Of a stretch of 64,000 bases of DNA, positions 1 to 64,000 are shown in pieces (within the stretch, counting starts at the first letter, position 1; the number at the start of each line of letters is the position of its first letter). Made by a program: the position numbers and the translations under genes. The stretch comes from Chlorokybus atmophyticus (taxonomy: Eukaryota > Plantae > Mesostigma and Chlorokybus algae). The stretch covers positions 851,490 to 915,489 of the forward strand of contig RHPI01003369.1 in the NCBI GenBank assembly GCA_009103225.1, in the 5' to 3' direction. Below the pieces are notes generated by a model. That model was not told the origin of the DNA, searched no databases, and was given only the letters and a program-made list of their open reading frames with translations.

Positions 1-76
<76 letters not shown>
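1..76. repeat. (CT)n microsatellite
   Basis: Pure CT dinucleotide run from the window start. Confidence 0.99.
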
Positions 77-80
<4 letters not shown>

Positions 81-1857
81 ATGTTTTATCCGCCTGTGTG
101 CAGCCGTTGTTCCGTCACCGTCAAGGACAGTGGCTGGTGACGGTAGGGTTACCCGCAACGTTCGTACATGCTGCCTAGACTCCCGCACCCTATGCCGGTG
201 CCGGCTAAGCGCCAGGTGCGCATTTGTGCTTACATGTGTGCGTCCGCTGTGTGCTGTGAGGCAAGGTCCCAATGGCACACCATGCTGTAACAGAGGCGGT
301 CACCATGTACGTATCAGAGGTGGTGATGCTGCTTCAACAGTTTGTTGGTCTGGCATGTAGCAAGTATGAATGAAATGTTTTTGTGCATGAGAGTGGCCGT
401 TGCATGCATACCCCAGCTGCTCACATCAGCCTGTGCAGTGTGCAGCTCATAATGTCGTTTTGGCTGACAATGACTGTGTGAACCATGGAGCCTGACATGC
501 TGTGGCGGATTGGTGAAGCTCCTAGGAATAGCCGTGGCACAGTGTTTGATAAGCAACCAACTCTGTACAACAGCTATGACTCAACGCGGCTTTTCCAACA
601 ATGCTTCAAGCTGCCATTGGGAGTCCTTTTTATAAGGTGCTGCCTTGCTATTTAATAGCCATGGCTGATGCGAAGCTTGTTGAATACTTCCGTGTCCCTA
701 CCAATCACTGAACCTGGCCTGCAAGTCGGTTGTAATATGCAGATACACACTCTGCATGTATAGTATACTAACTGCTCCTCTGGTTCCTGCTGTTCATCTG
801 CACCTCCAAGTGCTGGGCAGGGGTGTGGCGTATGGATAACAAGCCTTACTTTCTGTTGCTACCAGCAGTGCTGATTGACTTGCAGGGTCTCAATCTCTCG
901 GCAAGAGAGAAGTTGATGTGACGCACGTGCTTAACCAAGCCGCAGAAGCCAGTACCCTCTCGCCAGCACACCTCATTATACCTCGTCTTCCGCCACCGCC
1001 CTAACTAGGTGGCCAGTCGCGCTCCGCAGCCGGGAAGGTTTGCCCTGCACTGCGCCGCGAAGAGACGCAGCAGCCAGAGGCGACTACCACAGTCGCCGGC
1101 GATACCACTGCTGTACTCCGTGAACCCACTGCCGGGCTGCGGAGCGCTCACCGCGCAGCGCTGCCGGTGCCGTGGTTTGAACGACGTGGTGGTGCCGGCA
1201 TCGGTAACCTCTGGACGGTCATATGTGAGTTAGCTACAAGGTGCGGCAGCTACAAATCAGATTGAGGTCATTGGGGATGGGAGTCCTGCGCATAGGGTAT
1301 AGGACAACAACATGCAACACTCTATGCCAAGCTCAAAACACCCGCCCACACCCAGAGCTCAACAATTTATCGCATGCCAACATCATACCATGACAAGGGT
1401 ACGCACACCGATGCGGGTACAATTGCTTCAGACATGATTGTGATAGTATCAATGCAATAGTCCAAATGAGGAGAATCAGTCATTCTGCACGTGATGATCT
1501 AGTTGGATGAGAATAAGAACTGATACACCATATCATGTAAACTGTTGTAACATCTCATGGACTGTTATGCGTGCACTTCCTCTCTACTGCTATAATAGTC
1601 CGTGTTATGTGCAACACCAGCGATGGATGCAGTGCGCAAAATGATATTGACCGTCCAGCCTTTGTACAATCACCTTTGCATCTCGATACACTCCATTGAT
1701 GATCAGCTTCGTGTGGTGCTTGGAATTGCTTGCAAATATGTCGTGCTCCTTTTCCCTGCTCGAGTGCACACGTGATGGCATGATTTTTCTGCAATGCCAC
1801 CATTTGCATGCAGCAGCCTCTGTATGAAATTGGTTACCGCTCCCGAGCCGTAGCCCG

Positions 1858-1862
1858 TTACA
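1858..1862 (-). promoter_or_regulatory. Candidate TGTAA polyadenylation signal of the kinase-HECT gene
   Basis: TGTAA on the - strand about 55 nt after the stop codon. UGUAA is the known chlorophyte poly(A) signal, but a 5-mer can occur by chance. Confidence 0.35.
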
Positions 1863-1915
1863 GAGCTAGAAGTTATAGCACATATTCTACAGACCAGACG
1901 CTAGTCGTATACCTG

Positions 1916-4900
1916 TCAGCTGACCAAGAACCCTGATCCGTCAAGGGTAGCCAATGCAAGGAGCAACTTGTCCTGCAGCACTTGCGCGTCCTTGTAGTCA
2001 GGCAAATCAACGCGACGGAAACACGTGCGGCCGACAGGCAAGCGATCGCTGCTCTGAATCCTGTGAATCGTGATGGGTGCAGTGGTGCCGCGCGCTATAG
2101 TGCACTGTGCTGTTGCCAACCGAAGAAACCGCCGCAAGTCATTGGACCGCAGCTCGTGAAGGAGGGCAAGAAGGTCTGCGGGTGTCCGGCTTGTGGTGGG
2201 CCAGTCAGCAGGACTGAACCGTATCAGCTCGACCACCATGTGCGCATCAACGTGCTCTTCCCCGCATACCAGCAGCATGAGGTCAGTGCAGGAGAACACC
2301 TGCACATGTCAAAACGATGCAGTTGTTAGTCTTCCGTTATGGAAGCACACAAGCAGCACACACGTGAAGCACAACCATACGCACGAGTGTTACCTGCAGA
2401 TAGGAAGACAGGTCTACTTCTTGAAAGCCGCGGCGCATTGCTTCCAACTGCCGTTGTCTGCACCCAACCAACACATACTGTACACGATGCTGAACATACT
2501 GGCGCTTGTTGGCATCAGTGACTGCGACAGGCGCCCTTGAACCGGACTGCTCACTGGATGTTCCCTGCGTCTCATCGACATAGTCCAGCAGCTCATCTTC
2601 AAAGAACAAGTTTAGCCCATCTGCAGGCCGCACTAGCAGCTCGCGGAGTGACATAGCCAGTGTACGATCATACAACTCAAGATCCCGCAGACTTGGCTCA
2701 TGCCCCAGTAGGTACTTGAAAGATGACGGGGCGAACACAGCGGGTATGGGTCTTCTATCCACCATGCTCTTGACGAGCACTTTGCCTATCAACTCATAGG
2801 TGCGCAGCTCGCCATGGTTGGCGCATGGCAGATATGCTGTGCCTGATGCCGGGCCGTCCTCAGCAGATGGAGCTTCAAACAGCTCCAGCTCTACATCAAC
2901 AACCTGGATAGTGCTTGGTATGAAACCTACCTGTTGTTTAACAGGATGCAGCCATGGCATGCAGGACATGTGTCAACACAATTACCTTCGTACCTTGTGA
3001 AAAAAGTCAATGTACAAATCCGACGTAAGGCCTCCAGCATCACGCCCGGCCTCGCCTATGAAGCGCACTTCCAGAGGGTGAAGCAGCATCTCCTTGTTGA
3101 TTTCGCTGAATACGCCAAGAGTATCTTCTATGAGGTCACTGCGTCGCACACGCACTGACACTGTTGACCTTCCTTCCTGCAGGCTTCGAACCTTGTGACA
3201 CGTGAACATCAAGTCAGTGACCAAACCTTTCTGCCATGCGCAGCATGACAACCATGACTCTAACGACCGCCATGCAGCATGCATACCTGCTCCCGCAAAA
3301 GGTCCAACTTGAGGTCGCTCTCGAGTATCTGCTTGTTCTCTGACAGATGCCGCACAAAGGATGCAGTGAAGTATGAATAAGCAAGGGCCTGGTTGGCATT
3401 TGGTCGTGCGTTCGGATTGCGTTGTAGCAGCGCGGACAGTAACTGGCGGAGATGCTCATTGTCATCCTCAGGAATGACGACAGCATCCTGACCGGCTTCA
3501 ATGACAGGTTCTGTACCAAAGTGAGCTTTGTACAGCATGACACCTGCGGTCCACGTTGGCATAAGTACTGCACATGCCGCAACTTGCTGTGCACGAACAT
3601 GTCCACAAACTGCCGCTCCCGGTAGATAGGTCATATTGACTGACTTTGAATGTGATGGAGCACTGTCAGATGCGCATAATTTGCAGGAAGCCATGCTTGA
3701 TTAGAGCGTGCTGTGCACACATTAGCAACATGAACATTCTTCACCCATCGACGTAGAACCGCGGCATTGACAAGGTGGCAACATGTATGGTGAGCTGCAA
3801 ACCATTGCTTGTGGTTCTAACCACACTTGCCTATGGCCCACATGTCTGACGATGGCGTGGCAGGTTCGCCCTCCAAGACTTCAGGTGCTATATAGCCCTG
3901 CGTGCCCTTAATGACCCCTTCGCTGGTGCTGCTATCATCCAGAAAGCTTTCACTCCCAGAGTCAGCTCCTGCAGCCCCAAACGGGTTCCTGTGTGGCAAT
4001 TAAGATGAGGACAAGACAACATCCGCATAGACCACAATCTGCATGTTACAATAATGCACACGCTTTTTCTGTTTGGCAAGCCAATGCTAGCCGGAGTACC
4101 TTGGCAGAAGGGAATTTGTGGAAACCTTGCGCCTTGCCACCCTTCGACTGGTTGTTGTTGTATGGGCTAACAATGCTGAGCGGTCTTTGGATATGCCAAG
4201 GTCGCATATGACGGGCTTGTTGTCCTTGGCCATCAGCACATTGTCCTGTCGTCATGAAGCCATGTCACCAGTCAAGCACAGCATTGAGATGTCCCGAAGC
4301 CGTTCTTTGCATCATGGATGACAAGGTAAGCAATACCAGCTTCATGTCGCGGTGAACGACTCCATGATCATGCACATAGCTCAGGCCCTGCAGCAACTGC
4401 CGAAAAGCGGATTGAACCTCCCATGGTTTGGGTCCTTTGAGTAACCATTGACCCATGGTGCCGCCATCAATGTATGGAGTCTGTATGTATGCGCGCAAAC
4501 CATCATAGAAGGCAGCCTCCACTGTGATGATGGCTGGGTGGTGCAGTTTCCACAGCAGCGTAACCTCGTTCTCGAACACCTGAAAACGAGCATGCGGCAA
4601 GCACATTTGAATACGAGTATTGATGTCAATACAATGTCATATGCGAGATCTTTATGACCTCGTGAAGGCCATTTACCTTGCGTGCACTTTCATCGCTGAG
4701 AGGTAGCTCTTTCAGTACGCAGAGCCGCCCATTGTACTTGACCAAGAGTACATGCTGCGAGGAACCTTGCAAGATACCCACCTAAGCAAATCACATGTGA
4801 AGTGTGACCAACTGGTCGGACACCCACAACCCGCAGGTGTGCAACTACACACCTGCTCATAGTCAGCAAGCTTGCGGTTGACGACAAGACCAGTATGACG

Positions 4901-7900
4901 AAGCCTTGTAGACAGCTCGCCAGTCTCCTCACACAGCAGCTCAGGGTGATCACTGCGGGCAAGAACATACAGCTTCTCATTGATCCAGTCCTGCCTGGCA
5001 CATAGTTTGCCGACTTCTTCACGGGCTGCACTCAGACGCTGTTCTGCCAAGTTCAACTCGCGAGACCCGCTTGGCAACCGCAGGCGGGAGAGCTCAATCT
5101 CTGCATTCAGACGGATTTGCGCTTCCTTAGCAGCCAAGATTTGCCGAGACAACTCCTTTAGCTCCCTTTGCCAGACTTCAATCTGCAGACACACAGCTTA
5201 ATGCGTATGCTTCACCAACCAGAGACGCAACAAGCTGTGTTGTGCAAGGTGCCTCATGGGGCAGCTATATAAGCTACGTGCTGTTACCTCAGGTCGTTGC
5301 CGATCAATCTCTTCAAGCTTCGACAGCACGGAGACACAGTCCGCCAGTAGTGACTGTGTGTGCTCAAGTGCAATCTCCCCTCGCTCGGCTTTTAGGTTAC
5401 CCAATACAACTTCCGCAGCCTGAATCAGTTCCCTTGCTTGGACGCAGCCCTGAGCCAGCGCACTGCTTGTCGTAGTCCCAGCATTCTCACTGTCCCCAGA
5501 AAGCTCAAGAACAGATGCACACTGCGAGGCTTCGCGTCTCAGGCTTTCATGAACCGCCAAGAGTGCTCTATTGGTGTCGTCCAGAATGGGCCGAACTGGT
5601 AGGTATACGCGGCCTTGCCATTCGCGATACCGAGCCAGAGTGGCGTCGAGATCTTTCAGGGATGCCACTGCTTGCTGCTGGGTACCAAGCTGACTACTGC
5701 TGGCATTTGACTTGTGGCTGTTGGAAGTGCTGCTGTAGCTGTTGGAAGTGCTGCTATAAAAAGGACGTGCACCAGCTTGCAATCGACTTGATGGCGGGCG
5801 ACCACCCGCTTGGATTTGAACATGGGATTGTGGTTGTGATTGGTCCAGTAAGCAAGCCTGCAGTGCTGCCTTTGCACTCTGCAGCTCTTCTGTTGACGTG
5901 TTGACATGCTCCGCTCGAGAATGCTGAGATGCAGTAACTCGCTCCAGCTCAGCTTTCAAATCTCGTGCAAGTTGCATGCACTGCTGGTGCAAGGCATCTC
6001 TGCGCACCAGCTCCTCGCGAGCAGCTTGCAGATCACCGTCTCTGGCAAAACTGCGGATGGACTCTTGTGACTGCATGAGTTCCTTGTGAAGCTGGAAAAG
6101 GGGCTGCACACCGATGGTTGGTGCTGTGAGCGTGAGGTCCATCTCATGAGACTTACTCTCTCGCGCCTCGCGCAAAAGCAGACTGTGCAGGCTATCTGCT
6201 TTGGCAAAAAACGACCGCGACTTGAGTGCTGACTCAACAACATCCAGCAGTGCAACAGGTGGGGCTGGTGCATGTGTTCCTGAGGGCAGTGACTCCTGTG
6301 ATGCAATGGGTCTTCCATACGGCTGCAACCATGGAAGTATGGAACCCTTGAAACTGTCCAGATTCAATGACAGTGTTGTATCCTGGGTTGTTATCGTGTG
6401 CATATTGGTAGGCAAAACTTGACTGGTGGCCGAGGCAGATGGTGCTAATAAGAGGCTAGCAGGCTCAGCTTCAACAGCCACACGCAGCAGTGCAGCTGCG
6501 ATGTCAGCAACCGCTTGCAACACACGCGGGCTATCCGGTTGTGACTTGCATACCAACGCAGTCTGCAGAGCCTTCCATTCTGTTAGCTGCTGCAAAGTTT
6601 TCGGCCCCAGGTCACGAATGCGTTGCTGCACGCTGTCCCAAGAGCCATCCAACCCAATTGCAGCAGGCAACACTGTGCTTGCATCGCCCTGCAAGTTTGC
6701 ACTGCCAAGTGTTGGCTGCAAGCGCAACTCAAGCGCCCACACGTCATTCAAGAAAGCTGTACGATCCCAGCCGCCGATGATGTAAAGCCCTTTCCCAGTA
6801 AAAGAGCAGGTATGGCCACTCCGCGCACCGATCTCTTCTGGAGCAGCGGCGTCTGCTGCTGCTAGTGGCAGCAGCTGAGCGGGTGCTGGCACCCACTCCA
6901 ACACCTCCGTGTCCAGGTAGTGTGTATCCGACAGATGGTTGTCTCCATCCCAACCGCCAAAAACCACCAGCCACTTGCTCACAAGCTCAGATGTATGGCC
7001 TGATCGTGGAGATGGCACATTACTTTTCATCTGCAGCCGACAGTCAGCAAAGACCAAGTTGGCAACCATACCAACCAAACTGACTTGCTTCATATTGCAG
7101 TGTATGTACCACCCAGCTGATAGGCTTCAATCAAGTCTTACCTTGGGCGTGTGCCACACATAGGTGCGCATGTCTAGTATTGCGAGGTCATTGAGGCGTC
7201 CACTTTGGCTTTCTCCGCCAAAGACAAATAGTCTATGACCCACACGAGTAGCACTGTGGGCCGCACGTGCAGCGGGCACAGCGCCTGTGCTGGGTTGTAT
7301 GTGCCATGTCATGGTCTCTGTGTCAAGGACGGCAAGCTCGTTGAAGAATGTGCTGAACCATCCACCAAAGATGAACAGTCGGGAACCAACTGCCGTGGCT
7401 GTGTGGTATGCGCGAGGTGGTGGAGGCTTGCCTGCAATGCTTGGCTGGGACCAGACCAAGCCTGCAGCTGAATTTGGAGACGCGGCGCCATCCAAAACGT
7501 GCAAGTCATTCAGAAACTGATCACCCTGAGCAGGGGCAAGATGTCAAAGCCAGTTTATCACGCCAAATGCATACCTGGAGACATGCAGACAATAATGGCG
7601 ACATGCATTTGCAATGTAAGAAGATGCACAAGGCATAGAAAGTGTAACATGCAGTTTATTGCTGTTTGTACCTTCCAACCTCCGAAGAAGTAAACACGGT
7701 CGCCGACGCGAGCAGCTGCATGATAAGCACGGGCACTTGGCGCTGCTCCAGACAATGCAGGTTCCTTCCACTGGAGGGTTTCTGCAATGTTGCAATAAGC
7801 AGTTTGCTTAAAGAAGGCAAAATCAAGCATCCCGCTACCATGTGCATGCTTGCATATGCCGCGATGAGTGGTTAATGCTCATATTTCTTGTTGCAACTGC

Positions 7901-8672
7901 ATGCAACCCCACGCCACTGATAACGCAAAGCGCATATTGTTGTGCTCAACGGCAGGCTGAAACAGACTTGTCACAGCAGCCACCTGTGTCCAGAACCCAA
8001 GTGTCATTGAAGTAAACCGACGCCCCGCCACCACCAAAAATTAGAATACTTGAGCCTAGTTGTGCTGCAGCGTGACCAGATCTGCCTTTTGGAACTGGAT
8101 CAGATGTCGCCTTGCTGCAACACACATAGAGTATTATACCACTTGCATGTGGGTAACAAAACTTGTAGTAAAAACATCTGCAGACTGCAAGTCTGAACAT
8201 TAACCGCATTCGACAGGGCGGATGGCAATTACAAGTTACCAGGTTGAAATCTGATCTAGTAAACGCACCACAACATCGATTCTGTTTCAGCAACTTGTGG
8301 AAGAATTTCTTTGTAAGGCCAGGGACCAACGTAATGCCCAATGCAAATGTCCAGTACAAACCAACTCGCGCTGCTTGTAAGTGGCATCCAATGCTCCTAT
8401 GCATGCACACTCACAGGCAACTACTCTGCATACACATGAACAACTGTCCTGGCAATACAAATGCCGACCTAATAATAGGGCAATGCATTTGCGTGCTGCA
8501 TGCTGACTTTCATGCACAGATGATTGACCTATCTCCAACCAAAGCAACAAGCCCTCAAGCAGTGACAACAGCATCTTTCACCCACTCAACAACAGCATGC
8601 TTACTTATTCCAGCGGATCAGCTGCGTCCTGCCGCCCCCTGCTGCATCCTCTTGGCCAGGGTCCGCCGCCAT
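1916..8672 (-). CDS. Multi-exon Kelch-repeat / coiled-coil / Ser-Thr protein kinase / HECT E3 ubiquitin ligase fusion protein
   Basis: Spliced reading starts MAADPGQ... at 8672. Six Kelch blades (PKGRSGH..FGG, ARAYH..FFGG, PRAYH..FGG, ARAAH..FGG, PRSGH..FGG, ARSGH..IGG; ~6700-8120). Helical/coiled-coil linker (4850-6700). Kinase motifs CVLK, ENE, HRDMKLDN, DLG, GTQGYIAPE, SDMWAIG (3300-4780). HECT motifs VRFIGEAGRDAGG, ELIGKVLVKS, LRRFLRLATA, LPVGRTCFRRVDLPDY and C-terminal GF (1916-3190). Introns checked have plausible splice sites. Confidence 0.9.
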
Positions 8673-9185
8673 ATGAAGCCACCAAAAGCTTCTGCCCTGC
8701 TACCGAGCATCTAGCCGCTGGTACAGAGGAATGATTGCGCTTGAGCGCTCGCCGTCTCTACCTCCACCTCCACCTCCGCCGACGCCACTGACAGTAACTA
8801 CTGCAAGCAAAGCATAGCATTGCAAGCGCACTCTCACCGACAGAGACCGGTTCGCCTGCATTTTTGGCAGAAATGTCGCGTATGTTTTTTCTGAACTTCA
8901 GACTGCCTTGGAACTCTCCGGGCTTGGTGTTTGAAATGACAATTTCGGGGTTTTGCAGGCGCCCTTGCCAGGAAAATCGGGGAATTAACTGCATGTCGTT
9001 TCCTTTGCCCGGCAAGGATGGATCATGTCCTCGAGCTTCCCCACAATTGTTAAAACAGCAAAGTTTGGTGGTGCTCAATGTCGTCCTTACGAGCAACAGC
9101 GGCATTACAGCGTGCAGAGGCGGCGGCGGTGATGGATTTGTGCTGGGTGTGTGTGATGTTGAGGTTAAGCCGATAAATGGTCAGC

Positions 9186-9638
9186 ATGTTGGAAAAAGAT
9201 ATTGAAGCGGTAGGTGGTATTGGCAGCAGCCTTGTACAGGCCGGCTCCGGCTGCTACCACTGGATTGCTGTCTGCTGTTGGTGCGCTGGTGTTCACGGCG
9301 CAGCGTGGCTGCATCCCAAACATGGTCTCATCGCAGGTGCTAGACGCATGGGAACCGCTGATGGAAGCCATACAGCAGCAGCCTAGGAAGGTAGCAGCAG
9401 CGTTTGGTTTGTTGAATAGTTGGTTGCATGCACATGGCAAGTTCAACAAGGGATGCTGCCTCTCTGCTTCCGTGTACAGGCTGACGCCGTAAGACAGGAA
9501 ATGCAGAAGCATGCCAGCTTTGTCCGCAGCTGGAATCAGCTGCTCAAGAGTGGCCATGCGGCATATTGCTCGGAAACTCCTCCGCCGCCGCCGCCGCCGC
9601 CGCAGCACGCTCTCTGCCTTAAAGACCAGAGGCACTGA
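9186..9638 (+). CDS. Small hypothetical protein (3 predicted exons, ~87 aa)
   Basis: Exons 9186-9209, 9337-9390 and 9480-9638 join in frame through GT..CAG introns: MLEKDIEA/VLDAWEPLMEAIQQQPRK/ADAVRQEMQKHASFVRSWNQLL...; no recognised family. Confidence 0.4.
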
Positions 9639-10744
9639 CCACGGTGTTACAGGTCTATCAAACAAAGCACATGCAACTGAGCATTTACACCAACCTGCAC
9701 ACAACATATCTAAACAACATCCAGGATGCAGGTTGTGCTTAGGGTCAGGTACTTGTTGGCAACGTCAGAAAGTTTTTGGCAGCATCTTTATACTCTGTCC
9801 TGTATGCGCAGCAGTTGTCCTTGAATTATGGTGCTGCATCATTTGTGCACAAGGACTTCAGCCAGTACCTGCTTCTAGCTGCACAGGCCTCGAGTAGTTC
9901 GGGATGGACCTCAACTTACAACAAGTTTACAAGGTACCCCTCTTTTTTTGTAGTGTAGTCTTTGAGACTGCAAAAACACTACTAGCACGCAGTTTCGCAA
10001 CACACGGTGAACAGGGCTGCATGTGATCAAGCATGTCTTTAGCGACCAACGTGGTGCACTTACAACGTTAGTGAGAAACTGCTGTACATTTAGCTAAAGG
10101 ACGGCATGCAGCTAGTCTATGCTGAGTGGTGCTCAGCTTTGGCAAAGCCCATACAGCGTTTGACCGGGCTTGCATGTAACTCTCAACAAAGTACCCAGTT
10201 CCATGCGCATGACAAAGCTAAGACTCTATCCCTGGTTGTGATGGACCCACCCAGCACTGACTGTGGCTTTGATACTATCTGTACATAATCTAACTGGCAT
10301 ATTGTGGTTCATGCCATTTGACTGCGAGCTACTGCTTTGCGTGTCTTGATACATAGCGCATGCATGCACAACCGCAGAAGAGCGAACAGAAAGCTTGCCA
10401 CGGCTGCAGGAAAGCTTCAGCTGCAGGTGCTCCTCTCGAGCTCAATGCGTTGGCCTTAAGCTGCTGGTACCGTCCAGCGCTGTTGTTCCCTGCGCAGGGT
10501 TACGCAGTTATCAACGCTGGCAGCCGTGTGCGCGAGTAGCCTGCAAATCTGAGCATGAGTTGCAACCACCAATCTCAATGTTGTCTTGATGACGAGTTCA
10601 CACTAGACTTGTGCCAAGTTATGCTATACACAGTCTGCTCTGAGCCTGAGGAAACAATGATCACCTACAGCACCTGACAAAGCTGTGTGGGTGAACCCCA
10701 AGCCTTGTGGTTGGAAGAATCCAACTCTGAACTCAAACAGGATG

Positions 10745-11660
10745 TCTCTGGACAACAGTGTGAAACAATTTTGCGTATGACGGTTCATAGACTGTAGAAG
10801 TGGTTTTGCAGAAGGTTTTGAAAGCCGTGCACGCACTTGCACAGAACTGGTAGTCTGAGATCAGCGTTTTGCCATAATGGTGCTTACATGTGTTCTGTTT
10901 GGACTGCAGCCGCGCGCAGCAGTCTGCCGCCCTGGCCCGCCACTTGGCCGCCTGCACACATATGACATTGACAATTCTCTTCCACACCAGAACCATGCGC
11001 GAGAGCAAATTTTCACGTTGATGTCCGTAGAGGCGAATGCATCGGCATCAATGCAAGTGTTGACAAGTAAACACACGGCAACACAGCTTCAACACGCACA
11101 TACGCCGGATATGAGTGTTGTCACTGAAAACTACATGCAACGATTGAGCACATGCACGCTTAGCAACGCGCTTCCACCCAAGCTGCAACATAGAGCACAC
11201 CGCCAAATGTCAAGTCCCCAAGTTAATACAGTATGTCCCACGCCTGCTAAGTACATTAATCAGCAGGCGTGCCCGCTTACATGCATTCTGCCGCCGGGAA
11301 GCACGCATGCACACAGCTACCACTTGCCTGTTCCTGGTCAGGCGGGCCGCCGTAACCCTGCTGTAGCATTTGGGCTAGCAGCAGCATCTGCTCGACATCC
11401 CCGGCCTCGGCGGCGGCGGCGGTCTCCGCTCTCCACGCCTGCACGCAGCGGGCGACGACGTCTGCGAGTGGCACTCTGTGCGGATGCTGCGCCTCCGGCT
11501 GCTGCTTTCTTGCTGCGCCTGGTTGCTGGTCTTGCTGCTGTTGTTGTGCTTGTTGTTGTTGTTGTTGTTGTTGTTGTTGCTGCTGATGCTGATGCTGATG
11601 CTGTTGTTGTTGTTGTTGTTGCGCAGGCAGCAACCGACTCCGCCCCGTCATCACCAGCAT
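10745..11660 (-). CDS. Small Sel1-like-repeat protein of the plant 'VPLxxVVxxCVxxW' family with N-terminal polyQ
   Basis: RVPLADVVARCVQAWRAETAAAAEAGDVEQMLLLAQMLQQGYGGPPDQEQ, then a GC-AG intron, then AAKWRARAA. Matches the single Sel1-like motif (LAQM..xGYG.P.D...A..W) of short plant proteins; 3' end approximate. Confidence 0.7.
11530..11625 (-). repeat. CAA/CAG/CAT trinucleotide tract encoding polyQ/QH
   Basis: (TTG)n/(CTG)n/(GATGCT)n runs on the + strand. Confidence 0.9.
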
Positions 11661-11896
11661 GCGCCGCCGGCGGCAGTAGCCGTGAGCCTTGCAGGTCCCA
11701 AGGCAGAGCTCGGTGTGGCCTGGCCGGGCAAACTATGGACCAAGCTGACAAATTTGCAGCCTGCAAAAGCGTGTGTCTGCGCGCGCGCAGGAATTCTGTG
11801 GCAGGATGGAAACCTGCGTGCGCAGCAGGGCCAGGGGCCGAACATGAAATTGGGCAAACACGGACAAAGAAGCGAAAATGATACGCATAATTTTCA

Positions 11897-11929
11897 TGCC
11901 ATGCACCCGCAAATTGCGGGTGCATGGCA
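11897..11929. repeat. Perfect 16-bp inverted repeat with 1-nt spacer
   Basis: TGCCATGCACCCGCAA-A-TTGCGGGTGCATGGCA. Confidence 0.9.
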
Positions 11930-13815
11930 GCAGACTGCCATTGCGGGCCGCAATAAGCACAGATGCATGAAAAGTTCATAAAAGCCATAAAGTAAGCTTT
12001 AAGCAAGTCAACATAATATGTCATGTATATAAGCCATATCCATATGAATGATATACTATTTGCGCACCACATGTATTGAGCTTGTACTACCAATGGCACC
12101 GCATTGTTTGGCATATAACACTCTTCTTTTCAATAACATGCATGCAGCAAAGTATTTATTCGTTTTGATTGAATCATAAAGACCGAGTAGATAAACATTA
12201 TGGGGTCATCTTTTGGATGAAGTCAGATTGTCTTTGTGGAGTTGGCACAAAGTGCGGGCCACGTCGTGTGCTTGACACATAAGCAACATACGTTATGTCA
12301 ATTTTAGATATATTTTAATCATATATTGTATTGTATAGCATGCCGCTATTAATAACCACATGCAATTTGTACAATGCACACATGATGCATTAGCAGAACC
12401 ATTTAATCAAGCCACTTACATAAACGTTAGCTTACGAAAGAGAGGGTTGAGTTTAATCTTGACCTCAGGTGAACATGGTAATGAGACTCTACATTCATGT
12501 TTTCTTTAAGATGATGCAAAACAATTTATTGATGTATAATATAGCATCGTTGCATGCAATACTTACATGTTTTTTGCGCGCAACTTGTAGTCTCCACTTG
12601 AAGCGAATTGTTGCACATCAAGCAACATATCTATGTTTTCATAAGTGATACAAAAATAATTACTTTTAAGCAAGGCCGAAATGATTAACGTACTGTGTCG
12701 CAATTGCATGCGTATGGCCCACATCGTGTGTTGCATACAATAGATAGCATGCATACGACACCTGTTACTGGAGTTGTCGAGCACATATGAATATATTTTA
12801 AATTACTTTTGTTGAAATGCAGATCAAATTAAACTTCAGCTTGTTTGTAAAAGGGGGGCCGCTCTAGAAAGAGGAAGGAGGGGGGCTCCCAAAGGGGGGA
12901 TGGAGGTATTACATGCTGTTGAATGGTCGACAGCGAGTGTGCTAGCTCGGGCTGTGCTATACTGTGTAATGCATGCATAACTAAAATGCTAAAATACCAT
13001 TTTAACAAGGTGTGAACAGCTCCTTCATAAGAAGTTTAGCTTACATAACCTAGGTTTGTCATTTATTTGCTGCAATTATGTGGTGTAGGAAAAATCTGAG
13101 GAAAAACATATTGAAAGTATGAAATCGATTCAAAATGACATAAACACGCATGCGCGCTAACTATTGTACTACGAGTATGCTTATCAAAGTGAATGCGCAT
13201 CAACGGATAACATTGGCTATTTGGAGGTTACAAAGCACTCATGGACTGATTACCGGACACATTGAGCTCTTAAGAGGTTTAATGACCAGCTGCGTATTGG
13301 TATGTGAATTACAATTCCAACTCTAGGTACGACTATCACGATGATTTGACCGCTGCTCATGGTAGGCGTTCGAAGACTGCAGAGGTTTTTCAAGTTTTCC
13401 CTTTCGGACCAACCTTCTCGATGCAATTTTCCCGCTTCGAAACGGAAATCTCGTCGGGCTGCGGATTTGCGGCGGCTCGTTGCGCTCTGGTGACGACAGG
13501 CGCTAAATGCAGATGTTGAGCGCTCTTGCCCAATCGGATGCGCTCAAACCAAGCCTTGGCACGCTGAAGAAGCATGTTTGCTAAAGTGCGCACCCTGTGT
13601 CACCCAAGGGTTTTGGAGCCCTGATCAAACGTTGCGGCAGGCTTAGGTTTTTCTCCCTGCGCGGCACGGAAATCGGTCAGTCGCGAATGCGTCTCCGCCG
13701 AGTGGTTCTCGAAACATGCACCAGCCCAGCTGAGCCGTGCTGCTGTCGAGAATTGATGCCTTAATCCTTGACAACGCTGTTGTTGTACAGTGACGTTGTC
13801 ATAACAGTCCAACGT

Positions 13816-13887
13816 CGATAAGTGCATACAATCGGGAACGGGCATATGCCCGTGCAAATGCCCGTTCCCGATTGAATGCACTTATCG
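13816..13887. repeat. 30-bp inverted repeat (1 mismatch) with 12-nt loop
   Basis: CGATAAGTGCATACAATCGGGAACGGGCAT / ATGCCCGTTCCCGATTGAATGCACTTATCG. Confidence 0.9.
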
Positions 13888-14447
13888 CGGTTATGAGCAT
13901 TCGTAAAGAGCATCACTTATGCACCCGCTTTGAGTGCATATATTACATTATAGGCTTAGCATAAGTGCATATTCTATGCATTTATTGCATGACTCTAATC
14001 ATGAGTTACGTGGATACACTTATACTCGTTATCATATCACACATGAATCGTAATTTATTTATATTCAAAGTGTAACCTACCCTGACAAGTGCACAGACAC
14101 ACTAAAGGTGGGGCATCTTGTAAAATGCAAAAAAAAATAAAAATTGCATATGCTCTTAACGCACATGTGTTGGTTTTGAAGACGTCGAAAATAGCCAAAA
14201 GTATACATTAGGATAAGCAATTATCGAATGTGCACTTATCAAGGTTAGACTGTATTACGCGAGTGGAACATGTACGATGAGTCACACTCATGTGACACGG
14301 GTCACATGTGTACACGAGCCTGCTTGCTCCATCATTGTGTGAAAAGTTGCCACTTTGAGTGTTACTCACATAATTGTCATGTTAAAGGTTCATTATCATA
14401 CTTAATTGCTGGCAACAAACGTATATCGTATGTTGATCATACAGGTG

Positions 14448-14449
<2 letters not shown>

Positions 14450-14488
<39 letters not shown>
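14450..14488. repeat. (CT)n microsatellite
   Basis: Dinucleotide run. Confidence 0.97.
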
Positions 14489-14490
<2 letters not shown>

Positions 14491-15928
14491 GCAAGCACAC
14501 ATGTGCGTGTGTGCATATGTCTGTTATGCATGCGCATGTGCAAGTGCATGCCGTATTGCCACACACACAATTGGAATTGGGCATGGGGCCGTTGTTGTTC
14601 ATCTGCAATTTTCATCAACCAACTACAAAGACAGTTTCAACCTGTTTCAGCTGCATTTGCAACTTGCGAAAGCAACGGTTGCGCCTATACATCATGTTCC
14701 TAGATGCGGGTGACATAAGCCATGACGCACACGCGACAAATGAATTGACACTTCGTGCATTGTGAGCTCACACTGTCACCTCATATGCCCCCACGCACAT
14801 TGTAGGCGTTTGGCACACGCCTAAGTTTGAGCCCCNNNNNNNNNNNNNNNNNNNNNNNNNNNNNNNNNNCCCCCCCTTTCCATTATGGTTGTGGATCTGC
14901 ATGACAAGATCGGCCCCAATTGGCAGATAGCCATTGTTTTGGTAAGCACAAATAAGCACATGACAAACAAAAGAATGGATTGCAATGTTCATCACTATGC
15001 GACACGAGTGCCCTTAATGTTTAAGAATATTGCGCTGTTGAAAAGAAGATGTGTTGCACTTGAGAAGGAGAGAGAGAAGGGGCAGGAGACTACACAACAC
15101 TTTGCTTTTGCTGCGCTTCCCGCTTACATGCATATGCCCATCGAGACCCCCATCGTCGTGGCTGCGAACGCACACAAGCGCAACACCACCACTGCTAGGA
15201 TGGACACCCGCAATCACACACGCGCGTGACTTTACTGCGCGTGACTTTACTGCTGCCCAACTGCATGCATACTTGCGTTTCACATTACCCATATGCGGGA
15301 ACACACTTACACGCAGTTGGGCAGCAGCAACCGTTCCGTTTTTGTAATATATCCCTTGAAGATGTGCCTGTCCCACTGCAAGGGGGTAAGCGGAATGCAT
15401 GCAAACTTGGGTTTGAGCATTGCGTGATGGCATCAACAATGTCTGTGCAAAATGTTGGTGAACCTACTGTTGCTTCCCCTACAGGCATATTGGTACTACT
15501 ATAGTGAAACATGCGCCAAACTCATGGACTTTAGTGCTTGAAGTAACAAATTGTATGCAAGGCAAGATGCTGCCCACATGCATATCAGATAGTTGTGGAG
15601 AAGCAACACGACTGCAGTCAATCGGCACACCAGCAGATAGCACCAGTGACAGCAACACAGTTACAATTTGCCATTGAGGAGGATCCACAGTTGCATAGCG
15701 ATCCCCAGAGCAGGGAATGGACCCTAACAGAGCCTGAATGCAGGCTTATGCACATTAGTAAAAATGAATACTACTACAACTGGATGGCTGGCATGTCGAA
15801 AGGGCGTCGAAGTGTGCTCGCCAACCATGCGCGTGCACTCTCAGCAGACGTGTCTTTTCCACCGCCATCAAGCTAAAACGCTAAGCGTGGGAGAGAGAAA
15901 GAGCATCTCGTGTTATTGCATTGCGCCT

Positions 15929-18900
15929 TTATAACGACGAGGATGAGGTGCTGCTGGCGCGACTCTGGCCTCCAATGAAGTAAGCCTGCGTGTCGCTGTG
16001 GAAGGTGCCATGGCCGTGGCCTCCAAACACAACGAAGAAGGGAGCCACGCCATCCAGGACGACCACGCCGCCGTTGGCGTCATACCTACCAAGGCCGGTC
16101 TCGCTGTAGAGAGGCTGCCACCGCATGGCGGCCACATCAAACCTCCACACGTCGTCCAGGGCTGTGCGCATGCGCCTCCCGCCCGCGCCGCCAACAACGT
16201 ACATGGACCCGCCGAAGGCGCTCGCCGTGTGGGCGAAGCGTGCCTCAGGGATGGTTGTCGGGAAGAGGATGGAGTCGGCGGGCATGGTGGCTGTACCGTT
16301 GATGGTATTGGATGTGAAGTTCAAGGTGCGGGGACCCAACAGGGTCCATGCCAAGGACGTGAAGTTGTACTGCCACAGGTCGGACATGAGCCCACCGGTC
16401 TGGCTGTACCCACCGTACACGTACATGCTGTCCTGGATGACAACGGCGGAGTGCCCGAAGCGCGCGGGCAGGCCCTCAACCTCGGAAGCCAACAACTCCC
16501 ACTCGCTGCTGGCGAAGGAGAACTTCCAGAAGTCGCCCAGCGGCTGTGGTGAGCGCCCGCCAAACACGTACATCTCGCCATCATATGCCACAGCGCTATG
16601 GTCGTGCCTTCCAGCCGGCGTGGTGTTGGTTGCCGCAGCAACAAACGTCCAATCCTGCAATAAAGCAAATCCACTTGTCAGTTCCACGCTCAACAGTTGG
16701 ACTCGCTGGCAAGCGTTGTCTGAGTTTTGTTCCAATGGCTTACCTCAGCAGTGGTGGAGTACTTCCACACGTCGCTGTACTGGAAGGCGCTGCGCTCTCC
16801 ACCGAAGATGTACACGTCAGTGCCGTTGACAACCGCAGTGTGGCCCTTGCGGGCGGGGGGCGTGTGGGTTGTCTCTACAAGAGCCCACTCTGCGACAGAG
16901 GGTTCAAAGAGAACAGCCTCTGTGGCGCTGAGATCAACAGACGCGTTGACACTGGGGAGGTACTTTGTGACGATGATAGCGTCCCAGTAAGCGTTGCCCT
17001 CCACGTTGTCAGCGAACATGCCGCCGCGGATGAAGACATTGTCCCCGAGGGTGCTGGGCTGGTTGCTGAGGGTCTTTGCTGGCGCGCCGTCGACGTACAT
17101 GGTGAGGGACGTGTCGTTGCTGTAGAAAGCGAGGCCGTGCCAGCCGGGTGAGCGTGGGACAGCTGCTGACCTCCACGGATACGAGGTGGCAAACATGTCC
17201 TCCGAGGCGCTGGTGTACAGCCCCAACGCATTGTTCAATGGCAAACGCGACTTGCGGTTCTCCACGTTGCAGGTCGCCTGGCCTGGTGTGTCGGGACTGA
17301 TGTAGTGAGTGCTGTCCGAGCAGCTGCCGTCAAACAGGTACGCCTTGAACCGATACGAAGGCATCGAGTCCAAGGCAGTGGTGATGTCCAGCTGGATGGA
17401 CCCGCCGGGGCCGGTTTGCGTGTCCACGCGAAGTGCACGAGAGCCCTGAAGCGCCACCTCACCGGAGGTAGTGAACGAGTCCATGCTGCTAACACTGATG
17501 AAGCCCGGAGAGCATGACGAGTCGTCCCTGAGGCTCCATCCGTGCTCGAAGATGCTGGCGTTGTACTCGAACCCTTCAAAGAGCTCGAAGATGGCATCGG
17601 TGGAGGTCGACGTGGACGTCTGCGAGCCGTAGTACATGAAGAAGTCGTCCGAGGACATGACCTCCACCCAGAAGAGCGTGTCGGGAGCTCCGCAGCCGGG
17701 CAGAGGGTCAACCCAGTACTGCAGCATGGTGCCGTCGGAGGTGACGAAGCGGATGTCCCCGCAGTCGCCCCGGAGGCTGCCCTCAGCCATGAGTGCAGCC
17801 GTGTCAACCACAACCTCAAGGATATACGCCGCCACATCGATGGCGCCGGACACCGTCACGGGCGCACGGAAAGCAAAGTAGTCCTCCCAGCTCACGCTGC
17901 CCAAGTTGAGCTTCCACGTCTCGCCAAGGTAGGACTTGTCCTTGCCCGCGCCGCCAAACACAATCACCTCAGAACCGACCACAGCAGCGGAGTGCTCGAA
18001 GCGCTCTGCTGGCAAGGTGGTGCTGTCGACCTCCCTCGGGACCCACTCGGACACGGTGAACACAAGGCTGTCGATCAGCTCGCAGTGCATGCGGTCCATG
18101 TCCTCGCAGAGCTTTGCATCAACAGAGAACACGCCCGACTGGGGGAACATCAGGAACATCTCAGCGGTGCTGCTCTCAGCGCCAACCGCGGCAGCTCCAT
18201 AGACGCTGTCGCCGCCGCTGACCTCGAGCACAAGGCGGTCCAGGACCTCGGTGTCGACGGGGACGGGATTGAAGTTGGCATCCAGCACCCGGATAATCAG
18301 AGATGTGGACACGCCGGCCTGGATGTTCCTGTCATGGCTGCCGAGCACAGCACTGGTCTGCGCTGCAGCCGCACCAGGAAGGATGGTCACGTTGTATGAG
18401 AAAGCAGCCTTGGAGCCAACAAGGATGTCCAGTACAGCGGGCCCAGCCTGTGTGGGAATGACAGTCATGTTGTACTTGTCAAGTCCTGTCCAGGTGTGGA
18501 CGCCAGCGACAGTGCTGCCCTGCAGCCAAGTGGGCATGCACGTTTGCTGGTCATCAGCCTGGGTGACAAGGTACTCGGGGTATGTAATGGTGACGGCATA
18601 TGGCTGTGAGCCATCAACCTCCTTGAAACCGCAGCTGTCAATGCCAGTCATGGCAAACACGACTGGCTCGCCAGAGATGGCCTTCTTGATGCTCCAAGTC
18701 TTGCAGCGGCCATCAGCACATCGCGGCTTCGGTCCGGCCTTCGGCACTCCAATGATGGTGGGCGCCATCTCTGAGGTCCAAGTGCTCATGCTGGGTGAGC
18801 TGCAGATGACGCTGATGGCGAGGCTCTTTGTGACACGGTCGCACGGGTTGCCAAAGAAGTCATCATTCGAAGCCATGACAGTGCATGAGCTCTCGCCGAG

Positions 18901-21900
18901 ACAGGCCGCGCTCACAACAGACATGGAATTGTTGCTGCTGCAGTCGTCCACAAAGTATGCACCGCCCACACCCAGGTTGGTGCCATAGTTGGCGAACACA
19001 ACATCAGAGATGAGGGTGCCGACTGGGCAGGTGATGTGCGCCCTGTGTCCCTGGTCCACCTCCGTGAACTCCACGCCGATCATGCCGTGGTTGGCTGACA
19101 TGCTTGAGTCCCGTGCATTGTACCCGGTGGCCTCGTTGAAGCGATAGAATGCCACCAGAGACTTGTCTTGCCTCGCAAGGGTCGCTTGGTCGCACGTGCA
19201 CGCAGCAGCGTAGTCGATCTGAGAGGTGGACAACACCCTGTTGAACAGTTTGACCTCATCAATGTAACCGTCAAAGTCCTTGCCGACACGGAGAGGCTGG
19301 TTGTTGCGCTTCTGCAGCAGGACCTCCTGGTAGTCGTATGTTGCGTTGGCCACGTTCTCGCCGTTCACGAAGAGCTGCAGCTGGGTGCCGTTGTACGTAG
19401 CAGCCAAATGCAGCCAGCTGCTGTACTCGACGTCAATGACGTGGTCCATGACGCGGAAGGTCTCCGAGCCCACGTAGATGCCGACTGTCACGTTGTAGCC
19501 GCCCAAGTGATCAATACGCTGCATGCCGAACCAGTAGCCCTTGTTGCTGTGCTCGGACTGCTTGGACAGGATATACTCGTATGGCGTGATCAAATCATCA
19601 GCCTGCAGCAGCCTCCTCCTGCCGCCCTGGTCGGGGGGTGGAGGTGAGGGGTGTGGGGGAGGTGGAGGCGGGGGTGGGGGAGGTGGTGACGGGCGAGGGG
19701 GAGGGGGAGGTGAAGGTGGCGGCGGGCTTGGGGGAGGTGGCCTGGGTGAGGGCGGCGGGGGACTTGGCGGCGGCGGAGGTGGTGGTGGCGGAGGTGGGGA
19801 AGGAGGGGGAGGGCTTGGCGGGGGTGGGGACGGGGATGGGGGTGGTGGGGATGGAGGCGGCGGCGAGGGCACTGAGGGCGGGTGCTTCCACACCCACGCC
19901 ATCATGGTGAAGGGCGACTCGAGGTCCAGAAGGTCTGAGTCAGGGTACGTTGCATATGTGCTGCCAAAGGTGGTACTGAGAGCACTACCGTCAAGCACCT
20001 CCAGTGGGAACATGCAGTTCTCGCCCGCCGGGCTCATAGATAGCGTGCACGCGCTGCGTGCTGCCTTGGTACCTCCACAGCAGGCCATGCCGCCGTACTG
20101 CAACATGGAATACTTGCTCAGATACACGGCAAAGGACAACAATCGCTTGCACACTTTCCAACAAAATATACCTGGCAGATAGGCTGTCCGCAGAGCGTCA
20201 CATTCATCATGTAGTGGCCCTTGACCTTGGGCAGGTACGTGATTGTGTACGTGCCGTCATAGTTGTCCATTACATCAGCATTGAGGTCGTAGGGTCCGGA
20301 GATTGACACTGCCCATGCGCTGTCCCCGCCCATTGTGCGAAGGTTGCCATATGCATCCACAGTCTGCATATGCACAGTTTCACATAAGCACAAGTGCATA
20401 CCACAACACAATCATTTAATAGCGTACCTGCGCCATGAAGGTTGCAGGAACACCAGCTTGAGCGCTTTCAATGACATTGAGGCCGTAAGTATTGTTGCTT
20501 GCCAAGTACAGGTAACTCTGGGACGGATCGGCAACACTCGGATGCACATAGGTCTTATCAGCGTAAACTGTCTGTCCATCGAGCTCCACCTGATATAGCA
20601 CTTGATTAGCATCAACTTGACAATGCCAAATTGCTGTTAAAGGCCACCCACAAGTCCATACCTGAATGTAATAGTAGCCGCTGATGGTGGCGCTGAACAT
20701 GACTGAGTATGTGCCATCATTGAGGTCCTCGATCTCAAGCTCCACTGAGTTGGAGTGCAAGTGAAGAGGGCCAATCAGGGACGCCGTGTACATGTCGCCA
20801 CCAACCTTCCTCCTGTTGCCACAAGCATCCCGCGACGTGACCGTAAACACGCCACACTCCCCAGCCACAACTTCAGTGAGAGCTGTGCCAGCCACATCGC
20901 TGATTGAAGCATCTGAGAGAGAAAGCAGCTTGTCAGCAAATCTAATGCAGACGCGTGTACTGAACAGAACTTATGACTAACGAACTACTTAGTCTTGTTC
21001 TAAGTTACCTGTGAGGGAATGCATGTCACTGTTTTCAGTCCAGCTGCTGCAGCCAACGGTGGTGTTGACCCAGAACTCAAAGGCAGCAGGCTTGGGGCTC
21101 ACATGCAGGTCACCCGCAGCAGCAAAGATACCAGCATTGCTGGAGTCCTGGACAACGGTGCCCAGACCTTCATCAAGTTTCAGCCACAGAGTCATGTTGC
21201 TCTCGGGGGCCTTGGGCACGCAGTTCATGCCAGCTACAATGCTGTCAATGTCAGTCATGGCAACGTTGTACATCTTGACGGAGTGGATGAGGCCATTGAA
21301 GACGCGCTCGTACTGCTCGGTGTAGTACAAGCCAGTTAAGCCGCCGGCCATGTTCTCACGGCCTAGCATGAAGTCTTGGCTGCTGCCCGTGTAGTAGGCG
21401 ACTGAGTCATAGTTGGTCCAGTCCTTGAGGATGCCATCCACATAGATGGCCCAAGAGGACCCGTCATACACGGCAGTAATGTACTGCCACATGTTGGGGA
21501 CGACAGCAGCCTTCCAGCTCGAGAGCGTTCTGTATGCTTCGCACTTGATGTTGGTGTCGCGGCCGCACGAGCAGCCGGTGTAGAGAGCAACGGACACGCC
21601 ACCCTTCTCAATGCTAAAGCCAAAGCCGGTGTAGCCGTTATCCAGAGTCTGGCCGATGATGGTCTGGTAGCCATCAACGGTATATGGGTAGACCCACGCA
21701 GACACCGTGAAAGGCCCGGCACCCGAGCGAAGGTTGTGTGTGGGCACCGTTTCATTGGCGATGGAGCCTGAGACCGTCGACCAGCGCAGCTGGTATGAGG
21801 CAATGTCCGACTTGTCCGTGTAAGCAAACCAGATGGAGTACCAGCGAGGGCCAGTCAGCTCAATGCTGCCAGACAGCACGCGAGCATCCACCTCACGGGC

Positions 21901-24900
21901 GGTGTCGTTGACCAGCAGCACATCATCGACCTTGAGCGCAACAGCATCATCGGCACGCACGGAGAAGTTGTACGTATCAGTGGTGGCTGCGAACACCCAG
22001 CCGGTGATCTCCACCGACCAGTCGTCGAGGACGCTGATGCCAGCTGGCGCCGCGAGTCCCCACTCGGCATTGATGTTGGAGATGAGCTCGGTGACCTGCT
22101 CGTTGCCGGCGGTGTATACGGCAACGAGTCCGCTGCTTCCTTGAGGGGTTAGGCCGCTTGGTGCAATGGACACATACTGGCCGGCACCAAACTCGAGAGC
22201 GTAGTCCTCAGTGTAGTACAGCTTGGCGATCTCAGCGCCGCTAAGGATGCGGTTGTAGATGCGCACCTCATCAACAGCGCCGTGCAGCGTACGGCCGATG
22301 ACAGATGTGGTTAAGATCTCCAGGGCAGGGGCCGCGTACGCAGAGCTGTTGCTGATCTGGTGACCATTGAGGTACACGCGCGTCTCTGCCGCATCAACGG
22401 TGACGGCAATGAACTGCCAGGCCCCGTTAATGGTGGCGTTGCCGGCCTGGCAAGCGCTCTCCTCGTAGCCGCTGCATGTGTCATAGGACGGGAAGACCAT
22501 GTCGTCGAAGTACACCCACATGCTGACTGTGGCTGCGCCGTCACATGTGGTGATGTACACGCCTGCCGCTACGTCATCGAGGAACATGTAAGCACTGTTG
22601 CTGCGTCCATCTTTGTCTGCACATTCCAACATTGCAGGTGAGAAATTCACAACATTTTGATGCCATGACGAAAGGCCCACATTGGTGCCGACAAAGTGTG
22701 CTGCTACATACCTGCTGTAAGGACTGCTTCAACAGCCATGCCATGGTTGCCGTTGCCGCTAGCATCCTTGGCATCGCCATTGAAGGGATAGTAAGCGCAA
22801 AGGCCGTGCACTAGGTCCTCTAGGATGACTTCACGCTCGTACGTGAGGGAGTTGACGGGGGCGCCGCAGATGGCCGAGTTGATGACAGTCAGGTCATCGG
22901 GTGTTGTGCTGGCGGGCAACGTGACCGTCATCTCCTCATTGGAGTTCCATGTGGACGCCAGCACCTCACCATTGAGCATAACCGACGCGGTATCAGCAAA
23001 GTTGATGCCCGTGATGGTGACCTCGGTGCCATTCTTGACTGCGCCAGAGGTCTGCATGTACACGTCTGAGGCGGCGGACGTGTCGTGAATGCTGATTGGC
23101 ACCGCGGGGAACCACGGCACGCCGGCCCACGTGCCGGCAGTGTGTGCGGACTTGTCAAGTCCCGTGCCCTTGAAGCTCAGGGTGGTGTTGTCCCAGTTGG
23201 AAGACTCCGATTGAGCAAGCACGCCACCGCCCGACACAATCCCGGACTCGATGTCGATGCTGTTGAACTGCAGGTAGCCAACGGGCTCGGCGCTGGCCGC
23301 GTCGCCTCCACACATGAACGACATCACCTCCTCCGCCGTGAGAGCATAATCGTAAACACGGACCTGCACATCCCAACAACAACCTTGTGTCAGGTACGTG
23401 CAACATAGAAGTTGTCGCAGAAGTAGGTATATATAAGATGGAAGATTGAGTCCTTACCTCATCGATAAGGCCTGAGAAGTACTCAGATGGGTAGTGGTCG
23501 TCATCAAGGGTCATGCCAACATACAGAGTGCCGTTGACAGACGTGTCCGGCCGGGAGACTGTTGCAAACGTTGAGGCGGCCATTCCATTGATGTACAGAG
23601 TGCCTTCATTGGTTTCATTGACTGTGTGACACAAGTTGGTGTCAGCTAGATCACGACCAGCATGCACGTGAATATACCACCCAACATGGCATGCACATTA
23701 CCTGTTACGAAGACATGATGCCACTGGCCAGTGGCAACATATCTGTCGCTTCCATCAGGGTACTTCATGCCAACATCATGAATATGGTCGTCGTAGTAGT
23801 AGAACACGCCAAATGGAGAATTGGAGTCACCCTTCCATTGCAGCACGGCACGATTGCGGTTGTCGCCCAGGCTGCCGAATGCAATGACAGATTGCAGTTC
23901 GCTGTTCTCATAGGGATACGCCCACGCGCCGAAAGAGTACGCTGGTGAGGTCAGCGCGGGAAGCACGCTCTTGAAGTCCACAAAGTCCATTGTCGTCCAC
24001 CTGTCCGTGCACTCAATTGCGACAGAAAGCCACTTCTTGTCGTGCGGGCACGCGTCGCCAAACCAAGACACCACTGCAGGAATGCTGCAGGTGCTCTGGC
24101 CAATGCACAGCTCCACCACGACCTCGTGCACAGTGCTGCTGTTGCTGTCGCAGAGGTTGTTGGTGGTGAAAGTGGTAAAGTCGCACAGTATGTCGGTGGT
24201 TGAGCTGTCGCAGTTGGTGTGCACGTCGTTGTTGCACTTGTTTGCGGGCCTTCCAAAGCTGGCAAATTGCAGGTTCTCCATGCGCAGGCCTGTGGGGCAG
24301 GTCAGCGTGAGAGTGTCGTTCTCATCAGCATAGCCACCAATCAACTCTGCAGGAGTCGTGGTGCGATCGCCCTGGAACTCCAACACCTTCTCTGAGTATG
24401 AGAGCGACGCGAACGCATCCGTGGACTTTGGGTTCACCACTTGCAGGACCATCTGGCCAGGTGCATCTGCAGGAGCAGACTCGCACTCGGCGCTCAGACC
24501 ATCATAGTGCACAAGGCTAAACATAAACAAGTTGTCGGTGCTCTCCGCAACAGGCAGAGTTGCAGCTGTGTGCTTCACGGCCGTGACAATTGTGGTTGTG
24601 TTGCTGCTTGGCAGGGTGTTGACGAATGAATGCGCACACTTCAACCACTGACTCTTTGCCAAGTTGAAGCCTTTAACCAGCATGGTGTCGCCACCATCCA
24701 GCTGCATGGTCTCAGCTTCGCTCAGGGTAAACCTTGATGAAGCCTCCCATGGAGCGGTCACGTACATGTAGCCCGGCTCGTTGTTGATGACAAACTGAGC
24801 GGTACCCTGCTCGCGCTCGCCCTTGTTACCTGTGGGGAAGCTGTCCAGCACGCCAAGCGCATCCTCAGTGGGCGTGAACGTGTACAGCTGCTGGCTGTCA

Positions 24901-27900
24901 CCGGTGCTTGGGTTCATGCGATAGTACACTATCGGCGCAGTGTCATACTCGCTCTCAGGCAAGCGGGAGAACATGGTCTGCGTGTCGCGAGCCATATCCG
25001 GAGAGGCGAACACGCGCACTTCATCAATGAAGCCGTTGAAAAACTTGCCAGTGTCAGCATTGCAGTGGCCCATCTCGGTGATGCCGCCGGTGCCGCCACC
25101 AGAGTTTGCGAGCAAGCGGCGGCGGCCGCCCTGATCAGGTGGGGGAGGGGAAGGTGGGGGTGGAGGAGGAGGTNNNNNNNNNNNNNNNNNNNNNNNNNNN
25201 NNNNNNNNNNNNNNNNNNNNNNNNNNNNNNNNNNNNNNNNNNNNNNNNNNNNNNNNNNNNNNNNNNNNNNNNNNNNNNNNNNNNNNNNNNNNNNNNNNNN
25301 NNNNNNNNNNNNNNNNNNNNNNNNNNNNNNNNNNNNNNNNNNNNNNNNNNNNNNNNNNNNNNNNNNNNNNNNNNNNNNNNNNNNNNNNNNNNNNNNNNNN
25401 NNNNNNNNNNNNNNNNNNNNNNNNNNNNNNNNNNNNNNNNNNNNNNNNNNNNNNNNNNNNNNNNNNNNNNNNNNNNNNNNNNNNNNNNNNNNNNNNNNNN
25501 NNNNNNNNNNNNNNNNNNNNNNNNNNNNNNNNNNNNNNNNNNNNNNNNNNNNNNNNNNNNNNNNNNNNNNNNNNNNNNNNNNNNNNNNNNNNNNNNNNNN
25601 NNNNNNNNNNNNNNNNNNNNNNNNNNNNNNNNNNNNNNNNNNNNNNNNNNNNNNNNNNNNNNNNNNNNNNNNNNNNNNNNNNNNNNNNNNNNNNNNNNNN
25701 NNNNNNNNNNNNNNNNNNNNNNNNNNNNNNNNNNNNNNNNNNNNNNNNNNNNNNNNNNNNNNNNNNNNNNNNNNNNNNNNNNNNNNNNNNNNNNGGGTGG
25801 GGGTGGCGGGTGGGGTGTGGGAGGAGGTGGTGGCGGTGGTGGAGAGGGCGGAGGAGGTGATGGTGGAGGGGGAGGAGGGGGAGGTGATGGTGACGGTGGT
25901 GCCAGACCGCACCAGACACCACCAACGTAGAAGTTGCCACCTGCAGAAGGCACACCATCCATGGCGAATGGAATAGAGAAGTTGAGCTTCACGCCATCCA
26001 CCATGAGTGTTGCCTCGTATGCAAAGTCGGACATGTCGGAGGGAAGGTCAATCTCCGTGTTGTTGATGACCACCTCAGCGTAGTGCCACTCGTCGAGCAC
26101 TGCCACCATGCTAACCGTCTCGTTGTATTGGTAGTTGAGTGTCTCAGAGCCGTACTGAACCTCCGCGTCTGAGTACAGATACACGCGCTGGTTCTTGTAC
26201 ATTATGCACACTTGCAGCGGGACGTTTGAGCCTTGGTTGCCAGCGCAGGGGGCCGCAAAGCACAGCACCGGCTGATCCTGGCAGACGCTGTCGCCAATAG
26301 GATAGAACCATGCTCCCATCGTGATGCCGGAGAAGGGAGTGTTGGAGGCAGCATTGTTCGCCCAAGGCGAGTCAACGTAGTCATCATCACCGTCAAAGTA
26401 CAACGCCATCTCCATGACTGTCAGCGACTCGGGAGTTGTGTATGATGGCATGACAGCTCCGGTTGTGTTCTGACTCTCACATGGGTAGGGGATTTGTGTA
26501 CCCTCCGCTGCGGCATTGTTGGTGATGCTCAGGTCAAATACTCCAGGCGTGTCTTGGCCAGGTACATCGCACTCGACGCGATCGAAAGCCATAAACTTGG
26601 CTGGGATCAGCTCATCATTGAGAGAGCACTGCAGCCACTGAGAATTCGCATAACCGAAGCCGAGCATGGTAACTTGATCGTGGCCATCGATAGGGATGGT
26701 CTGCAGCAACAGGTTCTCATAGTACTCGCTGCACCTGTAGTCATTGGTCGTTGGTATCCCTTAAGATAAATACAGCAATAGAAAAACATGGCACGCACAT
26801 GATCACTTGAAAGCACATCTTACCCAATAGGTGTTGGTGCAGGTGTTGGTCCAGTCCAGGCGCCAGAGTCAATAGCGTTGGGTACATAACTCCACAGGCT
26901 GGTGGGAGCACACCATGAACTGTCGCGTGCCTTAGCAGCTTGCAGAACGCAAGGCGGCAAGAATGGCACGGTGGTCATGGTCCAGAGCGGCTCATCATTA
27001 GCAGCTCCATCAAATGCATGAACAGCCAAGGCAGGGTTGTTGTAGCGCGAGCTGTCCGATACGACGCTTCCCGTGAAGTCATTAAACGCGTAGCGCGCGA
27101 TCTGGTCCTTGGCTGTGTCTGGCTGCACGGTGCTACAGCTGGGGCTAAGGGCGCCACGCGTGACGTTGCCGGTCCACATGATGGCCTGCACCTCGCACGC
27201 CGTCAATGCGCGTTTCCACACGGTCACCTCCTCCACCATGCCCTTGAAGCAGTGGCCGATGCCATCGGAGTAAGCCAGCAGCCTGCGGCGGCCTCCCTGA
27301 TCCGGCGGAGGCGGGCTGGGTGGCGAGGGCGGTGGGGGTGATGGCGGCGGATGGGGTGGTGGCGGGGAGGGTGGTGGTGGGGGAGGTGGTGGCGGCGGGG
27401 GGCTCGGGGGAGGTGGAGAGGGAGGCGGCGGGCTAGGGGTTGGTGGCGGGGGTGAAGGAGGTGGTGGCGGGGGTGGAGAGGGAGGAGGTGGGGAGGGAGG
27501 AGGCGGGGATGGCGGTGCGCGCTGGAACTGGTAGGTGCACCCGATGTGGAGCTCGCAGAGCGGGATAGATTCGGGGAACAGCTGTGTGGTAATGTTGGTA
27601 TCGAGGAGACCATCAACATACAGGCTGGCTGTTCCATTGCTGTGGACAGTGAGCATGACATAGTGCCATTCATCGGCGGCAGCCACAATGTTTCCGGCCT
27701 GGAACTGCACCGTGCCTTCGTGCGTGCGATCGACGTACGCAAAGGTGTTGTCGGTCTGATAGTACACCGCAATGCCTTCTGCGCTGATGACATTCTCAAA
27801 CTCCAGAAGACGACGGCCACCCTGTTGAAGGTTGATGTCAGCATGCAATCTGGATCACCATGTGCAATCCAACAACGTGACATTAAGCTTACTGCTTCCG

Positions 27901-30900
27901 GAGGAGGTGGGGAAGGTGGAGGTGGTGGGTGAGGTGAGGGCGGTGGTGGAGGAGGTGGAGGGTGCGGGGTTGGGGGAGGAGGGCTAGGAGGAGGCGGAGG
28001 GGGTGGGGAAGGCGGCGGTGGTGAGGGCGGCGGTGGTGAGGGTGGAGGAGGAGATGGAGGTGGTGGCGGCTCGGGTGTAAGCTTGCTTGTCCACATGAAA
28101 ACGATGCTGTCCTTTGCCATGCCGCTCTGCATCACATCAGTACCTTGTCAGCCTTGTGTCTGATTCAATTTGGTGGAGTGCGTGTCAAGAATTGCAACTA
28201 CTGGCAAAGACGTACCTGCGGATATACCCAGCCACCCACAGAGTATCCTGTAAATGTGCTGTTCAGATCATCGGCGACAGTGTCAGAGTTGACAAACTCA
28301 TCAACACCATTGAACCGCATGGCCTCCTCCAGATAGTACAGCGGAACCTGAGTATTGTATCCGTTGTATTAGCACCACAAACAACAAGTGCCTACACAAC
28401 TGTGCACAACACTTTTGACATACCTGGTTGTCACTGAAATCAACATCATTGTTGCTGACATCAACAGGGGGCGAGCACGGCGTGGATTCAGGAGTGATGG
28501 CTTCGATGTCTGTGTTGGAGATCCACTTGGCGGGAATGACTTCCGCTCCGACCCTGACTTTCAGCCACTGGCTGCGAGCAAAGTTGGCTCCCGTCACGGT
28601 CATCTGCTGCCCACCATGAACGTGTGCAACGGGGGGGCCATCTTCAACAGACACGCGCAGTGGGCAAGTCTTCGTGAGAGGAGTTGGGGCCCACTCGTAC
28701 GTGTACACGCCAGTCCCATTCCAGCGAGCATGGTTGTCTGAGCCCGAGGAGTCCACGATGGTGAAGTTCATCGCTTCAACAATGAACTCCGCAGTGCCAG
28801 GGTTGGCAGGTGCAGTGCCGTCTGTCTGCGGGTACTGGTAGAACCCATCAAGGGCGCCCTCGTTGAACTTGTAGTACCCAACGAGGCCAACCTCTACTGA
28901 AGCATCCAAATGATACGTCATCTGTGCGGAGATCTCGATTGACGTCAGCGCCCTGCTGTAGATGCGGACCTCATCAATCAGGCCGGTTGTTGTCTGGTTA
29001 TACAACGAGCCAATGAAGAAGTGGCCTTCCGCGCCGTTGACGCTTTCGAGCACTGAGCCAACAACGCCGACCTTGCCGTCGACCATGTCGGCATTGGTTG
29101 ACTCCTTCGACCATGGGTAGTGCTCTCGGCTACCGCTGGCATACTGAACATACTGCACGCCATCCAAGTAGATAGTGACCAGGCCGGCGGGGTCGATGGT
29201 GAGCATGGCAAAGTGCCACTCGCCATCGCAGTACATAGGCTCCGTGCTAAGAGTTGTCTGATTCACATCGCTGCCGTTGACGTACACCAGCTGATAGTAG
29301 CTGCCGAGGGTCTTGTTGTTGACACCATCATTGAAGGCGAGAGGGTACACTGGCTCCCACAGGAGCTGATGCACGATGATGAACTCAGCGCCGCTCTCGG
29401 GGGTGTAACCGGCCGTGAGGATTGGCTGCGCAAAGGCGCCTGTCTCTTCAAACAAGAACCACGCGCCCATGGACATGCCGCAGTCGGCCGTGAGAGAGGG
29501 GAGGACCTCATCCGCCAACACGTACGCTCCGGACTCGAAGCTGGCGGCCATGTCGGTGACAACAATAGTGTAGCAGCGCTCATCGCAATATGTGCCATCT
29601 GTTGGGTCGCACGGGCCCTCAAGTGTAGAACCCCACTCGGCCGGGCTGCGGCTGTTTTGCGCGGTGAAGCACAGCTGGTATTCGCACTCTTGCGACGAGG
29701 CGGGTGTCCACATGAAGGTCTTTGTTGAGGGGTCGCTGACATGGTCGATGAACTCGGCTCCGTCGGGAAGCTCTCCCTGGCTGAGGTTGATGCGGATGGG
29801 CCCGTAGCCGGAGCCCTGCTTGGCGGCCAGCATGAAGCTCAACGTGTTGTTTGCGGTGACGTAGAACTTGGTGTTGTTGAAGGGCGTCACTGCGGTAGGT
29901 AGAGTGCCGAACGTGTTGTACATTGCGGGCGTCGGCCATGCGCGCTGATCCATCCAGTACAGCGGCTTGTCCTCGTACAACGTGATGTGGACACAACGGA
30001 ACTGGGAGACGATGTAGTTGTCCGTTGTCAAGAAGCAGACCGCCACATCCCTCGGGCGCACATCAACGTCCACACCATTCAAGGTCTCAAAGATTGGCGC
30101 CCACGTAAATGTCCGACGAACCTGTAAGGGTTTTCTTTCTTGTCAGTCACCATCTCGCGTAATATCAATATGACCTCATTGCTGAGCCAATAACATACCA
30201 ACAGCACGCGAGCAGTGCCAGGTGAGTGATGGTGTGTGTACCTGTCGCTCATCGTCGCGAACATGGTCGCCAAGAACCATTCCTGTGTAGAGGCCCACAT
30301 CAATAATTTGCAGCTCCACGCACTCATCATCGTCGCGCGCAACCAGGTTGAAGGTGACGGTGCTGCCCACACGCTTGCGGAACAAGGCTCGCGGAATAGG
30401 GCAGGTGGAGGTGGGTGGCATGCACTCCACGTCCTTTGGCGTCAAACCGTCATCAACAGTCACCGACTCCACCCAGTATGGCGGACTGTGAAAATATAAC
30501 GCGTCAGTGACTATAATCTGTGTCAACCAAAGACAGGACACACAGTGCCCACTTTGCATGCAACTTACATGTTTTTCTTGCAGGAAGGAACGGCTGGAAT
30601 AATTGACAGCGGCAAGACGGGGTTGGGCAGAGTCTGCACGAGGTTGCTGCAGTCCATGTCTTTGTTCAAAAGGGCATTATTAGCGTCAACCACAACACCG
30701 GGGCAGCTCGTGCCAGTCGGGCAACTGTCGGAGCCGCTCAGCGCGTGTCCAGGCACCACCGGTCGGCAACGCGTGTAGTCTTCAACAACGGTGGTATTCT
30801 CCTCACCACCTCCGCAAATGGTGCACTTGCCGGTGCCCGGCCCGTTGTAGACGAACGGGGCCGTGTGAGGGTCTCCGTAGAATCCATCGGCGGCGCGGAA

Positions 30901-33658
30901 CGTTTGGATGCCGCTGAGGGTGTTCTGGCAATCGATGGAGCAGTAGTGCATCGACGGGTACAGGTAGATGAGGAAGTCCAGCGGCGTGGAGATGTTGCCC
31001 TTCATCGGGCCGTTCATGTAAGCAGCAGACGCATCATTTGCTGGGCCCGACACCTGAAACGCATCACTGTTACAACACATCCACCAAGCAGATGATAAAG
31101 AACAAAGCACATGAACCAACAACAGCACTCACCATGACCACCAAGTTGTAGAAGCCGGACTTCATGGGCTGGCGGGGAGGGTTGGGAGCGGGGCTGCCAT
31201 CCGGGTAGGGTGCCGAGTCAATCTCAAATGGGCCGATACCAGTCTCCCAGGTCACGATACCAGTCAATTCATCAATGACAAGGTAATCTGGGTTGGTAGC
31301 GTAGTTCACATTGTCGGACCAAGCTGGCAACGACGGGTTGAACTGCGCGCGCTGCGCCTCGTACACCCACGGCCACCACGTCATGGTTGTAGGGTTGTAA
31401 ACCGGGTTGCCCATCAATGCACCATACCTAATTTGGTAATCAGTAAGGTGAGTGACTGTCAAACAACTATCATCTGTTGTAATGTGTACTGAACAAGAGC
31501 ATAACACTTACTCGACCCTGGTACCCAGCCGATAGTACATGGGCTGGTTAGCAAGTTCACCCTCGCCTTGAGAGATCAAGTCTGGATCGAACGCAGCGAT
31601 TTGGAAGTTCGCCATGCCCTCAGCGCGGCCAATATAGGGTTGAGGCAACACGGGGATCTGCGAGCACCAGGTTTATGCCCATGAGCAAGCTCTCTCTTTT
31701 GTTCTCGAGCAACACCATCATTGCAATGCAATGATGGTGTTGATGTGGACAAACCTGTGTAGGACGTGGTGAGTTGTTGGTTCCCTGTACGTTAACGGTG
31801 ACTTCCAGACGGAAGCGACCGTTCTGGTTGTTGTTGAGGTTGACAAGACGGTTGCCTCCAGTGAAGTAGGCTAGCCATGGCTCAGCGGCTGACTTCTTTG
31901 CAGTGGCGTAGTTGTGAGTAAACACAGCCTTGCCACGAATGAAGTTGCCGGCTTTGCTTGAGGTCGAGTCCACCTGGTTGATAGCCATTGAAACCTCTTG
32001 CGTGGCTCCATCGCCATAGAAGAAACCGAAGACCTGCCAAGTCTGGTTTAGAATTCACCAACTACGTGTGCATACATCATGACGAGTTGTGCAAATGCAA
32101 GCAAACTGAAGTAGCATTTGCTGAGCCTTGTCATAACATCCAACCTGTGACCAAGGCGTGCAGTAATCGGGTTGATCGTTCGGTCCAGCTTCGCAAGGAA
32201 GGCCGCTTGGGTACAGCGCAGCCAGCGTCGGCTCAGAGAACTGAACCAGCGTGCCGACGGAAATGCCGTTCGGGCAGTCGGGACTGTCACCAGGATCATT
32301 GTACGACGTGCACTGGCAGGGGCCGTGAGGGCAAGCCTGCGTTGTGCCGCTCGCTGGCAGCAGCGGGAACGCCGAACCCAGACCCCTTCCCACCGGAAAT
32401 CGCAAGTAGTACGGGTGGTTGGGGTCGTCATATGTCGTTCCAGGCGCAAACTGCTCACAAGAAACAAGGGCGTGTCACACAGTGGTTTACAACAAGCATG
32501 AGATGTGCTCTGGCATCAACAGTTGAAACCACATTGCCACCTGCAGGGGCTCAGCACAGCCCTCCCCGTTCTGTTGGGGTTTTGTGTTCTTTGTTTGTTT
32601 GTTTGTTTGGTTTTTTTTTTNNNNNNNNNNNNNNNNNNNNNNNNNNNNNNNNNNNNNNNNNNNNNNNNNNNNNNNNNNNNNNNNNNNNNNNNNNNNNNNN
32701 NNNNNNNNNNNNNNNNNNNNNNNNNNNNNNNNNNNNNNNNNNNNNNNNNNNNNNNNNNNNNNNNNNNNNNNNNNNNNNNNNNNNNNNNNNNGGGGGGGGG
32801 GGGGGGGGGGGGGGGGAGCAACCAGTGCTCATGTTGAGATCGCTAAGCTCATAAGCAAGAAGTACATATTCACCTAGAGCTAAGTGTGATGACCCACCGT
32901 GAGGAACGTGTTTGGGTCAACGATGATGTGAGCGGGTGGCACAGTGGTGATGGGAGTGTCGGGCACACCCGAGTGCCAGTCCACGCCATCCGACGACCAC
33001 AGCTCGTTGAAGAACTTGCCCCATGTGTAGTCCCGACGGAAAGCCGCCTGAAATGTAAACTGCACCTGGTACTGCGTTGACGCATCTGAACCCGGCTTGG
33101 GCTCCCAGTAGATTGTACCGTAGCGGAAATGCGTGGCTGCGCAATTACGTCACCGTTAGTCACTGAGGCTTCCATATTACGCAAAAGCATGAGACCTTAT
33201 CGACACGCATAGCTCCCTGACAAGTGTGTTCGTGCTTTGGTACTCTTTTTACAACTGCAACTGAAGGTGGTGGTGTAGCGCAATTGAGCAAGAAGCTACT
33301 GAAGGTGATGTTGAGGCCACTCAATTGACTTACGTTGAATTCAAAAAACAAGCAGTTTAACACGAATGGAGCACACATCTTGGTAATGTCCTCACATGTG
33401 TATGCAGCCGATCACAAAACTCTACAGGCACACCGCTATGAGTGCGTAGTCAACAGTGAGCCGACTACATGTGGACAGTACTCTAAGTGGATGTGCTAAC
33501 GTCAAGCACAACGTTTGCTGAGTTACAAGTGCGATCGACCAACGCCCGCCCTTACCAGAGGCAACGGAGAGTGTACAGAGCAAAAGCAACAGCGCCTTGC
33601 TCGCCAGCTGCCCGCCCCCCTGGCGGGGGGGCCGTCTTCTCCGGCTTCCTTCTTCCAT
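15929..33658 (-). CDS. Giant secreted multidomain glycoprotein of about 5,000 aa: signal peptide, HFRYG-type N-terminal region, ~7 LamG/ConA-like domains, IPT/TIG x3, Ser-Pro(n) rods x4, SUEL lectin x2, PA14, filamin-like x2 or more, DUF2341, C-terminal Kelch propeller
   Basis: ATG at 33658 gives MEEGSRRRRPPRQGGGQLASKALLLLLCTLSVAS, spliced to ATHFRYGTIYWEP. Long - strand ORFs (28301-30082, 26820-27848, 25135-26709, 23646-25958, 20989-22680, 16690-20154, 15929-16735) are linked by GT-AG introns. LamG motifs (xAWVYP...WH...LYVDG...F.G.IDEVR) recur. Stop at 15929; no C-terminal TM segment seen. The N gap 25174-25794 lies in a Pro-rich coding tract. Confidence 0.88.
17540..17890 (-). other. DUF2341-like domain within the giant protein
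   Basis: WEDYFAFRAPVTVSG...EVVVDTAALMAEGSLRGDCGDIRFVTSDGTMLQYWVD...LFWVEV...FMYYGS...IFELFEGFE matches the DUF2341 pattern (D..DIRF....L.YW.E...WVK...Y.YYGN...F..FDDFE). Confidence 0.75.
18780..19040 (-). other. SUEL/galactose-rhamnose-binding lectin domain (C-terminal copy)
   Basis: HITCPVGTLISDVVFANYG...CSSNNSMSVVSAACLGESSCTV...FFGNPCDRVTKSLAISVIC. Confidence 0.85.
20200..20890 (-). other. Two filamin/ABP280-type Ig repeats
   Basis: FTVTSRDACGNRRKVGGD...DLNDGTYSVMF and TVDAYGNLRTMGGD...DNYDGTYTITY. Confidence 0.8.
21735..22130 (-). other. PA14 carbohydrate-binding domain
   Basis: INAEWGLAAP...DDWSVEITGW...YNFSVRADDAVALKVDD...LSGSIEL...YSIWFAY...LRWS...VP..NL. Confidence 0.8.
24005..24320 (-). 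other. SUEL lectin domain (N-terminal copy)
   Basis: LTLTCPTGLRMENLQFASFGRP...CDSNSSTVHEVVVELCIGQSTCSIP...FGDACPHDKKWLSVAIEC. Confidence 0.85.
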
Positions 33659-35721
33659 TGGAGGAAGGGGGAGACTACGGCAACTACAGGGGCGATGACA
33701 TGCCCTGTACAAGAGGGGATCGCTGCTGCCTGCCCTCAATGCACCTTGAAGCACAATCAACGCCCTAATCCGTCCGGCGCTCGTCTCAAGCAGATCAGCA
33801 TGCGCCGATCCCAGCTCCAACACGTCCTTCTGGCCTCTGAAGGCCTGCGTGGGGGCAACACTCCCGCTCCTCCTCCTCCGCCGCCGCCGCCGCCGCCGCC
33901 TTGCCTGGGCCCGCGAAGCCCGCTGTGATAACTGTCTGCTAGGCGCTGGCGGGGAAGTGTTAACCTTATTTTTCCCCCACTCAATGTGTGTCACATTGCC
34001 GCGTTGCCCACCCCTCCAACTAACTGTCGCGCATGAAGACAAATTGCCGATAACGGTTTTGCCGAGGGGATTGAAGGCTTGGACAAAAACCGCAAAAACT
34101 TGAAGGTGTTCTAGGGTTATTCCGCATACCAAGCCCATTTTCGCGAACTTGCTTCACATACAGTGCAAACTGCTCGACCCCAATTGTCTTGAGTTCTGAG
34201 GAATCAGTTTATTCATATAAATTTCCACCAAAGTTAAGTTTCTAGTTGCAGGTTTAACGCGTTCAGACGCCTTTCTACCGGTAGTTTATCGGCGGCAGGT
34301 CCCATTAAAGCGTCACGTGACTTGCCAGCTTCCAGGCATTCTTACACCGATTTACCTGCTGGCTGTAACCATACGGACAAGCACAACAGACTGCTGCAGA
34401 CCATACCACCTGTGGGTAATCGTATCTGGCAATGTCACTCAATCAAGCCTAGACAAGCCTAGATTGTCACTATGCTGTTGAGTCAACAGCAGGATGATCA
34501 GCAATGGATAGTGTACCACGAGTACATGATTTAAAGTGTAAAATGTAGTTATAGACACACGCATATATAGATGATTGTGTATATAGGTGTAATTCACTGT
34601 CATTCTCACGCATTATCATCAAAGATTATCTTATTATCAATTGTTGCGATGTAGTCACTACATTGTAGGAAGCTGCATATGTTTGATATATACAAACAAT
34701 ACAGCAATGCGCCGCATGACGTGCATGCAGCAATCTAGATTTCAATTATTGTCTGCATATTTTCCACTTAGCACACATGCGTACAACGCGCACGTCCTCG
34801 CACAGGGCTGCTCCCATGTGCACATGCAGGCTCACATATATAGACGCATGTGCATGCGCCCACCCACACCCACACACATACACGTACATGCTCCCACACT
34901 CATTCACGTGCCACTTTAAGTGGCGCTGTTAATATCTTAGCCGTCGCAAACACCTTTCAGAAACATCTCAACATCTGAGACAGGTACCCATGCACACAAA
35001 GCTACAAATGTTAACATTTTCATCGCAAATACCCTTACAAACCATCTCACTGTTTAAGGTGGATACCCATGCCCCCCCCCCCCCCCCCCCCAAACANAGA
35101 AGAAGAATTGAATGTGCATGTTGTAGTAACACACGTTCACTACACATTCAATACAGCGTCTCCTCATTGTCAGGGTTAACGTTGCGCTCTGGAATTGATA
35201 GCTTGCAACGAGAGCATATAAAGACATTGGGGGTATAATTTGCTCGCACTGGGCAACCTGCTGTTGAGCCCCATCACCACGCCATTGCCGTTGTTGCTAT
35301 TCATATGCATGTTTGCTGCCATTAACGACTAACCGTTGATGTGCATCACGTTGAGCAAACCTTACCACTACCACTGCTTGCTTGCATGCGGTAATGTGAT
35401 GTCCGATATCCTTTGGTCACAGCAGTGTTCTTGCATATGCTATATCATTACGAATTTCAACATGACAGGGTGCTTTAATACCACGATACAATCTGCCTTC
35501 GATATAAGCAAATTCTGACTATTGCAAGTTTACCTCGTTTTAAGCACATCTTGCGGTCAGATTAAGGCAATCTGCAAGGCTATTTACTCCGACGCATAGC
35601 ACTCAGGTTTGCACACCATGTTGTACAGTATGTGGATGACCTCTGCGTTGTGGCATTGCCAGAGTTCACTGCGTGCATGTACCTGCACCCACAAGCCTTG
35701 GGTGGCAACATATACCCACGT

Positions 35722-36057
35722 TGTCAGGAGAGGGGGTGCTCCCTCATACCTTTAATCCCGTACCCCAACACCACCACCAGCCACGTCGCCCACCCCGCCG
35801 CCGCCAGGGGCAACTGCCGAAGCAGAAGATCCCCTGGCTATGGCGGCCGCTGCGTTAGCAGCGCCGCCATGCGGCTGATATCGACATGAGACTCATGTCT
35901 CATGTCGATATCAGTGTTACAGATAAGTAACACTACATTAGGGCCTTAACATAGGTTAACGGCCCTAATATGGCTTAATAGGCTGTATAATCCCGTTGGG
36001 ACCCTTTTTTAATCCTAAATAAGGGCGGGGAACCTCTATGGAGGTAGCACCGTTACA
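35722..36057 (-). repeat. 3' LTR of the chromovirus (336 bp)
   Basis: About 19 substitutions and one 2-bp indel versus 42831-43168 by manual alignment (~94% identity); the PPT abuts at 36058-36071. Confidence 0.95.
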
Positions 36058-36179
36058 TTCCCCCCCACTTAGGTTTCAATGTCATAATTGAAGGGTTAGC
36101 AAAGCCCCCCCACGAGTAAAGGAACGAAAGTAGTAAGAGAATTAGGGCCGAAGCGGTAAAGATGTCTGCCAGCACCCTT

Positions 36180-37382
36180 TTACCGTTTGCGTGTGGACAC
36201 AATACTCCAGTACCCCCGAAGAATCTCCTCGCAATTGGTAAGATTCTTTTTGGGCTCCCATGTATTGTGCTCAACACCATACCCTTTCCATTTCACCAAG
36301 TAAGACGACGCGCGTCCGCGTCGAGGCTTACGATGACTCAGGATTGCTTCCACCTCATACTCGAAAGTATCGTCGCCATCCACTGCAACGGGGGGTGGAG
36401 GAGGTTGAACCCGACCGTCAGAACGGTACGGTTTCAGTACACTCACATGAAACACATTGTGAATGCGTATCGATTTTGACAAGTCCAATCGATACGCGTG
36501 AGTGCCGACCCGATCAATCACTTTAAACGGGCCTATCCAGCGAGGGAAAAACTTGCGAATACCCACTCCCTTGATGGATATGTTTTTGGTGCTGAGAAGC
36601 ACCGAACAGCCCACATCGCAGTTGGCCTCTCTACGATGCGCATCAGCATGGGCTTTTTGTCTGTCTTGCGCTGCGCGCAAACAGTCCTTTGCCAACGCTA
36701 ACCTATCCTGCATGGCCGAAGCCATCTCGCGTGCTGCAGGTACGCGAGTTATGTTGGTGGCGGGCAACTTAATGTTCAAAGGACTCAGTGGATGCACTCC
36801 ATAATTCAAAAAAAACGGAGTTTCCTGCACACTCTCTTGCCATGCATCGTTAATCGCGAACTCAACCATTGGGAGATAAACATCCCAATCCCATTGGTTC
36901 GGATTCACATAATGCCGGATGGTTTCTTCAATCACTTGATTGGCGCGCTCTGTCTGACCATCCGTCTGTGGATGGTAAGCTGTGCTTATGTTTTGTTGAA
37001 TATGTAAGAAGCTGCATAACGACTTCCAAAACTAAGCTACAAATCGCGGATCGCGATCAGACACGAAGTTACGAGGCAACCCATATAACTTAAACACAGA
37101 GGCGACAAAAATCATCGCTAACTCATGGGAGCCTATTTCCGTGCGGCAAGGGACAATGTGAACCATTTTTGTTAAACGGTCCACAAAAACTTCAACCGCA
37201 GTGTGCCCTGATGCTGTCTCCGGGAGCTCAGTAATTAGGTCCATACTCACACTTTCCCACTTGCCATCAGGAACAGGCAAAGGTCGCAGCAACCCAGCGG
37301 GTTTCTGACGTAACGGCTTGTAACGCTGACATTTGTCACACGTGTCAACATAATGCTTCACGTCAACAGGCACGATGGCCAC
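36180..37382 (-). pseudogene. Integrase core plus group I chromodomain (chromovirus pol)
   Basis: [51 protein letters not shown]...YLVKWKGY...NTWEP..NL; interrupted by stops. Confidence 0.93.
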
Positions 37383-38052
37383 CAGTACTGTTGCGCTGCC
37401 TTAGTAGTCCTGCGACCCACAAAGTGCCCAGTATACGATGGATCGTGTACTTCATCTATGCATTTTATGCGCAACCCAGCATGGTCGGGTTTCACCAAGC
37501 TGGCGCTCATATAATACAAGTTGTCTCTGTTGTCAAGCTTTTGTACATGCTTTTGTATAGAGAACCATGGGTCTAATGCATACCCCTGTAAAACAGCTTG
37601 CACAAACTCATCACTAGGAGGCAATGTACCCTGCGTTGCACGCAACTGCGCACGCATAACTGCCAATAATAACGGACAGCGACTTAAAGGATCTGCCACG
37701 TTGGTTCTGCCCGGCCGGTATACCCATTCAAAGGTAAACCGCGACAGGAACTCATTCCAGCAAGCTTGCCTACGCGACAAGTTAAGCTGTGTTGTAAAGT
37801 ACACCAACGGGTTGTGATCAGTCACCACTGTGAACTGAACTCCCTTAGGTCCATACTCACACTTTCCCACTTGTTATTAGGAACAGGCAAAGGTCGCAGC
37901 AACCCACCGGGTTTCTGACGTAACGGCTTGTCACGCTGACAATTGTCACACGTGCCAACATAATGCTTCACGTCAACAGGCAACGATGGCCACCAGTACA
38001 ACTGGTGCGCTGCCTTAGTATATACTGGGCACTTTGCGGGTCGCAGGCCAAG

Positions 38053-39560
38053 TCAGTATGGTGGATCGTGTACTTTAGCTATGCATTTCATGCGCAACCC
38101 AGCATGGTCAGGTTTCACCAAGCTGGCGCTCATATAATACGAGTTGTCTCTGTTGTCAAGCTTTTGTACATGCTCTTGTATAGAGAACCATGGGTCTAAT
38201 GCATACCCCTGTAAAACAGCTTGCACAAACTCATCACTAGGAGGCAATGTACCCTGCGTTGCACGCAACTGCGCACGCATAACTGCCAACAATAACGGAC
38301 AGCGACTTAAAGGATCTGCCACGTTGGTTCTGCCCGGCCGGTATACCCATTCGAAGGTAAACCGCGACAGGAACTCATTCCAGCGAGCTTGCCTACGCGA
38401 CAAGTTTAGCTGTGTTGAGAAGTACACCAACGGGTTGTGATCAGTCACCACTGTGAACTGAACTCCCTCCAAGTAACATCGCCATGTTTCAAGAGCATGC
38501 ACTATACCAAGCAATTCCTGGTAGTGTAGTTCACCTTTGCTAGGATGAATTTCCTACTCTCATAAGCACATGGTCGGCCATCCTGTGAGCAATACTGCAC
38601 CGTGGTGACCACACCCAGGGGTGGAGGCATCGCTAATCACAGTGAAGTGTTTATCCCAATTTGGCAATGCCAATACTGGTGCCAAAGTCAAAGCCAGCTT
38701 CACTTGTTGCATAGCAGCTTCTTGTGCTGCTGTGCAAGAGAACTGGGCATCCTTTCGCAACAGTTTGTCAAAGGCACCACTACTGTGGAGTACCCCATCA
38801 TAAACTTGCGAAAGTAGTTTGCCAATCCCAAGAATGATCGTTGCTGATGGATATTCCTAGGTTCAGGCCAATCCTTTACAACTTGCGGGGGTCAGGTTTC
38901 ACACCTGCACCGCTCACAATGTGCCCCAAGAATGGCAACTCCGTCTTGCAGAAGTCACACTTCGCAAGATTGGCAAACAAGCGATGTGTACGCAGCAAGG
39001 CAAACTCCGCTTCCAAGTGCTGCTTATGCTCTTTTTTGGTTTTACCAAAGACAATGATGTCATCCAAGTAAACCATAACATACTTGCTAAGTATGCCACC
39101 GAAATTCTTATTCATTCCCGTCTAAAACACTGCGAGCGCATTAGTCAATCCAAAAGGTAACACTTTGTATTGATAATGGCCCGAAGGTGTTCTGAATGCT
39201 GTCTTGTAAACATCCGGATGAAGGATGAATCCGGATTTGATGATACCCATTTGTCAAGTCTAACATATTAAAGTACGCATTTCCCGACAGTTTATCCAAC
39301 ACATCAATATGGGCAACGGCTATCGATTCTTTACCGTGATCTTGTTAAAAGCACGGTAATCCACACACATGCGTAGCTTTCCATTCTTTTTCATCACAAA
39401 CAAGATGGGCGCGCCAAAGGGTGAAGAACTCGGTTCAATCAACCCCTTTTTCAATAACTCGTTGATTTGAGTTTCCATTTCCCGCCTCTCTCAGGGGCTT
39501 AGCCTATATATAGGCCGAAACGGAGGCTCACTATTAGGAATGAGTGGTATTGTGTGTCCG
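38053..39560 (-). pseudogene. Reverse transcriptase and RNase H (chromovirus pol)
   Basis: [71 protein letters not shown]; in-frame stops and frameshifts. Confidence 0.93.
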
Positions 39561-39975
39561 ACACCTCGATCAGGAGGTAAGCCTGGCAACTCATCTGAGA
39601 ACACATCTTGATATTTCTCAATGATGTCTGCAACACCTTCTGTATTTCCCGGCACAAAGTTGTCCGACGACGTCAAGTGTACCAGAAAAGCCGGTGTGTT
39701 TTTGCGCAACGCACGTTTCCCTTGCAGTGCAGTGAGTAACGCAGGGTCGGGCTGCTTGTGGTTTAAGCTATGTGACCCTTTCACAGACAATGTTACACGC
39801 TTACGACCAGTCTTTGCTATGCACAAGCGTGCGCCAGTATCCAATGTCATTTTTACATTCTCCTACCATTCCTGTCCTAATACCACATCAACACCTGATA
39901 TGTCGATGGATACCACTATGAAAGTAAGAGTGGCATGATAATTACCAATCTTTATTGTCATTGTTATTTCCCCTT

Positions 39976-40551
39976 TCACTGGCAACGCACCCCTGCACCG
40001 GCAGCTGAAAATGCAGAGGGTCTACGCGCTATTTTGTTGCGCACAACCCATTGTTTCTCAACGAGATTGTGTGTTGCACCAGTGTCATTCAAGAACGAAC
40101 TGTTTACACCTTGCATTGTGCCATTAAATGTCCACAACAGAGCTACTACCCGTCCTTGAAATGTAGCCAAGAGTCCGTAACAAATGCGAGGGTTGAGTAA
40201 AATTGCTGACAATCGCACTGTCCCTGTTTCACGCTTGCTAAATCGCTTCAACACAGTTCCCCCTCGAGTGTGTTTCAACCATGGGCCATGATATGTAGGC
40301 ACCATCACTACCATACTTAAGGTTTTGTGCTTACTTTGCAACTCGGTCAAAGTGTGCAACGCATCGGTAAGCATGTTAAACTCCACATGTACAAACACAC
40401 AAGCATTCTCTTCCACCTTTTCAACGTCAAAAAGTGGTAACTTGCTATGTGCTTGCCATGCATGTGTCATTACATGCACTTGGAACAGCTCATCAAACCA
40501 GTTTGCTACTAGTACAAGCAACTGGTTATCAACCAGTTCTACATCAACCAC
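39976..40551 (-). CDS. pol N-terminus: degenerate Dam-like methyltransferase segment followed by aspartic protease
   Basis: DTGATHNLV protease motif at ~40060-40086, preceded by a ~110-aa segment with SKLPLF / VFVHVEFNML / VVMVP / PW. Confidence 0.7.
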   Translation of the reverse strand: MVDVELVDNQLLVLVANWFDELFQVHVMTHAWQAHSKLPLFDVEKVEENACVFVHVEFNMLTDALHTLTELQSKHKTLSMVVMVPTYHGPWLKHTRGGTVLKRFSKRETGTVRLSAILLNPRICYGLLATFQGRVVALLWTFNGTMQGVNSSFLNDTGATHNLVEKQWVVRNKIARRPSAFSAAGAGVRCQ

Positions 40552-40566
40552 GGCGTAATATTAATC

Positions 40567-41526
40567 CTATTCAACCTTCTTGGCATTGCCCTTCCCCTTG
40601 GTTGGGCAGTTCTTTGCGATGTGGCCAGGCTGATGACAGACGTAACAGGTGCGAGCCGCAGCAGGCATGGCACCATCAGCAGGTGCGCTACTGGTAGAAG
40701 CACCAAATGTCTTCGCCTTCTTTGCCAGGTGTGCACTCGGATGAGAGAAACGCTTTCCTCCCACCCCCGGCGGCTTGGCCGAAACTGCCACATGTGACTT
40801 GTCCTGCACCGTCGTGTCATCATTATACAGGTACACGCTCAGCTTTTGCAGGTTGGCCAAGTCCTCTGAAACCCAAGGAAGTCCCGTTGCCGTGTTGTAC
40901 TGCAGCTGATCACGCACACGCGCATCCAAGCCGCGCTTGTACAACTCAAACTGCTCGGCCTTGTCCATGGGCATCAGGCCGCTGTTTGCACGACCCACCA
41001 ATGCCTGAAACTCCTGCAGATAGGTTGAGGCCGCCTGACCACTCGGGCGCAACTTGCTGAGCTTGTTGCGAGCCTGAGTAGCCGAGTCCATGCCACCATA
41101 GCGTTCCATCAGGAACTGAAAAAGTGCCTCCACTGTCTTGGCAGCACCATCTTCTGTCTGCCTCGCCCATTCGGCGAGAGCACCAAATGGCATGAGCAAC
41201 TCAGCAACAGCAATGTGCTCATTGTCCGGGCGCTTGAGTGCCGTCAAGTAGTGCTCGACAGTGACCACCCTGTCGTGAATGCTGACGCTGCCGTTAGGCT
41301 TGAACTTCGCAAGCTTGTTCAGCGCTGTCACCGGCAGACCTGCTGAAGTAGCACCCGCTACCAGTTGTCGCAGCGCCACCAACTCAGACTGCATAGCATC
41401 GAGGCGTGCCGTCAACTGCACTCGGCCAGTCAACTTGTCTTCCAAGTTAGGTCCCAAGTACCAGAACACATCCTTGCAACGCTGTGAGGTTTTCACTCCC
41501 AAGTTGGCCAAAGCCTCAAACGCCAT
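40567..41526 (-). CDS. Retrotransposon Gag with CCHC zinc knuckle
   Basis: CYVCHQPGHIAKNC knuckle and a helical capsid-like region. The in-frame upstream ORF 41527-41916 is separated by a single TGA, so the original gag was probably longer. Confidence 0.88.
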   Translation of the reverse strand: MAFEALANLGVKTSQRCKDVFWYLGPNLEDKLTGRVQLTARLDAMQSELVALRQLVAGATSAGLPVTALNKLAKFKPNGSVSIHDRVVTVEHYLTALKRPDNEHIAVAELLMPFGALAEWARQTEDGAAKTVEALFQFLMERYGGMDSATQARNKLSKLRPSGQAASTYLQEFQALVGRANSGLMPMDKAEQFELYKRGLDARVRDQLQYNTATGLPWVSEDLANLQKLSVYLYNDDTTVQDKSHVAVSAKPPGVGGKRFSHPSAHLAKKAKTFGASTSSAPADGAMPAAARTCYVCHQPGHIAKNCPTKGKGNAKKVE

Positions 41527-42817
41527 TCACTTGCCTTGGTAAGGGAGAGGCTTATCATATACGGTCATGATAGCAGCCACCTTTGGATCACCTCGCACGA
41601 GTGGCGGGATGTTGTTCGTCAGCTCATGTTCGAGCATGCGGATCACCATCTCCTTGCTTGCACGAGGGAGTGTGGCAAAGTCTGTCTCATAGCCATCACA
41701 AACCGTCTGCGCCCATGCATCCCACGTTTCCTTGACGAAGCTGAGGGTGGGCAGCAAGTAGAGTTTTGCGCTTTGAGGCATACTTCTCAATGGCCCCGCC
41801 AATGACACTCTGTGTGTCCACTGCAGCTGGTCCACTTTGAGAAGACTGGTTGGGAGAAGCTTCGCTGTCTTGCTTAGCTCCTTCCTTATCACTGTCAGTA
41901 AGCTTATAGCTTTCACTCGTGTTAGAGTAGTTCACTTCCTCTTCACTCGATGGCTCATATGATGTGGACTTCTCCACATCATCCCCTCCTTGGTCAGACA
42001 TCTGCCCAAGAATACAAGCCGTCAATAGTAGAAGTGTGCAAGTGCACAAAACACACAAGTTGTGCACTGCAAAAGTGTCAAAACCTATAGATTTTGTCTC
42101 GTCAAGTTTTAAGTGCTTAACGTGGAGTATGCAGCTCAAACAAGAGCTCTCCACACACCTTTGAGCTAGACACTCATTTTAAAACAAACCGCACGCAAAT
42201 CCACGCGGCGGTTCACAAGTTACAACTTGTCAAAGTTTTCACTTTGTACAGCTCAACCCACAATTGTAATTGACGCACAGGGTGCCAAAATCTCGTTGAA
42301 TCAACCCTATAGGCTGATATTAGCGAGTTGTGAGTTTGATATCGGCCGCACTGAGTGACTCTGGCGGCCTCACCGCATTGACTGGCGGTAACGGCAGCCG
42401 ATGTTGCCACCGGACTGCCTCGCAAGGGTTGGTTTTGTGAATACAATTTCACACCCTTCACACCACCACGAATCTACGTGGTGGCAAGCGCACAAGCACA
42501 GTAATGTTATCACAATAATGTAATTACAAGTGATGTGCTGGGCATGCAATGCTTGGGGGGCAGCCTAAGTGGCCGCCTTCCCTTCACGCAAGCTAACAAG
42601 CCTGGCTAGGCAAGGCAGGGCAAGGCAAGCAAATTAGGCTAAGCTAGGCTAAGCACCAGCAGCAACTATAACTACTATAACAACAACAACAACAACAACA
42701 ACAACTAGCTAACAACCGCCACTACCCACCCTAGTGGGTAGCGGCTGCTAGTTGCCGCTTGCCGCCGCAGTCGCTGCCGCCTGCCGCCGCCCCTCCCACA
42801 GGCCCCTCGCCGCCCGC

Positions 42818-42829
42818 GCTCCAATACCA
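42818..42829 (-). promoter_or_regulatory. Primer-binding site, tRNA-iMet-like
   Basis: TGGTATTGGAGC one nt after the 5' LTR (canonical TGGTATCAGAGC). Confidence 0.8.
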
Positions 42830-42830
42830 A

Positions 42831-43168
42831 TGTCAGGAGAGGGGGTGCTCCCTCCTCCCTTTAATCCCCTACCCCAACACCACCACCAGCCACGTCGCCC
42901 ACGCCGCCGCCGCCAGGGGCAACTGCCGAAGCAGAAGATTCCCTGGCTATGGCGGCCGCTGCGTTAGCAGCGCCGCCATGCGGCTGATATCAACATGAGA
43001 GTCATATTCAATGTCGACATCAGTGTTACAGATAAGTAACAATACATTAGGGCCTTAACATAGGTTAACGGCCCTAATAGGGCTTAATAGGTTGTATAAT
43101 CCCGTTGGGACGCTTATTAAATCTTAAATAAGGGCGGGGAACCTCTATGGAGGTAGCACACCGTTACA
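42831..43168 (-). repeat. 5' LTR of the chromovirus (338 bp)
   Basis: Direct repeat of 35722-36057; followed on the - strand by the PBS. Confidence 0.95.
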
Positions 43169-43555
43169 CACGTTATATGTTGACACTCACACAGTTAGCA
43201 CAGGGTGTTAGCATTCCACTTTTGGACTTGCTGATCTTCCAGCATCCTACTGCTGAGCTTGCTACCAGAGTGTACAACAAACTCAACACCGCTCCATTCC
43301 GACACATACCCCGGAGAAAGACACCACACCCCGGCAGTAACATAGCCAAGACAGCCAAGTTGGGGGTAGTGGTTTCGCAGTATGTAGGTTCACGCGCATT
43401 TGCACCTTGCGTGAGCGCTTTGTCATGGCCATGGTGTAGTTGCTGACAGACGTGCAGGCTGATGGTTACTCCATGTGCGCGATGTTGGCAAAGCTAAGGG
43501 CCAAGATGTACACTGCACATGGAGGCATCTACGACACCACACACCAATGACTATA

Positions 43556-44563
43556 TGTCACAGCCCACTCGACCACAAAAGACTTGGTGCTTTTATGGTC
43601 GATTTGTGGTGATTTAATGTACCTTCCCGTTACATTCCCCCCCACTTAAGAACGCTGACGTCCTCGGCAGCTGGCGCCCATCAGCTGGGGAACCCTCCCA
43701 GNNNNNNNNNNNNNNNNNNNNNNNNNNNNNNNNNNNNNNNNNNNNNNNNNNNNNNNNNNNNNNNNNNNNNNNNNNNNNNNNNNNNNNNNNNNNNNNGCGC
43801 GCATAGCCCGCCGCTGCCGGCCCCACAGGTCGCGTCGCCGCGATAGGCAGGTCGCGCCCTGCCGCGCCGACTGAACTGGTCAGTTCGGCGCGACTGCCAT
43901 TAGGCAAGTCGCGACCCATCGATGATGGCACTCATAAAGTGACCATTTACGATGTTATTGGATCGTAAAACAACAACCGCGGAATCCGTGTGCAAGGCAA
44001 GAATCGAACCCGAGTCTCAAGCTCCGATGACCAATGTCACAGCCCACTCGACCACAAAAGACTTGATGCTTTTATGGTCGATTTGTGGTATTTTGCTGTG
44101 CCTTCCCGTTACATTCCCCCCCACTTAAGAACGCTGACGTCCTCGGCAGCTGCCCGCTCAGCTGGGGAATTACCCAAGGGGTTTGTTAGGGTCGGTCACC
44201 GGCCCCACAGCCAAAGGACCGGCCAATTTAGGCCCATACCGGTCAGCGCGCGCATAGCCCGCCGCTGCCGGCCCCACAGGTCGCGTCGCCGCGATAGGCA
44301 GGTCGCGCTCTGCCGCGCCGACTGAACTGGTCAGTTCGGCGCGACTGCCATTAGGCAAGTCGCGACCCATCGATGATGGCACTCATAAAGTGACCATTTA
44401 CGATGTTATTGGATCGTAAAACAACAACCGCGGAATCCGTGTGCAAGGCAGGAATCGAACCCGGGTCTCAAGCTCCGATACCAATGTCACAGCCCACTCG
44501 ACCACAAAAGACTTGGTGCTTTTATGGTCGATTTGTGGTATTTTAATGTGCCTTCCCGTTACA
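43556..44563 (-). mobile_element. Tandem-array TRIM (non-autonomous miniature LTR retrotransposon): three 79-bp LTRs, two internal units
   Basis: LTRs 43556-43634, 44035-44113 and 44485-44563 (TGTCA...CCGTTACA); TSD CTATA (43551-43555, 44564-44568); PBS TGGTATCGGAGC (44472-44483); PPT beside the LTRs; no ORF. Unit 1 contains an N gap (43702-43796). Confidence 0.93.
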
Positions 44564-45309
44564 CTATACCTCCAAATCCAAATAGCACGCCAGTGCCAGG
44601 TGGCGGTGTAGGTGAGTGAGGTGAGTTGTGGTTTGTGGTTGGTTGTTCAGGGTGCGGGGAGCAGCTGTAGCTGCCCGCACTTGTACTCTGTTGGCACACA
44701 AGACAATGCACTGCCATTAACATGATGTGCATGCAGTGCATTCGGTGTATAATTGTCAGCCACACTACCTGCATGCTACCATTCACGCTAACTTGTAGCC
44801 ACCATGTCCTGAGTCGCGCGTGCTTGATCAAACACCATTCCCATCGGCTCCTACACCTAGCATGGGTTGCACGACAACCCTCAACCCCAATCCCCTCCAA
44901 ACAAAGCACCGGTCTTCCAAAGACTGCATAGGACCTGCTCCTTGGGCGCCGCCGCCATTGCTAGCGGCCATTTGCACAGCAATGCAAGCATCCCCGCCCT
45001 CCGCCCTCGCCTAACCTGCTTGCTGCTGCTGCTGCGCTCGGTCCATTGACTGTCTGCTCAACCTGCCAAGCCTCCTTCCTGTCCGTTACCACTTGTTGCA
45101 CAGGTCCTTACATAAACCTTTGCCTGCCTGCCTGATTGCTACCCGACCCCCGCCCCGTCGCATAGCACTTAGCTAGTACACATATCTAGGTGCATAACCC
45201 TTGTAATGGATGAGCCCTACATGTGCCTGTGCTCTGCGCTTGTGTGCATGCGTGTGCATGTGCCACTTGCCTGCTACCAGAAAGTCTATACTTTATGTGA
45301 CATATAGTG

Positions 45310-45480
45310 TATATACGTATAGTATATGCGTATATTGCATACATATTTATTCACACATGTGTACTTATGTTTATGTACACACACACACACATATATGTAT
45401 ATATATACATACATATATATATATACATATATATATACATATAATAACCATTATGTTATATGCATATGCATATATGTATG
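45310..45480. repeat. TA/CA-rich low-complexity tract
   Basis: Interleaved (TA)n, (CA)n and TACATA units. Confidence 0.85.
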
Positions 45481-46676
45481 TGTACGTAAGTATGTGTTTG
45501 CACATGCATGTTCGTGCACATAGTCTATATGTTGTATACACAAACTTGTATGATACAAGTTTGTGTATACAACAATACACGCATAAACAATGCACTTTAC
45601 TTTGTTACCACTTTGTATTCATATAAGGCAGTTATTAAGGGTGCTAACATCGAGTGTGATAATGCTTGAATAGCAGAGTGATTTTCTCGGTGCACATTGG
45701 TTCCCCAAAAATGTGCTTGGATCGAGGTTGTGCTTGGAAAGAGTGAGATTACAACGAGGTTGGACTGTGCATTTAATGCTCTTACAACGAAGTGATTATA
45801 TCACCACACCTAGCAAATAACGCGATGCACGGAATTGTCATATAAGATGTTCACTTTACAACGTAAGTCACTGATGGGCCAGTTACACTCAGTGCCTGCA
45901 AACAACTGACAGCTCTTTGATAGAGTTGAGTGTGACTGGCAGCCACACACACTCAAACGTGACATCTGTATTGCACATCATAATGTATGTAATATTTTTA
46001 CGTCAACTAGTATGTGACATGTTGCGGGTGTAAAGTAGTAAAGCAATATTAAGTATATACTGCAATAAGGGCGAATGATATCATCGTCACCGTAAGAAGT
46101 AAGCATCAGAACACTCTGTCCTCAAACAAAACCTAAGATGTGGACACATGTCCACTGCTCATCTTCTTGAATATTGTTACTAACATCCGCAACCCCCAAT
46201 ACGTACAAACCACACATGCACATATGCATATGTGTGACTGACTCTTTGATTGGATGATATCTACCATCTCATTCCCGCACCGCATTTTACTGTTGCCTAG
46301 AGTGCAATGAACCTCTTGCCTCTTCAACAACCGAACATTCTACCAGTTGGATCACAATGGACACAATTGTTCATTGTAGGGGAGAGAGCTGTGTGTTCGT
46401 TTTGGCATGCAGTTGTGCGTGCGTATGTGCTAGTGCATGTGTGCGTGTGTTGGTGTCAGCGCACATCGCGACTTCATGCAGAGGTACAATGCAACATTAC
46501 CATCTTGTTGTGCCCTCCCTAGGAGTCTTGTGGAGGGCACAACAAAAGGCACGACAAGCCAACGATAAGAGTTAGTGAATAATCGACCGTCACCAATCTT
46601 AAAACGTATGCACAATACACAGCTAGCTGCGTTTCTGACCCAATTCAAGCGCAAGTACTATATTCATGTTATCCCT

Positions 46677-48799
46677 CTAGCTCGCCCCCTTGATTTTGCC
46701 TTTGCTACTGCTGCTGCTCATCTCCCCCATCTCCCTTCTCACCAACTCCCGCTCCTTCTCCTTGTCCTTCTCCCTCTCTTTCTCTCTCTCCTCTCCTGCA
46801 CGCTCCCACTCCGCGACCACGCAGTCCCCGGGCCTGAGCCAGTCCATTGCAAGGGTCGTATCCGCCACGCTATCCCTCTCTCCACCACTACTTCCTCGCC
46901 TCACCACCAACTCACTTCCAGCCTGAGCAGCAGACATCCCCGTTGAGGCCAACTCCTTCGCGCGTGCCCGCAGCGAGCCCACGGTTGTAGATGGGTGGAT
47001 GGGTAAGGTTCCCAACAGCGAGTGACCCGCCTGTGTGAGAAGAGAGGTTATAGATGATGTTGTGTTGGGTAATGAGAATGGTGTTGGGTAGGTGCTTCTC
47101 ACCTGTTGGCCATTGAAGACGGCGATCTCGCCAATCTTAGGTTCAGTGCCTGTTGTTGTGGTGCTGTTATCTCCTACCCCGTGCGATCTCTCCTTGGCGG
47201 GTGGGTTGTAGTCACTTGTGCTGATCTTCTCACCAACGCCAAGCAGCAGCTTCGCCAGCTGGCGAGCAGGATGACAAGGTGAGCACTAGTCAAGCTTGCT
47301 GGGAGCAAAGAACATAACAAGAGTGTGCCTATTTGAGTTCAACACCTGTTTGCGCTCCGCATCATGGTGCTTCTTCTCCTGCAACAGGCGCCACTGCTGT
47401 GCCACAAGCTCCCCACTGATGCGCTCCAGTGACTGATGGGTGCACACATCCACATATGAGCTCGCATTCACAATTGCTGTATCATTCTTCCACACCAGCA
47501 GCTGCTGCATACCTCCTCGCGCTCACTCAGTCGTGCCTGGTGCGACTGCACACGCCGCGTATGATCCTCTTTCGACCGTTCCAGTTCAGCAACAGCCCTG
47601 CACAACACAGTATCAGTACAATGGGAGTTCGGTTGACGAGGGCAGTAGTATGCATCTGTACCCACCTTGCCAGTGAACGCTCGTTCTCGTCTCTGTCCAC
47701 CAGGGCCTTTCTCTGGGTTCCCCATCAGTCAGTGGTTGTGGCGGAGGCTTAGCTGCAATTATAACAGTTATGATGGCACTCACTCTGGTCTCTTCAAAGG
47801 CGTTGCGCTCTTCTGAAAGTTTCCTCCTCTCCGTCTTCACGTACTCAGCCTCGGCCTAGCAGCACACACGCAGCTGGCGAGTTAAACTCACAATCCCTAT
47901 ATGTCCTTTCATATAGCTCTTACACGCACACTAGTGCATGCACCTGCAGCGTGGCCCTGTCTCGCTCCATCTGCATCATGATCTCGCTGATCTCCGCCCG
48001 CCGCTGCACCCTCTCACCCTCCAGCTGCAGCCAACATGCACGCTTATGTAGACCGTTGTGGAACAACCATAGCCATAACGCAACAACGACAACGACAGCA
48101 ACAGCATGCTTACTGAGTCGCGCTCCTTTGCAATGGTGCGGCTGGCGGCGTCGATGGAGGCGCGCATATCGGCCGAGGCCGTCTCGAGGTCCCTCTTCTC
48201 GCCGTCTTCACAGCACAAAGTAAACCACAAAATGACCACATGCAGACAGCAAACAATTAGCCTCGTCAGAGAGACTGACGTCATAATGTCTAACGCAGAC
48301 TTACTCACCTAGCTTGGTCTTCATGGCTTCAAGCTGTGACACCGCCTGGCTCCTCGAGTGCTCAAACTCAACCCTCTCGTTTTCTGTACAGAAAGAATAC
48401 TAATGGTTGATTGTCACGTTTGAAAAATTGGGTGAAGTAGACTGAGTTTGACACGCACAGTTGAGTACAAGTGTTGTTACCTACGGCTTTCATCTCCAAG
48501 GACATCTGCACCTTCATCCTTTCCAGATCGGCCTGCTTGTCTCGCAAAGACGCTTCCAAGCAGTTGAAAATTCCTGCCCACTCCCCTCTGACCTGTCATC
48601 AGAAGCACTCCACTTGATCAACATGTCCCTGAAAGGTCACATGCAGAGCACACTCTCGCTGGGTGCTCACCTGGTGGTACACTGTGTCCATGGCTTCCAC
48701 CGCCGACGCCGCGGATAGTATGGTGGTGGCACCTAAAGGCAAAAACGACGACGACAAGGAGGCGTACGCCATCTGCTTCGTGTGCTCCTGCTTCGCCAT
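46677..48799 (-). CDS. Coiled-coil protein with a probable C-terminal ubiquitin-like domain
   Basis: Start MAKQEHTKQ at 48799; about 10 short exons encode heptad-rich helices (LRDKQADLERMK, ERKKLSEERN-like). Last exon LGTLPIHPSTTVGSLRARAKEL...ELVVRRG...DTTLAMDWLRPGDCVVAE; stop at 46677. Confidence 0.65.
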
Positions 48800-49480
48800 G
48801 GCGCCACCGCCGCCGCCGCCGTCGCCGCTCACGTGACAGCACCTGATTTAGAAAGTGATTTGGATCGACCTGGCTGCAAGCATATCACCGCCGGCAGGTT
48901 CTGCTATAAGCATAGACAATCGACATGTGGCATAGCATTGCCAGTGTGGATTGCTAATGACAGGCATGAGTCCCACGTGGCCAATTGAGCCGATGTGTGT
49001 AACGGTTCGTCTCGGTTTCGCCTTGCTGCCTAACCACCCCTTGCCCTGCCGCCGTTTTACCAAAGAACACTCCTGCCGGTTCATGTCCGGTTATGTAAGC
49101 TCATCAGTTGGCTTGGTCTCTGCTTGCTGGCGAACTCGTGACTGGCAAGTTGAACGGCGTTGCTGGTCCACCGTTCGCGTCAGTCGTCAAGTCTACGCGC
49201 TTGTTCCCGCGCGACTGTTGTCAGCCTGCATTAGGGTTTGCGTCAGCGTGCAGCGCAGCCGCTGCTTGCTGCGGGCGGCGGCGTGGGTGGCGGCGTGGGT
49301 GGCGGCGGAAGCTTCGTGCAGGCTGACTTGATTGTTGCCTGTGTGTCTGCTACTTCTCGGTAGCGACATTGATAGCTCCATGCTTGTACTGTAAGTTGGA
49401 GTTGGCTGTGCGGTTGTTCGCAGCTGCGGGGCCAGCGCCAGGGCCGGCGCCAAGGCGACGACCAGGGGAACGGTCCTGCG

Positions 49481-52400
49481 ATGTCGCAAGCTCGGCGATC
49501 GTCCCTCCCTCAGCAGCAGCCTCAGCAGCAGTCTCAACTGCCTTCGCCCCCTCAGCAGCAGCAATCCCAGCAGCAACCGCAGGTGTTTGGCATATTCGTG
49601 CGTCGGCTGTTGTCGTTCTTACTGTTGCGTGGCAATTGGCGGTGCATCTTGAGTTTGGGAAAGCGACGATGTAAGGGAGCAGGTTTGAAGCGTGGCTCCT
49701 TAGGTCGGGTTGTGCTTGAGGCATGTGCATATCAGTTAGGTTTAGCTTAGCCGACGTCACGCATGACGGCATCTTGCAGTTTTGCACAATGTCGGTCGGC
49801 ATTGTGGTTCACACTCAAGTGTAACGAGCAAAGTCGCAGGGTTAATAGGGTTAGCGCACGTTCAGCAATGTGCGATATGAGGCGGCTTGTTTGCTTGGGC
49901 GGCGCACACACCAATCTGGGGCGGCCCAATTGATTGTCAGTGTCTTTGCGTGAGATCTGCTCGCCTGCCGGTATATGGCATTCTGTGCCTATGCGCAGCC
50001 TAGAACAATGTACAAGATATGTAAGATAAGGTTTTACATATTTATATTTGTTGTCCAAAGCGCCCCCCNTTGGGCGGGGCCATGAAGAAGCCGTAGCTGC
50101 ACACAGTGCCCGCCAAGCGGAATCCTGAGGGGACAGGCAAGCGGAAGAGCTCCTGCCCGCTAACATCCGGGCCAGCTGTTGACTGTTGTGGGCAAGTTGC
50201 CGGTTGTGTATCAACAACTTGCTGTGTGCTTGATTCGAATGTAGTAGCCTGTGCAGTGGCGAGGATCGATCCCTCCCCTCCCCTCTCCCTGTCGCCTGGC
50301 TGTACGCACTCCGGTAGGTTGGAGTGCGTACAGCCAGGCTGATGTCACGTGTAATTGTAGCACAGCAGCCAATGCGTTGTTGGTTTGGTTTTCAATTTGG
50401 ACTCCGTTGTGATGTACTGCTGCAACGGGGAGTGCTGTGCATGTTGGCGTGTCTTTGGCAAGTTGACTATAGGTGTAGGTAGCCAGTTCAAGGTAGCTAG
50501 TTCAGTTTCGTCTGCATTGCTGAGCTGGCACTGAAAGGACAAAACACAGTCAATGCGAGTTGCAACGGTGATCAACAGAGCATGCAATGGCAGGCCCAGC
50601 ATGGCATTGTGTGGCAAGCTGTTGTTATGTTGCATGTGGTTGTGCGGCATCAACACAGCTGAAGTGCATGTATATTTGCTCAGCAGCAAGAGAGGGGCCA
50701 GCAGTGGCGACCAGTATGGCGAGGAGGGGGAGCATACAGGGGTCGAGGCAAGCGGGTGCAAGGTGATAGCAACGGCCACGCCTCACATCGATCCCATGAC
50801 AGCGATCACAGCAACGAAAGCCATCATGAACAGTTTGATCAGGTGCCTTTCATAACTCGGTTTCTTGTGTCTTTGCAGCTATTGCCACAACACTCACTGT
50901 GCCTGCCACAGTTGCCGCAGTCACTTGACGATAGGATGAACGATGATGAACGGCTTCAGCACGAGATACGCGAGGTTGCTGACCGCATTGCTCAAATGCA
51001 GGTTTGTGTGTTTTGCTTCAGCTACGCGACATAGTCTTGTGTGCCTCGCATCGTTGTACTCTGACAGCAAATGACTGGACATTGCAGCGGGTGGAGAACG
51101 ACCTACGATCGCAGCTGGCCGCTCGAAGCGAGGTTGCCCGGCTGCAGAAGGCTTTGGCAGACTCGCAGGAGCATGTTGAGCAGATAGAGGCTGGGCACAG
51201 AGTAAGTTGCGCTTGATTTTGCCACAGTCTTGTCGTTTGCACAACAACAGGTTTCAGTACTCTGTTCGTATGCACTTGCATGTATCTAGATGCATACATG
51301 CATGTGTTCTTATCTAGTATGGAAGATTGGTGTGCACTGATTACAGTGGCTGATTGACCTTTCTGACCTGCACTGCAATCACAGCAAGCTTTGTGGGAGA
51401 AAGATGAGCACTTGCAGCAGCTTGCACAGCAAGTACAGCAGAAGGAAGCTGAGGTGGGTTCAGAAGCAATGTGTGTGTGCGGCGTATGTCCAGGTCTTTG
51501 TCTGGTTGTCAACAGTCAAGTCCATGTGCAGCTGTGGGCCAAAGAGACACAACTACAAGAACGCGATGAGCAGATCTCAGAAGCCAGGTGAGATCAAGTG
51601 CAGGTCGGGTACTGAGGTCGCAAAGCTTCTCGAGATGCATGTTGAGCCAGCCACTTCATTGCAGGCGTCAGGTTGGAGACGAGCTGAATGCAGAGCGCAC
51701 ACGGGCATCTGCTTTGGAGGCTGATGTAGCCGAACGAGATCGACGACTGGAGCAGCTTGAGCGCCAGCTGGATGGACTTCTTGCACGCGAGGAGGAAGCT
51801 GAGCGGCAATTGCAGGATGCAAATAACCAGGTACAAAGAGCCGGCAGGCATTACCGGTGTAGTAGGTAAACGTATATATTGCAGGATGCAAATAACCAGG
51901 TACAAAGAGCCGGCAGGCATTACCGGTGTAGTAGGTAAACGTATATATGCAAGCCAGATATAGCCTCGTGATTTGCACTTTTCTTGCTCATGATGCTCAT
52001 GGTGCGTTGAGCCAAGCGTCGTGTGTATTACATGTCTAGCTTGAGGAGCAATTGGAGCATGTGCGCAACAAGGATGCACAGTTGGTGGATACATCACAGC
52101 ACGTTGAAGACATGCGGCAGCAATGGGCGCAGCAGATTGAAGAGATGCGTCAGTACCACCTTCAACAGGTAGACCACAGTCTCACGGACGGTGCATACAA
52201 CATCTCATAGCTGCCATGTTGACCGCTTCGCCATTCGCAGGCTCATGGCCTACAACAGCAGCTGCGCGAAACGCGGGAGCAGTTGCATGGCATGTGGCTG
52301 GGCAGCCAGGCAGCAGCTGCTCAGCATGTAGAGCGTGAGAATTACCATCGCGCCTACGTTCACCAGCTACAGGTGAACATGTGATGAGCTTATCATGCCA

Positions 52401-53270
52401 GTGTTCGCGTAATGTAGGTTGCACCTTTGCATTGTAGCGGCAGACAGTCTGCATATGTGCCTGTGCATGCAGTCTGTTGTCAAAGCGAAAGTTTTGTTGA
52501 AACACCAGGTGCAACTGAAGGAAGCCCACGACAGGCTAGCAGCAGCTGGTATTCAGCCAGTGACAAACAACCGCGCATTCCCTGCTGAGTTTGTGCCACA
52601 ACAGAACTCAAATATGCGGTTATCTGACCCCCTTCCCAATGCAACCGCCACAAACATTCTGCTCGCTACTCAACCGCATCCCCAATCTGTCATGGCGCCT
52701 GGTCTGCCAATCAGTACACCCCCCCCCACTAGTTTGCGGCCAGCCAATGGCACACCGCCACAGCCCGCGCTACCAAACGCTCAAGCTTCTACTCAGGTGC
52801 TCTGAAGTGCGTTATGTTGCAACATGTACCTAAGCTTCAACGCATTGTATGTCTCTCATTCATGTTGCTAGTCAAGGTTGCAGTTCTGTGTTGCAGGTCG
52901 ATGAATGCTTGCTGTGCTATCTGCTGACAGTTTGTTTCTGCGTGTCCAGGCCGAGCACAGTTCTGAAGCACAAGCCCCGTCCAATCACATGTCGCAAGGG
53001 GTTGCTGCAGCATCTCTCGCCAATGGACTATCTGCCGCAGCAGGACCATTCCGGTTTGGGTCGCTACCGACGCCAGATCCAACACTGCTTCAGACCCTGA
53101 TGCCGGTACCTAACAAGAACGGCGTCATCGGGCCCAAGTTGGAAAGCACTACGTCGGCAGTGGCTGTCACGCCCATAGCAGTCGTGCGGCCGGCAAGCCA
53201 AGGACGCAACAGCAACATTGCCAAAGCGCAGAATCAAAGTGTTCTGCAGCACGATGAGCTGCAGACACAG

Positions 53271-53302
<32 letters not shown>

Positions 53303-53420
53303 ACAGCAGCCGCAAGAACAGCATCCGCCTGAGCCCATGCTTGGTGACAAGTCGGGAGTCAGGAAGGATTCACAACGCCGGCATGACAACCGCAAACCGA
53401 AGGTGGTTGTTGCGGCGTGA
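49481..53420 (+). CDS. Gln-rich coiled-coil protein with RGG-like motif and disordered C-terminus
   Basis: Exon 1 MSQARRSSLPQQQPQQQ...PQ|GT, then exons from ~50684 (WRGGGAYRGRGKR, DDERLQHEIREV, RSEVARLQKALADS, ERDRRLEQLERQL), ending in polyQ and a stop at 53420. The link across the first intron, which contains an N, is uncertain. Confidence 0.6.
50070..50270. repeat. 201-bp identical copy of 60918-61118
   Basis: Base-for-base match by inspection; an N lies at 50069. Confidence 0.95.
51809..51946. repeat. Perfect 69-bp tandem duplication
   Basis: ATTGCAGGATGCAAATAACCAGGTACAAAG...GTAAACGTATAT twice. Confidence 0.95.
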
Positions 53421-54697
53421 TTGGCTGGTTTGTACAACTGCGTACGTGTTTACTGAGTGGTCGGGCACAGGACGGTTCAACCAAGAGAGATGACAGGTGG
53501 CGAAGCAAAGGCAACGAGAAGATGCACGAATTGCCTGAGCGCACGCAATAGCAAGATCTGGCACATGAACGCCTAACAAGCCGTGCCAAACTTGAGCATC
53601 CAGACTCGGCCAAGCTGCTGCCATCTGTTAGCATGTTGTTGGAGGCTTGCCTAGTGACAACCTGTCTTGATGCTGTTTATGACAAGTGGGTCACCAATCA
53701 TTGCGCCACACAATAATAACGAGTTCACAACAAGCTGACAACATGTGCCAGCGGCATGATTCTGCTTGTGCTTGCGCGTACGATTCATTGCTGAAGTTGA
53801 GAATGGTATGCGTGAGCTGTGCTATGCAGGTTGCTGGACCGCAGGGGTGCCTCCAGCTACTTGCACTGGTTCTGGCCACATGTACATTTGTATATGTAGA
53901 CTGCTGCATAATCTTCAATTAGGGTACAAATGCACATGTGCGCAAGTGTGTGCACTTATCAACCAAGTCTGTATAGCAGTAAAAAGAAATCACACATTAT
54001 TCCTGCGTCTTCGCACTGCTCTCGGGGACCAAGCCCTCGTGAAAACGTTTGCACGCAGTGTGTTACGTTATGTGAATATTGTGTACTGGGTAGGCAGCTA
54101 CGTGTATATGCATGACATTGTTAAGCTGTGATGTATGCATCATGATTGTAAGAAGCTCACTCGCAGGGTAAAAATTCTGCTATGGGGTTGTTGAGTCGGC
54201 GTCAAGACGTTGAGTGCCGTTGATGGACATGCATTGTTTCAGCAAAAGTGCGATCAACAAGTCGGTCCATGCAAAGTTTTATGCCATATTTTCATGACAC
54301 ATTGCAAGCCACTCCAGTCATTAAGGCATCGCATCCATTCAGACTGCAAGTTGCGACATAGTTGTAAGCGCAAATCTTGTGTCAAACATGGCTGGGTTGT
54401 TGCAAGATATGTTCAAGCAAGGCTGCAGGCTGTTGCCTTGCTTGAACATAGAAGAGCAGCGTCGAGTCAACACTATCTCCTTAACAAAAAACGTAAAAAG
54501 AATGTTCTGAACACCCGTCCATTTGGCCTCCCGGGAGATTTTGAATCAACTCGTTAGCGGATTGGGGAAACTGCAAGGAGGATAAGTCCCATGCCTGGCT
54601 TTACTTGCATGCCATTTGATGTAACCACAATCGTGCCATGCTCGCATGCTATGTATTGTATTGGATGCCTATGCAAAACCCAACTGGAGTTGATGCT

Positions 54698-55100
54698 GAT
54701 GGAAACGACGCAACCAGGCGCCTGTGCACGCTAATGTTGGAAGAAAACCTCTTACCGCACCACTTCATACAATTTAACAACACATACACAGCACAGATTA
54801 TGTACCTCTACAGCATGTGGCGCTGATGCAAACAACTCAACCAGGCGCCTGTGCACACTACCGTCGGGAGACAACCTCTTATTGCATCAATAGAGTGCCA
54901 TACAACCTAACAACACATATACAGCACAGACTACTATCCTCTAGAGCATGGCGGTGCTGATACTGATTCAACAATGCAACCAGGCACCTGTGCACCCTAA
55001 TGTTGGAAGAAATCCTCTTGTTGCATTACTCTATACAGTGCCATACAACCTGACAACGAATACACATCACAGATTATTTAACCCTCTACAGCATGCGACG
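54698..55100. repeat. Three diverged ~127-143-bp tandem units
   Basis: Each has CAACCAGGC(G/A)CCTGTGCAC, CCTCTT, CATACAA..(T/G)ACAAC, CACAGA and CCTCTA(C/G)AGCATG. Confidence 0.85.
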
Positions 55101-55129
55101 CAGCTAGTTCAAAGGCCACTGCGACACTA

Positions 55130-57269
55130 TGTACAGCAGTATGAATACAACACGCATGCCTCCCAGCGGAAGCGCTCACACAAAGGGGCTGTCAATGTGC
55201 ACCTCATTGAAGTTGGAAATCGCTCTGCGGCAGCAAGGGCACTGCACACCAAAAGCACACGTTACCAATTGTGACTGGTACTCAATACAACTTTACCCAC
55301 CCCACCTGTGATGTGCCACGGTTGGGTTGCGACTGGCCCCAAGCATTGAGGCAGCTGCGATGGAACTTATGATGCCGGCCACATTGCGGGGTGGCCGAGA
55401 AGACAACATCCTGGTTCACAAAAAAGCCCTCGCGGCAGATCACGCACATGCCGTAGCTCTCGTGCGCCAGCAGGAACTCGTCATAGCGCAGACTGTGCTG
55501 GTGCGCCAACTCAAGATCCTGCATGTCAAGAACCATAAGTATATGCTGTGTAACAACAGAGCGCTAGGGAGCAACACCATTTGATAACTCACTACAACAA
55601 TTGTCTGTGCAGCATGTATCATAGATGCAGCATTGCACATGTTGCTATTTATTTCTTCAACGTACATCAGGTGCCTTGCAGTTGCAGATATAATGTGCAC
55701 GGCACAACGACTTCCATAAACACAAAGGTAATTACATATGGGCGATAGGCAACTTCCCTGACATGGGCCTACCTGGAGCAACGCATCCAGGGTGACTTTG
55801 CCTGCCTGCAGACGCTCTCTCATCTCCTCAAACTTATTGCAGTAGTTCGAGTGAAGGCGCAAAGCAACCTCCTGCCCACAGTCCCAAACCGCCATCGCAC
55901 CCAAACCACCAGCTGTCCAGACACACACACCTCTCAGTTCAACAAGTAGCGCAGCCAACATCATACCTACATGTTTGCGCCGCACATGCAGCTCGCACAT
56001 GCGATGCTGTCCGTCGCTGTACCCAATCACCAAACATGCTTGCACACATGCTTGCAATAATAAGCTGCCATGCTTTGTGTGATCAATGCCATCACCGGCG
56101 AACGCGGTGCCTCCGCCCCACACTGCCGCCATGGGCGGTATGCCTAGTATGCAGAACGCGGCGAAGGCGGCTCCCGCGCAGAAGGCGGTGAGGCAGAGCG
56201 CGGTGAAGAGCGTGCGCTCCTGCAGCCAGTGCGAGGTGTCCTCCAGGAACTGCCGCAGACGCGGGCGCGCCATGATGAAGTCGTAGTCCGCACGCAGACA
56301 CCGCACGAAAGACGCCGCATCCTCCTCCTGTGCAACACACAACACTATGCCGGTGAGCAAGTGTGCACACGTTGCCAGTAGTACCTTACACATGCAGTGC
56401 AATGCGCTACACACAGCAGCACATGTACAACACTACCACGATGAGACACGCATGTGCGCTTTGTCGCTAGCACACAGCTGTCCACATGAACCACAAACAA
56501 CTACTTCGATACAAGTGTCCTTCAAGTCAACATCAATATCAATACAAGATGCAAGGTGTTGGTTGCGGTGAGAAGGGTACCTGGAGGCGGAGGGCCCATC
56601 GGGCCTGCTTGATGGATGTGGCTGTGGTGTTGCGCAAGAGCTGCAGCAGGCGGCAGATCTTGCGCTTCTGCTCCAACTCCGCGTCCCTGCAGCCCTCCGC
56701 CGGCAACGCGTTGAACCGCTCGCGCAACAACACCTGCCAAGCACACATTCCTCTATCTGTCGACACTAACCCCCTGACAAGTTTATGTCCTGCTGCATGC
56801 AGCGCTTCACAACCATGCAACAGACAATTTCACGCTGTCACAAGTGCTGGCATTCTCGGCATTGCCCGCTGATGCATCGACCACACAACTAGCTGCGACG
56901 CATGTGTACGAGCGCGTGCGCACATGCACACACACATTCAACTTTGGCAGCTGTTCTCATCCCAGACACAGGCACAAAGTACCACGACAACCAACACTAG
57001 TACGCCCCTACCTTCAGCAGGCTCGCCGTCGTGGTGAAATTCGCCACCTCCTCGAATATCCTATCCTTTACCGCCCACACGTAATCGCTCGTCTTGTTCG
57101 TCCGTTGTGGTCTGAGTCTCGACCGCTCGGGGAACGCCGACGCGCTGCCCGCCCCGTCCCTTACTGCCGTGTACTCCGCCGCGTGGGTGCGGAGTTTGGA
57201 CAGCCGCACGGAGAGGTCGAGGTCGGCGGACTCCACGCGCTGGCGCAGACGGGACTCGAGGGTGTCCAT
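55130..57269 (-). CDS. Membrane protein with C-terminal RING-H2-like zinc finger
   Basis: Start MDTLESRL at 57269; hydrophobic stretch LFTALCLTAFCAGAAFAAFCILGIPPMAAVW; CVIC...C.RHHKFHRSCLNAW. The last Cys pair and the 3' end are not resolved. Confidence 0.65.
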
Positions 57270-59146
57270 GGGAGGGGAGGAGGGGAGGCCTGAGTCTGAG
57301 CAGGTGGAGGAGGCCTGGGGGGTGGGGGGGGGGGGTTGAGAAGGGAAAACACTGTTTTGTTTGTTTGCAGCAGCCAGGCCATGCTGGTGATTGGTGTTGG
57401 TGTGAAATGGCTGTGTTGATGAGTCTGAAGGTGGGCTTTTGACTGGGATTGTGTGTTGCGTGGCGATGTTAGTAGAAGAAGCCAGAAGACGTAGATGAAG
57501 AAGAAGAAGGAGAAGGAGGAGGATAAGAAGAGAGCAGCGTGCATGCAACTGGTTAATTGATACTGTGCATTGGACTGGCTATGTGAATTGTTGCGCAAAC
57601 AATAGCGGGTGCATGCAAAGCATTGCCTGTGCTATGCACCCGCCGAGCACGAGCAAACAAACGTCAATTTGCAGTTGTCACGCAGATGCGAGCAACTGTG
57701 CTAAGATCAGCGTAAGAACCTGGTCATGGTCGGTGCTGCCGAACCCGCATGACACTATGTACCCAAAACTCCGACTGGGTTAGGCTTTGTGTGCTGAAGA
57801 AATGCTATTTAACTTGCAGATTCTGCACTCTGATCATCAGCCCTCATCCACATAGAGGCATAGCAAAATGGTGCCATGCCCAGAACTTGCAAACGACATA
57901 CCGGGACCGTGACAGACAGTGATTTGGCCCCACAATCACCGCATCATGAGCACAAGTGCTATACCGTGTTCGACTTTGGCGAGCTCCCCTCATCGCTGCC
58001 TACGCTGCCTACGCACGCGGGCTCAACGCCGCCTCCATCACAGCCAGCGGCGCTGACGCCAGCCATGCTGATAATCAGGGTTTCACACCACCTGCTTCTC
58101 TCCTGCTCCCTCTTCTATCGTCTATCCCTCCTCTCTTTCTACCTGGCCATCAATGCCTGGTGCACACATCAACCGCCGCCGCTCGGCAACGCCGCCGCGC
58201 CGCCAACGGGCCACGGCGGTACTTCACCTCTTCCCTTCTCGCCCGCCCACCCCTACGATACCTCCCTCGCCGCCCACTGCACCTACCTCACCCACCTCAC
58301 CCCACCACCTCCCCAGCTTCGCCGCCTGGGCCTGGCAGGCTGCCGAAGGTGACACCCTCCTCTGCCTGCGCTGACGTGGTTCGTGCCATCACCCTTTTTG
58401 CCCGCTGCCGCTCATGACAAGTTGTCGTTCGGCTTTGGGTGGTTACGTTTCTTGGCTGTTGGGGTCACTGACAGGATGTGTGTGATGATTGGGACCGGCC
58501 GCGGGAGGGAGAGAAAGGACCGGATCTGGGACGGTCTAATCCGGCCGGGCAGACTTTGCATCATGATGCCTTACCCCGGCTCATGGGTGTTGCTTCCGCA
58601 TGCGGGCATGATTTTCTTTACTTAGGGGGGGGGGGGGGGGGGGNNNNNNNNNNNNNNNNNNNNNNNNNNNNNNNNNNNNNNNNNNNNNNNNNNNNNNNNN
58701 NNNNNNNNNNNNNNNNNNNNNNNNNNNNNNNNNNNNNNNNNNNNNGGGGGGGGGGGGGGGGGAGAAAGAGAGTGTTTGACTAGGGTGAAATAATGCTCAC
58801 AAGAACACTGTGTATCTGCTTGTAAAGTTTGTTTGTAGGGGAGGTGAGACAGCCTGTGTCACACAGGTCATCGCGTTTTTTGCAAGCGTGTTGGGTTGCA
58901 ATGCCACACATCATCATCTTGGAGCCCACTGAAGATGCCAAGCGAATGGCCAAACATACCCGGTGCACGGCAACGTCTCATGCTACCTACGTGTTATGCG
59001 AAGATGCCTCATTGCATGGCATACATATTAGTCAACGTAAGCGGCGTGTGTCAACTCCTCACACATGCGATTGCAGAACTTATCAACTGCAAATGCCTTC
59101 ACCAATAAGCTAGCGAGTCGATAAACAGTATCTGCTTATATCAAGT

Positions 59147-61225
59147 TCATGATACTTTTGTCGTGCGCACGCGTGTGCGTTTTGTCCTCACAATCACACT
59201 GTGTGTAGTTACCTCATCATGCTCAGCATCAACATCGCTGACACGCTTTACGACCTTCTTCACTGATGTTGTCTTTGTGATCGTTGTTGTTGCTGCTGCA
59301 TCCAACGCGCCCGCCAGGCTCCTTCTCTTCATGTTCGCGCCAGTCAACATCCGGTATGTCTCCGGCTTCATGTGCGTGGTGCTGCCAAAGATAGCCTCAT
59401 ACGACTCCCATATCTCGAACCTGCAATGCAATGTCAGAGCTCAGTAGCCATTGCATGTGCGCACTCATACGCAGACAGACACACATGCACACACGCATGC
59501 ACTCGGTGTGTACGTACCAGAAGGCCAAGAATTGATACGGTGCATATGGTGCATACGTCTCATTCGCAACAGCCTCCACATTCTTCGCGGTGCAGCCTTT
59601 TATCTTGTAATGTTCCACAAGATGCCGCAAAGTCTCCGAATCGGATGGGACCATGTTGTAATGACTCAAACACTGCACAATCAAACAGTAAGGGCTCTCA
59701 CTCACGAGTATGGACAAACACGCACTAGCACGCACACATCAGTGCGTGCACGAGCACGGACACGCTCATGCCCAGCAACATGCCTGCAAGACGTTTGCGG
59801 TGCTGTACGGGCCAAAGCCGTTAATGTCTTTCACTCTCGCATACACTTCCTTTGGCTCAGTCAAGGACTCAATCTCCTCCAGATTAAGCTTACCGCTGGC
59901 CACATCCTGTACAGACACATACTTGTTACGTTGGAAAATACTCACCCAGCCATCATGACAGTACTGTATTGCCACACAACGCACCTTTGCAAGCTGCGCA
60001 ATGCGTGGAGCACGATAGCCAAGCCCGCAAGTCTTTGCAAGGTAATCTCCGTTGTAACAAGACAACTCCGCCGGTGTCGGGAAGGCCCCGCCCGCGCCCA
60101 GCTGGCACAGCGCAGCGTTCATCGAGAGCGTACGCGACCACCTGCAAACGCACATGAAACATATGCACGGTTGATAACACTACACGGCATCTATTGGCTG
60201 GTAGATGCCATGTTTCTGAGCGTGGACACATAAGTAAGCACACATACCCTGTGTTGCACAATAGGATGGTCTTCACGAGGTCTTCGAACAAGCTCGGGGA
60301 CCGAAACATCCGGCCAAACCGTCTCCCCGCAGCCTTTGCATGGAGCTTATGAAACGCCTCCACTGCGCGTGTGTCTTCATCTGAAAGGCGTAGCATCCTC
60401 CTCAGTTGCACCTACACAACCCAGTCAACTAAGTTAGGTATTATGTTATGCTTGTAGTGTGCAAGCCCACTCACTTGTAACGTGCTGATGTCTTCGGGTG
60501 TTAGGGTCACACTTGCTCCCGGCATGGCGACAGCAATCAACTCAGTAGCGTAGTCATCTGTCTCCACAGGTTGGTAGAGAACCAGTGTGATGGTTGCTTG
60601 GGAGGCGAGGCGCAGCGGCCTCTGCAGGGCCCCTGAAGGGCAATTAGCACTGGGTGGGTGCCATCTATGCGGGACACAAAGGGCACCAACTTAGCTCTGG
60701 CCATGTTGCTTGTTGCACTGCATGGATAATACTATAATATGTTGTTCACATGTTGCTCCAATGATGCAAGTTGAAGTCAACTGTCTACTCTACTGTCGAC
60801 TTGCAGCATCACATGTTGGTGTTGGTGTCGGCATGGTTCGCGTTGTTTCAAACTGAAGTTGTTCGCCTAGACCCCATGGCATAAACTGTGACTAACATGC
60901 ATAGAACTGCTCACCTATTGGGCGGGGCCATGAAGAAGCCGTAGCTGCACACAGTGCCCGCCAAGCGGAATCCTGAGGGGACAGGCAAGCGGAAGAGCTC
61001 CTGCCCGCTAACATCCGGGCCAGCTGTTGACTGTTGTGGGCAAGTTGCCGGTTGTGTATCAACAACTTGCTGTGTGCTTGATTCGAATGTAGTAGCCTGT
61101 GCAGTGGCGAGGATCGATACGGGGGTTACGGACTGCACGGGTGTGCATGGAGAGGCAGCGGTTATCATGTCAATACCGCCACTTGGTGTTCGCTTTGACG
61201 CGCTGCGCGTTATTCTCGTTGCCAT
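59147..61225 (-). CDS. Plant-type uncharacterised HhH-GPD DNA glycosylase-like protein (OGG1/AlkA fold)
   Basis: FRLAGTVCSYGFFMAPPNRW; GRMFRSPSLFEDLVKTILLCNTGWSRTLSM; FPTPAEL; LGYRAPRIAQLA; HhH INGFGPYSTANVLQ; VPSDSETLRH; FEIWESYEAIFG. Confidence 0.82.
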
Positions 61226-62291
61226 CTTATTCTGCCTGCAGCGAGCGGGCTCATCAGCTTGACCATGCTTGCATTAACAATAAGTTGCTGCCATGGCTGT
61301 CAATGTGGGTTAAGCTACTTCTGCTGGCACTAAGGCCCCAGCTTCACAAGAGCATGTCACCAGCTGCAACATTCTGGTCACTGCGCGTAAGCATCGACAC
61401 ACTGACAATACAAGTAAGAACGGGAGTGGGAGCAAAGTTCACGATGGATGCTGACTCATAGCTCGACACTTGCATGCAGCTGCTTCCGCACACGCCCAAC
61501 ACAGCCCCAACAGCATGCATGTGGAGCCTCGAAGACATAGTTTCGGGACAGGTTGCGTCTATGCCTCAAGCAAACTCTCTTTCTAAACGACTGACTGACG
61601 CACACACAGAATATATACTGCTTGGCAGGCAAGCACTCGCTCATACTTCTGCTCAAAACATCAACCAGTAGACGACTGTCTGCCGATAATCTGCAGCAAC
61701 TGCATGTTGCAATAATTACGACAGACTCACAGTTACCCAATGCTTGCTGCTGCTATGTCGCAGTTCCATCGCATAAAGTTGAAAGGCAAAGCAAGTAGGC
61801 GGGCGGGGCGAACCGACCAGCGCAGCAGGCCCCAACGAACAGGCATGCTCATGCGCACAGTGAGCAGTGCAGCCATGCAGCCCACCTGCTTCCTCGTCGA
61901 CAATTGCATGAGCGACGTAAGCCCAGTCCGCTAGCGACCCTCTGGCCTGGCCAGGCCGCTGCCTGGCCGCCGCCTGGACTGGCGACCACCCGCACCGCCG
62001 CCCGCCTGCAACACTGGACCAGACCAAAGCAGAGCAGAAAAGTCAGTCAGCCCTAATCGCTAACGGCTGACAGGACGGTGGATTCTACATCAACAGGCAA
62101 AAGCTCGTTTGAAGTTCAAAACCACGTGCCACCTTGTTGGCGATGCAACAGCCACTTTCTGCGCCCGAAATAGGCGCAGAAGTCCCCGGCTGCATCGCCC
62201 GTGGCGGCGGCGGCGGGCAAGGAGGAGGAGGAGGAGGAGGAGGAGGAGAAGAAAGAATAGGAGGAGGAGACGGAGGAGGATAGAACAAAAT

Positions 62292-63762
62292 ATGGAGAGC
62301 TTTCCTCTGTCTCTGACGCTGGAGGCGCTGGCAGATGCGGGGATGGCGCTGCCTGCGGAGCAACGCGCTGCAATTGAAACCAGCCTGCCTCTCAAACGAG
62401 CTGAGGCAAGTGTATTATATTATTCATTATGTGTCATAATTTATCTGTAAGTGGTTCATGAGTTAGCTCAATGTGTTTAACACAATACAGGCTGGTTTGA
62501 GGAACCTGTCGCTGTGGGGCCGCATCAAAGCCCTGAACGGGCGCGACTACCTCATTGCCCGCTCCGTCACAAGCGCAAGGACCGCATCATCCCTCGCAAC
62601 CTCAACTTCCACCTCCGCATCATCACTGAGCGACATCGTCATCGACGCCAAGTACTACTACAGGTACACCACCACCACCACCACCACCACCACAGTCACC
62701 ATAACTGCAACCAAAATCACCACCACCACAACAACACCAAGCCTCTCGCCCCACTCTCTTACCCTCCCCAGCCAAGACGCCGTCAAATGGCTCGACCTCG
62801 AGTCCCTCCCCCTCCCGGGCCTCGACGAGTCCCTCCGCCGCGCGTCTCTGCTGCGCGGGCACTTCTCCGGAGATCCCGGTCGCGTCCACACGGCCAAAGA
62901 GGAGGCGCCGGAGCCAGAGCCTGGGAGCCAAGCCCAAGCCCAACCTCAGGAAGGGAGTGGGGAGGGGGAGGGTGGTGAAGGGGGGGAAGGAGGGGAAGGG
63001 GAGGGAGAGGGAGAGGAGGGAGAGGAGAAGGGACCCAAGATGATCACGTATGAGATACCAGAGGTGAGTGGGTGGACCACCTACACACATATGCCTGATG
63101 TGTGGGTGGGTAGATGTGTGTGGGGGTGCATGCGTGGGTGTGGGGTTGCGTTGTGCTGAACTGTGTTTGTTGCAGCTGCAAAGGCTTGCGGCTGCGATAC
63201 ATATGATTGAGATGGACTGTGCGGTGCTGCCGAAGGGTACGGTGATCTTGAACGCAGAGAACAACGTTGTCGCCAACCGGATGTTTGCCGGTACGCTTCA
63301 AGAAAGTCACATGATGCCTTAGCCCCCTTTTCTATACTAGCGTTCGTCACTTCACGTCTGAACGCCCCTCTCCTGTTGCAGGGCTTGAGCACCCCTGCAA
63401 GCTGGAATCTTATGTACGCATGCACTCAGCACTTGGCAACCAGTCCCTCGCAGACGACATACCAGGTGAGTCTAACGTCCAACCTACACAGATGCAATGC
63501 GAGCACATGCGCATGCACAGCTCACACTTGAACAACGCAAACACACGAATATGCACGGAAACTCACGCCATCCCCCTACTCAGGTGCGTGGGTGTTGCGG
63601 TGGGAGGGTGCCCTGTCGGGCCCGGCGGTGACGCTGCAGTCCCTGCTGCACCGCGGCTACGCCTTCTGCTACCGCGAGGCCGAGCAGGGGGGACGCGCGC
63701 ACTGGGGAGGGCTGTACTATGGAGACGGCATGCGCGCCGATGACCTCGTCTTCTGCACTTGA
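62292..63762 (+). CDS. RSP9: Radial spoke head protein 9
   Basis: LSLWGRIKALNGRDYLIA; DAVKWLDL; GHFSGDPG; LQRLAAAIHMIEMDCAVLPKG; SLADDIPGAWVL; LQSLLHRGYAFCY; LYYGDGMRADDLVF match RSP9/RSPH9; 6 predicted exons. Confidence 0.88.
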
Positions 63763-64000
63763 GGGATGGACCACAGAGAAAGGAACTACGGGGAAGTGTT
63801 AGTCGATGTATGTATGCGTAATTCAAGCAGAGATAGATGTACTATTTGTGTTTTGAGTGTCATATCCAAGACAGTGCGGATGTTGTGTGCGCTGCTTGGC
63901 ATCTCTTGCAGCATTCAGGGTAGATTTGCGAGCACGCAGTGCACATATGAGTTTGTGTAGTGCCCAAGCAATGTTCTGTGTTGCTTATCACACTTCAGCA

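Follow-up and report, generated by a model that had tools for sequence, protein, structure and literature searches.

The window analysed, a 64,000-nt stretch of Chlorokybus atmophyticus DNA (contig RHPI01003369.1, positions 851,490 to 915,489), carries on its minus strand a gene that we rebuilt as 21 exons running from an ATG at 33658 to a stop codon at 15929-15931, in agreement with the strand and extent of the original prediction. The exon model was obtained by dynamic-programming exon chaining combined with manual curation and is built from sequence signals and homology. GT-AG borders were found for all 20 introns and in-frame stops in none of the 21 exons; 18 of the 20 introns are 64-120 nt long, and GC content is 0.36-0.51 in introns versus 0.51-0.67 in exons. 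The encoded product comprises 4,892 residues plus an unread part that falls in one assembly gap, and has an unglycosylated mass of approximately 530 kDa when the gap part is left out. Domain, homology and folding runs were performed exon by exon; length, hydropathy, composition and sequon counts were computed from the joined translation. The donor of exon 1 (CTG/GTAAGG) gives an in-frame join to exon 2, and the acceptor chosen for exon 11 is backed by Chara and Mesostigma sequence at the same site. Tiny 5' exons upstream of 33658 in the chaining output were dropped, given that the ATG at 33658 joins exon 2 in phase and fits the N-termini of the relatives. For exon 14 there is an alternative acceptor at 23645 that would add 8 codons. 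Bacterial contamination was ruled out by the 20 spliceosomal introns and by the algal nearest relatives.

Two assembly gaps lie within the gene. The gap at 32621-32791 is inside intron 2, with a C-run and (CAAA)n at its borders, while the gap at 25174-25794 lies inside the third of four proline-rich rods, which splits the LamG domain numbered LamG3; the length of the latter gap is an estimate only and the frame across it is unreadable. The N-terminal half of LamG3 is located upstream of this gap, and DQGGRRRLL followed by the C-terminal half is located downstream. Full-length relatives from Mesostigma viride (Mv19218-RA.1, P0002; 4,959 residues), Cymbomonas tetramitiformis (CYMTET_4743, KAK3287761.1, P0005; 4,923 residues) and Chara braunii (CBR_g151, GBG58751.1, P0003; 5,242 residues) were compared with the locus by tblastn. 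All three gave collinear chains from approximately 33140 to approximately 15965 that cross both gaps, with HSP ends coinciding with modelled exon ends, and residues 1769-2052 and 2113-2599 of the Mesostigma protein flank the gap at 25174-25794. The original prediction of one giant secreted protein is thus borne out, and the possibility raised with it, that several separate genes are involved, is contradicted by these collinear relatives and by a single transcript-derived product of 5,078 residues from Pyramimonas obovata (A0A7S0WPQ0, P0213) that has the same Pfam set, a leader and the HFRYGT start.

The protein starts with a signal peptide (MEEGSRRRRPPRQGGGQLASKALLLLLCTLSVAS, with the cut before A and then THFRYGTIYW), and the junction of exons 1 and 2 reads ...SVAS-A-THFRYGTIYWEP. 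A hydrophobic leader stands directly before HFRYGT in about ten relatives for which the N-terminus is present. No transmembrane segment was found outside the signal peptide: only three 19-residue windows have a Kyte-Doolittle mean above 1.6, all of them strand-like, two containing acidic residues and one corresponding to the Kelch strands of the last blade. Since the C-terminus is Ser-rich, there is no GPI-type tail. The presence of a signal peptide and the absence of a membrane or GPI anchor, as originally described, agree with the hydropathy of the joined translation and with this C-terminus. Behind the leader, the profile PF24907 (SIBA-E_N) is matched in two parts, by exon 2 over profile positions 1-29 (12.7 bits) and by exon 4 over positions 45-118 (28.0 bits, cut-off 28.1); it is also precomputed on full-length relatives. 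This SIBA-E_N-type domain and a weak He_PIG-type Ig domain were missing from the original domain list. Exons 5-8 did not match any Pfam family; they contain the motifs GFYNLVVM, PLDFLIYLYP and CTICGGG, and many of their columns are invariant across six relatives.

Exon-by-exon Pfam searches placed Laminin_G_3 above cut-off at six places, including LamG1 in exon 9 (E 3.2e-13) and LamG5 in exon 16 (E 3.4e-15). Two further segments are weakly ConA-like, namely LamG3 (Laminin_G_2, E 0.065) and the segment behind DUF2341 (22.2 bits, cut-off 27.6), bringing the number of LamG domains to about eight rather than the seven or so originally counted. TIG domains had likewise been seen correctly but counted as three: two are significant in Pfam (32.5 and 27.7 bits; TIG1, in exon 9, E 8.9e-8) and two more TIG-like segments were revealed by internal BLASTP to TIG1 (E 1e-10 and 4e-6), giving four. 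The He_PIG match in exon 9 has an E-value of 0.0026, below cut-off, and a phmmer search of this exon against the PDB gave no match. The two SUEL domains (PF02140; 47.9 and 52.6 bits, cut-off 31.4), the PA14 domain (45.7 bits), DUF2341 (45.7 bits) and the filamin repeats (39.6 and 38.4 bits) were all found as predicted, with at least one further filamin-like repeat that matches the first at E 3e-5 and, weakly, the Dictyostelium gelation factor. SUEL2 matches the L-rhamnose-binding lectin 5h4s (E 2.7e-18). The canonical SUEL motifs are YGR, DPC and KYL. The domains of the window protein carry near-variants only (FGR/YGT, DAC/NPC and KWL/KSL), and "lectin" is therefore used here as a label of module type, with putative activity. 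Sugar binding is likewise not universal among LamG_3/ConA-like, PA14 and Kelch folds.

Kelch repeats were detected by Pfam on both flanks of the DUF2341 and ConA-like segment and throughout the last exon. The resulting order in exons 20-21, Kelch - DUF2341 - weak LamG_3 - Kelch, is found with identical nesting in the consensus of 20 relatives. Of the six-bladed Kelch propeller in the original prediction, the Kelch repeats thus stand, but the six-bladed fold was seen only in the model of a 700-residue relative (P0019; pLDDT 82, TM approximately 0.7 to six-bladed Kelch domains). A VWA domain was not matched by Pfam in any exon, and a feature search of the ESM Atlas returned only sub-threshold DUF2341 clusters. 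Structure matches of LamG7 to clostridial toxins and PAPP-A were set aside, as they reflect only the common ConA-like jelly-roll fold.

Features along the gene, ordered from start to stop codon (positions within the window)
Feature	Position	Strand	Evidence
Exon 1: start codon and signal peptide, ends in phase 1	33556-33658	-	three-frame view
Exons 2-4: SIBA-E_N-type domain (exons 2 and 4), 102-residue Cys-containing insert (exon 3)	31755-33136	-	Pfam PF24907
Exons 5-8: conserved Cys-rich region, no Pfam family	30242-31657	-	alignment, collinear tblastn
Exon 9: weak He_PIG-type Ig, LamG1, TIG1	28424-30121	-	Pfam
Exons 10-12: LamG2 in three pieces, cut by rods 1 and 2	26824-28347	-	Pfam, motif positions
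Rod 1, its own exon 11 (phase 0/phase 0)	27893-28126	-	gene model
GGRRLL in exons 10-12 region	27804-27821	-	
Rod 2	27294-27524	-	
GGRRRLL in exons 10-12 region	27276-27296	-	
Exon 13: TIG-like 2, LamG3 (split by rod 3), TIG-like 3, SUEL1, start of LamG4	23702-26734	-	Pfam, BLASTP
GGRRRLL of rod 3	25110-25130	-	
SUEL1	23973-24335	-	Pfam
Exons 14-15: remainder of LamG4, TIG4, start of LamG5	22712-23621	-	Pfam, tblastn
Exon 16: LamG5, PA14, LamG6	21009-22616	-	Pfam
PA14	21760-22227	-	E 7.4e-12
LamG6	21175-21792	-	Laminin_G_3 E 2.4e-17
Exons 17-19: two filamin/ABP280 repeats	20172-20912	-	Pfam E 9.9e-10, 2.3e-9
Exon 20, first part: LamG7 split by rod 4	19198-20097	-	Laminin_G_3 E 8.2e-17
Rod 4	19627-19884	-	
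GGRRRLL of rod 4	19606-19626	-	
Exon 20, middle: SUEL2 and two filamin-like Ig repeats	18028-19035	-	Pfam, BLASTP
SUEL2	18802-19035	-	Pfam E 6.2e-14
Filamin-like Ig repeats	18028-18780	-	
Exon 20 end and exon 21: Kelch, DUF2341, ConA-like, Kelch, stop	15929-18060	-	Pfam
Kelch blade 1	17878-18060	-	
DUF2341 insert	17557-17766	-	
ConA-like domain after DUF2341	16948-17610	-	
Kelch blade 2 (followed by intron 20, remaining blades and stop codon)	16744-16911	-	

The four rods, Ser-Pro(n) segments of 63, 77, more than 51 and 86 residues, are translated and conserved. All four show the SPPPP-type repeats expected from their earlier description as extensin-like, all four terminate in (D)QGGRR(R)LL, and none contains Tyr. 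The four copies of the terminal motif differ from one another in their synonymous codons. In Mesostigma, (SPPPP)n-GGRRLLQ rods occur at three of the same LamG loops, and a paralogue has one at the site of rod 4. An AlphaFold model of LamG7 places strands on either side of rod 4, with DQGGRRRL as the stretch of lowest confidence, and matches ConA-like domains in the PDB over 270-300 alignment columns, the rod counted in; in relatives without the rod, the two LamG7 halves are adjacent. GGRR(R)LL proline rods were seen in the window protein and in Mesostigma only, whereas Cymbomonas and metagenome relatives have short loops. Chara has non-proline inserts ending in GRSLL or ERSLL, and Cymbomonas has MRHLLQ at one rod site, so that R-x-L-L may be a structural element of re-entry into the LamG fold and not a cleavage signal.

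An exhaustive HMMER search retrieved 105 representatives at E<=1e-30. The taxon list comprises about 40 identified proteins and gives no grounds for calling the family absent in land plants, in core chlorophytes or in Mamiellophyceae. Besides the species named above, relatives occur in Chloropicon, Pycnococcus, Prasinococcus and Tetraselmis and on many metagenome contigs. The Mesostigma protein has the same module order as the window protein, from the leader and HFRYGT(I/L)SW to the Kelch part with its DUF2341 and ConA-like insert, and the same holds for the Chara and Cymbomonas proteins, which are collinear with the whole locus; these full-length relatives have 4,900-5,200 residues. The Chloropicon primus protein (QDZ17706.1; 4,516 residues) was compared at the N-terminal motif and the C-terminal approximately 950 residues only. 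Over the C-terminal 950 residues, identity between the algal relatives and the window protein is 31-36% by BLASTP (35-45% by HMMER). In the tree, the window protein groups with a second Chlorokybus protein (Chrsp66S07199; 72% identity) and next with Mesostigma Mv19218, while a second subfamily again contains Chlorokybus, Mesostigma and chlorophyte members. Judged from these sequence relationships, the gene is a member of an old family of prasinophyte-grade green algae and early-branching streptophytes (Mesostigma, Chlorokybus and Chara), and it has been recently duplicated in Chlorokybus. Searching by word index with the C-terminal region of the Mesostigma protein gave almost no matches, a result limited by the method. 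The architecture had been called unfamiliar, and no description of it indeed turned up in literature searches on this combination of domains, on green-algal Sib-like proteins and on scale proteomes; it is not unique, however, as the module order recurs in Mesostigma, Chara and Cymbomonas and the same domain families in Pyramimonas and Chloropicon. All relatives are labelled hypothetical, and since they are uncharacterised, none represents a characterised orthologue.

Parts of the architecture resemble known systems. Dictyostelium SibA-E, integrin-beta-like adhesion receptors that are reportedly large extracellular proteins bearing Ig-like repeats, have the N-terminal domain type SIBA-E_N, which the window protein matches in a split and borderline manner (28.0 versus 28.1 bits); unlike them, it has no VWA domain, transmembrane helix or talin-binding cytoplasmic tail. 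With the animal proteins Attractin and MEGF8 it has in common an extracellular Kelch propeller together with lectin-type modules (Beta-prop_ATRN-LZTR1, 123 bits on the frame of the last exon), but it is devoid of CUB, EGF, PSI and C-type lectin domains and of a membrane anchor, and its propeller differs from theirs in carrying DUF2341 and a ConA-like domain between blades 1 and 2. Extensins and the hydroxyproline-rich glycoproteins of volvocine algae (pherophorins and sexual agglutinins), too, join Ser-Pro(3-5) rods of 60-90 residues to globular modules in a secreted protein. As the rods of the window protein are free of Tyr, they lack the extensin-type Tyr cross-link motifs (YXY, VYK), no pherophorin domain was found, and the rods are inside LamG domains rather than between domains. 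Giant surface proteins of prokaryotes, such as a partial Nanoarchaeota protein (P0217), share with the window protein the pairing of DUF2341 with a ConA-like domain and series of LamG_3 modules, but match single modules only (1-5% of the query) and are without introns, HFRYGT domain and Kelch host.

Taken as a whole, the locus probably represents an intact nuclear gene of 21 exons for a secreted mosaic-family protein of approximately 4,900-5,100 residues that acts as a multivalent extracellular glycan-binding scaffold, which we infer to be its most likely role. The signal peptide would direct the protein into the secretory pathway, where it would be N-glycosylated (50 sequons) and where the four Ser-Pro(n) rods may be hydroxylated and O-glycosylated in the manner of extensin-type modules. 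Without a membrane anchor, the protein would be retained in the cell covering through numerous weak contacts, made by about eight ConA-like/LamG domains, two SUEL domains (rhamnose/galactose-type), one PA14 domain and the terminal Kelch part with its DUF2341 and ConA-like insert. Polysaccharides or glycoproteins are the likely partners. The TIG, filamin and He_PIG-type Ig domains may serve as spacers, making the whole a long multivalent cross-linker or adhesive scaffold from which the rods, placed in LamG surface loops, would each present an exposed GGRR(R)LL at their end. This motif may be a dibasic processing site; a cut there would free the end of the rod while the LamG fold stays assembled.

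Among the alternatives, it is highly improbable that the gene is an artefact of assembly or annotation in which the model joined at least two neighbouring genes, or a pseudogene, over the gaps. The two gaps and the difference in reading frame on either side of 25174-25794 could suggest such a junction, but this frame offset is uninformative because the gap length is an estimate; moreover, three full-length relatives run through both gaps with no segment missing or extra, the gap divides a single LamG domain whose halves are found on either side, and the exons are all open and the introns all canonical. A more specific role, as component or linker of organic body or flagellar scales or of another covering rich in 2-keto-sugar acids, with the lectin-type modules and the Kelch part binding Golgi-made Kdo/Dha polymers, appears unlikely. 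Many taxa of the family are scaly in at least one life stage: scales are made by Mesostigma, Chlorokybus zoospores, Chara sperm, Cymbomonas, Pyramimonas, Tetraselmis and Pseudoscourfieldia. The Kelch part weakly matches NanM, a sialic-acid epimerase propeller (31.9 bits, cut-off 45), although this match ranks below generic Kelch matches. In a study of Pseudoscourfieldia that makes no mention of the modules of the window protein, the scales of prasinophytes are described as made in the Golgi and rich in Kdo, with extensin-type glycoproteins proposed as their scaffolds (PMC13213038). Against a scale-specific role, the family occurs also in Prasinococcus, in Chloropicon primus and in coccoid Pycnococcus, the latter two being listed as non-scale-bearing (Chloropicon primus; coccoid Pseudoscourfieldia/Pycnococcus) in a table of the same study (PMC13213038).

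Adhesion between cells or to a substrate, as in gamete or zoospore recognition or in the cohesion of sarcinoid packets, by analogy with Chlamydomonas agglutinins or Dictyostelium Sib, seems quite unlikely. The N-terminal domain gives a split, borderline match to the type of SibA-E, conservation is highest over the N-terminal 700 residues, as expected of a specific binding head, and rods of hydroxyproline type occur together with globular modules, a combination known from volvocine agglutinins and pherophorins. However, the protein has no membrane anchor, VWA domain or cytoplasmic tail and therefore no signalling of its own and no Sib-like anchoring, and two to three paralogues per genome are found in unicellular and multicellular taxa alike. 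To our knowledge, neither Chara nor Chlorokybus feeds on prey. With the family present in these two algae and in non-scaly ones, neither scale cross-linking nor prey capture, both considered in the original prediction, is specifically favoured. The glycan-binding scaffold remains our preferred reading, and two bolder extensions of it are, in our estimate, long shots: that a single chain is cut at the four exposed motifs, between GGRR(R) and LL, into up to five chains held together by complemented halves of LamG beta-sandwiches, or that the family is the missing scaffold of the Kdo/Dha-rich coverings of early green algae. If the chain is cut in this way, each cut may free the end of a glycosylated polyproline rod projecting from a LamG domain; this construction may be as old as the common ancestor of Mesostigma and Chlorokybus, or older, and would represent a branched matrix protein built in a previously undescribed way.

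The proteins behind the coverings of early-branching green algae, such as scales, thecae, mucilage and first walls, are poorly known. A secreted protein of about 5,000 residues that is collinear from prasinophytes to Chara, in a family whose two subfamilies each contain streptophyte and chlorophyte members, stands out as a strong candidate for a central matrix protein of the ancestral green cell. Concrete test reagents are offered by the SUEL, PA14 and LamG modules, together with the Kelch propeller and the well-conserved head at the N-terminus. The nested architecture, in which rods sit within LamG loops and DUF2341 plus a ConA-like domain within a propeller, is an unusual domain-in-domain design that can be compared across about 12 genomes. 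For annotation, the proline rods are points at which gene models of this giant mosaic family easily break; Chrsp66S07199, the paralogue in Chlorokybus, starts just past the site of rod 4.

Long open segments run along the minus strand from ~34150 down to 15930. Exons were chained by dynamic programming on codon scores trained on the long exons, and three places were afterwards curated by eye. The resulting model comprises 21 exons, none with an in-frame stop. All 20 introns are GT-AG (commonest form CAG/GTA...CAG/G), 18 of them measure 64-120 nt, and their GC content is 0.36-0.51 compared with 0.51-0.67 for exons. Exon 14 has two acceptors, both in frame and 8 codons (24 nt) apart, of which the downstream one is favoured by relatives; positions 23622-23645 possibly mark an alternative 3' splice site.

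Coordinates of the gene and of features in and around it (splice junctions marked by a slash)
Feature	Position	Strand	Remarks
Chromovirus pieces (Ty3/gypsy)	36180-41526	minus	~2.5 kb upstream of gene start
GC-rich triplet repeat	33850-33925	both	13-Arg run in open frame (minus), 11 Pro (plus)
Curated gene model	33658 (ATG) to 15929-15931 (stop)	minus	21 exons
Intron 2	donor ACG/GTGGGT at 32897, acceptor at 32451	minus	
Intron 2 gap	32621-32791		
Rod 1 (exon 11)	27893-28126	minus	own exon, phase-0/phase-0
Rod 3 gap	25174-25794		
Exon 14 acceptors	ATCTAG/ at 23645, CACACAG/ at 23621	minus	
Overlapping ORFs	10877-12114	both	334 aa (+), 258 aa (-)

The triplet repeat precedes the start codon, in what is putatively the 5' region. 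The chromovirus pieces comprise gag with a zinc knuckle, RNase H, an integrase zinc finger, a Tf2-type SH3 and a chromodomain. Between 8700 and 15900, GC drops to 0.42-0.46 and only short ORFs without family matches were found; the overlapping ORFs matched no family except, below threshold, the low-complexity 'New_glue'. Within the window, no neighbour of the gene points to an operon-like functional link.

One assembly gap lies inside intron 2, bordered by a C-run (>20 C) on one side and A9/(CAAA)n on the other (32792-32815, 32570-32620), low-complexity DNA that is probably its cause. In tblastn, residues 27-80 of the Mesostigma viride protein Mv19218 aligned ahead of this gap and residues 120-303 beyond it; since its unaligned 39 residues are covered by the remainder of exon 2 and the beginning of exon 3, the Mesostigma protein requires nothing from the gap. 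Another gap lies inside rod 3, with 2,033 translated residues ahead of it and 2,859 beyond. It is preceded by the N-terminal half of LamG3 (modules are numbered from the N-terminus), ending ...FYVGGVWCGLAPPSPS(P)n, and followed by (P)nSPPPPDQGGRRRLL and the C-terminal half ...FFNGFIDEVRVFA. Residues 1769-2052 and 2113-2599 of Mv19218 align to its opposite sides, the 60 residues between them being that protein's own rod. The reading frames on the two sides differ, an offset that is uninformative because the gap length is merely estimated. Continuity across the gaps is well supported, and rod 3 is longer than 51 residues.

Whether the giant protein of the original prediction stems from one gene or from several separate genes was settled by comparison with relatives. 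Using tblastn, three full-length members formed ordered chains along the gene's full length, their HSPs ending where the modelled exons end, and in BLASTP of Mv19218 against the other representatives several proteins were collinear from end to end. These collinear full-length relatives identify a single gene. A transcript-derived protein of 5,078 residues from Pyramimonas obovata (P0213) carries the entire architecture on a single mRNA.

Pfam scans and all other searches were made by single exon. The LamG (Laminin_G_3), TIG, SUEL, PA14, filamin, DUF2341 and Kelch modules of the original prediction were all confirmed by exon-wise Pfam, and its four rods were found as Ser-Pro(n) rods, each with a terminal (D)QGGRR(R)LL. 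Pfam also matched SIBA-E_N at the N-terminus, at borderline score and in two pieces, and He_PIG weakly. Beyond what Pfam detects, internal BLASTP picked up two more TIG-like domains, at E 1e-10 and 4e-6, along with one or more additional filamin-like repeats (E 3e-5). Exon 1 encodes MEEGSRRRRPPRQGGGQLASKALLLLLCTLSVAS and continues through a phase 1 junction into A-THFRYGTIYWEP; full-length relatives whose N-terminus is present have a hydrophobic leader directly ahead of (S/T)HFRYGT(I/L/M)SW. Hydropathy, composition and mass were computed on the joined translation, in which the leader is the sole membrane-like hydrophobic segment; the remaining three 19-residue windows that exceed 1.6 resemble strands rather than helices, and the chain ends ...GGQSRASSTSSSSL with no hydrophobic tail at the C-terminus. 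This agrees with the predicted signal peptide and lack of a transmembrane segment or GPI tail. The joined translation contains 97 Cys and 50 N-glycosylation sequons, with a mass of ~529 kDa when the gap is left out.

The rods are set inside LamG domains, two in LamG2 and one each in LamG3 and LamG7. Rods 2 and 3 occupy the loop ahead of the F-x-G-x-(I/V)-(D/E)-E-V strand, rod 4 lies behind the A-W-V-W strand, and rod 1 one strand further on; in relatives without rods, the two halves of each split domain adjoin. A 71-nt intron directly precedes the GGRRLL codons of rod 1, whose exon could be skipped with the frame preserved, whereas rods 2, 3 and 4 are not set off by introns. The AlphaFold model of LamG7 (pLDDT 79.6) has strands both before and after rod 4, is least confident at DQGGRRRL, and matches ConA-like domains across 270-300 alignment columns, rod counted. 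In the C-terminal propeller, DUF2341 and a ConA-like domain are inserted behind blade 1, and the consensus of 20 relatives has the identical Kelch/DUF2341/ConA-like order. The model of a 700-residue relative (P0019; pLDDT 82, pTM 0.81) matched six-bladed Kelch domains (LZTR1 and KLHDC2 among them) with TM ~0.7, and we infer that blade 1 would close the propeller ring.

Synonymous codons differ among the four (D)QGGRR(R)LL copies, which speaks for selection on the peptide and counts against the rods being spliced out. Mv19218 carries (SPPPP)n-GGRRLLQ rods in the same three loops, and in a further Mesostigma protein, Mv15517, such a rod occupies the rod 4 site; as rods are common to the Mesostigma and Chlorokybus loops, the inserts predate the split between the two. 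Where the rods would sit, Cymbomonas and metagenome members have short loops. Alignment A1 shows Chara braunii CBR_g151 with non-proline inserts (one of ~170 residues) ending in GRSLL/ERSLL in the loops of rods 1 and 2, and Cymbomonas CYMTET_4743 with MRHLLQ in the loop of rod 3. Given this R-x-L-L in loops without proline tracts, the element may be older than the tracts. The evidence cuts both ways on whether the chain is cleaved at exposed GGRR(R)LL sites, freeing rod ends while the LamG halves stay assembled: the motif is conserved and located in a flexible stretch, but might be merely the beginning of the re-entering strand.

Queried with the open frame of 1,188 residues that surrounds exon 20, an exhaustive HMMER search gave 8,543 representatives with E<=0.001, of which 105 reached E<=1e-30. 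By a wide margin, the nearest protein was from Chlorokybus atmophyticus, the fragment Chrsp66S07199 (66% identity in HMMER, 72% in the tree alignment); Mv19218 (4,959 aa), CBR_g151 (5,242 aa), CYMTET_4743 (4,923 aa) and long metagenome proteins were also among the best matches. Further members come from Pyramimonas, Chloropicon, Pycnococcus, Prasinococcus, Tetraselmis and Prasinocladus, a taxon range drawn from ~40 identified proteins. Without exception, relatives are named 'hypothetical', 'uncharacterized' or after a single domain at source. For the part of the protein beyond rod 4, a quick maximum-likelihood tree (26 rows, 951 columns, LG+G4, SH-aLRT support only) joined the window's protein first to Chrsp66S07199 (support 100, on short branches) and next to Mv19218 (92), in a subfamily that also holds Chara and chlorophyte members. 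A second subfamily (100) pairs Chlorokybus Chrsp115S00763 with Mv15517 (99) and includes members from Pyramimonas, Cymbomonas and Chloropicon; in a third are Pyramimonas and metagenome proteins. Since streptophytes and chlorophytes occur in both of the first two, their split probably predates the Chlorophyta/Streptophyta divergence, as read from a midpoint-rooted tree with several rows of odd composition.

The best-supported reading of the protein is a putative secreted, heavily glycosylated, unanchored and very long multivalent scaffold, whose lectin-type modules would attach it to cell-covering polysaccharides or glycoproteins. Prey capture does not fit Chara or Chlorokybus, which are not known to feed on prey; the conserved N-terminal head may act in adhesion. 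A role in scales agrees with many of the family-bearing taxa, but not with Chloropicon and coccoid Pycnococcus, which are not scale-bearing according to the listing in PMC13213038.

The annotated gene model of the paralogue Chrsp66S07199 begins right after the rod 4 position. It was probably truncated at a proline-rod gap, and the public gene set thus likely under-annotates the giant mosaic family. A protein listed as Prorocentrum (P0190), from a dinoflagellate transcriptome set, falls in the 90% cluster of a family member from Pyramimonas sp. CCMP1952 (P0014; at least 90% identity) and probably reflects prey or culture contamination of that transcriptome.

What the first reader, a model, noticed from the sequence alone, without database searches (positions are those of the whole stretch)
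19606..28075. Four Ser-Pro(n) rods ending in a GGRR(R)LL cleavage/amidation-like motif, each inserted inside a LamG domain
Seen: every Pro-rich block ends in P-[DE]-[QA]-G-G-R-R-(R)-L-L. DQGGRRRLL occurs at 19606-19632, 25110-25136 and 27276-27302. EA|GGRRLL is formed across the intron 27822-27892. The Arg codons differ between copies (AGG AGG AGG; CGC CGC CGC; CGC CGC AGG; CGT CGT), so the motif looks conserved as protein rather than as recently copied DNA. Each rod interrupts a LamG fold mid-domain, e.g. FTMMAWVWKH-[rod]-ILSK...WLHLAATY and LHIG-[rod]-FKGMVEEV. Established: Gly followed by basic residues is the signal for convertase cleavage, carboxypeptidase trimming and PAM amidation; Chlamydomonas has PAM and amidated ciliary products; SP(n) tracts are hydroxyproline-glycosylated in green algae. 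Inference: the precursor is nicked within folded domains, leaving stiff glycosylated whiskers with amidated tips projecting from LamG cores. That would be a programmed processing system for a wall, scale or flagellar-surface protein.
Basis: partly seen in the sequence, partly recalled or inferred. Interest (0 to 1): 0.88.

Follow-up and report, generated by a model that had tools for sequence, protein, structure and literature searches.

The report
Proline rods ending in RRLL motif
A giant secreted lectin-like protein of an early-diverging streptophyte alga carries four proline-rich rods inside folded LamG domains, and each rod ends in a conserved Arg-x-Leu-Leu motif that looks more like a site-1-protease cutting site than an amidation signal.

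Summary
On the minus strand, four Ser-Pro(n) tracts end in GGRR(R)LL. They are in frame, and RNA contigs show no splicing that removes them. They sit in loops of Laminin_G_3 domains where rodless homologues have only 0-10 residues.

Among the four copies, 25 of 39 codon pairs differ, all synonymously. The collinear Mesostigma viride orthologue has rods ending in GGRRLLQ at the loops of rods 1-3.

The amidation reading is not supported:
- At the same loops, rodless homologues keep RSLL (Chara), RHLL (Cymbomonas) or RRRSLL (a metagenome protein), often without Gly or a dibasic pair.
- R[RKSH]LL occurs 17 times against 0.5 expected in six green-algal proteins. In 163 other homologues it occurs 11 times against 9.5 expected.
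- Gly-dibasic without LL is not enriched.

R-x-L-L is the site-1 protease (S1P/SBT6.1) motif, as in Lassa GPC (RRLL) and plant pro-pectin-methylesterases (RRLL/RKLL). AlphaFold gives its lowest confidence to the motif.

My best reading, which is inferred, is Golgi nicking after Leu-Leu. The pieces would stay held together by the LamG fold and by flanking cysteines.

The scan noted the same pattern on another piece of this genome (s1-177207). The assembly gap lies inside rod 3, and its true length must be 3n+2.

The parts
15932..33656 (-). Multi-exon gene for a giant (about 5,000 aa) secreted multidomain protein. It starts with ATG at 33656 followed by a hydrophobic signal-like stretch. Domains include several Laminin_G_3, TIG, two SUEL lectin, PA14, filamin, DUF2341 and Kelch.
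   Evidence: Pfam. tblastn of Mesostigma P0006 residues 29-4959 is collinear with 33134-15965. The N-terminus was read. RNA-confirmed GT..AG introns.
27893..28075 (-). Rod 1: a Ser-Pro(n) tract (PEPPPPPSPPPP...SPPPPEA) in the loop after strand IVFMWTS of a LamG_3 domain.
   Evidence: It is fully covered by a spliced RNA contig (X1 record 7, 27892-28126).
27822..27892 (-). Phase-0 GT..AG intron between ...PPPPEA and GGRRLL.
   Evidence: RNA joint 27820>27892 (cut +1) in runs X1 and X2. Sequence read.
27804..27821 (-). Motif 1: GGRRLL (GGT GGC CGT CGT CTT CTG), followed by EFENVISAEGIAVYY.
27303..27518 (-). Rod 2: a Ser-Pro(n) tract in the loop between LHIGCTYQFQRA and the F-K-G-M-V-E-E-V strand of the same LamG_3 domain as rod 1.
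   Evidence: RNA contigs 27480-27809 and 26844-27386 enter it from both sides.
27276..27302 (-). Motif 2: DQGGRRRLL, followed by AYSDGIGHCFKGMVEEV.
27249..27539 (-). Cysteine pair bracketing rod 2 (Cys codons 27539-27537 and 27251-27249). The same pair is present in Mesostigma. A disulfide is inferred, not shown.
25137..25902 (-). Rod 3: a Ser-Pro(n) tract interrupted by the assembly gap 25174-25794. The frames on the two sides need a true gap length of 3n+2.
   Evidence: RNA contigs stop at 25155 and 25795.
25110..25136 (-). Motif 3: DQGGRRRLL, followed by ANSGGGTGGITEMGHCNADTGKFFNGFIDEVRVF.
25062..25911 (-). Cysteine pair bracketing rod 3 (Cys codons 25911-25909 and 25064-25062). The pair is conserved in Mesostigma, Chara and metagenome protein P0028.
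19633..19881 (-). Rod 4: a Ser-Pro(n) tract inserted between strands FTMMAWVWKH and YEYILSK of a LamG_3 domain. Mesostigma has no rod here, and rodless homologues have 0-10 residues at this point.
   Evidence: In the AlphaFold model the strands are 51-59 and 162-168.
19606..19632 (-). Motif 4: DQGGRRRLL, followed by QADDLITPYEYILSK. Model residues 144-156 are the only internal segment with pLDDT below 50.

Best explanation
The four Ser-Pro(n) tracts are translated. They are presumably hydroxyproline-O-glycosylated loop inserts in three different surface loops of Laminin_G_3 (ConA-like jelly-roll) domains. The host is a giant secreted multi-lectin protein of a Chlorokybus-like streptophyte alga.

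Each insert ends in a short linear motif whose conserved core is R-[RKSH]-L-L. In this lineage the motif is extended to [DE]-x-G-G-R-R-(R)-L-L-[QAE].

I read this as an endoprotease recognition site of the site-1-protease type (S1P / SKI-1 / plant SBT6.1, consensus R-x-hydrophobic-L). The cut would fall after Leu-Leu in the Golgi, the compartment where Hyp-arabinosylation stiffens such rods.

Cleavage would free the C-terminal end of each rod. The two halves of the LamG sandwich would stay together through the fold. At rods 2 and 3 a flanking cysteine pair would also hold them.

Shown:
- The rods are translated and retained in RNA.
- They lie inside the domains.
- The motif is under protein-level constraint.
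- It is conserved in Mesostigma, Chara, Cymbomonas and other Chlorokybus proteins.
- It is about 33-fold enriched.
- It is predicted to be disordered.

Inferred:
- That the motif is cut at all.
- Which enzyme cuts it, and at which bond.
- That the rods are glycosylated.
- That the cysteines form a disulfide.
For: - All four rods in the window end in GGRR(R)LL, with 25 synonymous and 0 non-synonymous codon differences.
- The collinear Mesostigma orthologue P0006 has rods ending GGRRLLQ at the loops of rods 1, 2 and 3.
- Two other Chlorokybus proteins have rods ending EAGGRRRSLLQ, EAGGRKLLQ, GGGRRRLLQ (twice) and SGRRRLLA. Two of these rods are in LamG_3 loops.
- Rodless or non-proline loops at the same positions keep RSLL (Chara, twice), RHLL (Cymbomonas) and RRRSLL (P0028 and a second Mesostigma loop).
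- R[RKSH]LL occurs 17 times against 0.52 expected in six green-algal proteins. In 163 other LamG/SUEL homologues it occurs 11 times against 9.5 expected.
- AlphaFold puts the motif in the lowest-confidence segment, both in the window's rod-4 LamG (pLDDT below 50 at residues 144-156) and in the rodless Cymbomonas LamG (loop 198-218).
- The S1P consensus is R-(R/K/H)-L-(A/L/S/T/F), and RRLL is the Lassa GPC site (PMC2685025).
- Plant SBT6.1 acts in the Golgi on RRLR and RRRAL sites (PMC7162652).
- Arabidopsis pro-PMEs carry RKLL and RRLL processing motifs (bioRxiv 10.1101/2022.07.28.501549).
- SKI-1-like subtilases are reported throughout Archaeplastida, in a survey that included the Chlorokybus and Mesostigma genomes (PMC6713707).
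Against: - No cleavage product has been seen. The evidence is motif resemblance plus conservation.
- The preference for Leu-Leu is stricter than known S1P sites. R[RKSH][IVM]L and R[RKSH]L[IVMF] are not enriched, although animal and plant S1P accept RxVL and RxIL.
- I did not show that this genome has an S1P gene.
- A conserved, disordered R-x-L-L could equally be a docking or sorting motif.
- The second AlphaFold model rests on only 10 sequences and has mean pLDDT 66.
Confidence: 0.45

Rival explanations
1. The motif is conserved but is not a cleavage site. R-x-L-L would be a structural or interaction element. It might act as a hydrophobic and basic anchor that returns the chain to the LamG core after a long insert. 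It might be a docking site for a modifying enzyme (prolyl hydroxylase or glycosyltransferase) or a cargo receptor. It might be a contact for acidic wall polysaccharides.
For: - The motif always sits at the re-entry end of the insert, never at its start.
- The strict Leu-Leu preference is tighter than known S1P sites.
- No cleavage has been shown.
Against: - The spacing from the motif to the next conserved strand varies from 8 to 23 residues.
- AlphaFold gives the motif its lowest confidence in two models. This argues against a fixed packed element.
- The motif also occurs in loops with no insert to return from.
Confidence: 0.3
2. A kexin/furin-type convertase cuts after RR(R). A carboxypeptidase trims the basic residues. 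PAM converts ...Q-G-G into an amidated ...Q-G-NH2 tip.
For: - Gly directly precedes a di- or tribasic run in all four window copies, all three Mesostigma rods and most Chlorokybus copies.
- Chlamydomonas has active PAM and amidated products on large proteins with proline-rich regions (PMC6919629).
Against: - Orthologous loops in Chara (KAERSLL, FFGRSLL) and Cymbomonas (PMRHLL) lack the dibasic pair, and two of these three also lack the Gly, yet all keep R-x-L-L.
- G[RK][RK] without LL is not enriched: 16 observed against 10.8 expected.
- The model gives no reason for the constrained Leu-Leu.
- PAM was not looked for in this genome.
Confidence: 0.08
3. Endoproteolysis occurs, but by a PEXEL/TEXEL-type aspartic protease that cuts R-x-L | x-[EQD] after the first Leu, not by a subtilase.
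For: 13 of the 21 collected motifs read R-x-L-L-[QE], which matches RxLx[EQD]. RRL is the Toxoplasma TEXEL core; that point rests on my own knowledge and was not checked in the paper library.
Against: - PEXEL and TEXEL motifs lie near the N-terminus of exported apicomplexan proteins. Their proteases (plasmepsin V, ASP5) are not known from green algae.
- Eight of the 21 motifs have A, S or G at position 5.
- The second Leu is as constrained as the first.
Confidence: 0.07
4. The rods are not part of the mature protein. They would be unrecognised in-frame introns (exitrons) or assembly artefacts of low-complexity DNA.
For: - C-rich tracts rarely contain stops in any frame, so an open frame is weak evidence.
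- One rod holds an assembly gap.
- Two odd joints link rod 2 to rod 1 (27402>27938 and 27425>27902).
Against: - A spliced RNA contig carries all of rod 1 between two confirmed introns.
- RNA contigs enter rods 2 and 3 from both sides.
- No joint has the rod boundaries.
- The two odd joints have non-canonical ends, only 21-25 matching letters on one side, and very high depth. They look like cross-mapping of other Pro-rich transcripts.
- The tract-plus-motif lengths of rods 2 and 4 are multiples of three.
- The Mesostigma gene model has the same rods.
Confidence: 0.03

Closest known systems
Site-1 protease (S1P / SKI-1 / plant SBT6.1) substrates: Lassa virus GPC (RRLL), plant type-I pro-pectin-methylesterases (RRLL, RKLL), CLEL6 (RRLR, RRRAL)
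   Same: The four-residue core is the same: R-[RK]-L-L, with Arg at P4 and Leu at P2 and P1. The substrate is luminal or secretory. The site lies in a flexible segment next to a folded domain. The green lineage already uses RRLL and RKLL for Golgi processing of wall proteins.
   Different: - Here the site lies inside a folded domain, at the end of a proline-rich loop insert. It is not at a pro-domain/mature-domain junction or next to a membrane anchor.
- There are several sites per protein.
- Leu-Leu is more strictly required.
- Cleavage is unproven.
Extensin-type hydroxyproline-rich glycoprotein modules (Ser-Pro3-5 repeats) of plants and green algae
   Same: The rods are SPPPP and SPPPPP repeats of 60-90 residues in a secreted protein.
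   Different: - The rods are inserted into loops of globular domains rather than linking or flanking domains.
- No Tyr cross-link motifs are present.
- Each rod is capped by a basic Leu-Leu motif.
- Hydroxylation and glycosylation are not tested.
Prohormone convertase / carboxypeptidase / PAM precursors, such as Chlamydomonas Cre03.g204500 (pro-GATI-amide)
   Same: Gly is followed by two or three Arg, in a large secreted algal protein with proline-rich regions.
   Different: Conservation across species tracks R-x-L-L, not Gly-dibasic. No amidated product is known for this protein.
Disulfide-bridged, protease-nicked surface loops of two-chain secreted proteins (own knowledge, not checked here)
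   Same: At rods 2 and 3 a cysteine lies 6-8 residues before the insert and another 7-20 residues after the motif. The pair is conserved in Mesostigma.
   Different: The disulfide is only inferred. Rods 1 and 4 have no such pair.

Membership tests
Laminin_G_3 / ConA-like jelly-roll domain | Pfam PF13385 match above the gathering score | tested here: met
   Bit scores of 28.7-99.3 against a cut-off of 27.6 on the exon pieces that carry the rods. The profile is interrupted at the rods: for example, profile positions 42-106 fall between rods 1 and 2, and 44-150 fall after rod 4.
Laminin_G_3 / ConA-like jelly-roll domain | The two halves either side of a rod form one beta-sandwich | tested here: met
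   AlphaFold model of the rod-4 domain: mean pLDDT 81.6, with strands before and after the rod. Foldseek matches pentraxins, the PAPP-A LamG domain and lectin-like jelly rolls at E about 1e-6. Rodless homologues join the two halves with 0-10 residues. Rods 1-3 were tested by alignment only.
S1P / SBT6.1 cleavage site | Arg at P4, hydrophobic residue (Leu) at P2, Leu or similar at P1 | tested here: met
   RRLL in all four window copies. RRLL, RKLL, RSLL and RHLL in homologues. Consensus taken from PMC2685025.
S1P / SBT6.1 cleavage site | Site is accessible and unstructured | tested here: met
   pLDDT below 50 at the motif in two AlphaFold models. This is a prediction only.
S1P / SBT6.1 cleavage site | Substrate passes through the Golgi lumen | tested here: inconclusive
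   An N-terminal hydrophobic signal-like stretch was read directly, and the domains are extracellular types. No signal-peptide predictor was available.
S1P / SBT6.1 cleavage site | An S1P-type subtilase is encoded by the organism | not tested
   The literature reports SKI-1-like subtilases throughout Archaeplastida, in a survey that included the Chlorokybus and Mesostigma genomes (PMC6713707). I could not search this genome.
S1P / SBT6.1 cleavage site | The chain is actually cut after P1 | not testable with these tools
   This needs proteomics or an in vitro digest.
Convertase / PAM amidation precursor | Gly immediately before a di- or tribasic site | tested here: met
   GG-RR(R) in 4 of 4 window copies.
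Convertase / PAM amidation precursor | The Gly-dibasic signal is the conserved, selected element | tested here: not met
   Chara and Cymbomonas keep R-x-L-L at the same loops without a dibasic pair. G[RK][RK] lacking LL occurs 16 times against 10.8 expected.
Convertase / PAM amidation precursor | PAM and a kexin-type convertase are present, and an amidated product exists | not tested
   Only this window was readable. Earlier notes on this genome mention subtilisins, but none was checked.
Extensin-type HRGP | Repeated Ser-Pro3-5 | tested here: met
   SPPPP and SPPPPP repeats throughout all four rods.
Extensin-type HRGP | Tyr-containing cross-link motifs between the Ser-Pro(n) repeats | tested here: not met
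   There is no Tyr in any of the four rods.
Extensin-type HRGP | Hydroxylation and O-arabinosylation of the tract | not testable with these tools
   This needs glycoproteomics.

The most novel reading that the evidence does not exclude
Early-diverging streptophyte algae may use a programmed in-domain nicking system. Glycosylated proline rods would be grown inside loops of folded LamG lectin domains. An S1P-type protease would then cut at a dedicated R-x-L-L cap. The giant precursor would become a non-covalently and disulfide-held multi-chain assembly bearing free-ended rods. This would also place RRLL/RKLL processing of wall proteins, known from land-plant pectin methylesterases, before the origin of land plants.
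Probability: 0.3. Interest if true: 0.8.

Novelty: new variant of a known kind. Interest (0 to 1): 0.62.

Why it matters
If the R-x-L-L caps are cut, this would be a new class of S1P-type substrates. The site would lie inside a folded domain and be coupled to a hydroxyproline-rich insert, rather than sitting at a pro-domain junction.

It would link the RRLL/RKLL processing of land-plant wall enzymes to surface proteins of Chlorokybus, Mesostigma and Chara, and perhaps of the prasinophyte Cymbomonas. That would date this wall-protein maturation step to before plant terrestrialisation.

It also gives a concrete and cheap proteomic test, because the three cleavage models predict three different neo-N-termini.

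Even without cleavage, the finding has descriptive value. No paper in the searched library describes a 33-fold enriched linear motif that caps every in-domain proline rod in these proteins.

Tried and rejected
- A fifth rod near the second gap (32620-32810) was rejected. It is a poly-C run in an intron.
- A motif-only protein search (46 residues around motif 4) found nothing at E up to 10. A search with the rod-4 downstream region among 230-750 aa proteins found nothing at E up to 1e-20. Both are uninformative blanks.
- P0001, the 71%-identical Chlorokybus fragment, starts after the rod. It has no contig on record, so I could not read the paralogue noted by the scan.
- Recent DNA copying as the cause of motif identity was rejected, because the codons differ.
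- Splicing-out of the rods was rejected on RNA contigs.
- The idea that the motif is a general terminator of all proline linkers was not supported. An unrelated metagenome protein (P0169) has 15 proline linkers ending PPLPPLVPGDC. Other notes on this genome describe many extensin-like linkers without the motif, but those notes are unchecked.
- A search of the paper library for GGRRLL, GGRRRLL, GRRLLQ and RRRLLQ gave only unrelated hits.
- The read-laying table did not show the letters at the motifs in the diverged runs X2 and X3. Motif conservation among Chlorokybus strains therefore remains unchecked.

Full report
**What is there**

The region lies in a long multi-exon gene on the minus strand, from about 33656 down to about 15932. 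Stop-free frames and Pfam show many Laminin_G_3 domains, plus TIG, two SUEL lectins, PA14, filamin, DUF2341 and Kelch repeats. The first exon starts with a Met followed by a hydrophobic, signal-like stretch.

A tblastn of the 4,959-aa Mesostigma viride protein P0006 (eukprot Mv19218) is collinear with the window from residue 29 to residue 4959. The two genes are therefore orthologues. The closest database protein is a Chlorokybus atmophyticus fragment at 71% identity (P0001). The scan also holds a note of a paralogue on another piece of the same genome. I infer that the window comes from Chlorokybus or a very close relative; this was not shown.

**Checking the observation**

A six-frame scan of the 64 kb finds GGRR+LL only at those four places, and long proline tracts only in this gene. 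The codons differ as described. Of 39 codon pairs compared across the shared Gly-Gly-Arg-Arg-(Arg)-Leu-Leu, 25 differ and none changes the amino acid.

RNA contigs from four runs confirm six GT..AG introns, including 27822-27892.
- One contig, spliced on both sides, carries the whole of rod 1.
- Contigs enter rods 2 and 3 from both flanks.
- No joint has the boundaries of a rod.
- Two high-depth joints between rod 2 and rod 1 have non-canonical ends and only 21-25 matching letters on one side. I read them as cross-mapping of other proline-rich transcripts.

The rods are therefore part of the mature message.

**The gap**

The upstream flank ends on a codon boundary at 25795. The downstream frame leaves one orphan base at 25173. 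Continuity therefore needs a gap of 3n+2 bases, and the nominal 621 N (3n) cannot be exact. No RNA contig bridges the gap. Both flanks are proline tract in the gene's frames, and Mesostigma has one unbroken rod at this loop. A single rod 3 of unknown length is the likely reading.

**Position in the fold**

The rods are inside LamG_3 domains.
- Pfam matches are split by the rods.
- In rodless homologues from Chara braunii, Cymbomonas tetramitiformis and metagenomes, the two halves around rod 4 are joined by 0-10 residues. The window has about 100.
- An AlphaFold model of the rod-4 domain (57-sequence alignment, mean pLDDT 81.6) has strands 51-59 and 162-168 either side of an unstructured 60-161.
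- Foldseek matches that model to pentraxin, PAPP-A LamG and other lectin-like jelly rolls.
- Alignment shows the same for rods 1-3.

Three different loops are used, not two. Rod 4 follows strand FTMMAWVW. Rod 1 follows the next strand, IVFMWTS. Rods 2 and 3 lie before the F-x-G-x-[IV]-[DE]-E-V strand.

**Conservation**

- Mesostigma P0006 has rods at the loops of rods 1, 2 and 3. They end PRGGRRLLQ, PAGGRRLLQ and EFGGRRLLQ.
- Mesostigma has neither rod nor motif at the rod-4 loop. Rod 4 plus its cap is therefore a later gain.
- Two other Chlorokybus proteins (P0170, P0171) have rods ending EAGGRRRSLLQ, EAGGRKLLQ, GGGRRRLLQ (twice) and SGRRRLLA. Two of these follow the strand FTMEAWV of a LamG_3 domain.

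**What is actually conserved**

At the same loops, homologues without proline rods keep a shorter core.
- Chara has FFGRSLLE at the rod-1 loop.
- At the rod-2 loop, Chara has a 115-residue Ser/Thr-rich insert ending KAERSLLA.
- Cymbomonas has PMRHLLQ at the rod-3 loop.
- Metagenome protein P0028 has GKRRRSLLQ at the rod-3 loop.
- Mesostigma has a further RRRSLLQ in a cysteine-bounded loop that has no rod.

R[RKSH]LL occurs 17 times against 0.52 expected in six green-algal proteins. In the other 163 LamG/SUEL homologues fetched, it occurs 11 times against 9.5 expected. G[RK][RK] not followed by Leu-Leu is not enriched (16 against 10.8), and neither are RxL[IVMF] or Rx[IVM]L. The residue after Leu-Leu is Gln in 11 of 21 cases. 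The selected element is therefore R-x-L-L. It is older than the rods, and Gly-Gly and the extra Arg are lineage-specific additions.

**Mechanism**

R-R-L-L is the textbook recognition sequence of site-1 protease.
- The arenavirus-derived consensus is R-(R/K/H)-L-(A/L/S/T/F), and Lassa GPC is cut at RRLL (PMC2685025).
- In plants, SBT6.1 acts in the Golgi on RRLR and RRRAL sites (PMC7162652).
- Arabidopsis pro-pectin-methylesterases carry RKLL and RRLL processing motifs (bioRxiv 10.1101/2022.07.28.501549).
- SKI-1-like subtilases are reported throughout Archaeplastida (PMC6713707).

Both AlphaFold models put the motif in their least confident, unstructured segment. Rods 2 and 3 are bracketed by a cysteine pair conserved in Mesostigma. 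If that pair is disulfide-bonded, it would hold a nicked loop together.

My best reading, at about 0.45, is Golgi nicking after Leu-Leu. This would free one end of each rod while the LamG sandwich stays whole. All steps from recognition onward are inferred.

**Rivals**

- The motif may be a non-cleaved docking or anchoring element (0.30).
It fits neither the cross-species pattern nor the Leu-Leu constraint.
- A PEXEL/TEXEL-like aspartic protease cutting after the first Leu (0.07) is a look-alike from a distant lineage.
- Non-translation or artefact (0.03) is contradicted by the RNA contigs.

**Novelty**

The paper library holds nothing on this motif in algae. Proline rods inside domains, capped by an S1P-like site, are not a described arrangement. 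The parts themselves are known: HRGP tracts, LamG domains and RRLL processing. I therefore class it as a new variant of a known kind. The scan independently noted the same pattern on another piece of this genome (s1-177207). I could not read that DNA.

Noticed in passing
window 32620-32810: A poly-C run of about 25 bases, an assembly gap and an A-rich tract lie in an intron near the 5' end of the gene. In six-frame translation this looks like a proline tract, but it is a homopolymer and not a fifth rod.
   Followed up: yes
window 27402-27938 and 27425-27902 (RNA joints): Very high-depth joints (up to 445) link rod 2 to rod 1. They have non-canonical ends and only 21-25 matching letters on one side. 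They probably come from other abundant proline-rich transcripts cross-mapping, not from splicing.
   Followed up: partly
P0006 (Mesostigma) residues 1930-1955; P0008 (Cymbomonas) residues about 1990-2015: A further loop of the rod-3 LamG domain, bounded by cysteines, carries RRRSLLQ without any rod in Mesostigma. The same loop carries a short proline-rich insert (KPPPPPPCPPAPSPPPV) in Cymbomonas. The window has neither feature there.
   Followed up: partly
P0009 (Chara braunii GBG58751.1) residues 1735-1850: At the rod-2 loop, Chara has a 115-residue Ser/Thr-rich, mucin-like insert instead of a proline rod. It still ends in RSLL.
   Followed up: partly
window 22301-28300, runs X2 and X3: RNA contigs from two runs labelled as the same organism are only 90-95% identical to the window. 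Runs X1 and X4 are 99% or more identical. This suggests diverged strains or cryptic species that could serve for a dN/dS test of the motif.
   Followed up: no
P0169 (metagenome, 3,508 aa): An unrelated repeat protein has 15 proline-rich linkers, 14 of which end ...PPLPPLVPGDC. It shows that proline linkers elsewhere have other caps.
   Followed up: no
P0008 (Cymbomonas) residues 2108 and 2497: Both R[RKSH]LL occurrences in this 4,923-aa protein read RHLLQ. I recall RHLL as the ATF6 S1P site (own knowledge). Expected by chance: 0.10 occurrences.
   Followed up: partly
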